From Mantamonas sphyraenae STR306 (lineage: Eukaryota > Protista > CRuMs): a DNA stretch of 64,000 nucleotides. Shown in pieces: positions 1 through 64,000 of this stretch. Where the stretch lies: contig JAPMXV010000052.1 of NCBI GenBank assembly GCA_026936335.1, positions 248,001 through 312,000 of the forward strand, written 5' to 3'. Both the position numbers and the translations under genes were made by a program. Numbering within the stretch: the stretch's first letter is position 1; each line of letters starts with the position of its first letter. A model generated the notes under the pieces. That model was not told where the DNA came from, made no database searches, and saw nothing but the letters and a program-made list of their open reading frames with translations.

Positions 1-1338
1 GCGGTAGTGGTCCCAGTGGCCGGAGATCTTCCAGAGCTCGGCGTCAAACATGTTTGGGCTCATGACCTCGGTGAAGCCGCGCTTGCGGTACTGGGCCTTG
101 ATGAGGTCGAGGAGCTTGTTGACGATGCGGGTGCCGTGGGGCAGGAAGAAGCAGGAGCCCGGGCTGTAGTCGGTGTTGAAGAAAAACAGCTCCTGCTGCT
201 TGCCGATGTTGCGGTGGTTGCGCATTTCGGCCTCCTCGTAGCGCTGCTTGCACTGCTTCATGAGCTTCTTGTCGGGGAAGGAGACGCCGTAGACGCGCTG
301 GAGCTGCTCGTTCTTGGCGTCGCCCTTGTAGTAGGCGGCGGAGCCGTCGCGGACCCAAAAGTGCTTGATCTTGCCGGTGCGCGGGACGTGGGGCCCGCGG
401 CAGAGGTCGATGAGGTCGCCGCAGCGGTAGGCGGTGCAGGTTTCGCCCTCGGGCACCTTGTCGAGGATGGTCTGCTGCTTGAACTTGTTGTACTGGAACA
501 TGTCGAGGGCCTGGTCGCGGGTGAGGACGAGGCGCTCAAAGGGGGCGTCGTCCTTGATGGCGGCCTGGCAGACCTTTTGGAGGGCGTCAAAGTCGTCGTT
601 GGAGATCTTTGAGCCGTCGGGCATGTAGACGTCGTAGAAGAAGCCCTCCTCGATGGGGGGGCCCATGACGAGGTGTGCGCCGTAGGCCTTTTCGAGGGCC
701 TGGCCGAGGATGTGTGCGCTGCTGTGCCAAAACACGTCCTGGGCCTCCTTGTCGTCAAACTTGAGGAGCTCGAGGACGCAGTCTGCGTCGAGGGGCCGGT
801 GGAGGTCGCGGATCTGGCCGTCGACCTTTGCGGCGACGCTCTGGTTGGCGAGGCCCTGTGCAATGGAGGCGGCGATGGTGTACGGGGTGGCCTCGTGGGC
901 GACGGCGGTAACGATGTCGCCGTCGACGCCGTCCTTGCGGAGGGTGACCTTGATTTCTGAGGGAGGCGGGAGGCAGGAGGGCGGGGTCAGTGGGCGCGGG
1001 AGGGGGGGGGCGGGGGCGGGGGGAAAGGGAGGGTTTCGGCGGAATGGCATGTGCGGGGAAATGGGCGGAGGGCGAGGGCGGAGGGCGGGCGTACCCTTGC
1101 GCTCGAGGGCGGCTTGGCGCTCCTGCTGCTCGGCCATGAGCTGGTCCCAGATCTGGATGCGGTGCTGGATAAAGTCTGGATTTTCGAGGGCGTTGGGGTT
1201 GAAGCTGGCCTGAGCTGGCTTTTTGGATGCCTTCTTGTTGGCCTTTTTGGGCTTGGGGGTGGAGTTGGAGGAGGAGTTGGAGGAGGAGGAGTTGGACGGG
1301 AGGTCCTTTGGGGGTTGTTCCTCTGCTTGTTGGCTCAT
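1..1338 (-). CDS. TARS1: Cytosolic threonyl-tRNA synthetase, 5' part (runs off the window start); exons 1338-1095 and 956-<1
   Basis: Manual translation: MSQQAEE...FIQHRIQIWDQL, TGS domain (IKVTL...TPYTIA...RDLHRPL), FWHSSAHILG, DLCRGPH, LQRVYGVSFP, RNHRNIGKQQELFFF, SPNMFDAELWKISGHWDHY. GTAC...CAG intron 957-1094 with a CTGAC branch site. Confidence 0.96.
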   Translation of the reverse strand, partial: MSQQAEEQPPKDLPSNSSSSNSSSNSTPKPKKANKKASKKPAQASFNPNALENPDFIQHRIQIWDQLMAEQQERQAALERKGTPALRPRPPPISPHMPFRRNPPFPPAPAPPLPRPLTPPSCLPPPSEIKVTLRKDGVDGDIVTAVAHEATPYTIAASIAQGLANQSVAAKVDGQIRDLHRPLDADCVLELLKFDDKEAQDVFWHSSAHILGQALEKAYGAHLVMGPPIEEGFFYDVYMPDGSKISNDDFDALQKVCQAAIKDDAPFERLVLTRDQALDMFQYNKFKQQTILDKVPEGETCTAYRCGDLIDLCRGPHVPRTGKIKHFWVRDGSAAYYKGDAKNEQLQRVYGVSFPDKKLMKQCKQRYEEAEMRNHRNIGKQQELFFFNTDYSPGSCFFLPHGTRIVNKLLDLIKAQYRKRGFTEVMSPNMFDAELWKISGHWDHYR

Positions 1339-1408
1339 GGGTAGGTGTGGGGGGTTGTGGTGGGGAGGGGGGGCGGGGGCGGGGTGATCAAGTGGGTGGA
1401 GTGTGGAT

Positions 1409-4400
1409 GGATTGCGTTGCCCTGGACTGTCGTTGGATTCCATTGCCCTTGGTTGTCGTTGGATTCCATTGCCCTGGACTGTCGTTAGATTGGGTTGCTA
1501 TTGACTGGATTCCATTGCCCTTGGTTGTCGTTGGATTCCATTGCCCTGGACTGTCGTTGGATTCCATTGCCCTTGGTTGTCGTTGGATTCCATTGCCCTT
1601 GGTTGTCGTTGGATGGGTTGCCCTTGGTTGTCGTTGGATTCCATTGCCCTTGGTTGTCGTTGGATTCCATTGCCCTGGACTGTCGTTGGATTCCATTGCC
1701 CTTGGTTGTTGTTGGATTCCATTGCCCTGGACTGTCGTTGGATTCCGTTGCCCTGGACTGTCGTTGGATTCCATTGCCCTGGACTGTCGTTGGATTCCAT
1801 TGCCCTTGGTTGGATTCCATTGCCCTTGGTTGTCGTTGGATTCCGTTGCCCTGGACTGTCGTTGGATTCCATTGCCCTTGGTTGTCGTTGGATTCCGTTG
1901 CCCTGGACTGTCGTTGGATTCCATTGCCCTTGGTTGTCGTTGGATTCCGTTGCCCTGGACTGTCGTTGGATTCCATTGCCCTGGACTGTCGTTGGATTCT
2001 ATTGCCCTGGACTGTCGTTGGATTCCATTGCCCTTGGTTGTCGTTGGATTCCATTGCCCTTGGTTGTCGTTGGATTCCATTGCCCTGGACTGTCGTTGGA
2101 TTGTGTTGCCCTTGATTGGATTCCATTGCCCTTGGTTGTCGTTGGATTCCGTTGCCCTGGACTGTCGTTGGATTCCATTGCCCTTGGTTGTCGTTGGATT
2201 CCGTTGCCCTGGACTGTCGTTGGATTCCATTGCCCTGGACTGTCGTTGGATTCCATTGCCCTGGACTGTCGTTGGATTCCATTGCCCTTGGTTGGATTCC
2301 ATTGCCCTTGGTTGTCGTTGGATTCCGTTGCCCTGGACTGTCGTTGGATTGCGTTGCCCTTGACTGGATTCCATTGCCCTGGACTGTCGTTGGAATGCGT
2401 TGCCCTTGACTGGATTCCATTGCCCTGGACTGTCGTTGGATTGTGTTGCCCTTGATTGGATTCCATTGCCCTTGGTTGTCGTTGGATTGCGTTGCCTTGG
2501 ACTGTCGTTGGATTCCATTGCCCTTGGTTGTCGTTGGATTCCGTTGCCCTGGACTGTCGTTGGATTCCATTGCCCTTGGTTGTCGTTGGATTCCGTTGCC
2601 CTGGACTGTCGTTGGATTCCATTGCCCTGGACTGTCGTTGGATTCCATTGCCCTGGACTGTCGTTGGATTCCATTGCCCTTGGTTGGATTCCATTGCCCT
2701 TGGTTGTCGTTGGATTCCGTTGCCCTGGACTGTCGTTGGATTGCGTTGCCCTTGACTGGATTCCATTGCCCTGGACTGTCGTTGGATTGTGTTGCCCTTG
2801 ATTGGATTCCATTGCCCTTGGTTGTCGTTGGATTGCGTTGCCTTGGACTGTCGTTGGATTCCATTGCCCTTGGTTGTCGTTGGATTCCGTTGCCCTGGAC
2901 TGTCGTTGGATTCCATTGCCCTTGGTTGGATTCCATTGCCCTTGGTTGTCGTTGGATTCCGTTGCCCTGGACTGTCGTTGGATTCCATTGCCCTGGACTG
3001 TCGTTGGATTGTGTTGCCCTGGACTGTCGTTGGATTCCATTGCCCTTGGTTGGATTCCATTGCCCTTGGTTGTCGTTGGATTCCGTTGCCCTGGACTGTC
3101 GTTGGATTCCATTGCCCTGGACTGTCGTTGGATTGTGTTGCCCTGGACTGTCGTTGGATTCCATTGCCCTGGACTGTCGTTGGATTCCATTGCCCTGGAC
3201 TGTCGTTGGATTCCATTGCCCTTGGTTGGATTCCATTGCCCTGGACTGTCGTTGGATTGTGTTGCCCTGGACTGTCGTTGGATTCCATTGCCCTGGACTG
3301 TCGTTGGATTGTGTTGCCCTGGACTGTCGTTGGATTCCATTGCCCTGGACTGTCGTTGGATTCCATTGCCCTTGGTTGTCGTTGGATTCCATTGCACTGG
3401 ACTGTCGTTGGATTCCATTGCCCTTGGTTGGATTCCATTGCCCTTGGTTGTCGTTGGATTCCGTTGCCCTGGACTGTCGTTGGATTCCATTGCCCTGGAC
3501 TGTCGTTGGATTCTATTGCCCTGGACTGTCGTTGGATTCCATTGCCCTGGACTGTCGTTGGATTCCATTGCCCTTGGTTGTCGTTGGATTCCATTGCCCT
3601 GGACTGTCGTTGGATTGTGTTGCCCTTGATTGGATTCCATTGCCCTTGGTTGTCGTTGGATTCCGTTGCCCTGGACTGTCGTTGGATTCCATTGCCCTTG
3701 GTTGTCGTTGGATTCCATTGCCCTGGACTGTCGTTGGATTCCATTGCCCTGGACTGTCGTTGGATTCCATTGCCCTGGACTGTCGTTGGATTCCATTGCC
3801 CTTGGTTGGATTCCATTGCCCTTGGTTGTCGTTGGATTCCGTTGCCCTGGACTGTCGTTGGATTCCATTGCCCTTGGTTGTCGTTGGATTCCATTGCCCT
3901 GGACTGTCGTTGGATTGTGTTGCCCTTGACTGGATTCCATTGCCCTTGGTTGTCGTTGGATTGCGTTGCCTTGGACTGTCGTTGGATTGGGTTGCCCTTG
4001 ACTGGATTCCATTGCCCTGGACTGTCGTTGGATTCCATTGCCCTGTTCTGTCGTTGGATTCCATTGCCCTTGGTTGTCGTTGGATTGCGTTGCCCTGGAC
4101 TGTCGTTGGATTCCATTGCCCTTGGTTGTCGTTGGATTCCATTGCCCTTGGTTGTCGTTGGATTCTATTGCCCTGGACTGTCGTTGGATTCCATTGCCCT
4201 GGACTGTCGTTGGATTCCATTGCCCTTGGTTGTCGTTGGATTCCATTGCCCTGGACTGTCGTTGGATTGTGTTGCCCTTGATTGGATTCCATTGCCCTTG
4301 GTTGTCGTTGGATTCCGTTGCCCTGGACTGTCGTTGGATTCCATTGCCCTTGGTTGTCGTTGGATTCCATTGCCCTGGACTGTCGTTGGATTCCATTGCC

Positions 4401-6881
4401 CTGGACTGTCGTTGGATTCCATTGCCCTGGACTGTCGTTGGATTCCATTGCCCTTGGTTGGATTCCATTGCCCTTGGTTGTCGTTGGATTCCGTTGCCCT
4501 GGACTGTCGTTGGATTCCATTGCCCTTGGTTGTCGTTGGATTCCATTGCCCTGGACTGTCGTTGGATTGTGTTGCCCTTGACTGGATTCCATTGCCCTTG
4601 GTTGTCGTTGGATTGCGTTGCCTTGGACTGTCGTTGGATTGGGTTGCCCTTGACTGGATTCCATTGCCCTGGACTGTCGTTGGATTCCATTGCCCTGTTC
4701 TGTCGTTGGATTCCATTGCCCTTGGTTGTCGTTGGATTGCGTTGCCCTGGACTGTCGTTGGATTCCATTGCCCTTGGTTGTCGTTGGATTCCATTGCCCT
4801 TGGTTGTCGTTGGATTGGGTTGCCCTTGACTGGATTCCATTGCCCTGGACTGTCGTTGGATTCCATTGCCCTGGACTGTCGTTGGATTCCATTGCCCTTG
4901 GTTGTCGTTGGATTGCGTTGCCCTGGACTGTCGTTGGATTCCATTGCCCTTGGTTGTCGTTGGATTCCATTGCCCTTGGTTGTCGTTGGATTCCATTGCC
5001 CTTGGTTGTCGTTGGATTCCATTGCCCTGGACTGTCGTTGGATTCCATTGCCCTGGACTGTCGTTGGATTGTGTTGCCCTGGACTGTCGTTGGATTCCAT
5101 TGCCCTGGACTGTCGTTGGATTCCATTGCCCTGGACTGTCGTTGGATTCCATTGCCCTGGACTGTCGTTGGATTCCATTGCCCTTGGTTGGATTCCATTG
5201 CCCTGGACTGTCGTTGGATTGTGTTGCCCTGGACTGTCGTTGGATTCCATTGCCCTGGACTGTCGTTGGATTGTGTTGCCCTGGACTGTCGTTGGATTCC
5301 ATTGCCCTGGACTGTCGTTGGATTCCATTGCCCTTGGTTGTCGTTGGATTCCATTGCCCTGGACTGTCGTTGGATTCCATTGCCCTTGGTTGGATTCCAT
5401 TGCCCTTGGTTGTCGTTGGATTCCGTTGCCCTGGACTGTCGTTGGATTCCATTGCCCTTGGTTGTCGTTGGATTGCGTTGCCCTGGACTGTCGTTGGATT
5501 CCATTGCCCTTGGTTGTCGTTGGATTGCGTTGCCCTGGACTGTCGTTGGATTCCATTGCCCTGGACTGTCGTTGGATTCCATTGCCCTTGGTTGTCGTTG
5601 GATTCCGTTGCCCTGGACTGTCGTTGGATTCCATTGCCCTTGGTTGTCGTTGGATTCCATTGCCCTTGGTTGTCGTTGGATTCCGTTGCCCTGGACTGTC
5701 GTTGGATTCCATTGCCCTGGACTGTCGTTGGATTCCATTGCCCTTGGTTGTCGTTGGATTCCATTGCCCTGGACTGTCGTTGGATTCCATTGCCCTGGAC
5801 TGTCGTTGGATTCCATTGCCCTTGGTTGTCGTTGGATTGCGTTGCCCTGGACTGTCGTTGGATTCCATTGCCCTGGACTGTCGTTGGATTCCATTGCCCT
5901 TGGTTGTCGTTGGATTGCGTTGCCCTGGACTGTCGTTGGATTCCATTGCCCTGGACTGTCGTTGGATTGTGTTGCCCTTGGTTGTCGTTGGATTCCATTG
6001 CCCTGGACTGTCGTTGGATTGTGTTGCCCTTGGTTGTCGTTGGATTCCATTGCCCTGGACTGTCGTTGGATTCCATTGCCCTTGGTTGTCGTTGGATTCC
6101 ATTGCCCTTGGTTGTCGTTGGATTCCATTGCCCTTGGTTGTCGTTGGATTCCGTTGCCCTGGACTGTCGTTGGATTCCATTGCCCTGGACTGTCGTTGGA
6201 TTCCATTGCCCTTGGTTGTCGTTGGATTCCATTGCCCTGGACTGTCGTTGGATTCCATTGCCCTGGACTGTCGTTGGATTCCATTGCCCTTGGTTGTCGT
6301 TGGATTCCATTGCCCTGGACTGTCGTTGGATTCCATTGCCCTTGGTTGTCGTTGGATTGCGTTGCCCTGGACTGTCGTTGGATTCCATTGCCCTGGACTG
6401 TCGTTGGATTCCATTGCCCTTGGTTGTCGTTGGATTGCGTTGCCCTGGACTGTCGTTGGATTCCATTGCCCTTGGTTGTCGTTGGATTGCGTTGCCCTGG
6501 ACTGTCGTTGGATTCCATTGCCCTGGACTGTCGTTGGATTCCATTGCCCTGGACTGTCGTTGGATTCCATTGCCCTTGATTGGATTCCATTGCCCTTGGT
6601 TGTCGTTGGATTGCGTTGCCTTGGACTGTCGTTGGATTCCATTGCCCTTGGTTGTCGTTGGATTCCATTGCCCTGGACTGTCGTTGGATTCCATTGCCCT
6701 TGGTTGTCGTTGGATTCCATTGCCCTGGACTGTCGTTGGATTGCGTTGCCTTGGACTGTCGTTGGATTCCATTGCCCTGTTCTGTCGTTGGATTCCATTG
6801 CCCTGGACTGTCGTTGGATTCCATTGCCCTTGGTTGTCGTTGGATTCCATTGCCCTGGACTGTCGTTGAATTCCATTGCCC
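1409..6881. repeat. Minisatellite: ~210 units of 26 bp (GGATT-cca/ccg/gcg/gtg-TTGCCCT-ggac/tggt-TGTCGTT) with 20-bp deletion variants and higher-order duplications
   Basis: Directly visible tandem array. Near-identical ORF blocks offset by 652 bp (3630/4282, 4038/4690) and by 340-346 bp (2116/2456/2802). Confidence 0.98.
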
Positions 6882-6939
6882 GACGCCTGCGGTTGTTGTT
6901 GTTGGCGCACGGTACGGCATCGAAACTCGCATCGATAGC

Positions 6940-7704
6940 ATGGGCAAAGGGTTCAAGAAGAGCAAGGCCGCACAGGCGGGAGTGAGTGCAGAGGAGGCAG
7001 CGGTGATGGTGGACAAGGGCGGAGTCAGTGTGGCGGATGTGATGGCCGGAAAGGGCGGCGGCGTCAAAAAGGGCGGGTTCAAGAAGAGCAAGGCCGCACA
7101 GGCGGGAGTGAGCGCAGAGGAGGCGGCAGAGATGGTGGACAAGGGCGGAGTCAGCGTGGCGGACGTGATGGCCGGAAAGGGCGGCGGCGTCAAAAAGGGC
7201 GGGTTCAAGAAGAGCAAGGCCGCACAGGCGGGGGTCAGCGCAGAGGAGGCGGCAGTGATGGTGGACAAGGGCGGAGTCAGCGTGGAGGACGTGATGGCCG
7301 GGAAAAAGGGCGCAGAGGTGGAGGTGGAGGTGGAGGTGGACGCCGAAAAGGCAAAGGAGGCAAAGGAGGCGGAGGAGAAGGAGGCGGCGGCAAAGGCGGC
7401 AAGGCGCGCGCGTTTCGGGCGGAAGCGGGCAAAGGGGGAGGAGGAGACAGGAGGTAAGGAGGGCAAGGCCAAGGCCAAAGGAGAGGGAGAGGGGGACACA
7501 GGAGGAGGAAAGAAGGTGGTTGACACCGGGGCGCGCGCAAAGAGAAAGAGGAAGCGTGAGGAGGAGGAGGAGGAGGACGGGCAGGACGGGCAGGACGCAG
7601 AGAGTGGTGGCGAAAAGCAGGAGGAGGAGGAGGAGGTGCAAGGGGGCGCAAGAAAGAGGCAGAGGGTGCAGAGGAAGAAGCGAGGAGGCGGCGGCGGAAA
7701 GTGA
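6940..7704 (+). CDS. Lys/Gly/Glu-rich hypothetical protein with three 42-aa (126-bp) tandem repeats; 3' end uncertain
   Basis: ATG at 6940 (MGKGFKKSK) just after the array. Repeats start at 6949, 7075 and 7201 and differ mostly at third codon positions. Confidence 0.6.
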   Translation: MGKGFKKSKAAQAGVSAEEAAVMVDKGGVSVADVMAGKGGGVKKGGFKKSKAAQAGVSAEEAAEMVDKGGVSVADVMAGKGGGVKKGGFKKSKAAQAGVSAEEAAVMVDKGGVSVEDVMAGKKGAEVEVEVEVDAEKAKEAKEAEEKEAAAKAARRARFGRKRAKGEEETGGKEGKAKAKGEGEGDTGGGKKVVDTGARAKRKRKREEEEEEDGQDGQDAESGGEKQEEEEEVQGGARKRQRVQRKKRGGGGGK

Positions 7705-7970
7705 AAACGCGCGCGGAGGCGGAGCCAAGGCAGATGACGCCAAGGAATACATTGCTGTTGAGCGGGTGTCTTGTGGGCATCGTGGTGGCGGCGGTGAAGC
7801 CCACGGTGGCGCAGCCGTCGGTGGGGGCCAGGAGGGCCGCAGCGAGTCGTGGCTGGGTCAGGGAACAATAAACCACACGCGTGCAATTTATACATACATT
7901 GGGCGTCTCGTAGAGGGCACAGAGCGTGCTGTGGTGGCCGGGCGCCGTCAGCCAATCTGTACACAAGGGC

Positions 7971-8945
7971 TCATCGCAAGGCCTTGGGGGCAATGATGCG
8001 CAGCGCGTGGTCGCCGCCGGCGTCGTCGTCGCCCCACGCTTGGGTCACAGGGACCACGCGGCTCTCGCGGATGGAAAAACGGGCCGGCGTGTGGCCAGTG
8101 GGACCCACAGTGACCGTGTGCGGGTCGTCGGCGGCGGCGGCGGGCGGGCGAGAGGCAAGGCGGCGCCAGCAGGCCTGGGCGTGGCCGAAATGGTGCAGCA
8201 CCAGAGAGGCAAGCACAAGGGCGACCAGCAGGCTGCACAGCACAATGAGCACAACCAGCCACCAGTCCAGGGCCTGCTCGCGGCAGTCGAGAAAGGCGCA
8301 GGACGGGGCATCGACGCGTTTGGGAAACTCAAAGACCGCCGTCCAGCGCTCAGCCTCGGTGGAGGACTGGCGCGTGAAAAAGGCCTCGTCGCGGACGCGG
8401 CGCACGTGCGGGTCCGGCCCGTCGGGCCACGGGGACAGCAGCGAGACCGAACTCTTGTCCTGGCTGAGAGCCATGTCCGAAGGGACCGCTGGCCACGCCA
8501 CAACGTTCTTGGAGGCGTTGGTGCACATCCAGTGCGTGACCGTGTAGGCGAGGTGAAAGGTGTACGCCTGCAGCGAGGGCTGGCGCGTAAAGGAGACGCG
8601 TACGGCCATGCGCGCGGTTTGGGCCTCGGTGTTGCGCGTGGTCGGGTCGGACTTGGCCGTGACCGACGTGGACGGGCTCGTCACGTCGAGGAGGGCAATG
8701 GAAGAGGCGTAGCGGCCGTCGCACTGGGCGATTTGGATGGCGCGGTCAAACTGGTCGACGTTGGGCCCAGGGCGGGCGACAAAGGTCTCGTTGACGAGCA
8801 TGGTCTGCGCAGAGGCCGTGCGGAAGGACAGGACGGTGGCCACCGAGTCGTACTGGATCGCAGGCTGGCCTTGGGCCTGCGTGCGGGGCGCCGGGGAGAG
8901 GAGGAGCAGGAGGAGAACGAGGACGGGGAGGAACGGGGCGGGCAT
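7971..8945 (-). CDS. Single-pass membrane protein (signal peptide, ectodomain, C-terminal TM helix)
   Basis: MPAPFLPVLVLLLLLLSP signal; WWLVVLIVLCSLLVALVLASLVL TM segment. Confidence 0.75.
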   Translation of the reverse strand: MPAPFLPVLVLLLLLLSPAPRTQAQGQPAIQYDSVATVLSFRTASAQTMLVNETFVARPGPNVDQFDRAIQIAQCDGRYASSIALLDVTSPSTSVTAKSDPTTRNTEAQTARMAVRVSFTRQPSLQAYTFHLAYTVTHWMCTNASKNVVAWPAVPSDMALSQDKSSVSLLSPWPDGPDPHVRRVRDEAFFTRQSSTEAERWTAVFEFPKRVDAPSCAFLDCREQALDWWLVVLIVLCSLLVALVLASLVLHHFGHAQACWRRLASRPPAAAADDPHTVTVGPTGHTPARFSIRESRVVPVTQAWGDDDAGGDHALRIIAPKALR

Positions 8946-8971
8946 TTTTCTTCTTCTTTTGTTGGGCGCGC

Positions 8972-9727
8972 TCACGGCCCAGGCTCAAACCAGCCCTTGG
9001 GCAGCCACCACGGGCAGGAGCCGCGGTCGGCGTCGGCGTCGGCGACGTCGTCGGACGAGTCGGCAGAGTCAAAGAGGTGGACGCGGGCGCGGTGGTGATG
9101 GAACCCAAAGTGCTGGCGCGCAAGCGGGATCACGACGCGGCAGTCGTACATGCAGGTGGAAAAGTACTTCTTGGCAATGGTGTAGACTTGGTCGGCCTGC
9201 TGGCATTGGGCGAGGGTTGCAGGGTTGGCGTCGCAGCTGGGGCCGAAATTCTCGCGGAGGGATGCAATGGCGTTGAGCTTGGACGGGCTGGACGGGCAGT
9301 TGCTGGAGGCCAGCAGCGAGCCGAAGCGTGACAGGTCGACGTGCGAGGCGCGCAGGAGGTCGAGCTGCATGCGGTCGACCGCGCCGCCGATGTAGCGGCA
9401 GATGGAGCGGCGGGAGGGGAAGGAACGGCGGGAGGGGCGGCGGGGGGGGAAGTAGGAATCGGAGTCGGAGACGGAGGAGGAGGAGGAGGAGGAGGAGGAG
9501 GAGGAGGAGGAGGAGGCGATGTCGAGCAGGCGCTCGCGGTCGTGCTCCATCTCGGCGTAGGCGTCGGCGACGTGGGCAGGGACAGAGGTGGGAAAGGTGC
9601 CTTCGGGGAGCATGGCGGCGGCGAGTTCGGCTCGGTCGTCGGCCAGGGCGGGCGCGAGGAGGGCGAGGAGGGTGAAGAGGGTGAGGAGGGTGAGGGGGGT
9701 GAGGGGAAGAGACAGGGTGGTCTTCAT
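8972..9727 (-). CDS. Secreted Cys-containing hypothetical protein with a poly-Ser tract
   Basis: MKTTLSLPLTPLTLLTLFTLLALLAPALA signal peptide; several Cys in the C-terminal half. Confidence 0.75.
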   Translation of the reverse strand: MKTTLSLPLTPLTLLTLFTLLALLAPALADDRAELAAAMLPEGTFPTSVPAHVADAYAEMEHDRERLLDIASSSSSSSSSSSSSSVSDSDSYFPPRRPSRRSFPSRRSICRYIGGAVDRMQLDLLRASHVDLSRFGSLLASSNCPSSPSKLNAIASLRENFGPSCDANPATLAQCQQADQVYTIAKKYFSTCMYDCRVVIPLARQHFGFHHHRARVHLFDSADSSDDVADADADRGSCPWWLPKGWFEPGP

Positions 9728-9800
9728 GGTTGGGGGTTGGGGGGGGGTAGGTGTGGGGTGGAGGGCGGGCGGGGGCAAGGAGAGACAAAAGCACAAAAGC

Positions 9801-12800
9801 ATGGATATGGACACAGGCACGGTAGAAGAGGTAGAGGTAGAGGTGGAGGAGGTGGTGGTGGAGGTGGAGGTGGAGGGAACGGGGCAGGATGCAGTGGGCT
9901 GTGGGAGGGTTGGGGTGGACAGGACGGTGGACAGTTTGACAGGGCAGCGGGAGGAAACGCGAGGCGCGAAAAAGCGTGGGGTAAAGAGGAAGCGAGCGAC
10001 GATGGACGCCGACGGTATGGACACAGACAAGATAGTGGCGGTGGGGGTGGAGGAGGGAACGGGGCAGGAACCGGGCGCCGCGGAGAAGAAGCGCGCTGGA
10101 AGGGGTGGCAAGGACAAGAAGAAAACAAAGGACGGCAAAAAGAGGCGAGGCAAACGTGGTGGCAAGCATGCTGCGGACGCGGAGGAGGAGATGAGCGGTG
10201 GTGGCCGGCACCGGCTGCGTCATGTGTTCACCGTCGCGGAGCAAAGAAAGGGGAATGTGAAACCGAAGAGCATCACAGCGGCCGTTGAGACGCGGGAGGT
10301 GGATAGATGTGTGGATGCGCGCCTGTTCCGGTACGAGAACGGGAATGTGGGCGCTGGCAAGTCGCGCGGGAGAGGGAGGGTTCATGAGATCGTCGGGAAA
10401 CAGGCGGTGGCGACGGGGGCTGATTTTGAAGGGAAGGAGCTGGTGCTTGCGGTCGATGTCAGCGCCATGCTCGTGCCCAGACTGCTGAAAACACAGGTGG
10501 TGACGAAAGGAGTGCGGAAGGCGGCCCTGGTGGAGATTCTGGACGACATTGTGCGCGTTGAGGCACCGCGCAACAGCGAGTTTGTGCACACGGTGATGTG
10601 CTGCGACCGGAAGGCCGACTCGCAAGAGCGTTTCTCGTCTGTGACCTTTGCTGTCCATGCGCAGCGTGTGGCAGACAGTTTGGACCGGTTGCGGGGGGTG
10701 GCAAGGGCGGTGGCAAAGGGCAAGGAGCTGGAGCAGGTTTGGGCTGCGCCGAGGAGCATTTCGCTCACCAAGAACAGCCTGGAGAGCGTGTATGCAATGG
10801 TGTGTGAGCTGGGCGTGCAGAGAGGCTGGACGGATGGGAACGAGGCCACCCGTTCAAACAAGCTCACCACCGGTGACGAGGTGGTGCGCAGGCTGCTATG
10901 CTGTCAGGAAGGGCAAGGCGGAGTGGCTGAGAACGCGTGTGTGTACGTGCACACGCGTGATACGGACCTGATGAACTCGTGGGCTCGGGCAGACGTGACG
11001 GTGATGTCGGTTTACCAGAGCGAGTTGTACCTGTACGACAGCTCGGAGATGCGGATCCATTGCGTTTACGCAGCCCTGCACATGCACTCGGACCTTGTCC
11101 GCTTCGTACGCGCCCCACCTCTGTACTGGCTGGAAGAGGGTCATCTGGACGCGTTGGTTGCGGGGGAGGTGCGCGTCGTGGATCTCGTGTATGGGACCTT
11201 GATTGAGCGCAACCTGGCGGTGACCAGCTTGCTTGCGGGCGTGGAAGCCACAGGGACGGCGCGGGCACGTGATCACGTTGAACTTCTCAAGGAGCACGCG
11301 GCGGCATACGCTGCGTCGGTGAGGCAGCATCTGCTGTTGTTTTATGTGCCGGTGGACGTGGTGGACAAGATGGTGCCGGAGCAGATGGACACGGGTGCGT
11401 TTGGGAATCGGTGTGTGCTGGAGTTGGACACGCGCGGGTTGTCGGAGCTGGAGGTGATGGAGGAGGTGGAGGAGGGATTTGACGAGGTGATGTGGTTGCA
11501 GGATGACGGTGAGGATGTTTGGGAGGTCGAATGGATGGTGGGGGATGAGGAGGATGAGGACGGAGTGCTGGATTGGGGCGAGGATGGCCTGGGCGTGGTC
11601 GATGGTGATGTCATGGTGGTGGAGGACAGCCAGGAGGATGATGAGGTGGTGGAGGACAGCCAGGAGGATGATGAGGTGGTCGAGGACAGCCAGGAGGATG
11701 ATGAGGTGGTCGAGGACAGCCAGGAGGATGATGAGGTGGTGGTGGAGGGTGAGGATGGCCTGGAGGCCGACGATGCGATGGTGGTGGAGGACTGCCAGGG
11801 GAATGGGGTGGTGGAGGATGAGGAGTACGGGGTGGTGGAGGAGTACTGGGTGGTGGAGGATGAGGAGTACGGGGTGGTGGAGGAGTACTGGGTGGTGGAG
11901 GATGAGGAGTACGGGGTGGTGGAGGAGTACTGGGTGGAGGATGAGGAGTACGGGGTGGTGGAGGAGTGCTGGGTGGTGGAGGATGAGGAGTACGGGGTGG
12001 TGGAGGATGAGTACTGGGTGGAGGAGGATGAGGAGTACGGGGTGGTGGAGGATGAGTACTGGGTGGTGAAGGATGAGGAGGACGACGTGGTGGAGGACAG
12101 CCAGGAGGATGATGAGGTGGTGGTGGAGGGTGAGGATGGCCTGGAGGCCGGCGATGCGATGGTGGTGGAGGACAGCCAGGGGAATGGGGTGGTCGAGGAC
12201 AGCCAGGAGGCCATCGGAGGGGGGGCTGCTGAGGACGAGATTGTCATCAGCTCGCTTTTCCTCGAGTACCAGCGTGAGTTCGGCCTGGGTGATCGGGGGC
12301 ACCTGATGCCGGGCAGCACCTACCTTCGAATCGCCCAGGATGTGCAAAAGTCGGGTGGCAGCCTCGCACGGGCACTGGCAGCCGAAAGGGAGGGAACGGT
12401 GGCCAGATGGAAAAGGGGAACAGTGCGTGGCCAGCGTGCAGCTGAACCAGCAGATCAACGTACCCGTGGCGACGACAGCGTGTTGGGAGGACGGAGGGCT
12501 CGCGAGCTGCGCGTGGAAGACACTCAGGAGATGGTGGGACTGCGCAAGGCGCTGGAGCTCGAGACGACGGCCGGATTCGTGGATTTGAGTGACCACTTTG
12601 TCGCTCAGAGCAACGAGGAGAAATCAGACAAGGACAAGAAGAACGGGGTTGAAGACCGGCTGGGAAGGCACGCGTGCTTGAGGGTCAACAACGAGACGAG
12701 CTGCGAGAGAGTACGCGAGTGTGTCGACGTTTTGTTTTCCGCGGACAAGAACAGCGGGCAGCAAGGCAGCCGTGTCGACAGCACACTCAGCGCAGTACTC

Positions 12801-15613
12801 GGGGACAAGGGCGATCCCTTGTTTGTGCACACGCGCAACGAAGCGTCCAAGTCCGAGCAGGGGCGGCAAGACGCCTTTGCCTCCGATTCGGCCACCTTCG
12901 CCATCGGCTCTGTCAGCGACCTCGCGCACAGTGAGCTGATGGGGCCCAGTGAGGTTGAGATCGTGGAGCTCGCTGGCGAGGTGTTCCGTGTCGCCGTGGC
13001 TATGTGTGTGGATTTGCTTCATGCGTTTGCGCCAGAGCACGCAGTGTGCAATGCAGCGTGGTTTCGTGAGCGTATCAGGACGACGGAGAAGGGCAGCACG
13101 TTTGCGATACAGGTGTGCCTGGAGAAAGACTGGGTGGCGGTGGACGCAAGAAGTGCCCTGGTCTGCGGGGAGGACCAGGTGTGGCGTGTTTGGCGGGACG
13201 GTGGTCCCGTACGTACCTACCCGTCCGAGATTCCGCGTGGGGCGCTGTTGAAGCGAGCAATCGCAAGGACCCAGCAGTTGTGTGCCAATGTGCTGGTCGC
13301 TCACCTGCGTCTGTGGTTGCTGTACATCGTGCGCGAGTTTGAGCCGGAGCTCTCGCAAAGTCATGTGAGACGCGCGCTCGACCTGTGCGCACCGGACGAT
13401 GGTGAGCAGGAGGGAGGAGAGAACGAACAACCGAGCGAGCACGTGATGCTCGTGCTGGATGACGTGCTGGATGAGCTGGGCGTGCGTGTGGGGGCGAAGG
13501 AGCTGGTCAGCGCATCAGCCGCCAGTCTCAAGGACGAGCATCGTGTCGCCATTCATACGCTGGGCTTGGAAGCAACAAGCATGGGATGCACGCATGCAGT
13601 GTGGCCGACAAAAAGGGCCCACAACGAGCAGCTTTGCATGGAGAAGGAGGAAGTGGGAGGGGTGCTGTTCGCACGCTGCATTGCGCGGCGTCTTCACGCT
13701 CTCTCACTGGATGAAGATGTGGAAGAATCCCGCCGTTGTGCGGCGAGCAGGGTGCTGAGCGACGCAGCAGCGGCGGAACCCTCTGTGGATGATTGGCTGC
13801 GGAAGCTTAGCCATGTGAATTGTGGCCAGTATGTGCACAGCCTGCGCGTCTCCATCACGTACCACATGCTTCAGACGCCAGAGACCCATTGCTTGTTCCT
13901 ACCAGCAAGCATCCAAGCATGCAAGCAGGCTGTGTACACGACGGCCACGGGGTTGCAGACCCTGCTTGCTGTTCCCGTGGACGACGACAGCCGGCTAATC
14001 GACCAGCGCGGCTCGATCTACACCGATGCCCTTGCTTTGGCGGCACTGGATGTGTGCGGCGGGGCTTCATCAATCTCGAGCGCCGGATGGCACAAGGCGA
14101 AGAAGAGTCTGTGGCTGAATGCCAGCGGGCTAAGCGTGTCTGTGCACGTCCCTGTATCCATGTTGCACACGCGGCATTGGTGGCTGGATCCGTGGGAGGG
14201 GTACCAATTGGAGTACCTGGTGCTGCCCGACCGCATGGGCAGCCTTCAGCCCGTTCTGCGATCCGCGCTGCGCCTCGTTCGGTTTGCAGATGCAACCATT
14301 GAGAACAGCCGCTCGGACGACGTTACGGAGAAGCAGTGGGTGGACTTTTTGACAAGCGGTGCCATTCGCGGCGAGTGCAAAGGCCCTGCGCGCGTGGTCG
14401 ACGTGCCGATTCCAGGCAGCAGGGCACAGTTCTTGTATGGCGCGGAGCAGGACGAGCCTGTCGTCGACAAGGAACTCGATGCCCACAAGAAGAACAGGCG
14501 TCTGTTGTACCGGGCCGAACGGGTCGCGCGGAACCTGGACGAGATTGCCATGCATGTCGCAGACTTTGAAGTGCGCAGCGAGGAGGACGAGGGGGGAGGC
14601 GGCGAGGACATCAGGTCGCTGCGCAGGGACATTCGCGCGCGTGCAGATACCATCCTGGAGGAATGGCTGCCTATGTCGTACGAGCGGTTGCGCGAGTTGC
14701 GATTGGTGGGGGGGCATTCGATGCCCCGGCGCCCGCACGGGCAAGTTCGCAGTGCCACAGCGTTGCTGGGCCTTTCGGTGAAGGCCAGAGACCGACTACA
14801 GTACGCAGGGTTGGACCCAGGCAAGTACGGTTGTGTGGGCAAGCTTCTGTTGCCCAAGGAAGGCGGTGGGACGTTGATCAACTTTTCTCCACCCTCTTCC
14901 CGGGGCACTCTGGCTGCGGTTGGTGCCGGACAGCGCAACGCAGAGGTCGCACGGGAGGTCAAGGACAGGCTGGCCCAGCTGCCAGAGCGCGGCGATAGCA
15001 CGGTCCACCAGGCACGGGCGATCAAGGAAAGCGTGTGGTTGGAGAAAGGGGACGTGCGGGATCTGCACAAGCGGGCAGCGCGGAGAGGTCGCAGTCGTTG
15101 GCTCGGCGAGCTCATGCGGGCAGAGAAGGAGGAGATCACGGTCGGGAGAGCGGGCAAGGTGGAGGTGACACAAGTGCGGAACGGACGCGTGACCCTGCTG
15201 TGTGTGGGCAATGGGTTCCGCGGCGGAGGGCAGAAAGCAAGCTTGTGGCGGAGGCTGCGTCCGAGTTTATTGTGATCCAAGTTAATGAGCACAACACGAC
15301 GCGGCTGTGCAGTCGGTGTGGTGGTCTGAATGACTTTGTGCACGGGACAAAGGCGACGGCGCGCGTGGAGTACTGCAGAAGGTGCAAGGTGCACATGCAC
15401 AGGGATCGCGGGTCGGCCACGTCGATTGCTTGTATTGTTTTGGGAGAGGTGTCGAGCTCGCCTGTGTGGTGCTTTTCAAGCAAGGTGTGGAGTCGACGAG
15501 CCAAAAGTCGGCGGTTGCGGCGGAAGTTGGGAGTGCACGCGCATATGGATCTTGTAGAGGGTGGTGGTGGGACAGGGGAAGGGGCGGTGAGGAGCAGGCC
15601 GGTGCTGTGGTAG
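9801..15613 (+). CDS. Giant PIN(FEN1/XPG-like)-Fanzor/TnpB-like RuvC fusion protein, copy 1 (~1,940 aa; 1-nt frameshift at ~15262)
   Basis: N-terminal LAVDVS (10455), MCCDRK (10605), TGDE (~10875), HTRDTDL (10959). C-terminal GLDPG (RuvC-I D, 14814), LCVGNG, IQVNEHNTTRLCSRC (RuvC-II E, 15287), CRRC..HRDRGSATSI (zinc finger, RuvC-III D, 15404). ORFs 9588-15275 and 15035-15613 join at LWRRLR/EFIVIQVNE. Confidence 0.8.
11610..12210 (+). repeat. Coding acidic tandem repeats (VVEDSQEDDE, VVEDEEYGVVEEYW) inside copy 1
   Basis: In-frame 30-bp and ~42-bp repeats visible in DNA and protein. Confidence 0.9.
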
Positions 15614-15649
15614 GGGATTGAGCAAAGGTGGAAGGGGGGAGGGGGGAGG

Positions 15650-18356
15650 GGAGGCCGGGAGCAGTCAAGGCCATTGGGGGGACAGGATACTACCTGTCCT
15701 GTGCATGAGAGTGAGTGTGGAGAGATGTGGAGGGGGGGGGGTGTGGGGGGGGAGTGGGGTGGCGGGGGTGGGGGTGGGTCGATTGGTTTTCGAGCGCAGC
15801 CGCGTGGGGTCAGGGTGAGGGGCTGACACGGAGTGAGGGCTGGTACACACGCAGATGCGACGCGTTTGACTTGCGGTACGATTGTGAACGAGCCTGGGGA
15901 GATGTGGAGTGTGTTGGTGGAGTGCGGGGAGGACGGGGGACGGGAGAGGTGGGATGAACGGCGTGGTGGTGGAGTGATGGAGATGGGTTGGAATGGGTGG
16001 TGTGGAGGCGGTGGTGGCTGCACTGGGGTGTATGTGTGTGTGTTGATGGGGTACGGGAGGGGGCGGGGGAAGGAGGGGGCGGAGAGGTGGGGCGGGGGAA
16101 GAAGGGAGGACTGGGCGGCGTGGTGGTTGGGGAGGCCGGGAGCAGTCAAGGCCATTGGGGGGACAGCATACTACCTGTCCTGTGCATGAGAGTGAGTGTG
16201 GAGGGATGTGGGGGGCGGGGGGTGGGGGTGGGTCGATTGATTACCAGGCGCCGCCGCGTGGGGCCGGGGTGAGGGGCTGACACGGAGTGAGGGCTGGTAC
16301 ACACACAGATGCGCAGCGTCTGACTTGCGGTACGATTGTGAACGAGCCTGGGGAGATGTGTGTGTGGAGTGGAGTGCGGGGAGGACGGGAGACGGGAGAG
16401 GTGGGATGAACGGCGTGGTGGTGGAGTGGTGGAGATGGGTTGGGATGGGTGGTGTGGAGGCGGTGGTGGCTGCACTGGGGTGTATGTGTGTGTGTTGATG
16501 GGGTACGGGGGGGGGGCGGGGGATGAGGGGGCGGAGAGGTGGGGCGGGGGAAGAAGGAAGGACCGGACGGCATGGTGGTTGGGAAGGCCGGGAGCAGTCA
16601 AGACCATTGGGGGACAGCATACTACCTGTCCTGTGCATGAGAGTGAGTGTGGAGGGATGTGGGGGGGGGAGTGGGGTGGCGGGGGTGGAGTGGGGTGGCG
16701 GGGGTGGGGGTGGGTCGATTGTGGGGCCAAGGGTGAGAGGCTGACACGGAGTGAGGCTGGTACACACACACAGATGCGCAGCGTCTGACTTGTGGTACGA
16801 TTGTGAACGAGCCTGGGGAGATGTGGAGTGTGTCGGTGGAGTGAGGGGAGGACGGGAGACGGGAGAGGTGGGATGAACGGCGTGGTGGTGGAGTGGTGGA
16901 GATGGGTTGGGATGGGTGGTGTGGAGGCGGTGGTGGCTGCACTGGGGTGTATGTGTGTGTGTTGATGGGGTACGGGGGGGGCGGGGGATGAGGGGGCGGA
17001 GAGGTGGGGCGGGGGAAGAAGGAAGGACTGGGCGGCATGGTGGTTGGGAAGGCCGGGAGCAGTCAAGACCATTGGGGGCAGCATACTACCTGTCCTGTGC
17101 ATGAGAGTGAGTGTGGAGGGATGTGGGGGGGGGAGTGGGGTGGCGGGGGTGGAGTGGGGTGGCGGGGTGGGGTGGGTCGATTGTGGGGCCAAGGGTGAGA
17201 GGCTGACACGGAGTGAGGCTGGTACACACACAGATGCGCCGCGTCTGACTTGTGGTACGATTGTGAACGAGCCTGGGAGATGTGGAGTGTGTCGGTGGAG
17301 TGCGGGAGGACGGGAGACGGGAGAGGTGGGATGAACGACGTGGTGGTGGAGTGGTGGAGATGGGTTGGGATGGGTGGTGTGGAGGCGGTGGTGGCTGCAC
17401 TGGGGTGTATGTGTGTTTGTTGATGGGGGTACGGGAGGGGGCGGGGGGGGGCGGAGAGGTGGGGCGGGGGAAGGACCGGACGGCATGGTGGTTGGGAAGG
17501 CCGGGAGCAGTCAAGACCATTGGGGGGACAGCATACTACCTGTCCTGTGCATGAGAGTGAGTGTGGAGGGATGTGGGGGGGGGAGTGGGGTGGCGGGGGT
17601 GGAGTGGGGTGGCGGGGTGGGGGTGGGTCGATTGATTTCCAGGCGCCGCCGCGTGGGGCCAAGGGTGAGAGGCTGACACGGAGTGAGGGCTGGTACACAC
17701 ACAGATGCGAAGCGCCTGACTTGTGGTACGATTGTGAACGAGCCTGGGGAGATGTGGAGTGTGTGTTGGTGTGCGGGGAGGACGGGAGACGGGAGAGGTG
17801 GGATGAACGGCGTGGTGGTGGAGTGATGGAGATGGGATGGAATGGGTGGTGTGGAGGCGGTGGTGGCTGCACTGGGGTGTATGTGTGTTTGTTGATGGGG
17901 TACGGGAGGGGCGGGGGATGAGGGGGCGGAGAGGTGGGGCGGGGAAGAAGGGAGGACTGGGCGGCGTGGTGGTTGGGGAGGCCGGGAGCAGTCAAGGCCA
18001 TTGGGGGGACAGCATACTACCTGTCCTGTGCATGAGAGTGAGTGTGGAGGGATGTGGGGGGGGGGAGTGGGGTGGCGGGGGTGGCGGGGGTGGGGGATGG
18101 GGGTGGGTCGATTGGTTTTTTGAGCGCAGCCGCGTGGGGTCAGAGTGAGAGGCTGACACGGAGTGAGGGCTGGTACGCACACAGATGCGAAGCGCCTGAC
18201 TTGTGGTACGATTGTGAACGAGCCTGGGGAGATGTGGAGTGTGTCGGTGGAGTGAGGGGAGGACGGGAGACGGGAGAGGTGGGATGAACGGCGTGGTGGT
18301 GGAGTGGTGGAGATGGGATGGAATGGGTGGTGTGGAGGCGGTGGTGGCTACACTGG
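15650..18356. repeat. Tandem array of ~6 units of 448-481 bp immediately downstream of Fanzor-like copy 1
   Basis: Anchor GCAGTCAAG at 15661, 16142, 16594, 17059, 17507 and 17988. Shared GGACAG-CATACTAC-CTGTCC palindrome and CAGATGC..GCGTCTG hairpin. Confidence 0.95.
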
Positions 18357-20317
18357 GACGGTGGTGGAGAATATACAACGGTGGGGTGGGAGTGGTGAAA
18401 TGATTCAGTCACCTCAGCGTGCGAGTGAGTACATGTGTGGGTAGGGTCGATCGAGATAGCGGGACGTCCCCGTGCCCTGAGTGCGTGGATGGACGGAAGG
18501 GTAAGTCTTGTTCGCAGAAGACGCAGTGGCGATTGCGGAGGATCAACGCTGGCACGGCGGAACGGCGGGGATGGAGACGTTGAATGGGGTGGCCGGGAGG
18601 GAGTGACATTGGGGTACTGGTGAACGGGGATGGATGAAGTTATGCAGGGTGTGATGAATGAGGGGTGGGGTGGTGGAATACGGAATGAGGGCGGAAAGGT
18701 GGGGGGGGGGGGGGGTGGAAGGGCGACGCTGCCGAATGAGGCGATGGGAGGTTTGGTAGGGGGGTTGCGCACAGTGTAGGAGCCGGCAAGGACGTGCAAG
18801 GGAGGAGTGGGTGCTTTGGTGAGTATTTCGGGATTATTGCGGGTGAGTGAGCTGTTCGTGATGTGGATGGCTGAATGGAGTTGGACGCTTTCGTCGATTG
18901 GTGTGTGTGGAGTTGGAGAGTAGGATGGCTGGGTTCCTGGGGCAAGGAGATTAAGAGAGACACGCTTTTGTGGGGAATTGTGATTTTGTTGGCTGCCACA
19001 CAGCTGATCCCAAGCGACAGCCAGTGCACTGCGCGGTTCCACTCTCCAAGCCGTGTTCCACATTGGACGGCCTAAGTGAACTGCGACGTATTGTTGATCC
19101 CTTCTATTGGAGCAGTCTCACATTGGCGTGCTCATGAGTGTTGGTGGGATGAATATGGAGAAATTTGGGGGTTGGCTGGGGGTGGGGGGATGGGAGTGAG
19201 AAGGAGGGACGGTGGGACGGGGCTGCGGTGGGGAGTGTGGCAGTGTGTGGGTGGGAATTGTCGGCGACGTGGACAAGGCAAGAGGTGATCAAGAAACGCT
19301 TTTGACGTACAAGGACAGACTGGCAGGTTCTGAGCGACAGGTTGGGAGTCAAGAGGGCGTACGGGGTGCAGGGGAGGGTGGAGTGTGGCGGTGGATGGGT
19401 GGAAACCGTATGTGTGGGAAGGGTGTGTGAGAGTGGGGGAGCGTGGGTATGGGCGGAGCAGGTATATGAGCCAATGTGGTGGGGTGTGCTGTAGACAGGC
19501 GAGCCGGTGATGAAGGTGGTTGAGGCGGGAAGAGCGCGGGGAAAGAGGGGGGGGTGAAGGGAGTGATTGTTGTTTGGAGGAAGGATTGGAAGAGGAGGTC
19601 GAGCATGATGCCATTTCCTTGCGCAGGTTGATAGAGAATCTGCGCATGGAGTTGTGCCGCAACGTCGCAGTCAATGATTGTGAGGCGTGAGCTTGTCGAT
19701 GTGGACGCCATGAAGGAAGGCCTGCGTGAAGAAGTGGCCCAACTGGAACAGCAATTGGATGAGGGATGGGAGGAGGGTGTGTTGCATACTGCAGTGGCAA
19801 ATGGGTTTGCGGTTTGTGGTGTGAGGGGGAAAGTGGAGGATGAGAATTGGATAAGAATCGGGAAACCCGGGAAACCCGGGAAGGGCAGAAAGTGGCAGGT
19901 TGGGAGGCGATGACCATCTCCCAACGGAATGTATGTTCAGGGGACGTCATTTGAGCATGATGGGATGGTGGAAATGCAAAACGAATGCAGCTTCAGCCGG
20001 GTCCGAGTGGGGTGGAGGGGGGGGGGTGGAGGAGGATGGAGGCTGAGATGCGGGCGGGGAGGGGGGGGGGGGGAGGGGAGAGGGGCACTGGGAAAGGAGA
20101 AGGGGGTTAGGGCGAGTGCGACGAAAGAAGCAGAATTGGCAGGATGGAAGAGGAGGCCACGCACAACCTCGTGTATTGCCGAGAAGAAAATGGGGATGCC
20201 GAGAAGAAAATGGGGATGGGGCGGAGGTGGTGGATAGCTGCGCTTTGTGGTCGTTACACTGCACGAATTCGCCACTAACCAAAAATTTGACCAATAACTC
20301 ACTTTTAGTAGTTGCCC

Positions 20318-20390
20318 GCTTCAGTAGCTAAGTGGTCAAGGCGCCTGACTTGTAATCAGGAGATCCCCGGTTCAAATCCGGGCTGAAGCT
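20318..20390 (+). tRNA. tRNA-Thr(TGT)
   Basis: Acceptor stem GCTTCAG/CTGAAGC, D-arm TAGCTAAGTGG, anticodon arm CCTGA-CT-TGT-AA-TCAGG, T-loop GTTCAAATC; 73 nt. Confidence 0.95.
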
Positions 20391-20392
20391 TC

Positions 20393-20399
20393 TTTTTTT
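20393..20399 (+). terminator. RNA polymerase III terminator (T7)
   Basis: Seven Ts 2 nt after the tRNA 3' end. Confidence 0.85.
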
Positions 20400-20676
20400 G
20401 ATGCATTTCCACCATCCCATCATGCTCAAATGACGTCCCCTGAGCATACACTCGCTTCGGGAGTACTCGTTGCCTCCCGACCGGCCACTTTCTCGCCCTT
20501 CTCCGGGTTTCCCAAATTTCCCTCTGCCCATTCCTCACACATCGCAGAACCCCTCTGCAACTGTAAAACTTTACATGCATGCAATACACCCTCTTTCCAT
20601 CCCACATGCATCTCACATCCGTCACCACGAATCATTCATCCCCAAACACCTCCTCCTCCAAACAACAACAAACCCA

Positions 20677-20885
20677 CCCGCCACTCCCTTCGCCTCCCAC
20701 CCGCCACTCCCTTCGCCCCCCCACCTGCCACTCCCTTCGCCTCTCACCCGCCACTCCCTTCGCCTCTCACCTGCCACTCCCTTCGCCTCCCACCCGCCAC
20801 TCCCTTCGCCTCTCACCCGCCACTCCCTTCGCCTCTCACCCGCCACTCCCTTCGCCTCCCACCTGCCACTCCCTTCGCCTCCCAC
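20677..20885. repeat. 23-bp minisatellite (CCCGCCACTCCCTTCGCCTCYCA), ~9 copies; ~6 copies at 25452-25592 in the other arm
   Basis: Directly visible. Confidence 0.9.
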
Positions 20886-21199
20886 CTTCCCCCCCCCTCT
20901 TCCCGCCTCAACCACCTTCATCCCCGGCTCGCTTGTTTACAGCACACCACACCACATTGGCTCATGTACCAGCTCCGCCTTTACCCACGCTCCTCCATCT
21001 CTCTCACCCTCCCCAGGCATACGCGTTCCACCCACCCGCCACACTCCACCCTTCCTGCATCCCATACGCCCTCTTGACTTCCACCCTGTGTCTCGGCGTT
21101 TGCCGATCCGTCCTTGTGCGTCCCACATGTTTCTTGATCTCCTCTGCTCCCGACGACGTCAACACCCAAAAAATCACTCTCCCATGTTCTACAGTATTT

Positions 21200-24100
21200 G
21201 AATGGGCGAGGCTGCGGATACGCCTTTGTCGCACGCTCTTGAAAGCCCACTTTTCCGTCGACATGACCATCGATGTGATCACGGGACCGCCTACAGCGCT
21301 GGTGGTGCACTCGCCTGCCAGTGCCTCTGTGGTGGTTGAAAACCGTGTGTTTCAGCCCTTGGCGCCGTCGACTTGCGCGTCGTAGATGCCGGTAACAACA
21401 TGCTGGGTGCACTCGATGGACTCAATCGCACTGTGAGCGCGTCTGCCAGCGCTGGTGGTGTGCTCGTGGGCGTCCAGGTGGTCACCAGCATGTTTGGCCG
21501 CGCCGTGTTTTCCGATCTTGCCCTGCAATCGCCACAGAACGGCTCCTACACGCTGTGGTTCCTTGTACAGGGTCTGCGCAACACGTCTGTGGCTGTCCAG
21601 GTGGGTGTGGGTCAGCCGTACGCGCTGGCTCGCATTGCCCCCGTGACGACCCTTTCCTACGCGTCCATTGCCTCTGTGCCTCTGTCTACGATCACCGTGG
21701 AGCTTCGAGACGCAGGCGATACCGTGACCACGGGTGATGTGCACGTGCATGCTGCATTGAATGTCTCCATCGCTGGTGTCACTCTGCAGGGCACACTGAC
21801 GAAAGCAGTCGACGCCAACTCTGTCCGCGTGTCCTTCACCGATCTCAAGCTCACGGGACGCATCCCCATCGTCTCTTACGGCATTGTCATGTCTGCATAT
21901 GCGCTGCGAAATGTCACCGTGTCGCTCTCTGTGTACCCTGGCCCTCCCACACAGATTGTTGTTCCCCCGATCACAGCCACCGTGCCGTCGCGCACAAGCA
22001 GTCCCGTGCCACCGCTCCAAGCGATCCTCTACGACAACGGAGGCAACGCTGTTGGCTCCTTTGACGCGTCGCACCGTTTGGTGAGCGTCCAGACATTGAA
22101 CGCATCACTGGTTGCTACGGGCCTGACGCCCGTCAACAGCACCGCAGGCAACGCCACCTTTACCACAGTGGCCTTTTCTGCACCTGCTGTCGGTTGGTAT
22201 GCACTGCGCTTCTCGGCTGCATCCCTCCAAAGTGGCGATGTGGCCGTGCAGGTTGTCACAGGGCCAGCGGTGAGGTTGGAAACCACGTCGCCTGCGTCTG
22301 TTTCGGTGTCTTCTGGCGTTTCCGTGCCTTTGGGTGTGTTGTGATCCATGCGCTGGACGCGGGCTCAACCGCGTGCTTGCAGGCGACTCGCTGGCAACGC
22401 GTTCAGTGAACGTCACCGTCGACAACACCGCTAGTGGACTGGGAACAACACAACCTACGTCATGAGTGCAGGTGTGGTGAGCGTGAATGCCTTGCTCTTT
22501 CAGAAACCTCGCACCGGCGCGTACACCTTGACTTTTGCTGCGGATGGCTTGTCGAGCTCCATCGCTAACGTGAACGTGACTCTGGGCACTGCATACCAGC
22601 TCGTGCTCGCCACAAACTGGACGATGCAGTTTGCATCGACTCGAGAGTACCAGATCCCAACGCTGCACGTGACCCTTGACGACGTTGCAGGCAACTCGCT
22701 GGTTGGTAGCGACGCAGTCACGCGAACTGTAAGCGTTCAATCCACGAGCTTGAACATCAGTGGCACAACAAGCGAAAGTATGTCCCTGGGATCCGTCGAG
22801 ATGAACGCGGTCACGGTACTCCATGGCCGCAAGGGGATCCATACCATCAGCGTCACGTCTGCCGGTCTTCAGGAAGTGAACATCACTGTCAATGTGACAG
22901 AAGGCAACGCCGAGAGGCTGCTGATTGTGGAACGTCCCTCGTTGGTCGTGTCGTCTGATGAATATGTGCATCTGTTTCCACTGACTGTGCATTCGCTGGA
23001 CGCAGGCGGAGTGCAAACGGCGCTCTATCCCGAGGACTCGGTGGCTTCCACCACGCTCATCGGCGCTCCTGCCGACTCTGATGTGGCACTCGTGGGCTAC
23101 ACCGCAGAGTACATTGTGGACGGAGTCGCCAACTTTACGAATCTGCAGCTGTACCGTCCGAGCCCGCAAGATTACACGATCACACTGACCACGCCGACGT
23201 GGACGTTCGACTCGTTCACCGTAACCGTGGTTCCAGGTGCGCCGTATGAGCTGGTGAGCGAATTCAACACACTCTCCCAACGATCGTCGACCTTTTCGAC
23301 TGCACTGGGCACGGTTACCATCCGGCAGAGGGACGCAGGAAGAACGTGGCTGTACGACCATCCCAACGAAAAGGACATCACGGCTGTCCTTCTGAACAAC
23401 ACCGCCACGCTGCGCAGCACGGGTTCTGTCGAGCGCATGCGCAACGGCACGGCTGTGTTTGCTTCGCTGGCGTTGCTCTCCCCACCCTTGGGCGTGTATG
23501 GCATCGAGTACCGTGCGCCAGGACTGATCAGCGCCCAATCACACGTGCGCATTGTGGTTGGGCCTGCTGCACGGCTTTCCAGCACCACCTCGGCAGTGAC
23601 AGCCACCAGCAACATCTTCCCTTGTCAGCTCGTTTACAGTGCGCGCATACGATGGAGGAGAGGCTGTGGGCGACACAGACACGATCTCTCGCGAGACCGA
23701 CGTCAGCGTGCAGAGCGGCGGTCCAGGCGCCTTGGATGCAAACCGGCAACCTCTGGCCACGCCGATTCTGGCCGGACGTGTCAGATACACCATGCAGGCA
23801 GGCGTGGTGACCATCGACGGAGTGCGCTTGTTGCGCCCGCGTGCTGGCGTGCATGTGCTGGTGGTCACACAAGGCAACCTGCAGCCTGCATTGGTACAGG
23901 TCAACATCTCCAGCGGCGTTGCCGAACATCTGCTTGTACAGGGCGGTGGGAAACAAACACTGACGTACGCAGGCAGCAACGCAGCCGATGTGCCTGTCAA
24001 CGGCGTGACTATGCGTGTTGTGGATGCAGGCGGAAATGCCCTCGACGCAAACACGCCCACATCGCCCAGCACGCAGCTCGTTGTTGACGCCCAGCTGCCC

Positions 24101-25186
24101 TCTGTAGCGATCTCTGTGAGCAGCAGCGACGGCGTGTTGCGCGCTGGCACTCTGTCGCGTGTGGCCTCGGCTGCAAATGGCTATCAGGTGGACTTTGCCG
24201 ACGTGCGCATCACCCCCACGGCTGGCACGTACACACTCGCCTACACCGCCAGCGGCCTGGAACCCACCACCAGCAGCGTCACGGTGATGCATGGACCCGC
24301 ACACACCCTCCGCTTTGTCCGCAACATGACCTTGTTCGTCGACAACCGCAACTCGGCGGAGCAGCCGTTCCCCGTTCAGCCCGAAGTCGAAGTGATCGAC
24401 ACAGCAGGCAACAGGGTCAACACATCGGATGTGCTCGTGCGCATCCTGGTGTCTCGGTACACACAAGGAGCCACGTACGAAAAGGCAGCTCTCGATGGAA
24501 TCGCCAATTTCACCGGCGTCTTCTACACCGGTCCCTTTGGCGACGCGGTCGACGTCACCGTGATTGGCAACGTGATCAGCAACGACGCGCAGTTGTCTCC
24601 GCTCGTGCTGCCCAAGGCCCTGACCTTCATCACATGCCCCGAGTACCGACCCAGCTCCGAGCCCACCGGCACCAAAGACTCGTGTTTCTGCTCGCCAGGT
24701 CACTATTCCATCACTCCACACTCGCCTTGCCTTGGCTGCGACCAGTTTGGCTACCAACCCAAACCGGGCCAGGATAAGTGTGAGCCTTGCCGTGCCAACA
24801 GGGACACCAACGGCATCCTCGGGGCAACCAACGCCAGCCAGTGTCTGTGTTCCGACGGCTTCTACGAAAACGCCTTTACCAATGGCGACTGCCAGATTTG
24901 CCCTGCTGGTGGCGTGTGCAGCCAGAGCGAGGATGGCGGCTACACAACCGGCACGGGCTACTTCAGCTTCAATCTGGCCGAAGCCAAGTTTGTGCGCTGC
25001 CCCAATCCGGACGCCTGCCTGGGTGGAGGCAACTCCACCTGTGCAGAGGGCTACCACGGTCCACTTTGCTCACTGTGTGACCCAGGATACGGCAAGCGCG
25101 GAACAACTTGCCACAAATGTGACGCCGAGGCGGTGAGCTGGCTGTACGTGGTGGGCACCCTCCTGGCGCTCATCTACATCATGGCA
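21200..25186 (+). pseudogene. Truncated, frameshifted large cell-surface protein (beta-sandwich/Ig-like repeats, Cys-rich ephrin-receptor/GCC2-like repeats, first TM helix)
   Basis: Repeated V/T-rich units (D.GGN, F..L, PGxY), then CSPGHYS..C..C...YQP..GQ..C..C and C.EGY.GPLC..C..GY. Frameshifts at ~21360, ~22340, ~23630. Cut inside the TM segment (LIYIMA) at the inverted-repeat arm; no clear start or signal peptide. Confidence 0.75.
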
Positions 25187-27311
25187 GGGAGCAGAGGAGA
25201 TCAAGAAACATGTGGGACGCACAAGGACGGATCGGCAAACGCCGAGACACAGGGTGGAAGTCAAGAGGGCGTATGGGATGCAGGAAGGGTGGAGTGTGGC
25301 GGGTGGGTGGAACGCGTATGCCTGGGGAGGGTGAGAGAGATGGAGGAGCGTGGGTAAAGGCGGAGCTGGTACATGAGCCAATGTGGTGTGGTGTGCTGTA
25401 AACAAGCGAGCCGGGGATGAAGGTGGTTGAGGCGGGAAGAGGGGGGGGGAAGGTGGGAGGCGAAGGGAGTGGCAGGTGGGAGGCGAAGGGAGTGGCGGGT
25501 GAGAGGCGAAGGGAGTGGCGGGTGAGAGGCGAAGGGAGTGGCGGGTGGGAGGCGAAGGGAGTGGCGGGTGGGAGGCGAAGGGAGTGGCAGGTGGGTTTGT
25601 TGTTGTTTGGAGGAGGAGGTGTTTGGGGATGAATGATTCGTGGTGATGGATGTGAGATGCATGTGGGATGGAAAGAGGGTGTATTGCATGCATGTAAAGT
25701 TTTACAGTTGCAGAGGGGTTCTGCGATGTGTGAGGAATGGGCAGAGGGAAATTGGGAAACCCGGAGAAGGGCGAGAAAGTGGCCGGTCGGGAGGCAACGA
25801 GTACTCCCGAAGCGAGTGTATGCTCAGGGGACGTCATTTGAGCATGATGGGATGGTGGAAATGCATCAAAAAAAGAAGCTTCAGCCCGGATTTGAACCGG
25901 GGATCTCCTGATTACAAGTCAGGCGCCTTGACCACTTAGCTACTGAAGCGGGCAACTACTAAAAGTGAGTTATTGGTCAAATTTTTGGTTGGTGGCGAAT
26001 TCGTGCAGTGTAACGACCACAAGCGCAGCTATCCACCACCTCCGCCCCATCCCCATTTTCTTCTCGGCAATACACGAGGTTGTGCGTGGCCTCCTCTTCC
26101 ATCCTGCCAATTCTGCTTCTTTCGTCGCACTCGCCCTAACCCCCTTCTCCTTTCCCAGTGCCCCCTCCCCCTCCCCCTCCCCCCCCCCCCCGCCCGCATC
26201 TCAGCCTCCATCCTCCTCCACCCCACCCCCCCCCCTCCACCCCACTCGGACCCGGCTGAAGCTGCATTCGTTTTGCATTTCCACCATCCCATCATGCTCA
26301 AATGACGTCCCCTGAACATACATTCCGTTGGGAGATGGTCATCGCCTCCCAACCTGCCACTTTCTGCCCTTCCCGGGTTTCCCGGGTTTCCCGATTCTTA
26401 TCCAATTCTCATCCTCCACTTTCCCCCTCACACCACAAACCGCAAACCCATTTGCCACTGCAGTATGCAACACACCCTCCTCCCATCCCTCATCCAATTG
26501 CTGTTCCAGTTGGGCCACTTCTTCACGCAGGCCTTCCTTCATGGCGTCCACATCGACAAGCTCACGCCTCACAATCATTGACTGCGACGTTGCCGCACAA
26601 CTCCATGCGCAGATTCTCTATCAAGCTGCGCAAGGAAATGGCATCATGCTCGACCTCCTCTTCCAATCCTTCCTCCAAACAACAATCACTCCCTTCACCC
26701 CCCCCCCCTTCCCCCGCGCTCTTCCCGCCTCAACCACTCAACCACCTTCATCACCGGCTCGCCTGTCTACAGCACACCCCACCACATTGGCTCATATACC
26801 TGCTCCGCCCATACCCACGCTCCCCCACTCTCACACACCCTTCCCACACATACGGTTTCCACCCATCCACCGCCACACTCCACCCTCCCCTGCACCCCGT
26901 ACGCCCTCTTGACTCCCAACCTGTCGCTCAGAACCTGCCAGTCTGTCCTTGTACGTCAAAAGCGTTTCTTGATCACCTCTTGCCTTGTCCACGTCGCCGA
27001 CAATTCCCACCCACACACTGCCACACTCCCACCGCAGCCCCGTCCCACCGTCCCTCCTTCTCCCTCCCATCCCCCCCCCCCCCCCACCACCACCACCACC
27101 GACTCCCACCCTGCAATCCCTCCCCCCCCCCCACCCCAGCCAACCCCCAAATTTCTCCATATTCATCCCACCAACACTCATGAGCACGCCAATGTGAGAC
27201 TGCTCCAATAGAAGGGATCAACAATACGTCGCAGTTCACTTAGGCCGTCCAATGTGGAACACGGCTTGGAGAGTGGAACCGCGCAGTGCACTGCTTGGGA
27301 TCAGCTGTGTG
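25187..27311 (-). repeat. Right arm of the ~2.1-kb inverted repeat
   Basis: Reverse complement of 18997-21151 with small indels and homopolymer/minisatellite length differences. Confidence 0.95.
25877..25949 (-). tRNA. tRNA-Thr(TGT), second copy
   Basis: Exact reverse complement of 20318-20390; A7 at 25868-25874 is the terminator on the minus strand. Confidence 0.95.
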
Positions 27312-27511
27312 CCTGACTGTATCAAACAAGTTCCCTAGGGACACAAGACACAAGAGCACACACGTACTCACGTAGTTGGTGAGATCGCAGGTGTCCTATG
27401 GTGCCGCATGGGGAACCAGACGCGACTCTTCTTTCGAATGCCATCCACCGTGGCCACACGGCCGCGTGAACCCGCCAACACGGCCAACCAAATCCCCCTG
27501 TGAACACGCTC

Positions 27512-29391
27512 ATGTCCCAAACGCGCGCCATGATGGATGAAGACGCGATGGATGGGGCGTCTGTGCAAGATGGCCCCTCCGTGCACGCGACACCAGCACC
27601 CGAACGCATCTTGACCACAACGAAGCACGCCACGCCGGAAGACTCCACCCCGTCCACCCTGTCCGACGACTTTGCACAGTACAGCGGGTAAGAACAACAG
27701 CAGCCACCCATCCCCCTCCCCACCCCACCCATCCCCTGTACTGACATAACCAGGGTGACCCGTGCGCGCTGTGTGTTTTTGACAGGTCAGTCCCCGGCGA
27801 CCAGCACCAGCAGCTGGACGACGCAGCACAGGGTACCGCCTCACGCCAGAGAACACCGCCCTCTCGCACGGAGACACTGCTGTCACAGGTGCCAATGGAG
27901 GTGTGGCAGCGCATCATCCCCCGCCTGGACGCCGCCAGCGCCCTTGCCCTCTGCTCCATCAACAAACACATGGTGGACATGGGCGACCAGTACCAAGTGG
28001 ACAACCAGCCGCTGAGGAGCACCCTTGTGTCCGCATTGGGCGAGTTCGGTGGTGTGGTGGTCAAGAATGGCGACAAGCTGCACCAAGTGCCACGGCTGCA
28101 TCGCCTCGCAACACACACGGCCCTGTTTGAGCTGTTTGGGGAGAACAGCCTGCCTGAACGCATCCATGCAGAGGATCTGCCATCTCTGTGTGGACGCTCA
28201 CTGCACGCGCTGCGGTTCGTGCTGCGGCGAACGGAATTGGTCAACCATTCCTCCCACAAACTGAAGATGATGGTCCAGATCTGTGTGCCCTTCCGCGAGG
28301 CAACGTACGCCGTTTACAGGGAAGCCGGTGCCCCGCAAAGCCTTCTGCAAACCTGTAGGTTGAACGGCAGCATGGACGCGATCTACAACGGCGACACCGC
28401 GGGGTTTGACGATGCCACAGGACAGTTGGGTGATGCAGACTCCCTCGGACGAACACTCGCAGACGTGCCACTGTCCAACATAGCGGCGTACCTCGAGCAC
28501 GCTGGAGATGCGGTGCACTGCACAAACAATGCGTTGACGCAGGTGTTGGTGGGACACGGCGTGGCCGGTGTGGAAGAAGCAATGGCAATGGGACTGAGCG
28601 GCTGTGATGGCATGCTAGCCCGCGTTCCTAACGTGCTGCTGAAACACGAGTGGCAACCCTTGCTGCGCGTCTGTATGGCGGCAAAGGACATGTCTCTGTT
28701 GGAAGGCCTGGGAAGCGTTCTGAAGAACCGCTCACTCGTGGCGTGTGTGCTGTCCACGGTACCCGTGGGTACTCTGATCACGAGCACACCAGCCTGTGAT
28801 TTCCACCAGGCACTCGTTCTGGTGCAAGGTGAGGAGAAGGCCATGGCCACCCTTCGTCGTCACGCCCACAAACTGTATCTGGCAGCCCTGCAGGTTGTGG
28901 ACACGGGGGAATGGATGCTGGACACACCCCAGATCGCGTCGAAGCTGAAGGACGAAGGGTTGGCAAACCTGTACCGGATTCACCGTCATCGTGGTGCGAT
29001 TGGTCTGCTGATCCAGCGCAATGCTTGGCGGACGGTCATTGACATTGCAGATGCGAGGGATTTGACATCACAGCTGTCCATCCTGGGCATGGTGCTTCCA
29101 GAGGAGCACGTTGTCTCCTTCCTCTTGCACGCTGGAGCCCAATCGAAAACGCAGGCAAAGCATGCGTTGGCATGGGTGTTGGCACACCAGGAGGAGCAAC
29201 TGGATGACGACGCAGTTGTGGAGCTCTACAATGTGTGTCACCTCAAACAAGCGCTTCGTTTGCTGGTGGAGCGGGAGGCATGGGCGAAGGCCATTGCCAT
29301 TGCAGATCCAAGGGATCTGGTGGAGCAGCTGAAGAGCACACGCAAGGAGCTTCCTCAAGAGCATGCCATCAGATTCAACAAGCTCGCGTAA
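27512..29391 (+). CDS. F-box-like helical-repeat protein, paralog 1 (2 repeats, no C-terminal domain); intron 27688-27785
   Basis: GTAAG...ACAG intron keeps frame; LLSQVPMEVWQRIIPRLD...CSINKH F-box-like motif. Confidence 0.75.
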
Positions 29392-29879
29392 CGCCTCGCA
29401 ATCTGGGATGCCGTGCAGCGGGGACTACAATGAGGAAGAAGTTGGAACAACACAACGGCGCAGGGAAGCACCGACGGAATGAAAATGGCGTTGGATGATG
29501 GGATGACGCTGGATTGCAGTATGGAGGTGGGCGTACAGGTGAAATTCCGGCGGATTCTTGATCACTCGCTCGAATCCCAGCACATCGCGCCCCAGGGCAA
29601 TGGGGAAAGGGAGACTCATGGATAGGGGATTAAATGCATTAAATCCGTCGATGGGTGCGCTTGGGTTGTTTCGTGGGACACAATGGGTCGTTGTAGTGAG
29701 CAGCCACACCTCGCACGTCGGCGTGGTTTGCAGCCAGTGTGGGTGTTCCCAGAGAGGGGAAAGGCAGGGTTTGGTCGGAGACGACTGAGAGGGCAGAGTA
29801 TCAAAGATGAGGCCACTGTGCCAGCTCTGCCTTTGCCAACCGAAACCACACCCAACGCGACCACTGTGGACTCACATCA

Positions 29880-32800
29880 ATGTCCCACAAGCGTAGCACG
29901 ATGTCCAGAGACGAGGACAAGGGCGATGTGGATGGTGAAGAAGAGAACCCGTCCGTTGACGCCACCCCTGCGCCCAGACGCCAGCGGGTGGCCAGGATCC
30001 GCACTTTGGCAAAGCTCACCAGCCACCATACCGACGGCACACGGACAACCAGGTACGTAGCTCTGCCGCCACACATCCCCCCCCCCCCCCCACTCCACCC
30101 ATCCCCTGTACTGACATGGCCAGGGTGAACCCGCGTGCGCTGTGTGTTTTTCTGACAGGTCAGTGCCCGGCGACCAGCACCAGCAACCTGGCGACGCAGC
30201 ACAGGACACCGCCTCACGCCAGAGAACTCCGCCCTCTCGCATGGACACACTTCTATCTCAGATCCCGGTGGAGGTGTGGCAGCGCATCATCCCCCGCCTG
30301 GACGCCGGTGCCGCCCTTGCCCTCTTCTCCATCAACAAACACATGGTGGACATGGGCGACCTGTACCAAGTGGACAACCAGCCGCTGAGGAGCACCCTTG
30401 TGTCCGCATTGGGCGAGTCCGGTGGTGTGGTGGTCAAGTATGGCGACGAACAACACCGGGTGCCGCGACTGAACCGGCTCTACCTGAACCGGGCCCTGTT
30501 TGAGCTGTTTGGGGAGAACAGTGTGCCTGAACGCATCCATGCAAAGGACCTGTCATCTCTGTGTGGACGCTCGCTGCCTGTGCTGTACTGTGTGCTGCGG
30601 CGAACAACGCCGGTCGCCCACTTTGAGGACGAGGACGAGTACTTCGACCTGCGAAACGCCATCGAGGATTGTCTGCCTTTCGAGGAGGCATTGGGAGGCT
30701 TGTTGATGGCAGCAGGCGACCTGGAGTATGTCGCGGTATACAGGGACGTGTGGTCCGACATGGATGCGATCTACAATGGGGACAGCGGGAGGCAGTTCAC
30801 CCACGGGTGTTTGGGTGAGCCGGACTCAAAGGGACGCACACTGGCAGATGTGCCACTGTCCAACATCGTTCCACACGTGAATTATGTCATGGAACAGGAA
30901 GATGGGATGCTGGAGCACACGTTGAACGCACTGACGCAGGTGTTGGTCGGACACGGCCTTGCTGGTGTGCAGGAGGCAATCGCAATGGGACTGAGCGGCT
31001 GTGATGGCATGCTTGCATGCATTGCAGATGTGCTGCCAGAATCCGAGTGGCCAAACGCGTTGCAAGCAGTCTGTGAGTCGGAGGAGAACTTGACTACTCT
31101 GTTGGAGGAGTTGCGGCGTGTGCTGGACAACCGCGCACTGGTTTCATGTGTGCTGTCCACGCTTCCTATTGAAGCTCTGGTCATGAATGCACCAGCCGAT
31201 GCACTGCACAAGGCGCTCATCCTGGTGGAGGGCCGGGGGAAAGCCATGGCCACACTTGTCAAACAAGCCAAGCTGTTCTACGTGGCAGCACTGAGGGACC
31301 GGACCAAGGCGCAATGGATTGCCAGCACACCTCAAATCGTGTCACAACTCGACAACGATGCCGTGGCACAGCTGTATGGAAAGCATCGTCTCCAGCAACT
31401 TCTGGCTGTTCTGGTGGAACGGGAGGCATGGGAGGAAGTCATTGACACTGCAAGACCAGGGGATCTGACGGAAGTGCTTGACAGCATGGGCATGGTGCTT
31501 CCGCAGGAGCATGTGCTGCGATATCTCAAGCGTGCCCGAACAGGTGATAACGCTGCTGTGAAGTGGGTGCTGGACCAACACGGAGAACAGCTTGATGACG
31601 ACTCTGTTGCAGCCATGTACAGGGTATGTCCACACAAGGAAGCCGTTCGTTTGCTGGTGGAGCGTGGGGCATGGGAGGCGGTCATTGACATGGCCACACC
31701 TGATGATCTGAGTGTTTTCCTACGCGACAAGGGCATGGTGCTTCCGCAAGAGCATGTGCTGCGATTTCTCGAGCGTGCCCAAAGAGCAGAACACCGGCAA
31801 GCAACTGCTGCGGTGGGGTGGGTGCTGGTCCACCACGGGCAACAGCTGGATGACGACACCGTTGCGCACCTGGTCAAGACCTATCGACACAAGAAAGGCA
31901 TGAGTTTGCTGGTGGAACGGGAGGCATGGGATGTGGTCATTGACACGGCCCCACCTGGTGTTCTGAGTGTTTTCCTACGCGACAAGGGCATGGTGCTTCC
32001 GCAAGAGCATGTGCTGCGATTTCTCGAGCGTGCCCAAAGAGCAGAACACCGGCAAGCAACTGCTGCGGTGGGGTGGGTGCTGGTCCACCACGGGCAACAG
32101 CTGGATGACGACACCGTTGCGCACCTGGTCAAGACCTATCGACACAAGAAAGGCATGAGTTTGCTGGTGGAACGGGAGGCATGGGATGTGGTCATTGACA
32201 CGGCCCCACCTGGTGTTCTGAGTGTTTTCCTACGCGACAAGGGCATGGTGCTTCCGCAAGAGCATGTGCTGCGATTTCTCGAGCGTGCCCAAAGAGCAGA
32301 ACACCGGCAAGCAACTGCTGCGGTGGGGTGGGTGCTGGTCCACCACGGGGAACAGCTGGATGACGACACTATTGCGCACCTGTTCAAGACCTATCGACAC
32401 AAGAAAGGCATGAGTTTGCTGGTGGAACGGGAGGCATGGGATGTGGTCATTGACACGGCCCCACCTGGTGTTCTGAGTGTTTTCCTACGCGACAAGGGCA
32501 TGGTGCTTCCGCAAGAGCATGTGCTGCGATTTCTCGAGCGTGCCCAAAGAGCAGAACACCGGCAAGCAACTGCTGCGGTGGGGTGGGTGCTGGTCCACCA
32601 CGGGCAACAGCTGGATGACGACACCGTTGCGCACCTGGTCAAGACCTATCGACACAAGAAAGGCATGAGTTTGCTGGTGGAACGGGAGGCATGGGATGTG
32701 GTCATTGACACGGCCCCACCTGGTGTTCTGAGTGTTTTCCTACGCGACAAGGGCATGGTGCTTCCGCAAGAGCATGTGCTGCGATTTCTCGAGCGTGCCC

Positions 32801-35241
32801 AAAGAGCAGAACACCGGCAAGCAACTGCTGCGGTGGGGTGGGTGCTGGTCCACCACGGGGAACAGCTGGATGACGACACTATTGCGCACCTGGTCAAGAC
32901 CTATCGACACAAGAAAGGCATGAGTTTGCTGGTGGAACGGGAGGCATGGGAGACGGTCATTGACATGGTCACACCTGGTGCTCTGGGTGCGTACCTCGAC
33001 AGCAAGGGCATGGTGCTTCCGAAGGAGCATGTGCTGCGATTTCTCAACCGTGCACGACGACGTGATAATGACACTGCCGTGGAGTGGGTGCTGGTCCACC
33101 ACGGAGAACAGCTGGATGACGACACCGTTGCGCAACTGTTCAAGGCACATCGACACAAGAAAGCCATTCGTTTGCTGCTGCAACGGGAGGCATGGGAGAC
33201 GGTCATTGACATGGTCACGCCTGGTGCTCTGATTGCGTACCTTGACAGCAAGGGCATGGCGCTTCCGCAGGAGCATGTGCTTCGATTTCTCAACCGTGCA
33301 CGAGGATGTGATATCAACGCTGCCGTGGAGTGGGTGCTGGTCCACCACGGGGAGCAGCTGGATGACGACACTGTGGCGGACATCCACAAGGCTTATCCCC
33401 ACAAGGAAGCCATTCGTGTGCTGGTGGAACGGAAGGCCTGGGAGACGGTCATTGACGTGGCCACACCTGGTCATCTGAGTGCGTACCTTGACAGCAAGGG
33501 CATGGTGCTCCCGCAGGAGCATGTGCTGCGATTCTTCGAGCGTGCACGAGGTGATGCCGCCGCCGAGAAGTGGATTCTGGTCCACCACGGGGACCAACTG
33601 GATGACGACACCATTGCAGACATGCACAAGAGATATCGACACCAGGAAGCCATTGGTTTGCTGGTGGAGCGCGGGGCATGGGCGATGGTCATAGACAGTG
33701 CAAGACCTGGAGATCTGACGGAAGTGCTGGACAGGAATGGCATGGTGCTTCCACAGGAGCATGTGCTGCAATTCCTCGAGAGTGCACGGGGATGTGATAT
33801 CGCTGCCGAGAAGTGGGTGCTGGTCCACCACGCGGAGCAGCTGGATGACGACACTGTGACGCACTTGTACAAGAAATTTCGGCACAAGGAAGGTGTTCGT
33901 GTGCTGGTGGAGCGTGGGGCATGGGAGATGGTCATTGATATGGCCACACCTGGTGTTCTGGGTGCGTACCTACACAGCAACGTCATGGTGCTTCCGCAAG
34001 AGCACGTGCTGCGATTTCTCAAGCGCGCCGTTGATGAGAACGCCCGATCGTATGCAGCAAGTTGGGAACGCAATGATGCTGTGCTGTGGGCAGTGGAGCA
34101 GCACACGGCGCAACTGGAGCTCGATACCATACTCGAGTGCTACAGAAGCGACCCGGACGAACGGCTGTTGCCAATCCTGCTGTCCAAGGACGACTTTGAT
34201 GACGACCACAGGGCATTGTGGGTCCCATACGAGCTCAAGCGGCCGAGCGCACGAGCCAAATCCTTTCTGCTGCCAAGCGTGCAAGAACGCTGGCAACAGC
34301 AGATGAATCGATGTGCGAGCGTGTGCAGCGAGAGTGGGGCGGAGGCGTTTGTGCACTACGTGCGGCAGTGGATGAGCAGGGCAGTGAGGAAACAACCCTG
34401 CAACGACTCGGAGGTGATGGCAGTGGCCATGGAGGGGCTGGAGAACGAGGATGTGGTGCATGTGGGCAAGCTCGTGAACGCAGACGAGCTGGAGACGGGG
34501 CGGTGGTCAAAGGATCTGGCCACTGACGCAAGGTGGATGCAGCTGCTGGACATCGGGTTCCCTCTGAACGTGCTGGGCGTCATGCTGCCTCGAATGCAGG
34601 GCATCCGTAAGTACAGTGTTGAGCTGCACCGGCGCATCGTCCGTGGGCTCATTGACCAAGGAACGATGTTCGTGTTGCAGCAGTTGGTGGGAACCAGTCC
34701 AACAGCCCTGAAGGAAACATATGCGTATCTGTACGAATTGGACAGCTCGACGGCACTTGAGAAGCTGCTTGCCCTCCACGACGAGGTGGACAACGAGGTG
34801 TTGCTGGAGCTTCTGCTGCAGCACAAGGATCCGCAGGCCCTGGAGGAACTGGTGTCACGCTTCCCATTCATGGTGGTGACAAAAGGGATGTACGAGGCCG
34901 TGGGAGGCGAGAACCTTGGTGAGCAGACGCAGCAGAGGTGGGAACTCGTGAAGCAAGTCCACCAGGAGTACCATTCAGGACGGTGGACTTGGAGCGATTT
35001 GGCTCATGTGGTGCTGTCCCCGGGAGGTTCTGCCGATACGCTCATCCGTTGTCAAGTGCTGTGGGAATGTGGGCACAAGTTCACCACCAGCGACTGGCCG
35101 GATGCCTTGAGCACGGAAGGAGCCAACTTTCTGGCATCTCTGGGGATCAGTGTGTCTGGCACAGCAGACCTTGACGATGAGCTGACAAAGGAACTGGAAT
35201 GGCTGAGGGGTGTGTACCGTGCGTTCAAAATGAAGAGCTGA
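29880..35241 (+). CDS. F-box-like helical-repeat protein, paralog 2 (11 repeats of 80-85 aa); intron 30053-30158
   Basis: Phase-2 GTACGT...ACAG intron joins into the 1699-aa ORF; LLSQIPVEVWQRIIPRLD; repeated LLVEREAW..VID...GMVLPQEHVLRFL...WVLVHHGEQLDDDT. Confidence 0.85.
31700..32950 (+). repeat. Five near-identical 255-bp coding repeats
   Basis: Shadow ORFs at 31712, 31967, 32222, 32477 and 32732 with period 255. Confidence 0.95.
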
Positions 35242-35313
35242 CCACGCACCGCTCTGCCTCTGCCAAACCAAACCCCACCCCCCCCCCACCACCACCACTG
35301 TGAACACACATCA

Positions 35314-38300
35314 ATGTCCCGCAAGCGTTCCCTGATGTCCAGAGACGAGGACGAGGACGATGTGGCTGATGAAGAAGAGAACCCGTCCGTTGACGCCACT
35401 CCTGCGCCCAAACGCCAGCGGGTGGCCAGGATCCGCACTTTGGCAAAGCTCACCAGCCACCATACCGACGGCACACGGACAACCAGGTACGTAGCTCTGC
35501 CGCCACCCATTCTCCCCCCACCCCACCCATCCCCTGTACTGACATGGCCAGGGTGAACCCGTGTGCGCCGCGTGTTTTTCTGACAGGTCAGTGCCCGGCG
35601 ACCAGCACCAGCAACCTGGCGACGCAGCACAGGACACCGCCTCACGCCAGAGAACTCCGCCCTCTCGCATGGACACACTTCTATCTCAGATCCCGGTGGA
35701 GGTGTGGCAGCGCATCATCCCCCGCCTGGACGCCGGTGCCGCCCTTGCCCTCTTTTCCATCAACACACACATGGTGGACATGGGCGACCTGTACCAAGTG
35801 GACAACCAGCCGCTGAGGAGCACCCTTGTGTCCGCATTGGGCGATTCTGGTGGTGTGGTGGTCAAGTATGGCGACGAACAACACCGGGTGCCGCGACTGA
35901 ACCGGCTCTACCTGAACCGGGCCCTATTTGAGCTGTTTGGGGAGAACAGCCTGCCTGAACGCATCCATGCAAAGTACCTGTCATCTCTGTGTGGACGCTC
36001 GCTGCCTGCACTGTACTGTGTGCTGCGGCGGACAACGCCGGTCGCCCACTCTGAGTACGACGAAGAATACGACGACCTGCGGGTCGCCATCGAGGATTGT
36101 CTGCCTTTCGAGGAGGCATTGGGAGGCTTGTTGATGGCAGCAGGCCGGGATTATGACGCGGGACACAGGGACGTGTGGCCCGACATGGATGCGATCTACG
36201 ATGGGGACAGCGGGAGGCAGTTCACCCACGTGTGTTTGGGCGAGCCGGACTGGATGGGACGAACACTAGCAGATGTGCCACTGTCCAACATCGTTCCACA
36301 CGTGAACTATGTCACGGAAGAGGGGGGTGGGTTGCTGGGGCACACCTCGAACGCACTGACGCAGGTGTTGGTCGGGCACGGCCTTGCTGGTGTGCAGGAG
36401 GCAATCGCAATGGGACTGAGCGGGTGTTGCGGCATGCTTCGTCTGATTGTCGAAATGCTGCCAGAATCCGAGTGGCCAAACGCGTTGCAAGCAGTCTGTG
36501 AGTCGGAGGAGAACTGGACTACTCTGTTGGAGGAGTTGCGGCGTGTGTTGGACAACCGCGCACTGGTTTCATGTGTGCTGTCCACGCTTCCTATTGAAGC
36601 TCTGGTCATGAATGCACCAGCCGATGCACTGCACAAGGCGCTCATCCTGGTGGAGGGCCGGGGGAAAGCCATGGCCACACTTGTCAAACAAGCCAAGCTG
36701 TTCTACAAGGCAGCACTGAGGGACCGGACCAAGGCGCAGTGGATTGCCAGAACAACTCAAATCGTGTCACAACTCGCCAACAATGCCGTGGCACAGCTGT
36801 ATGGAAGGCATCGTCTCCAGCAACTTCTGGCTGTTCTGGTGGAACGGGAGGCATGGGAGAAAGTCGTTGACATTGCAAGACCAAATGGACTGACGGCACT
36901 ACTTGACAGCAAGGGCAGGGTGCTTCCGCAGGAGCATGTGCTGCGATTTGTCCAGCGTGCACGAGGTGATTGCGCCGCAGTGAAGTGGGTGCTGGTCCAC
37001 CACGGAGAACAACTGGATGACGACACCATTGCAAACGCATACAGGAAATGTCGACACCAGGAAGCCATTGGTTTGCTGGTGGAACGGATGGCCTGGGAGG
37101 AAGTCATTGACATTGCAACACCAGGGGATCTGACGGAAGTGCTGGACAAGAATGGCATGGTGCTTCCACAGGAGCATGTGCTGCGATTTGTCCAGCGTGC
37201 ACGAGCAGGTGACAATAACGCCGCAGTGAAGTGGGTGCTGATCCACCACGGGGAGCAGCTGGATGACGACACCATTGCAAACGCATACAAGGCACATCCC
37301 CACAAGGAAGCCATTGGTTTGCTGGTGGACCGGAAGGCCTGGGAGAAGGTCATTGACATTGCAAGACCAAATGGGCTGACGGCACTACTTGCCAGCAAGG
37401 GCAGGGTGCTTCCGCAGGAGCATGTGCTGCGATTTCTCAATCGTGCACGAGGTCATTGCGCCGCCGAGAAGTGGATTCTGGTCCACCACGGGGACCAACT
37501 GGATTACGACACCATTGCAGACATGTACAAGAGATATCGACACAAGGAAGCCATTGGTTTGCTGGTGGAGCGCGGGGCATGGGCGATGGTCATAGACAGT
37601 GCAGGACTCGGAGACCTGACGGAAGTGCTGGACAAGAATGGCATGGTGCTTCCACAGGAGCATGTGCTGCAATTCCTCGAGCGTGCAACACAAACATTTA
37701 ATTACGCTGCCGAGAAGTGGGTGCTGGTCCACCACGCGGAGCAGCTGGATGACGACACCGTGACGCGCTTGTACACGAAATTTCGGCACAAGGAAGGTGT
37801 TCGTGTGCTGGTGGAGCGTGGGGCATGGGAGATGGTCATTGATATGGCCACACCTGATGATCTGGGTGCGTACCTACACAGCAAGGGCATGGTGCTTCCG
37901 CAGGAGCACGTGCTGCGATTTCTCAACCGCGCCCTGCTTGAGAACGCGGCGTCGCACGAAACGAATCCGAAACGCAATGATGCTGTGCTGCGGGCAGTGG
38001 AGCTCGAGACCCTACTCGAGTGCTACAGAAGCGACCCTGACGAACGGCTGTTGCCAATCCTGCTGTCCAAGGACGACCACACGGCATTGTGGGTCCCATA
38101 CGAGCTCCAGCGGCCGAGCGCACGAGCCAAATCCTTTCTGCTGCCAAGCGTGCAACGACGCTGGCAACAGCAGGTGAATCGATGTGCGAGCGTGTGCAGC
38201 GAGAGTGGGGCGGAGGCGTTTGTGGACTATGTGCGGCAGTGGACGAGCAGAACAGTGAGGAAAGACCCCTGCAACGACTCGGAGGTGATGGCAGTGGCCA

Positions 38301-39109
38301 TGGAGGGGCTGGAGAACGAGGATGTGGTGCACGTGGGCAAGCTCGTGAACGCAAACGAGCTGGAGACGGGGCGGTGGTCAAAGGATCTGGCCTCAAACGA
38401 AAGGTGGATGCAGCTGCTGGACATCGGGTTCCCTCTGAACGTGCTGGGCATCATGCTGCCTCGAATGCAGGGCGTCCGTAAGTACAGTGTTGAGCTGCAC
38501 CGGCGCCTCGTCCGTGGGCTCATTGACCAAGGAACGATGTTCGTGTTGAAGCAGTTGGTGGGAACCAGTCCAACAGCCCTGAAGGAAACATATGCGTATC
38601 TGTACGAGTTGGACAGCTCGACGGCACTTGAGAAGCTGCTTGCCCTCCACGACGAGGTGGACAACGAGGTGTTGCTGAACCTGCTGCAGCAGCACAAGGA
38701 TCCGCAGGCCTTGGAGGAACTGGTGTCACGCTTCCCATTCATGGTGGTGACAAAAGCGATGTACGAGGCCGTGGGAGGAGAGAACCTTGGTGAGCAGACG
38801 CAGAAGAGATGGGAACTCGTGAAGCAAGTCCGCCAGGAGTGCCATGCACACCAGGGGAGTAGGAGGACATTGGCTCGGAATGTGCTGTCGGGTGGTTCAT
38901 CTCATACGCTCATCCGTTGTCAAGTGCTGTGGGAATGTGGGTACAAGTTCAGCAACAGCGACTGGCCGGATGCCTTGAGCACGGAAGGAGCCAACTTTCT
39001 GGCATCTCTGGGGATCAGAGTGTCTGGCACAGCAGACCTTGACGATGAGCAGACAAAGGAACTGGAATGGCTAAGGGGTGTGTACAGTGCGTTCAAAATG
39101 AAGAGCTGA
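35314..39109 (+). CDS. F-box-like helical-repeat protein, paralog 3 (5 repeats); intron 35487-35586
   Basis: Same 173-nt first exon, same intron phase and same C-terminus (..AFKMKS) as paralog 2. Confidence 0.85.
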
Positions 39110-39216
39110 CCACGCACCGGTCCTCCCCTTTCGTCGTTCCACACAACCTCCAGAAACAAAGAATCCATTGACGCCACACCCCCAGCCTCCTCCTCCTCCT
39201 CCCCCTCCTCCTCCCC

Positions 39217-41326
39217 TCAAAACTCCTCCTCCCCCTGCCCGCGCCGGCGACGCCTCCCTCCGTTTGCCCTTGCGGTCCTCCTTGCGGGCCTCGCCTTTTG
39301 CTCGCGCTTGTTGATGCTCCTGAGGATCTTCTCCTTGATCTCGTCCCTTGTGTACGGCCGCTCGTCCTCGTCCTCGTCCGAGTCCTCCTCCGAGTCGCCT
39401 GTGTCTGCGGTCCCTGGCAGCCTGTCGATGGCGACCTTTGCGCCGCCCCGTGGCTCGGTGGGCCCCTGCGCGACGCCGTTCTGCAGCGCCCCGCTCTCGA
39501 GCAGCCCTGCGCCCTCTGCGCCTGCGCCCTGCCCTGCGCCCAGGTGCGCAAACTTTTGCAGCAGTTCGTTTGTGTTTTGCTCCACGACCCCCAGGTACGA
39601 CATCATGTTGTTTTCCGTGACGCCCTGGTTGCCGAGCAGGCCCTGCATCGACTCTGCAGACGCGCCGATCGCCTCAAACAGCGCCGTGATCGCCTCCTTG
39701 AGCTCGCCGACGATTTTCGCCGCCTGTTCGTACTTGGTGTTGAACTGCTCGGCCTTGTTGTCCGTCTTGTCCAGCCGGTCCTCCAGGTCCCTGAGGATGC
39801 GCCGGCGCTGGTTGTCTGTGTTGATGCCCTGGCCCTTGTACTTGTCGATTTCCGCCCGGATCCCCTGCAGCTGCTCCTCCAGCTTTTCGATTTCGTTGTT
39901 GAGCTCGTTCACAAAGTTGAACAGCGAAAAGTTCTGGTCCTCGACCTTGATGAACTGCCGCACAAACTCGCCCGTGTCCGAGATCCCCGTCGCGGCCTGG
40001 ATCTTTGCAAACGCCTCTTCGTACGACTGCACCTTTTCAATGTTGATCTGCAGGTGCACCCGCTCGCGCGCCAGCTCCCAGTTCCCGCGGATCCGCCGCT
40101 TCTTCAGCTTGTTCTCGTGGCCCCCGCTCGCCTCCCCTGCGCCGCCCGCCCCGAACCCGTCCCTGCTCTTGTCCTTCTTGTTCATAAAGTCCTTGATCTT
40201 CCGGTCCGCCTCGATCAGCTTTGTCAGCTTCTGCAGCTCCGCCTCGAACGCCTCCATTTCCCGGTCCGCCTTTTCCTTCAGCTGGATCATTTCCGTCTGG
40301 TGCGCGTCCCGCTTCTCGTAGTACGAGTTGCTCTTTTCGATCACCCGCGCCATCTCCTTTTTCTTGTCCATCACCTGCTTCTGCAGCTTCTTGTAGATCC
40401 CGTCAAACACCAGCCGCTCCCGCCGCAGCGTGTCGATCTGTTCCCGCAGGTTTTTTGTTGTCCGCCAGCGCCTTGTTGAACTTGACCAGTTCCTTGTCCA
40501 GTTGCGATTCCAGCACGTGGATCCGCCGCTCCGTCGCCTTTGTGTTGTTTTTGGACGCGTTGAACCCGCCCATCACTGCCCGCTGCTCCAGGATCGTTTT
40601 GTCCATCTGCCGAATCTTTTTGTCCAGCAGCTCGCACCCTTCCGTCTGCTCCGCGATGCTCACCTCAAACTCGTCGATCGTTTGCTGCAGCTGCTCGATT
40701 TTCGCCGTCGTCTCCTCCCGCATCCCGCTGTCTAGGAACCGCGACTCCAGCAGCAGCAGTTCCTCCTTGAGGTACTCGTTGTCCCGCTTGAGTTTTTCGA
40801 TGGTGGAGCTGTGTGCGTGGCGCCGTGCGGGGGGAACGGTGAGTCGCTGGAAAGAGGGCGGTGAAAATGTGGCCGTTTTGTGTCCTGCCGCCCCGCGGGG
40901 GGGTTCCCGGCCGCCGGGTGCTCTCTCGCTGCGCTGTGCGGTCGTGGCCACGGCGACGGGGCACGCCTGCGCTGTGGGCCTGGCCCTGCGGCCCGATCCC
41001 GCCCGACAACGGGTGCCCCGGCCACCGTGGAAAATGTGGCCGTTGCGCCCTCTGCCACTCTTCCGGGTCTCGCCCACCTACCGTTGCTTCCGCATCTTGT
41101 TCTGCGTGTCCTCCGACAGGCTCTTGCGGTCTCCCTCCATCAGCCGGTACTTGCGGTGCAGTTCCGCCAGTTCCTGTTCGGCTGCGGGGGGCGGGTGCGC
41201 GTGCGGGTGCGATCCTCGGCCGCGTCAGCACTCTCCCGCTCCGTCCTGCCACCTCCACCCCAATCCCAATCTCTCCCAATCTCTCTCCCTCGACTCACTA
41301 TCTTGCTGTCGATTGCGTCGTGCCAT
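39217..41326 (-). CDS. ODAD1: Outer dynein arm docking complex subunit (CCDC114/CCDC63/ODA-DC2 family); two 5' introns, frameshift at ~40450
   Basis: ELAELHRKYRLMEGDRK..KMRKQR; LESQLDKELVKFNKALADNK; VQSYEEAFAKIQAATG; FIKVEDQNFSLFNFVNELNNEIE; GVTENNMMSYLGVVEQ. Confidence 0.88.
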
Positions 41327-41395
41327 CTTCTCGTTGCCTTGCCTGCGCCGGCGCGCCCAACACCGCGCGCACCCCCGACCCCACTCACCCCCACA

Positions 41396-42145
41396 ATGGC
41401 CGGTGGCAAACGCACAGCGTCCTCCTCCGCCGCCGCCACCACCGCCTCCTCCTCTGCAACCGCGTCGGGCGCGCGCACCATCCCGCACCGCGTGTTTGAC
41501 ATTGACGCGAGCGCCCCGAGGGGAAAGGCCCCGCGCAGGGGACACGCCACACACACAGACTCGGACATGCTCTACATCACCGAAGAGGTCTGGCAGAGCC
41601 GCACCGCCATCGGCCTCCTCGACGCAGAGACCCAGGCGCATTTGCTCGCCCAGGGCACCGGCTCAAGCGACACCGCCGCAGACATGGGCGTCCTCGGCAT
41701 CCTCGGAGGCGCCACACAGTCCACACAGCCCACGCGGCCCTCCTCCGCCAGGCGCACCAACGCGGCCACCGTCAGCGAGACCAAAAACCGCAAGGCCTGG
41801 GAGCAGGCATTCGCCCCGCTCCGCTCGCTTTTCATGACCGGCTTTATGCTCTGGATGAGCGGCTCCTCCGTCCATATCTTTTCCATCATGTTTACCTTTA
41901 TGGCCTTTTTCAACCCGCTCAAGGCGATTGCAGGCGTCAACGCACAGTTTGACCCCTTTGCAGACAAGGGCAGCGACGTCACCCTCCCCAAGCTTGTCTT
42001 TGTCGCCGCCAATCTCCTCGGCGTCGCCATGGCTACCTACAAGACCTATGTCCTTGGCCTTCTCCCCACGCAGGAGGGCGATTACGTCGCCTGGCTCGCA
42101 CTCAGGGCCTCCCAGGAGATTACCGCGGGGGGGGTCCTCGCCTGA
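41396..42145 (+). CDS. EMC4: ER membrane protein complex subunit 4
   Basis: KAWEQAFAPLRSLFMTGFMLWMSGSSVHIFSIM...YK...LGLLPT..D; start codon uncertain. Confidence 0.9.
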   Translation: MAGGKRTASSSAAATTASSSATASGARTIPHRVFDIDASAPRGKAPRRGHATHTDSDMLYITEEVWQSRTAIGLLDAETQAHLLAQGTGSSDTAADMGVLGILGGATQSTQPTRPSSARRTNAATVSETKNRKAWEQAFAPLRSLFMTGFMLWMSGSSVHIFSIMFTFMAFFNPLKAIAGVNAQFDPFADKGSDVTLPKLVFVAANLLGVAMATYKTYVLGLLPTQEGDYVAWLALRASQEITAGGVLA

Positions 42146-42592
42146 GGGTGGATGGAGGGTGATTGGAGGGTGGGTGCTTGTATGAATGATGACTGTGTCA
42201 GGTTGAGTGTGGTTTGGGGTCTTGTACGGGGTGTGGTGTTGGTCGTTTGGTGAGTGGAGGGGTGTGTGTGGGTTCACTGCCGGGCATGAGGGTGCTTTGG
42301 AGGTGGAGACACAAGGATACGCGTGCGTCCAAGGTGTATGCACCTGCTCGGACTTGTCTGCCGCTTCTGGGAGTGCATGCTCCAGTGGTTGCTCTGAGAG
42401 GGGGTGGGGTGAGCGTCCTCCTGCTCTCCCCCTGCATGCAAACCGCAGTCTATTACGGCATCCATTCCCTTCTATTGGCTCTCAAGGCAGCTTCAATTGC
42501 AGAGAGGGGGAGAGGGGAGAGAGGAGAGAGCATGAGCACAAGAGCGACCAAAACAACTTTCCCTCCCCCACCAATCGCACACAGAAAGAGAG

Positions 42593-45077
42593 ATGACAGA
42601 AGCTGGGGCCCTGTTGCAACTATGTGGAGAAGAGGGGTCGGTGGAGGAAGTGCGTGAAGCACTTCGGAGAGGGGAAAACCCAAACGAGGCAGAGAGGGAA
42701 ACGGGAATCACGTGTTTGATGCGGGCATGTCGAGCGGGCAGAGCAGACAAGGCATGGGTGCTTTGCGCCCACGGGGCAGAGGTGGAGGCGGAAGACACAG
42801 AGGGGAAGTGTGTGATGGAGTACGCAGTGGATGGGAAGCACCACGAGTGTGTGTGGGTGCTGCGGGAATTTGGGGCAAGGCCAGGGCGGGTGGAGTTTGG
42901 GTGGGAGAGGAGTGCAGTTTTGGCAAGTGGGGAGGCGGTGTGGGAGAAAGGGGAGGAAGGGAGGGAGTGGCTGAAGGAGGAGTGTTTCGGGAGAGGGAAC
43001 GGGTTGGAACGACGGGTGGTGGGGTGGCAGGAAGAGATGCACTTTGCGGTTGAGGAGGAGGCGGATATGTGTGTGGAGATGGCTCTGCTTGTGTTTGAGG
43101 AGATGGGTGGGCCACGGGGAGGAGTGCGACGGGTGGCTGAGTGGCTGACTGTGTGTTCAAGCGGTGGGAGGAGAGTGGACGAGATGATCTTGTCGGCAGC
43201 GGAAAAGGGTGATGCGAAGCTGTTGAAGCAAGGACTGGAGACACTTCGACATGAAGGGGAGTGGAGATTACATGTTTCAAGGGCGATGGTGACTGCAGCG
43301 CGGTATGGGCATGATGAGTGTGTGATGGAACTTCTGAAGGCAGGAGGCGAATTGAAGTGGAGCGATGAAGACGGAAGAACAGCGTTGCACTGGGCAGCAG
43401 CTGGTGGACATGTGTCCGTGGTTATAGTTCTGGTGGCAACAGGGGCAGAAGTGAACGTGCAGACAACTCAGGGGGATACTGCATTGATGATGGCAGCAGC
43501 TGGTGGACATGTGTCCGTGGTTATAGTTCTGGTGGCAACAGGGGCAGAAGTGAACGTGCAGACAACTCAGGGGGATACTGCATTGATGATGGCAGCAGCT
43601 GGTGGACATGTGTCCGTGGTTAAAGTTCTGGTGGCAACAGGGGCAGAAGTGAACGTGCAGACAACTCAGGGGGATACTGCATTGATGATGGCAGCAGCTG
43701 GTGGACATGTGTCCGTGGTTAAAGTTCTGGTGGCAACAGGGGCAGATGTGAACAAGGAGACACAGGATGGAGAGACCGCATTGACAATGGCACTTTGGAA
43801 AGGGCACCTGGCTGTTCTGATAGTACTCCGTGCTGCAGGAGCTGACATTGAATTGGTCGATGAAAGCATGCGCACTCTCCTCATGAGGAGCATTATCTCT
43901 GTGCGTCCACGAAACAGCATCCCCACCCTCATCCTTGTCGGTGCGAACGTGAACGCTCGCGACTCCACTGGTCTCACCTCCTTGCACTGTGCCTGCATCT
44001 GTTTAGACTTGGGGATTATCATGATGCTTCTAAGTGCTGGTGTAGACCCACTGCTGACCACTATGGAGGGTATCACCCCGCTCATGGCACTGCTCTGGTC
44101 AAGCGAACGGGACGAGCGGCGGCTTCCAACGGAGCTTCCCAAACCCTCATGGTTTTGGACGGATTACTCATATGTTTTTCATGATAGAATCCGTTCCTTG
44201 TGTCTCCAGCTACTCGACGCAGGTGTGGATCCAACTGTGACGGACAATACGGGTCGCACCGCGTTGCAGTACACCAGAAATCTAGAGCTGCTGCAGCGCA
44301 CTATCCTCTCCGCAAACATCAATGGTGATGCAGCCTTGGTCCCTCAATGGTCTCAACACTGGTCGATGACACTGGCAACGACTGTGGAAGGAACGCGATT
44401 GAGTTGGAGTGTCGGATGGCACGGAGGTTCGAATGGCCAAGGAGCAGCATCGGGGAGGATGACGAGAGCAGGGGATGCCACGTGCTGCCAGCGTCACTGT
44501 TCAACTTGATTGTGCTGCGTATGATGGCATTGCGCGGAGACAAGCATTCAGGTTTGGAGATGAATGTGCTGAGAGTGGGGCGGATGGACGGGAAAGACTG
44601 GCATGAGCAGGTTGTGCTGCACCACGAGCCACTCTCGAAGCACATCGATGTGTACGCATGTGCAACGGATTGGCATCACGCTGGAGGCAGGCGCAATGTG
44701 TTGAAGAAGGCTCTGGATGAGGTAGAGGAAGTGGTGAAGAGCGTATGCGGGAGCAGTCTTTTGGCTGGTCTGGGAAGGCAGCTGCGATGTGTGGCTGTGT
44801 GTCCGGACTGTCTGAAGGGAGGGTTGAATGCTGTGGAGATGGATTGGAGCAGGCATTCGATGCCAAGTGTGGCGGCATTGCGGGGTGGGAGCGGCGAGGT
44901 GGAGGGCAGCTGCGGATTTGAAGGGAACAACACGACGATATCGAGCGCAACGCTGCTGTTTGGACAGGAGTTGAATGCAGATGCACCGTGGGTACATTCG
45001 AGGAGTCTCCTGTTGATCGGGTGTGGGATGTTTGACGACATGCAGGACCTGGATGTGGAGCATGAACGAGTGGCGTA
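42593..45077 (+). CDS. 5' part of an ankyrin-repeat / COR-B-like / CHAT gene, interrupted at 45077; frameshift at ~44343
   Basis: Ankyrin repeats (GRTALHWAAAGGHVSVV..., 99-bp units 43380-43780); LVP/SM, LPASLFNLIVLR and VCPDC resemble the Roco COR C-lobe; DLDVEHERVA resembles a CHAT N-terminus. Confidence 0.7.
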
Positions 45078-45228
45078 CTGTCCTTCGCAAAACACCTCGC
45101 CTTCGGCTGAAAAACGCTTTCGCGTCAGTCTGAATGCGACGTTGGTTGTGTCTGCGAAGTATGTATCAAGTGAACCCATTGCTAAGGGTTCATGTGCATG
45201 GCTTGGTCCGTGGAGCTCGTGTGGCGGA
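45078..45228 (-). ncRNA. Candidate omegaRNA scaffold (right end of the element)
   Basis: Between the Fanzor stop and the element end: 7-bp hairpin 45171-45192 and long stem 45083-45159 topped by ACGC-GAAA-GCGT (GNRA loop on the minus strand). Confidence 0.55.
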
Positions 45229-48200
45229 TCAGCTGGATCGCGCTCCTTGCAGGTGAGCTGGTCGGCATCCGCGAGTGGCATAGCTGAACACAATAAATGC
45301 AAAGTTCAGGCAGCTGTTCTCGTCTCGTTGGAAGCATCGCTTTCGTGCGGTAGCTCGCGAGAGCATCTGGCGCAAAACGCCAGACGCCGAACAGCAATGC
45401 AGGGCACCGCTGGGGCAGTGAGGGCAGATCTGGTAGCGGCCCAGAGGGGATGTAGAGCCCATCGTGCCGTCGAACTCGAGGTCATGGGATCCACAGCCGT
45501 GTGAATGCCGTTTTGACGTCCGAAACTCGTTCACCCGGAGCACGAGCGTGTGTCTGCTCAGCTGGGTCATGGTGTTGTTGAATCCCCCGCTTTCGCCTCT
45601 CCATGTCACCTTGCCTCCGACATGGATGACGGGCCTGACCTTGCCCTTGACGGTCGTCAGCTGGGCGTTGTGGTGGAGCTGCTGCCCAAGGCGCCGGCCT
45701 TGAGCTTTGTGTATGTGCTTGAATTTGGCGGTCGCATCGCCTCCCTTCAAGCGCGTGTGGCGTGCAGACGATCGTGTGTGATTGTCCACTTTCGCCTGTT
45801 GGTGTGGGATGCTTGGGGCCTTAAAGTACGTGCCGACTTGGACGAGGGATCCGCAGTCGTTGTGCACATGCCCTGAGTCAAAATGGACTGCCACCGTCGT
45901 CGTCTCTCCCTTGCCAGGGTCAGAGCACGCCAGGTTGTGGTTGGACAACAGCTGAACGGTCTGTTCGAGTTGTTGTTGACCCACAGGCGGCCGGAGCCTG
46001 CTCGCCTGCATCTCCCCGTGACACGGTTCTCCACGCGCACGCGTGTCTTTTGGCATCGGCGCTTGCTTCTCTCCCAGTAGCTCGATTTGTTCCAGTGCCA
46101 GCTCCTTCGCCCGTTCCATGCCCACCAGTTGGACCAGGCCGACGAACATGGCGAACTTGATGGCAAGCCGCTGCTCTCTCGCGGGTGCCTTCTTTCCTTT
46201 CACCTTGTTCAAAGTCTCATTCCACGTCTTGATGGCATAGTAAGCATACGCCAATGACCTCGATGAGGGCAGAAGCAGCTCGAGCAGCGAAAGGTCGATG
46301 ACTAGAGCATCGGTGCTGCTCGCTGCTGTGTCTTCTGCCTCTCCCCCATCCCCTGCCTCTGCCTCTGCCTCTGCTTGACCTTCACCTTCGCCATCAGCCT
46401 CTCCCCCATCCCCTGCCTGCATCTCCCTTCCACACTCAGCCTCGCCTCCACCGCCTCCGTCCCCCGCCTGCGCCTGCGCTTCCTCGCCAGCTGCCTCGCC
46501 TCCGTTCACTCCCCCATCAGCATTACCACCACCCCCTGCCTCTGTCTCTCCGCCATCAGCATCGTCGTCTCCACTCTCTGCCTCTCCTCCTCCTGCCTCT
46601 GTCTCCTCTCCTGCACGCTCGCCTCCACCGCCCGCAGCAGCTTCTGCTGTGTCCGTTCCTCCGTCTCCGTGCGCCACTGCGTCATCGCCTGTTTCACTGA
46701 CATCTTCTCCTGCTCTGTCGTGTGTGCCAGCCTCCAGGAGCAACTGCTGCACTCTTGTCTTTTGGGAACGCCAGAACGCTCGCATGATGGCGGCTGGTTG
46801 GTCCTTGATAGCGTACGCACACGCTTTGAGGGAGGTGCCCGCGATGCTCAATGTCCCTGTGAGACGGTGCAAGCTGTCGTTGTGGGACAACACAGCGCTG
46901 CCAAACAAAAATGCCAAGGACGGCGCTGCCTTTGCCCGTGCATCTTGGTAGGCCTGCGCAACGCTGTTGCCGAACACATCCCTTGCGGAAAACTCTGCCA
47001 AAAGGTCACAAACCCGGCCCTTGACCCGTGCACAGTACGACGTGGTCTCTGTCGACCCGGCTTCGGACCACGTGGCGACCGCCTCGGCAAAGTCTTCGTT
47101 CCGACTGCCTGGCTTCAGCCTCGGCAGGCCCAGTTTGCGCAGCTCACCTAGGATGCCGTCGTTGTTGGTGGTGTCCTCTTGTTGCTGGAGCGTGGCTCGT
47201 GCGAGATGCTCAATCGCACGACGCATGATTGTTGGAGTGATGGACACAGACGCACAGAGAGACCTTGCCTTCTGTGGAAGCCCTGTTGTTTGCCCTTCAG
47301 CATGTGCCTTGGCGATGTGTGTCCACGTTTGCAGGGTAGCAAGCGACCCTGAGCCCGAGAACACCTTTTTGCCGATCCCCAAGTCCATCATCTTTGCCAA
47401 CACCGTCTTCTTGTCGAATGTGGAAGTATCCAGACCCGCACGAGCAGACCAGCGCATGCCTATGTTGTCGAAGCGCGTCTCAATGTCCCCACAGTCCATC
47501 TCCCAGTCCTCGGCCAGCCACTCGGACACAATCCGTTTGCCCACGTGTTGAATGCCCGCCCCTTTCAGCGCGCCGAGCAGAGCATACCGGGTGGCATAGC
47601 CCTTGAACTCCCCAAAGAGTTCAACTGCACACTGTTCACTGTTGTAGCTCCTGAACTGTCGCCACAAAAGGGCCTGGGCACTGAGTGGCTGTTGATGCAG
47701 GAATGGCAAATCGCCAACGTCAAGCAGCACAACGTCGTCATCCTCTGCGTCCTTGACCATGGCAAAGTTGTGTTGTCCAGCTGGTTGGTCCTCCTGCCCG
47801 CCTCCTGTGTCAGTTGTGCTTGTCCAGTCGCGCGTACGGGCCGCCCGCAGCACAAGCACATCGTTGCCCTCTCCCCGTTCGCCAACGATCCGTGAAAGGT
47901 TTCGAATAAACTCCCGCAGGAGGCCCTTATCCTCGTAGAACGCAATGCCAATTTCCCCCGACACCACGTCGTCTCCGTCTTCATCCCCTGGGTCACTCTT
48001 GTCGCCTCCCTCCAGTGCGTCGTCGCCATGATGATCTACGTCGTCCTCTTCCTCTTCCTCCTCATCTTCCTCTTCGTCCCCAGACCAGTCCACTTGCACA
48101 TAGTCACCATCATCTTCGTCAATTTCCTCTGGCACCTCTGACTCGTCTTCCTGCGCTGGTGCGGCCACAAGTTGCCTCCGCCGGCGCGTTGCCACCGTCC

Positions 48201-50945
48201 CTTCCGCCTCAGTCTCCCCCTCGGCGCCTGCACCCAGCTCACCCATTGCGATAGTCAAGCAACGGGTGGCAGCTCGTGCCATGCCATTGGCCATCTCGCC
48301 AAACACGAGCATCAACGCGAAGAGCGGGTCGGCGACGGCGTCAGCAGGGGTGGGGATGTTGAGCGTACTTGGCTTGGGGGAAATGCCCAGTACACTGCGC
48401 AGATGACGCGTCTCGTCGCTGCGCAGGTCCGCACTTAGGTAAGCATGGATGTAGGCCTCCACATCGCTGGACTTGAGGTTGTCCAGGCCCTTGCCCGCAT
48501 CTTGTTTCTCCTCCTTCTCCTGAAGAACCGTCTGACACGCATCCGCAACCTCCATGCTGCGTGCTGACTCTTTGGTAGCCAGCATCCGCTGCTCCTCATC
48601 CACCCCAAGCTCGATTTGGGAAGCAAGCAGAGAATCACGGAGATACTGGCCCACAGCGTCCGCAACAGAGTCGTTTGCACAGCCAAACATGGACAACACG
48701 GTGCCATCCAGCTCCAATCGCAGCCGCACCTTGCGCAGGAACGCGTCCTGTTGCAGGCGTCCGTGCAGGGTCTTCACCACGCTGCGCCCAAGCCGTTCTT
48801 GCATCATTTTCTCCTCATCGTCGTCGTGGTCACCAGCAACCCGTGTAAGAGGGAGGCTACAAAGGAGTTTGCTCGGCTCCTCGCCGCCCCCCTCGCCGGT
48901 GCACAGTACAAGCTTCTCGTCAGGCACATCCGGCTCGTCCATGCACTGTTCCAACGTCGCCACCAAAGCTGCATCCGAGGTGTAGAGGGTCCTCACCCGT
49001 GCAACTCGCCGCCTCGCCGCCTTGCCTTTTTGCCAACCCTTGTACCCCCGAGGGTGCTTTCCACGCTTGTTCTTCGACACTCTGCCCGGCTGGACACACT
49101 GAACGATCCCTTGGGCGTCTGCGCCGTTGATGCCGCTCAGCATCGCCAAGTTGTCACCGAGTTCGAATACGACGCTTGAGGACTGCCTGAGGCACACCAG
49201 GTAGAAGTGGTCCTTCGATGCACCTGTGATCTCGCTTTGCAATTGCTCCAGGTCGTTGAAGTTGAAATACGACCCGAAATGGCAACGAGCAGTGACGAGG
49301 GAGGAAAGAGACCGCACGCCAGCTCCTCCACTGTTGACCAACGCCCACAGTGCAGCAAACTCGTCGTTTTTCATCGACTGGAGCTTGTCACTGCGTGGCT
49401 GTGCCAGCTGCGCCGCGTTGCCGCGGAGCCCCAGCTGTACTTGGGTAGCCAGGTTCTTGCTGGCGGCCAGGACTTTGTCATCGTCCGAAGCCGCCTGCAC
49501 ATGATCATCTAGCCATGTGTACGTGTTGTTGTGACGAAGATCCAGCATACTGTCGAGCCAGGAGGACATGGAGTTGGCTGTCGCCCGACCTGGAGGGCCT
49601 ATCTCCTGCGCTGCCCGCTTGGCGATGCCAAGAGGCATGCGCAGCCAGCCATGTGCACCATCACCCCGTCCAGCGTACAGGGCCACCTTGGCTGCGTAGC
49701 TTCGTGCTTTGTGGGAGGTCAGTGTGCCTTCCCCGGTGCTTGCATCAATGACCCCCAGAACACAGTCGCAGAGGGGCGCCTGCCAATACAGGTCGCTGTC
49801 AATGCCAATAGAGATGCCCAAGTGACCATTCTCTTTGCTCAACTGGGCATGTCGTGCATGAATTTGGTCGTCTGCAGAAACACCATCTTGCCAAAGAAGC
49901 TCCACGCCATGCACGTCCAGCACGTCCCACTCCTCCTTGAACATGTAGTACATGTCATCCTTCATGACGGGTCGGGTCTCCTGTGCATGTCGCTTGGTGC
50001 TGTGAGCCTGCGTCACGGTCCTGGTAGACCGCAAACCTCCACCCGCGCAACTCACCTTCTGGCTGGAGTTTTCAAAGCGTTTTAGGGCATCGAGGAGGTG
50101 CTGAGCTCGCTTGCCGTCGTCCCATGCGTGAGGCTCCCCCGGAAACAGCAGGCCGTGTGAGTCAAGGGCTATTTCAACCCGCCATTCGATGTCCAGGCCA
50201 CTTGAAAGCAGGGCGGAACGAAACGCAAGCAGGTAATCTCGCAGTTTCTTCACTGCCGCCTTCACTTTCCCCCTCTGCACCTTCGTTGTGGACGACAGCG
50301 GCAAAACCTGGAGTGCATAGTCTAATGGAGGCGTGAGTGGGAGTGATTGGTGTGAGCAGGGCTATTCTCTTGGCAACCACAGGCTTCGGACTTACACATC
50401 GCGCCCAAATCACAAAGGATTGTAACGGTTTGAAAGGTGTCAACGTCCAGGACCCGTTCCACCATCTTCACTACGTCCCACGCCAGCAGCTGGGCTGGGC
50501 GCATCTTGCCAATGACCACAAGCTCGTCCTCGGAAATCCCAAGAGCATGTGGTTGCGACGGCTCCAGTGTGTCGCTCAACTCTTGCACCAAATTCCTCAC
50601 GCTCGTCTTCTCCTGCCTTGCTCGCTTGCGCGGGTACACTTTGCTCCACTCGTCGTCTTCAGAGATGTACTCGTCGTCCAGTGTCTTGAACAAAACTAGA
50701 CCAAAGGGCACATCTTGCAAGAAGGTGATCCGGTTAAGATCGGCATAGCCGAAGACGACACCGGGTACACCGAGGCCACTCTTCACAAAGGCTCTCAGGG
50801 CACGACGATGGCGCCTGGATGGCTTGGAGTCCGGTTGTGACACCGACAGAGAGGAGCCCAAAGCGGCACCCCACCCTTCGTCCAACTCCATTTTGCTTGG
50901 CCCCATTGCGCAAACCTGATGGCAACAACGCCCGGCGGTGCCCAT
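45229..50945 (-). CDS. Giant PIN(FEN1/XPG-like)-Fanzor/TnpB-like RuvC fusion protein, copy 2 (~1,880 aa); exons 50945-50396 and 50321-45229
   Basis: GTAAGT...TAG phase-1 intron 50322-50395 joins ILCDLGAM to YYALQVLP. PIN motifs IALDSH, SADD, GIDSDL, H3TH-like LYAGRGDG. RuvC CSDPG (45921), IHVGG, RVNEFRTSK (45528), HGC/CPHC zinc ligands, QRDENSCLNF (45324), terminal RPAHL. Start could instead be 50906 or 50891. Confidence 0.85.
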
Positions 50946-51024
50946 GTGGGTCAAGGACGCAGGGCGACATCAACAAACTACCAGTCGTGGCAGAGGGTCG
51001 GGCAAGGCACTTCATTGGACAATG

Positions 51025-51720
51025 TATGGTCCCCATCCAGGACCAGGGCAAAGAGGGCGCGCCCAATCGAAAACAACTATATACTTGCCACGGGGGAAGC
51101 TCGAGAGGACATTGGAAGGATGTGCATCGCCGTGGGTGCATGTGGCAACACACATGGACAAGCAAGGGATCTACGGAAGCGGGGATGTGTGCACAGCAGA
51201 TATCGTGTACACGGCATTGGACACGGGCAAGAGTCGGAAGCTGGTGGTCCTGAATGGGTGCAACAGTGCATGGATGGCACAATCGATGGTGAAGAATGGC
51301 ATTGCACAGGTGGCAATTGGGCATGTGGATCGTGTGCAGGATGAAGCAGCGCGGAACTTTGCCGAGGCATTGTATGTGAAGCTGTTTGCACAAGAGGCGA
51401 ATGTGAGAAAGTCGTTTGAGCATGCTCGAAGCAAATGTGTCACAGCGGTGCTCTTTGGCTGCCCAGAGGCATTGGAACAGAACATCCACTGGGAAGATGT
51501 GAAGGGCAAGGCAAAGAGAGAGGTGGTGAGTGTCCCTGATGGATGGAATGGGGTGTCCGAGGACACACGGATGTCAAGCAGCGGCAGCAGCAGCAGCAGC
51601 GGTCAAGTTCTTCAGGAGACAACCCCAACACCTGAGCCACACCCACACGCAGTCAAGGTATGCAAATGGTCCCGAATGGTGACGATGGAAGTATCCAATG
51701 GCAACTCAGAGAAGCAATGA
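51025..51720 (+). CDS. 3' part of the interrupted gene: CHAT (caspase/HetF-like) protease domain
   Basis: WVHVATH, LVVLNGCNS, VQDEAARNFAEALYVKL, SFEHAR match the CHAT consensus with His/Cys dyad positions. Confidence 0.75.
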   Translation, partial: YGPHPGPGQRGRAQSKTTIYLPRGKLERTLEGCASPWVHVATHMDKQGIYGSGDVCTADIVYTALDTGKSRKLVVLNGCNSAWMAQSMVKNGIAQVAIGHVDRVQDEAARNFAEALYVKLFAQEANVRKSFEHARSKCVTAVLFGCPEALEQNIHWEDVKGKAKREVVSVPDGWNGVSEDTRMSSSGSSSSSGQVLQETTPTPEPHPHAVKVCKWSRMVTMEVSNGNSEKQ

Positions 51721-51939
51721 AGGAATCACTCCCCTCACACAAACTTGCCGCCACTCCCGCCCCCAAATCTCACCTCTCCCCGACCAACCCTCTCCCACTG
51801 ACCTCCTGACCTCCAGACCTCCACCCTAGCCCCACACCCCCACCTCTCTCCTCATCTCTCAGCACAACTCAGCACCCCACCTGTCCGCCGGCTCCCCCTG
51901 GCCCAAAAAAAACGCTCACCCCTCCACCTCCACCACATC

Positions 51940-52556
51940 ATGGGCTATTCCATCCGTGCAAAGAAAAAGAGGAAAGTCCGCACCCTGCGCCGCCAGGAGC
52001 TGCAAGAAAAGAAGCTCGAGGACGTCAAGAAGCTTGTAAAGCGCCTGCAGGTACAAAATCCGCCAGCCGCGCATTCCCCATCTGCCCGCCGCCACCATCC
52101 CATCCCGCGTCCTCTCTCTAACCACCCTCCCCCCTCCTCCGTCCCCTCCCCCCTCCCTGCACCGTGCCACCCCACAGGAGCACCGCGAAAAGGAAGAGCA
52201 AAAGACCGGCGTGGTCATGGGTACGCATTTCGGCCCGTCCCCCCCCCCCCTTCCCCCCCTCCCCCCCTTCCCCTCCGTGCTGACTCCCTCCGTCCCCCCA
52301 CACCCCCCTCCCGTCCCCCCACTCCCCAGCCGAAGGCGACCCAACCTCCTCCTCCTCCTCCACCTCGACAACAGCCGCCCGCCGTTCCACCCGCTCCACC
52401 GCGTCCACGTCCGACGATGCGGCCTCCTCCTCCACCATGGCCGAGGTCGCCAACAAGCTCTACCAACCCATGAGCGGCCGCCAATACAAAAAGAAGATCA
52501 AGGCCGCCAAGAAGCGCCGCATGCTCCGCAACGCACGCGGCAAGACGCTGCTCTGA
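51940..52556 (+). CDS. LLPH: LLP homolog-like small basic nucleolar protein; two introns (~52051-52178, ~52222-52329)
   Basis: MGYSIRAKKKRKVRTLRR N-terminus and YQPMSGRQYKKKIK C-terminus; GTAC...CAG introns. Confidence 0.6.
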
Positions 52557-52600
52557 ACAATGAACCCCAAAACCCCCCCCCCCATCCAAACTCCCCCATC

Positions 52601-54186
52601 ATGACCTCCCGCTTCGCCTCTGGCGAAACACAACCGGTTGAGAGCGACGACGGCAAAACAAAGCTCCAAGTGGTCCCTCTGGACCACCTGAAAGACTTTG
52701 TGGACGACCTGACGCCTCTCGAGGCCAAGCGTGTGCATCAGGATCGCCTGCACTCTTTCCGCCGCGACGACGAGTATGTCCAGAGCTGCATTGTGCACAA
52801 CACCGACCACATCTCCCGCAACAACCCAGGCAACAGCGACGCCTTTCTCCGCTCCGGTGCACGTGCCCACGTCTATTTCCGCCCGGAAGAGGTCCACGCG
52901 GCCATTGTCAACTGCGGCGGACTTTGCCCTGGCCTCAACTCGGTCCTGCGCGGCCTCGTCATGGCCCTCCTCGCCTACGGCGTCGAGCGCATCGACGGCA
53001 TTCGCTACGGCTACCGTGGCTTCTATGAGGACTACGAGCCCCTGGCCCTCGACGAAAAGGCCGTCATGAACATTCACAAGGAGGGCGGTTCCCTCCTCGG
53101 CTCCACCCGCGGCGGCTTTGACGCAGAGCGCATCATCGACGCCTGCGAACAACGCGGCTGGAACCAGTTGTACATTGTGGGCGGCGACGGCTCCCACAAG
53201 GCCGCCCACAAGCTCTTCCAGGTCGTCAAGGAGCGCAAGCTCAAGATCACCGTCATTGGCATCCCCAAGACCATCGACAACGACATCAGCGTCATCGACA
53301 AGTCCTTTGGCTTTGACACCGCCGTCGAGGCCGCCGCCGAGGTGAGTGTCCGTCCGAGCGAGTGAGCACCGGGCGCCGGGAGATCGCACCGACTAACCCC
53401 CCCCCTCCACCCCCCTCCTTCTCCTTTTCCCAGGCCATCGAATGCGCCTACACAGAAGCAACCTCCACTCTGAACGGAATTGGCATTGTGAAGCTCATGG
53501 GCCGGCAGAGCGGCTTTGTGGCGCGCAATGCCACGCTGAGCAGCGGCCACGTCGACGTGTGCCTGATCCCCGAGGTCGACTTTGACGTGGACAAGGTCCT
53601 TGCGCACGTCGAGTCTGTGCTCCACGACAAGCACCACGCCGTCGTGGTCATTGCCGAGGGCGCTGGCGACCAGAGCGGCGAGTACGACGCCAGCGGCAAC
53701 CCCATCCTCACCGATGTCGGCGTCCTCCTCAAGAAGCAGGTCGGCGACTACTTCAACGCCAAGGGCATGGCCCACAAGGCCATCTACATCGACCCCTCCT
53801 ACATGATCCGCTCCATCAAGGCCAACAGCAACGACCACCAGCTCTGTTCCATGCTTGCCACCGACGCCGTCCACGCCGCCATGTGTGGCTTTACCAACTG
53901 CTGCGTCGGCACCGTCCACAGTTACTACGTCCTCATCCCCATCGACGTCGTCGTCGCCTCCACTCGTGTTGTCAAGGAAAAGGGGAGTATGTGGACCCGC
54001 GTCCTCGAGGTCACCCAGCAGCCCGACTTTCGCGCCACCGCCACCGCCAACGACGAACCCGAATCCGAACCTCAAGTCCAAATCCAAGCCGAAGCCGAAG
54101 CCGAAGCCGAAGCCGAAGCCGAAGCCGAACCCATCCCAGACTCCACCTCCACCTCCACCACCACCTCCACCTCCTCCCCACAGTAA
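52601..54186 (+). CDS. PFK: ATP-dependent 6-phosphofructokinase (plant/trypanosomatid-type, PPi-PFK-related clade); intron 53342-53433
   Basis: CGGLCPGLNSV, GGSLLGSTRG, GGDGS, PKTIDND, SFGFDTAVE, KLMGRQSG, YIDPSYMIRS. Confidence 0.93.
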
Positions 54187-54285
54187 ACCAACCCACACCC
54201 TGCCCACCCTCCCCACCCTCCATCTGAGCAGCCACTCCACACAATCATCACCCCACCCAACCCCACCCAACCCTTCTTCCCCGCA

Positions 54286-56881
54286 ATGGCCACGGAGAAA
54301 CTCCTCCTCCAAGCCCCTCGCCTCGACCGGGAAGAGGACGACAAGCACCTCTTTGCACGCCAGGTGTATGCCATGGCACGCAAGTTTCCTCTCATGATGG
54401 TGCGCTGCCCGCCGCCGATTCTGATTTCCCACCGCCCCTTTCCCAAACTCCCCACCCCCCCTAACCCACCCTTCCCCCCACCCCCCAGCTCCGAAACAAA
54501 GGCTACATCATCGCCGCCATCCTCGTCCCTTTTGTCTTCATTGGCATCTCCTACGTGATGAGCAGCGTGATTGCGTCGAGCATCAACCTGGGCGCCGACC
54601 CGACCACATCCAGCACGACCGTCCCTCTGAACGTGCCCGCCCTGTACAACGCCACCCTCACAGACATCTTTCCATACCTGCGCAACACCACGGGCGGCAC
54701 TGCCATCGACGACGCGGCATTCACCGCCCTGCAGAACGCCATGGCCGCACAGTTTCCCGCGGGCCAGGCCGACCTGTCCAAGTGGCGCTCGTTTGCCGAC
54801 GTCTCTGCGCTGCAGGACACGCTGGGCAGCCGCAACAACAAGCTAAAGGCCCAGTTTGGCCTTGCCCTGCGCCAACTGGCCAACGTCAATGCCTCGCAGG
54901 CCCTCGTGTCCACCTCGCTCATCGTCAACGCCAGCCTGGGCGCCTTTGCCTCGGGCGCCTGGGCAAACGCACTGCACACAGCCGTCACCCGCGAGTACGG
55001 CGGTGCCAGCGGCAGCAGTGCCTTTACGCTGGCCGAGCTTGTCCTGTATGGCCTGCAGGACAACGACAGCCAGCGCAGGGACATCTTTGCCACGCTCGTC
55101 GCCTCCATCATGCCTCCGTTTGTCACCTTTGGCATCATGTTCATGGTGCCCTTTTTCTCCTCCAGCTCTGTCGAGGACCGTGCCAAGGGCCGCTACGAGC
55201 ATCTGCTCCTTGCTGGCATGCACCCGCGGGCCTACCGCCTCGGCATGTTTGTCGGCGACGCCAGCACGGGTCTCTTTACGGCCACGGCCATCATGGGCCT
55301 CCTCTACGCCCTCGCCTACCCGCCCCTCGTCCAGAGTGTCCCTGGCCTCCATTGGATCACCATGTACCTGGGCATGGTTGTCGTCGTCACCTTTTCCTAC
55401 GTCCTCTCCATGCCCTTCAAGTCGTCGGAGAACGCAGGCAACGTGCTGGGCTTTGGCAGTTCCATCATTGTCTTCATCCCCTACTTTATCGTCTCGATGG
55501 CCTTCCAGAACAACGTCCCCGAAGCCGTTTCCTACGTCCTCGCCCTCCTGACCCCGTCCTACGGCATCATGCGCGTCCTGCAACAGGCTGCCTCGGGCGT
55601 GGCCGACGGCCAGCCTCTCGACACCTGGGACAAGGCCATGCGCTCGGGCGACTCTCTCATTCCCATCTCCTGGGCCATCATGGCCGCCCAGGCCGTCCTC
55701 TACTACCTCGCCACCATGGCTGTCGAGGAGGGCTGGCTGCGACGCGACACCGATGCCCACGTCGACGACTCACTCTACCAAACCGCCCTCCAGGAGCACG
55801 CAGGCGCCTGGCAGGCCGACGACGACGGCGTCGCACACATGTTTGACGACGCCGCCGCGGCCGACCTTGCCGTCGACGCACGCGGCGTAGGCGTCGCCTT
55901 TCACGCCCCCGAGGCCAGCGGCGACAAGACCATCCTTGCTCTCCGTGCTTTTGGCCTTGCCGTGCGCCGCGGCGAGGTCCTTTCCCTCCTGGGGCCCAAC
56001 GGCGCCGGCAAATCCACGTTCATCAAAACGCTCACGGGCGAGCAGCCGCCCACGCCGGCGAGATGCGCGTCCTGGGCGAGCGTGTCGACACAGAGAGTGG
56101 CCGCCGACGCCTGCGTGGCCAGCTGGGCTATGTGCCCCAGTTCAATGTCCTCTTTGACACCCTCACCGTCGCCGACAACATCGACATGTGGTGTCTCGTG
56201 CGCGGCCTCAGCCCAACCGAGCGCACCCAAACCATGGACTTTGTCCTCGAGCAGCTTGGCGACCTGCGTCGCTTCCGTGACGAGCCCGTCAAGAGTCTCA
56301 GCGGAGGCAACCAGCGCAAGGTCCAGCTTGCCCTGGCCATCGTCGGCAACCCGGCCCTCCTCGTCCTCGACGAGCCCACCACGGGCATGGACCCGGCCAC
56401 AAAGCGCTCCATCTGGCGTGTCGTCCGCTCCATGTGCAGAGTCGGCGGCGCCACCGTCCTCATGACCACCCACTCCATGGAAGAGGCCGAGGCCCTCAGC
56501 GACCACATTGCCGTCAACATCGGCGGCCACCTCCAAGTCTACGGCCAGGCCTGGGAGCTCAAGCGCCGCTACGCCGTCGGCACCTCTGTCCACCTCAGTG
56601 TCGGCCGTGCCGAAGAGGAGCGTGGCGACATTGCCGACCAGCTCCGCACCACTCTCCACGCCATGCTTGCCGACAACGACCGCGACGACGGCATCATCGA
56701 GGTCGAGGCCGCAAACGGCGTCGTCCGCGCCACCGTCATGGACCCCGAGGTCAGTGCCAAGGATGTCCTTGCACGCCTCGAGCAGTTTGAAAACCGTGTC
56801 GAAAAGTTCACCGTGACCCCCACCACCCTCGAGCAGGTCTTTCTCAGCCTTGTCCGCCGCGCCAACCACCACGAGCCGTAG
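54286..56881 (+). CDS. ABCA-family half-transporter; intron ~54400-54489, frameshift at ~56055
   Basis: TM domain, GPNGAGKST, LSGGNQRK, LDEPTTGMDP, TTHSMEEAEAL. Confidence 0.9.
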
Positions 56882-56976
56882 TGGATTGCTCTGCTCACAT
56901 GTATAATGAAATCGGAGCCAGCCAACAGCCAACCCCCACCCACCCACCCAACCGAATCCGCCCCGCTTTCCCGCAC

Positions 56977-57470
56977 ATGTCAGAAAACATCAACATCCAA
57001 ACACCAGACTACACGGGAATCGATGAATCCGCATTTGCCCACATGTCCCCTGAGGAACAACAGGTCGTCATGGGCCAGCTAGAAGACCACCAGCGCTCCT
57101 CCTACATCACCTCCTACAACGAGCTCGTCGACAGGTGTTTCAACGTCTGCGTCAACTCCTTTGCCATCACCTCCAAGGTACCTCATCCCATCTCCCCTCC
57201 TCCGCCCCCATCCCCACCTCTCCACCTCTCCACCTCCCCCCACCCGTCCCCAGTGGCCCCCGTTTCGCGGTGCATGGAATTTCCTAACCCGATCCCCCGT
57301 CCCCGCCCCCCCCCCCACAGCTCAGCACCGCCGAAGAAAAGTGCGTCGAATCATGCGTCGACAAGATGCAACAAGCCACACAACGCGTCATGACAAAATT
57401 CATGGAACGCCAGTACATTGACCAACAGCGCGCCGCCTCCTCGTCCTCCACCTCCTCCACCCCGTCATAA
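56977..57470 (+). CDS. TIM9: Mitochondrial small Tim chaperone (Tim9-like); intron 57178-57320
   Basis: YNELVDRCFNVCVNSF..SK|LSTAEEKCVESCVDK twin CX3C motif. Confidence 0.85.
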
Positions 57471-59970
57471 ATCCCCGTGTCCAATCCCCCGATGTGCAAG
57501 TGACAAAAACACGTCCTCCAACGACGTGGTGAGCAAAATAACCCCACGCACCCCGTCCACGCTCTCCACCTCGCCCACACACTTGCCCACACTGCCCAGC
57601 GACACTCTCTCCGTCGCCGGAAACCGCACGTCCAACACATCCTCCCCGGCATCATCTGCATCGTCGTCGTTCGCCTCCACAGCCTCCATGCCCTCCACAC
57701 ACCGCCGTGCCGCCTCCAGCACCTGCTCCCTCCTCTCCGCCCCGCCGTACACACGCAGCCGCATCCCCACCCCAAAGTGTGTCTTGAGAAACGTCGGCGT
57801 GCCCAGCGTCAGCAGCCTGCCCGAGCTCACAATCCCAATCACGTTGGACAGGTGGTCCGCCTCCTCCATCGAGTGCGTCGTCAAAATCACCGCCTTGCCC
57901 GCGTCCCGCTGGTCCTCAATCACACGCCACACGCTCGACCGCGACTCTGGATCCAGACCCGTCGTTGGCTCGTCCAGCACCAGGATTTCTGTGCTCTGCA
58001 CAATCGCAATCGCAATCGACACCCGCCGCTTTTCGCCTCCGCTCAAATCCTTCACCCGCCGGTGTTGCTTCTCGTGCAGTCCGATCCGCTGCAGCAGCTC
58101 GTCCACCTTGCCAGCCTCCACCTTGGCCAACCCTGCGTACACGTCCACGTTCTCCCGCGCCGTCATCAGTTCAAACAGCGTGTCAAACTGCGGACACACT
58201 CCAATCTGCCGCGACACCGCCTCCCGTTCCCTGTGGATGCTCGACCCCAACACGCGGATGTCTCCCGACGTCAGCTGTTCCGCGCCCAGCAGACACTTGA
58301 ACAGCGTCGTCTTGCCCGCCCCGTTGTGGCCCAACACAGTCGTCACCTGGCCCTTTTCCGCACGCAGCGACACCCCAGCCACTGCCACTGTGCTGCCCTT
58401 GCCCACCTCGATCTGCGACTCTTCCATACTGTGCGATCCGTACACCTTGAACACGTTGTCAAACTCCACCGCGGCGGTCTCCTCCTGCCGCAGCTCCGGA
58501 TCCACGTCTGCCGTCACTCCCTTTAGCTCCTCCAGCTTCTCTGCCACGGTTTCGCTCGTGCTGTGCAGCCACACGCCCGTCCACTCGCGCTCGTCCGCCA
58601 CTCGGTTGCTCGACGCCGAGCTACGCCACAAAAAGTCCCACGCCTTGGACGGCCCGCAGCCCTCCTGCGGCAGCACCATGTTCAGGTACACCGCCACCAC
58701 AGACCACACCACCACGTCCAACGCAATGAACCCGACACACGCAGCAGGCGACACATGCGCGTCAAACACCTCGCTCGACGCATTGGCCCACGTCAGCGCA
58801 CGCCGCTCCAGCTCCGTGTTTGCTCATCAGCTGCACCAGCCGCCCAAACGCCACGTGCGGCAACAGAAGCGCCACACGCAGCGCATCCGCACTTGGCGCC
58901 TCTGCGTCAAAGCCCAGATAGTTCAGCAGGCCAAACACCGTCAGCAGCAAGACGGTGCTCAGGTCGCCCAGCGTCTGCGAGTTTTGCTTCTTCGGCGCCA
59001 GCAACGACAGCAGCAGCGCAAGCGGAATCTGCGCAAGGGCAAACAAAAACATGGCCACCAGGAACAGCGTCGTGTCTGTGTACGAAAACAACCGGGACGG
59101 ACCCACAATCGCCGCAATCAGCCCCACCGTCAGCAGCATCTGGCCCGCCGCCACAATGCACAGCGACCCCAGATACAGCGGGAACGACACGCCCATCGTC
59201 TGCAGCAGCAGCCGCGTTCCGTTCTCCTTGTCCACCGCAAGCATCGTCAGCAGCGTCTTGAGCAGTGACGAAAACGCAAACCCAAAGTAGTACGGGTACA
59301 TAAACGCCACCGAGTTCACCAGCGGCTCCGGCATCTCCAGGTAGTCCGTCTCGATGCGTGCTCCGTCGCTCAGGCCCGTCCTGTTGCGCCTCACGTTCAG
59401 CAGCGCCGTGTCCAGCTGCTGCTGCAGTTTCAGCACGCCCGTTCGCACCAGCGGCGCCGACCGCCCAAACACCTGCGACGAATTGACCAGCATCCGGTAC
59501 GCCACAAACGGATGCAGCGGCAGCCTCGGCACACCCGGGATCTCCAGCAGCGACAGGTTGCGAAACACAACCCCAAGGCCCACCTGCCTTGGGTTTGCGT
59601 CAATGTGCGCCTGAAGCGCAACCTGCGATGGGAAAACCTGTGTCTTCAGCGCCCTGCCACCAGGACCGCCCTGTGCACGCACATAACCCATCACCTCCTC
59701 CACCAGCTGCGAGTTGTTTGCTCCGCTGTACTCGGGTGCATACGCCACGTCCAAGCACGACCCGCCGCTTCCTTGGCACCCTTCCCCCAACGTCGCGTTC
59801 ACCGCCCCGAGTTCAGTCCGCTGCGGCAGCGACACACGCCCCACCGTCGTCCCCAACACAACCATAATCACAACCATAAACAGGGGCTGAATCAGCTCCA
59901 TCGCCGTGTCCCCCCTGTTCCGCACCTTCAGCAACGCCGATTTTTTCGTCAGAATCCCCAATGCGCTCAT
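57465..59970 (-). CDS. Second ABCA-family half-transporter; frameshift at ~58780
   Basis: GHNGAGKTT, IGVCPQFD, LSGGEKRR, LDEPTTGLDP, TTHSMEEAD; N-terminal ABCA-type TM and ectodomain. Confidence 0.9.
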
Positions 59971-60144
59971 CCTGCTAATGTGATGTTTCTACTTATATAT
60001 TTCGTTTTCACGACACCGGAGTTCCCTAGCACCGACAAACCACACAGAGCTTTTCTTGGCCGTTCCCGCGCTTCCGCTCTGATCCCCTTGGAGCACCTTG
60101 CCGAGGCAACCGAGGAGAAGGACAGCGTGACCAATCAACCGGCC

Positions 60145-60678
60145 CTACAAACATATCTCCATGTAGCCCACCGTGCACCCAATCGAAAACGCAGAGTTGA
60201 CCGAAAACAGCGAAAACGCAGAGTTGATGCTGAACGCAGACACGAAGCAGTTGACACACACAAAACTCAGAAACCCGTTGGCCACAAAGATGCACAGCAA
60301 CGCGTTGACCGCCCACACACTCAACGCCGCATTTCTCGACTTGTACGCGTGCCACGTGTTTGTCTTCTTCTTGGGTGCTGCCGCCGCCACACTCGCCCGT
60401 CCTGCGTTCTCCACTCGGCTCTGCCTCTGCGCCTCTCTGGACATCAACGGCTGCTGCTGCGGCCCATTCTCGCGCGTGTACCTCTCTGGCATCTCCTTGA
60501 TGTACCCACCCTGCGTGACAGAGGTCTCTGTGCTGCCATACCCGCCTGCACCACCTGCTTCTGCGTCCACCCCAAACGTCTGCGCTGCCGGGCCGGCATA
60601 AAAATCATACTGTGGCGTCTCCTTCCTCTCCTCCTCCCGCCCTTGCTTCACGTTGTTCAGTTCAAACTCATACGACAT
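60145..60678 (-). CDS. Small protein with C-terminal 9-residue S-x-N-S repeats
   Basis: MSYEFEL...SINSAFSLF-SVNSAFSIGC. Confidence 0.6.
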   Translation of the reverse strand: MSYEFELNNVKQGREEERKETPQYDFYAGPAAQTFGVDAEAGGAGGYGSTETSVTQGGYIKEMPERYTRENGPQQQPLMSREAQRQSRVENAGRASVAAAAPKKKTNTWHAYKSRNAALSVWAVNALLCIFVANGFLSFVCVNCFVSAFSINSAFSLFSVNSAFSIGCTVGYMEICL

Positions 60679-60913
60679 TGTTGGCCCCATCGGCGCCCGT
60701 CCCACCGGCCTGCTTTTGCCCAACCCCCACTCACCCCAAACTCGCCCCATGGGACCAACCCACCCCCTTCCCCCCTCTCCCCCCTCTCCCCCCCCCCCCA
60801 CCCCCCCAACCCCCCCCCTTCCCCCCATGCCCAGAAGCAACGCTGTACACCCCCCTATGGGCTCCTGGCGAGATTCCATCATCCTCACCCCTTCCAACGC
60901 CAGCGACATCCAA

Positions 60914-61531
60914 ATGGCCAACGCCGCAACCTCATCCACCCCCTCCACCTCCTCCCCTCCTCCCACCGCCACCCGCAAACCCCGCCACGGCGACTTTAGC
61001 CTCGCTGTCATCCTCCTTCTGGCCCTTGCCTTTGCAACGGTCGGCGCCTCCATCCTCCTCTCCCTCACAGACACCATGTTCGACCAGCCCACCCTCGAGT
61101 CCCTCCTACCCTTCATCCTCAACCTCGTCGCCCTCGTCGCCCTCGCCATCGTCCTCTTTGTCGCCCTCAAGGACAAGGCCTGGGATTCCCCGCGCGTCGC
61201 AAAGCTCGACCTCGTCCGCCGCGTCCAGCTCGAGCAGCAGCTCAAGGCTGCCCTCGAGGACCGCAAGCACTTTGCCACACAGGTCAACCGCTTCCAAAAC
61301 GACAACGACAAGATCCGCAAGCAGGCCATGCGCTACCGCCACCGCAAAATGGACGCCGAGAGGACCTGCGCCCAGCTCGAAGCCCGCCTTGTCGACGCCG
61401 CCCACTCCTCGGGCAACGACTCGGCCGCCCTCCAGCTCCAAAACCAGCAACTGACCCAAGAGGTTGCCCGCCTCCAGGCCCGCCTCCATCCCGAACCCTC
61501 TGCCGACCCGGCCCCCGTCGATGAAGATTGA
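60914..61531 (+). CDS. Two-TM protein with a C-terminal coiled coil
   Basis: Two hydrophobic helices followed by a heptad-rich tail; host-like codon usage; start uncertain. Confidence 0.7.
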   Translation: MANAATSSTPSTSSPPPTATRKPRHGDFSLAVILLLALAFATVGASILLSLTDTMFDQPTLESLLPFILNLVALVALAIVLFVALKDKAWDSPRVAKLDLVRRVQLEQQLKAALEDRKHFATQVNRFQNDNDKIRKQAMRYRHRKMDAERTCAQLEARLVDAAHSSGNDSAALQLQNQQLTQEVARLQARLHPEPSADPAPVDED

Positions 61532-61546
61532 AGATTGACCCTAAGT

Positions 61547-64000
61547 TCATTCCACACTCACAGTCCGCCTCACCGCCTGATTCTCCTTCTCATGCTCCTT
61601 CACAAACCTGTCCAGCTCCTCCACTGCCGCGTCGTGTTCGTTGTTCAGCCGCGTCAACGGGTTCAGCTCGTACTGCACATTCCGCACCCGATCCTCAAAC
61701 TTTTCCACCGTCATCCGCCGCGCCACCGTCTGTGCCGCCGTCTTGACCTTGCTCAGTTCCAAAACCACCATAAACCCGATCCGTGCCTGTCGCTCCCTCT
61801 GCCACGCCTTCAGCACAAGAACCACCACCAGCACGCACATGTTTCGCCCACCGTGATCTGGCCCAGCGCAAAGTACAGCAGGATCTGTGCCGTCAGCGGC
61901 ACACAAATCACCACCGCCGCACGGATGCTCACGCTCCCTGCAATCAGCTGGAAAAACAACACCAGCATCACCGGCGACTGGTACACATACTCCGTCCACG
62001 GGCTTCCGTTGCCCAGGATGTCCAGCACGTTCAGGTACACCGCCATCAACGTCAGACTCAGTGCACATCCAAACACCACATTCAGCGACTGCGCACGCTT
62101 TTCCACCACGCCCCGGAAAAACGACATCCCGTAGCACAGCACAAACACAGGCAGCGCCACAAGCGTCCGGATGATCGTCACATCCTCCACCAGCTTCCGG
62201 TTGTCCAGAATGATCACGTCCGGCACCACAAACAGAAACGTCACCGAGATGCACACGAAAAACATCATCCGCAGCGTCGGCACAATCTGCACCCCCGTGT
62301 GCTGTCCGTACCGCGCCTCCAACTCCTTGTCCGCAAACCCGCGCCACCAGTGCACAGGGTACCGCTCCAGCAGCGCACTCGGCGGAAGCTGCTCCCTCAG
62401 CATGCCTTCCACCTCCTCCGCGCGAAACAGCTCCCGCCGCTCTTGCAACAGCATGTCGTTCCGCACAAACTGCCGCCGGTCTCCAATCTCCACCACCAGG
62501 TTGCACAGGTACGCCGTCACGCACGTCGTCGCATACGTCACCGTGTACGCCTCTGCTTGTGACGGCGCCGCAATCGGGTCCAGCGAGAAAAACACGCCCA
62601 GGATCGCCGTCGACACCACCGAAAACACCGTCGACCATTTCAGACGCATCCCAATGCCCAAGTTGCCCGCAACCACATAAATCGTCGACGTCGTCGCCCA
62701 CACATACGGCAGCGGCGTACCCCGACGCACCACGTAAAACACAACCAGCGACGTGATGTTCACAATCAGCCCCATCGACAACAACTGCTCCTGGTACCGC
62801 CGCGCCTTCTCCCAAAACAGCAGCCCAGCCACCACAAAGTTTGGCAGCGACCCCAGCAGGTACCGCAGCAGCAGCAGCGACACCACAGCCTCCTGCGACG
62901 CCCCGCGCGCAGGCAGGCTGTAATCGTCCAGAAAGTAAAACGCCGCATGAGACACTCCCGACAGTGTCGCCAGCGTCTGGATCAGCCGCGTCGTTTGCCT
63001 GTCGTTCGCCGCACGGAACGTCCGCTCCTTCACCTCGTTCGCAAAACGCATCTGCGGCAGCTTCAGGAACGGCAGCACGTCGCCCGCAAGCGCACTCTGG
63101 TACTTTTTCAGCGTCTCCTTGTCCCGACCCACCATCACGTTCCCAAACACAAGCTGTGCCGACCCCACCTCCATCGCTTCCAGCTTCTCCAGCACGTCCT
63201 CGCTGTGCACCCACCCGTCCACCTCAATGTGCGCCGTAAACGAATGCTGCAGCTCCTTGTACCGGCTGTCTTCCCGCGACGGGAACCGCTCAAACACCTC
63301 GTGCGTCATGTGCGCCATCACCGCCCGCTCAACCTCCTCACTCATCGCCATCCGGCCCATCGCCGTCGTCTCCCGCTTGCTGCTCTTCCACCGAATTGCG
63401 TTTTCCATCGCCACCACCTCTCGCACAACCTCTCCCCGCAGCTCAAACAGGATCGGGTCGTGGCTCCCCAGCGCCTGTCCTGTGCCTTGCTCCACTGTCC
63501 CGTGGCCCAGCGCCCACGTCGCCGTACGCACACGCGCCTCTGTGACCCCGACGCGGTCTTCTTCTCCCTCCTCCCCTCCTGCCCTGCTCCTCGCTCCCCG
63601 CTTCCGCAGCGGCCGAACGAAATCCGTGTCAAACGGCCACTTTCGCTCTCTGCCCAGCCCCGTGCTCTGCTCCTCCAGCTGCGCGTTGGCCTCCCTCATC
63701 AGCGACAGGCCAAACTCGCTCCGCAGCTTCCGCATCACAAGCATCACCATCGCCGACGGATACGACGCCCCCTCTTCTGGCGACGTGCACGGACGCGACA
63801 GCACAAAGAAACTCTCGTCCGGCTTCACAATCACCCTCATGTGATACTTGGCCGCACTCACAATCAACTCCGCCAGCTCTCGGTTGTACCGAATCGGATT
63901 CTGCAGCGTCGGCCGCACCAGCAGGCAGAAACACGTTCGCGTCGCTTCCAACATCGAAAACGTGCCCACCTCGCTCAGCTTGATCTCCGACACGCTCGTC
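61547..64000 (-). CDS. Multi-pass membrane protein with a degenerate class III nucleotide-cyclase-like domain (5' end beyond the window; frameshift at ~61840)
   Basis: WALGHGTVEQG...FELRGEVVREVVAME...GRMAMSEE follows the cyclase C-terminal pattern; two TM bundles; E...R..F and LREQLP motifs. Confidence 0.6.

Follow-up and report, generated by a model that had tools for sequence, protein, structure and literature searches.

Fanzors have been described as compact cutters of ~600–700 residues that serve a transposase. One of the closest systems described is SpuFz1, the Fanzor1 protein of the SPu-1 elements of Spizellomyces punctatus (Bao and Jurka 2013, PMC3627910; Saito 2023, PMC10432273; Xu 2024, PMC11423790); another comprises the Helitron2-type Fanzor elements CRe-1,2,3 of Chlamydomonas (PMC3627910, PMC10530073). 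In the literature as far as consulted, a single passing phrase may refer to a fusion of a Fanzor with a flap endonuclease, namely ‘Fanzor flap endonuclease homologs (Fendons)’, used for two large DNA virus contigs (PMC11071296). The phrase links the two kinds of protein considered below, but the Fendons are viral, and the available text of that paper is silent on whether they are fusions and gives no analysis of them.

Within a 64,000-nt stretch of the Mantamonas sphyraenae STR306 genome (the window) we have identified a gene whose spliced protein likely joins a Fanzor nuclease to a FEN/XPG-type 5′ nuclease (Table 1). The explanation that accounts best for the locus as a whole, to which we give an even chance, is an insertion of ~6.0 kb without terminal inverted repeats that splits a CHAT-domain gene, encodes this probable fusion and is predicted to be an RNA-guided homing element. 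The cargo, a spliced giant Fanzor with a probable FEN-like head, is a stronger finding than the claim on boundaries.

Table 1 Features of the Fanzor element and its host locus, in positions of the window
Feature	Position	Strand	Remarks
Ankyrin-repeat ORF	42536..44506	+	upstream, other frame; probably same host locus
Host ORF left of element	44329..45078	+	ends in CHAT N-terminal motif (45001–45078)
Predicted guide	45056..45075	−	flank 3′ of right end; by analogy with Saito 2023 (available text)
TACT, right junction	45076..45079	+	contains the TA of the original prediction; copy of 51082–51085; candidate target duplication
Fanzor element, revised extent	45078..51081	−	from sister contigs, deletion variant and composition change points; exact bases are a best estimate
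Predicted omega-RNA scaffold	45078..45160	−	long stem 45159–45083
Exon 3 to stop codon	45229..49980	−	from sequence
RuvC and zinc-finger region, Fanzor type	45232..45930	−	DPG (D1626), G1727, shifted E1757, HxxxC..CxxC, RD (D1825)
FEN/XPG-like 5′ nuclease domain (probable)	49599..50498	−	residues ~150–400; H3TH-like motif near G390
Intron 2, 75 nt	49981..50055	−	GT..AG, in frame, stop-free; joint 49979–50055 in run X3
Exon 2	50056..50321	−	spliced contig
Intron 1, 74 nt	50322..50395	−	GT..AG; skipped in run X3 contig
Exon 1	50396..50945	−	candidate start ATG at 50945, 50906 or 50891; spliced contig covers 50396–50864
CATA and TA of the original prediction	51025..51028	−	probably internal to element
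Disputed 55-nt segment	51027..51081		present in B and C as well; composition resembles that of the element
TACT, revised left junction	51082..51085	+	AGTA on Fanzor strand; candidate TAM, putative role
Host CHAT C-half	51082..51480	+	His and Cys motifs; CHAT profile match

Counted from the first ATG, the spliced product has 1,855 aa, about three times the length of a usual Fanzor1. Both GT–AG introns are absent from one contig of run X3, which is labelled ‘DNA?’ and which we infer from its spliced contigs to be RNA. A search of 1.84 billion representatives gave the protein no homologue at E ≤ 0.001, a word search found none either, and PDB sequences contained no match; profile searches with NCBIfam and PHROGs were uninformative, and single-sequence folding failed (pLDDT 37).

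The protein is very probably of Fanzor type. Its DPG/E/RD triad is intact: the DPG stands at RuvC-I (D1626; criterion from the available text of the Yoon preprint), the RuvC-II glutamate E1757 is displaced to a position immediately ahead of the zinc finger, within 120–280 residues after the DPG, and the RuvC-III RD motif is present (D1825). The published Fanzor1 pattern, E-x6-[CH]xxC ... C ... RD-x5-N, fails in its strict form and matches once HxxC is relaxed by one residue to HxxxC; the relaxed match spans residues 1626–1831 and is unique among the stop-free segments of the window. In the Atlas the Fanzor score was 0.97, with 21 of 30 matches in TNB/DUF8286 clusters and a recognition of 2583. 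The Pfam TNB match (E 0.14–0.49) stayed below the cut-off, and a profile of 11 bacterial TnpBs aligned no better than shuffles (19.7 versus up to 20.5).

We hold with good confidence that the N-terminus carries a FEN-like domain. In hhalign the head scored 36.4 (E 1.6e-4) and beat all 40 of 40 shuffles (maximum 28.3), whereas six other slices of the protein reached at most 22.1. Our own profile of 13 PolI 5′ nucleases placed the head stretch first of 558 sequences (E 0.13), and the Atlas gave a lead to the XPG/MKT1/Asteroid clan (0.91, low recognition). In the MAFFT alignment the FEN motifs follow in the expected order, the H3TH-like one included; this last part was missed by hhalign and has low pLDDT in the fold. 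The acidic sites D237, D309, D310, D333 and D335 align, D379 is a further FEN-like residue, D157 (strand 1) was placed by eye and is tentative, and the expected Glu is replaced by S307. A FEN-guided fold was poor even so (pLDDT 49; its best match in Foldseek had E 0.0096 and TM ~0.16) and was not counted as support, as guidance by FEN sequences makes it circular.

What the head does is a separate matter. That it acts on DNA at the break has, in our estimate, slightly less than an even chance. It is rather improbable, with element and ends unchanged, that the head acts on RNA, for example in releasing the guide RNA from its transcript, or is a dead scaffold, with no role at the DNA break. Such a role would suit its nearest Atlas clusters, MKT1 (named as an inactive endonuclease), Asteroid, FAM120A and virion host shutoff, the last of which is described, in the text available, as cutting mRNA; it would also suit the serine at one acidic site. 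However, this Atlas lead is weak, and the five well-aligned aspartates and the H3TH-like motif, of a dsDNA-binding kind, are kept.

The right end likely lies within a few bases of 45078, as judged from sequence. Base composition changes at 45073 in three models, the CHAT N-terminal motif stops at the junction, and an 83-nt stem is predicted there, all in line with the original prediction. The fold of these 83 nt (−30.2 kcal/mol, z −3.4) was equalled by 0 of 300 shuffles, in a window picked after viewing; a spliced contig of family B ends at 45161. The minus-strand flank originally proposed as guide is retained, by analogy, and has no second match in the window. An end near 45140, where the top CHAT-profile joins fall, was rejected, being 11–25 bits worse in composition and contradicted by the stem. 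Scans with the right-end pattern gave 23 metagenome matches that were checked and are unrelated outside the pattern, and 7 genome matches, all prokaryotic. No related loci were found in viral or genome contigs; one plasmid locus of nine (L038, wrong frame) was left out, and so was L088, which belongs to an unpublished genome that supports none of the claims made here.

The flanks agree with a split host gene, as had been proposed. To the right lies the C-half of a CHAT domain (Pfam E 0.009; 49.3 bits with a purpose-built profile of 41 sequences), and the N-terminal motif on the left ranks 17th of 92,373 window positions and is the best of 250 in its own ORF, but adds no HMM score. The upstream part of this ORF may be COR-like, but has no Pfam support.

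The left end is where our reading departs from the original prediction, which had set it at 51024, with a TA duplication and CATA as TAM. The letters it relied on are all present: TA at 45076–45077 and 51025–51026 with the quoted flanks, and ACCATA 5′ of 51024 on the minus (Fanzor) strand. It had named copies ending elsewhere as evidence against this boundary, and such copies occur in the contigs that were used, which come from four runs, all of one study. Family B is colinear with the whole element in a DNA-like contig of run X2 (11,241 nt) and in a spliced contig of run X3 (5,477 nt), with a different left flank. It crosses 51024 at 111/120 identity, and 51050–51079 is matched at 26 of 30 positions; B has no match to the CHAT half and no piece at 80% to 51080–51450, though 27-nt pieces are reported elsewhere along it. 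Sister contig C also crosses 51024 and stops ~35 letters after 51047, near 51082; its depth of 41 versus ~25 suggests about two copies, although depth is no copy number. Homology in these two diverged sister contigs extends past 51024, to ~51077–51079, and a deletion variant joins the flank again at 51077. Base composition turns host-like at 51077–51091, and the score of 51025–51081 is −11.3 bits, whereas 10 held-out windows of host sequence range from 0.3 to 11.9. A left end at 51077–51085 is likely, with 51081 as best guess. Because the sister copies put the left edge ~55 bases further out, CATA probably lies inside the element, and an assay designed around CATA would probably be aimed at the wrong site.

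Paired with the TA at 45076, two left-hand TAs (51025 and 51082) preserve the reading frame; the sister copies continue past the first of them. The best candidate for a revised junction is the TACT repeat found at both ends, which would imply a TAM like AGTA. The disputed segment holds a 10-bp palindrome (51055–51064) and a 6-bp inverted repeat (51027–51045); small palindromes near the left end are not significant (z −0.9).

It is improbable, a shade more so than an RNA-directed or dead head, that the element does span 45078–51024, with B and C occupying the equivalent site in paralogous CHAT genes and sharing ~54 nt of flank through co-conversion. This proposal draws on the in-frame TA/TA pair, whose junction has a common repeat of 3 bp (GTA), on CATA as the TAM of SpuFz1 in the available text of the published work, and on a multi-copy host locus, a diverged ankyrin piece being present at 43825–44308. 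It also gives the CHAT domain a Glu-to-His spacing of 42 (hand count), and 14 of 21 parsed homologues have 41–43; the revised join gives 23 (hand count), leaving the domain ~19 residues short, which counts against our left end. Yet the 19 residues so added are rich in Pro and Gly at a place that is helical in homologues, and the breaks in B, C and the deletion variant, the element-like composition and the want of terminal inverted repeats all speak against it. Restoration of the reading frame does not decide the matter: excising 45078–51026 does join the host frames without a stop, but so do 221 of 676 cut pairs near both ends, which is not above chance. Nor can the CHAT profile rank the 2,392 possible joins, the top one scoring 52.1 bits and the 45078/51026 join 48.7 (rank 372), as compared with 49.3 for the right half alone.

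Neither of the candidate left ends has a significant terminal inverted repeat (1,213 and 1,999 of 2,000 shuffles do as well), and a subterminal direct repeat is not significant (532 of 2,000). The sole short inverted match, a 5-bp TGTCC pair, gave a model (45079–51021, without duplication) that was rejected together with the left end at 51024. No transposase was found, Pfam detected no HUH domain, and the window holds no second copy or paralogue. An empty-site joint was not seen among the joints listed from the contigs of the four runs of this one study, which show presence and not absence. None of the contigs shows a branch at 45078; family B therefore seems to have the same right flank, a pattern not predicted by simple independent insertion. 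A family of copies that have lost their mobility and multiplied as the multi-copy host locus underwent segmental duplication and recombination, with a gene that is expressed and possibly domesticated, would fit this missing branch, the multi-copy flanks and the lack of inverted repeats and transposase, but is very unlikely given that the left flank of B is unrelated and starts at the point at which C and the deletion variant break as well, and that the right end interrupts a host CHAT domain.

For an inserted element with the revised ends, we predict that the whole acts as an RNA-guided homing element. By analogy, the terminal ~83 nt at the right end and the flank downstream would form a guide RNA that steers the RuvC domain to alleles lacking the element. 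As TAM we expect the letters that adjoin the true left end on its outer side, which would be AGTA-like and not CATA if TACT is the duplication. The FEN-like head may trim cut 5′ ends or flaps resulting from copying, after which repair would copy the element in. What we observe is the sequence, its splicing, the motifs, the diverged sister copies and how far homology reaches; the guide RNA, the TAM, both nuclease activities and homing we infer. A fuller version, in which the Fanzor makes the breaks, the fused FEN/EXO1-type nuclease processes the ends, and a family with neither transposase nor terminal inverted repeats spreads by guided repair alone, new sites included, we regard as unlikely. 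A spliced, triad-intact Fanzor of three times the usual size, with its own 5′ nuclease and in several diverged families, would show that evolution in eukaryotes has arrived at the nuclease-plus-exonuclease combination which engineers assemble by hand. The role of Fanzors in their hosts would become testable, since one can name the guide, the site it targets and the two active sites.

In comparison with known systems, as far as the available texts describe them, the protein shares with Fanzor1 and SpuFz1 the DPG of RuvC-I, the C-terminally shifted glutamate, the zinc finger and the RD motif, and the element shares a short structured 3′ end of ~80 nt following the stop codon and a single gene without transposase. 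The protein differs in length (~1,855 aa, whereas most Fz1 have 600–700 aa), in the N-terminal FEN-like domain and two introns, and in the spacing of the first zinc ligand, which is off by one residue. The analogy with SPu-1 drawn in the original prediction breaks down on inverted repeats and size: the element has 6 kb as against 2.1 kb, lacks repeats of 30–33 bp, and is probably not flanked by CATA. Like CRe-1,2,3, it has an intron-containing Fanzor gene, no long TIR and 5′-truncated copies; in contrast to them, neither a TTTT target nor an asymmetric inverted repeat was found, and it carries a probable FEN fusion, which the available published text on CRe (PMC3627910, PMC10530073) does not report. 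With FEN-like PIN nucleases (FEN1, XPG, Asteroid and PolI 5′ nuclease; Matelska 2017, PMC5499597) the head shares aspartates after strands 2 and 4 and ahead of helix 5, a pair of acidic residues preceding helix 4, and an H3TH-like motif. In contrast to those described in the text available, it has Ser for the Glu of EADD, is too diverged for Pfam, and is fused to an RNA-guided nuclease in a mobile element.

Run X3 was taken to be RNA from its spliced contigs, and this is supported by the intron at 52048-52174, which is spliced out there. Two GT..AG introns are likewise omitted within the minus-strand gene of the element (see the table), and the spliced frame is open over 1,855 residues counted from the first ATG, the start codon lying outside the X3 contig; most Fz1 proteins, in contrast, are described as having 600-700 residues (Xu 2024, PMC11423790). 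Spliced introns and the nearby ODAD1 and EMC4 genes mark the genome as eukaryotic. The C-terminal part of the protein has the DPG motif, a shifted glutamate, a zinc finger and RD, and matches the Fanzor1 search pattern given in the Yoon preprint only with one spacing relaxed by one residue. Atlas, a protein-feature resource, placed the protein with TNB/DUF8286 clusters (0.97). Sequence searches, including PDB sequences, recovered no relatives, a TnpB profile was not significant, and structure prediction gave no usable fold. Identification as a putative Fanzor, likely Fanzor1 rather than Fanzor2, rests on the motifs and the Atlas placement.

The N-terminus probably contains a FEN/XPG-like domain. 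For this part, Atlas pointed weakly to the XPG/MKT1/Asteroid clan. When 558 sequences were scored with a profile built from 13 bacterial PolI 5' nucleases, residues 271-337 came out on top (E 0.13); the hhalign match (E 1.6e-4) beats 40/40 shuffles and 6/6 other slices of the protein. The aspartates and an H3TH-like motif follow in the correct order in a MAFFT alignment. Compared with the six active-site positions described for FEN-like PIN nucleases (Matelska 2017, PMC5499597), five are Asp here, the first by eye only, whereas the Glu of EADD is replaced by Ser. The domain escaped searches with Pfam, NCBIfam and PHROGs and against PDB sequences, and a FEN-guided structure prediction was poor and circular, having been built using FEN sequences. 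That this head acts on RNA, or is dead, we consider unlikely. Literature searches for a Fanzor-flap nuclease fusion returned reviews, engineering papers and a single mention of 'Fanzor flap endonuclease homologs (Fendons)' from viral contigs, which leaves unstated whether these are fusions (PMC11071296); neither XPG nor flap occurs in the main texts of Saito 2023 (PMC10432273) and Bao and Jurka (PMC3627910), and supplements could list such proteins.

Copies of the element were studied via four runs of one study, which are not independent and possibly include the source sample; the comparison at 80% likeness used two of them, X2 and X3. The original prediction had put the left end at 51024. Sister family B, an 11,241-nt contig colinear with the entire element at that likeness, spans this position within a piece matching 50929-51048 (9 differences in 120), and its following 30 letters match 51050-51079 (26/30; next-best window site 19). 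It runs on for about 6 kb further with no match to 51080-51450 among the matches listed, which small pieces may escape. A second diverged contig, C, aligned over 50961-51047 and ends 35 letters beyond; its 20/30 match to 51048-51077 is by itself no better than what chance yields elsewhere in the window (20 at best). X1 and X2 also contain a deletion variant, which rejoins at 51077 after 32 joint letters that are exon-like but diverged (20/32 like 50580-50611). Together, B, C and the deletion variant therefore place three breakpoints at 51077-51082 and none at 51024. Markov composition models of orders 0, 1 and 2, trained on sequence distant from the junctions, locate the change at 51091, 51091 and 51077, respectively, with a wide two-bit range for order 2 (50982-51092); placing it at 51024 costs 7.0, 13.5 and 7.7 bits. 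Scores of 10 held-out host windows ranged from 0.3 to 11.9 bits, and the stretch 51025-51081 scored -11.3. We conclude that the left end probably lies at 51077-51085 rather than at 51024.

The letters behind the earlier choice are nevertheless in place: TA at 45076-45077 and 51025-51026, minus-strand ACCATA 5' of 51024, and a host frame that is open once 45078-51026 is removed. The open frame is little proof, because 221 of 676 cut pairs near both ends also keep it, as does a second TA pair, 45076 with 51082, whose common repeat TACT is longer than the GTA of the 51025 pair. Neither candidate left end has terminal inverted repeats with the right end. The right-hand flank codes for the C-terminal half of a CHAT domain (Pfam E 0.009; 49.3 bits with a profile of 41 non-redundant homologues retained out of 163 domains), and 14 of its 25 weak plasmid matches are annotated CHAT. 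A CHAT-like first strand and helix stop exactly at 45078 (rank 17 of 92,373 positions, top of 250 in its own ORF), with zero gain in HMM score; judged by sequence features, a CHAT domain is interrupted at this point. The profile was unable to pick the best among 2,392 candidate joins. The strongest argument for the 51024 join is the Glu-to-His spacing, 41-43 in 14 of 21 parsable homologues: hand counts give 42 with that join and 23 with the TACT join. Against it, the 19 residues it adds are rich in Pro and Gly, at a place that is helical in homologues. That the ends at 45078 and 51024 are right, with site-specific copies, is decidedly unlikely. The revised left end would leave the host CHAT about 19 codons short, either lost or never present. 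The orphaned C-half seen in X3 may have its own transcription or be a transcript from another copy.

Features of the element and its surroundings (window coordinates)
Position	Feature	Observation
1397-6881	Tandem array	~217 copies of a 26-nt unit; adjoins threonyl-tRNA synthetase-like gene
15648-18357	Tandem repeat	5-6 copies, unit ~450-480 nt
19022-27293	Inverted duplication, ~2.1 kb	Nearly perfect; arms 19022-21151 and 25187-27293, main arms 97-100%; the 4-kb gene between them has ephrin-receptor-like/DUF7630 Cys-rich domains
27745-39106	Three tandem paralogous ORFs	548, 1,708 and 1,188 aa, made of ~80-85-residue repeats; no convincing family in Pfam
43825-44308	Ankyrin gene	Second, diverged version in X1 and X2; 35 differences/175, 191 letters in place of 188
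44387-44389	Further joint	Ankyrin ORF and downstream ORF overlap in different frames
45237	3-nt in-frame insertion	In X1, X2 and X3, near Fanzor C-terminus; window without it
49981-50055, 50322-50395	Introns of the element	GT..AG; omitted in X3 contig
50580-51076	Deletion variant	Replaced by 32 letters; without promoter side and most of exon 1
51093-51734	Orphaned CHAT C-half	Separate contig in X3, depth 42 versus ~9 directly upstream; depth unsuited to ranking
52048-52174	Intron, 127 nt	GT..AG, in small basic ORF; depth high in X3

At the right end, all three Markov models change at 45073, with ranges inside 45065-45081. No branch or loose end was found at 45078 in the run contigs, and X2 is continuous across 44806-45339, which suggests that family B has the same right flank, unless the assembly lacks its separate exit. 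A long stem is predicted for the element's last 83 nt (-30.2 kcal/mol, z -3.4, 0/300 shuffles; a window picked after a weaker result), the wider fold of 45078-45300 being weaker (z -1.9, 7/200 shuffles). The family B contig of X3 stops at 45161, adjoining the stem start, and so hints weakly at the end of an mRNA. SpuFz1 has a 75-nt scaffold with a 14-15-nt guide from the flank (Saito 2023, PMC10432273), and a 2026 review describes the 5' duplication as read within the TAM and the 3' copy as sitting in the scaffold (PMC13565253); for these reasons the guide predicted from the flank would hold for either left end. With the left end at 51077-51085, CATA falls inside the element and the letters just past the true end would serve as TAM, with AGTA the candidate if TACT is the duplication. 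The proposed precise boundaries with a CATA TAM were half wrong: right end and guide survive to within a few bases, left end and CATA probably do not.

No empty allele was seen in the run contigs of this one study. We infer all catalytic and homing steps: most likely, an RNA-guided RuvC would cut the element-free allele, break repair would copy the element into it, and the fused 5' nuclease might resect ends or clear flaps. A stationary multi-copy locus is a very improbable alternative. A cut of the element-free allele followed by copy-in repair has been proposed for OMEGA systems (PMC13565253). The 5'-truncated variant, rejoined at the same left point, is possibly an aborted copy, and in its truncation it is like the truncated CRe-1 copies described by Bao and Jurka (PMC3627910, section 8).
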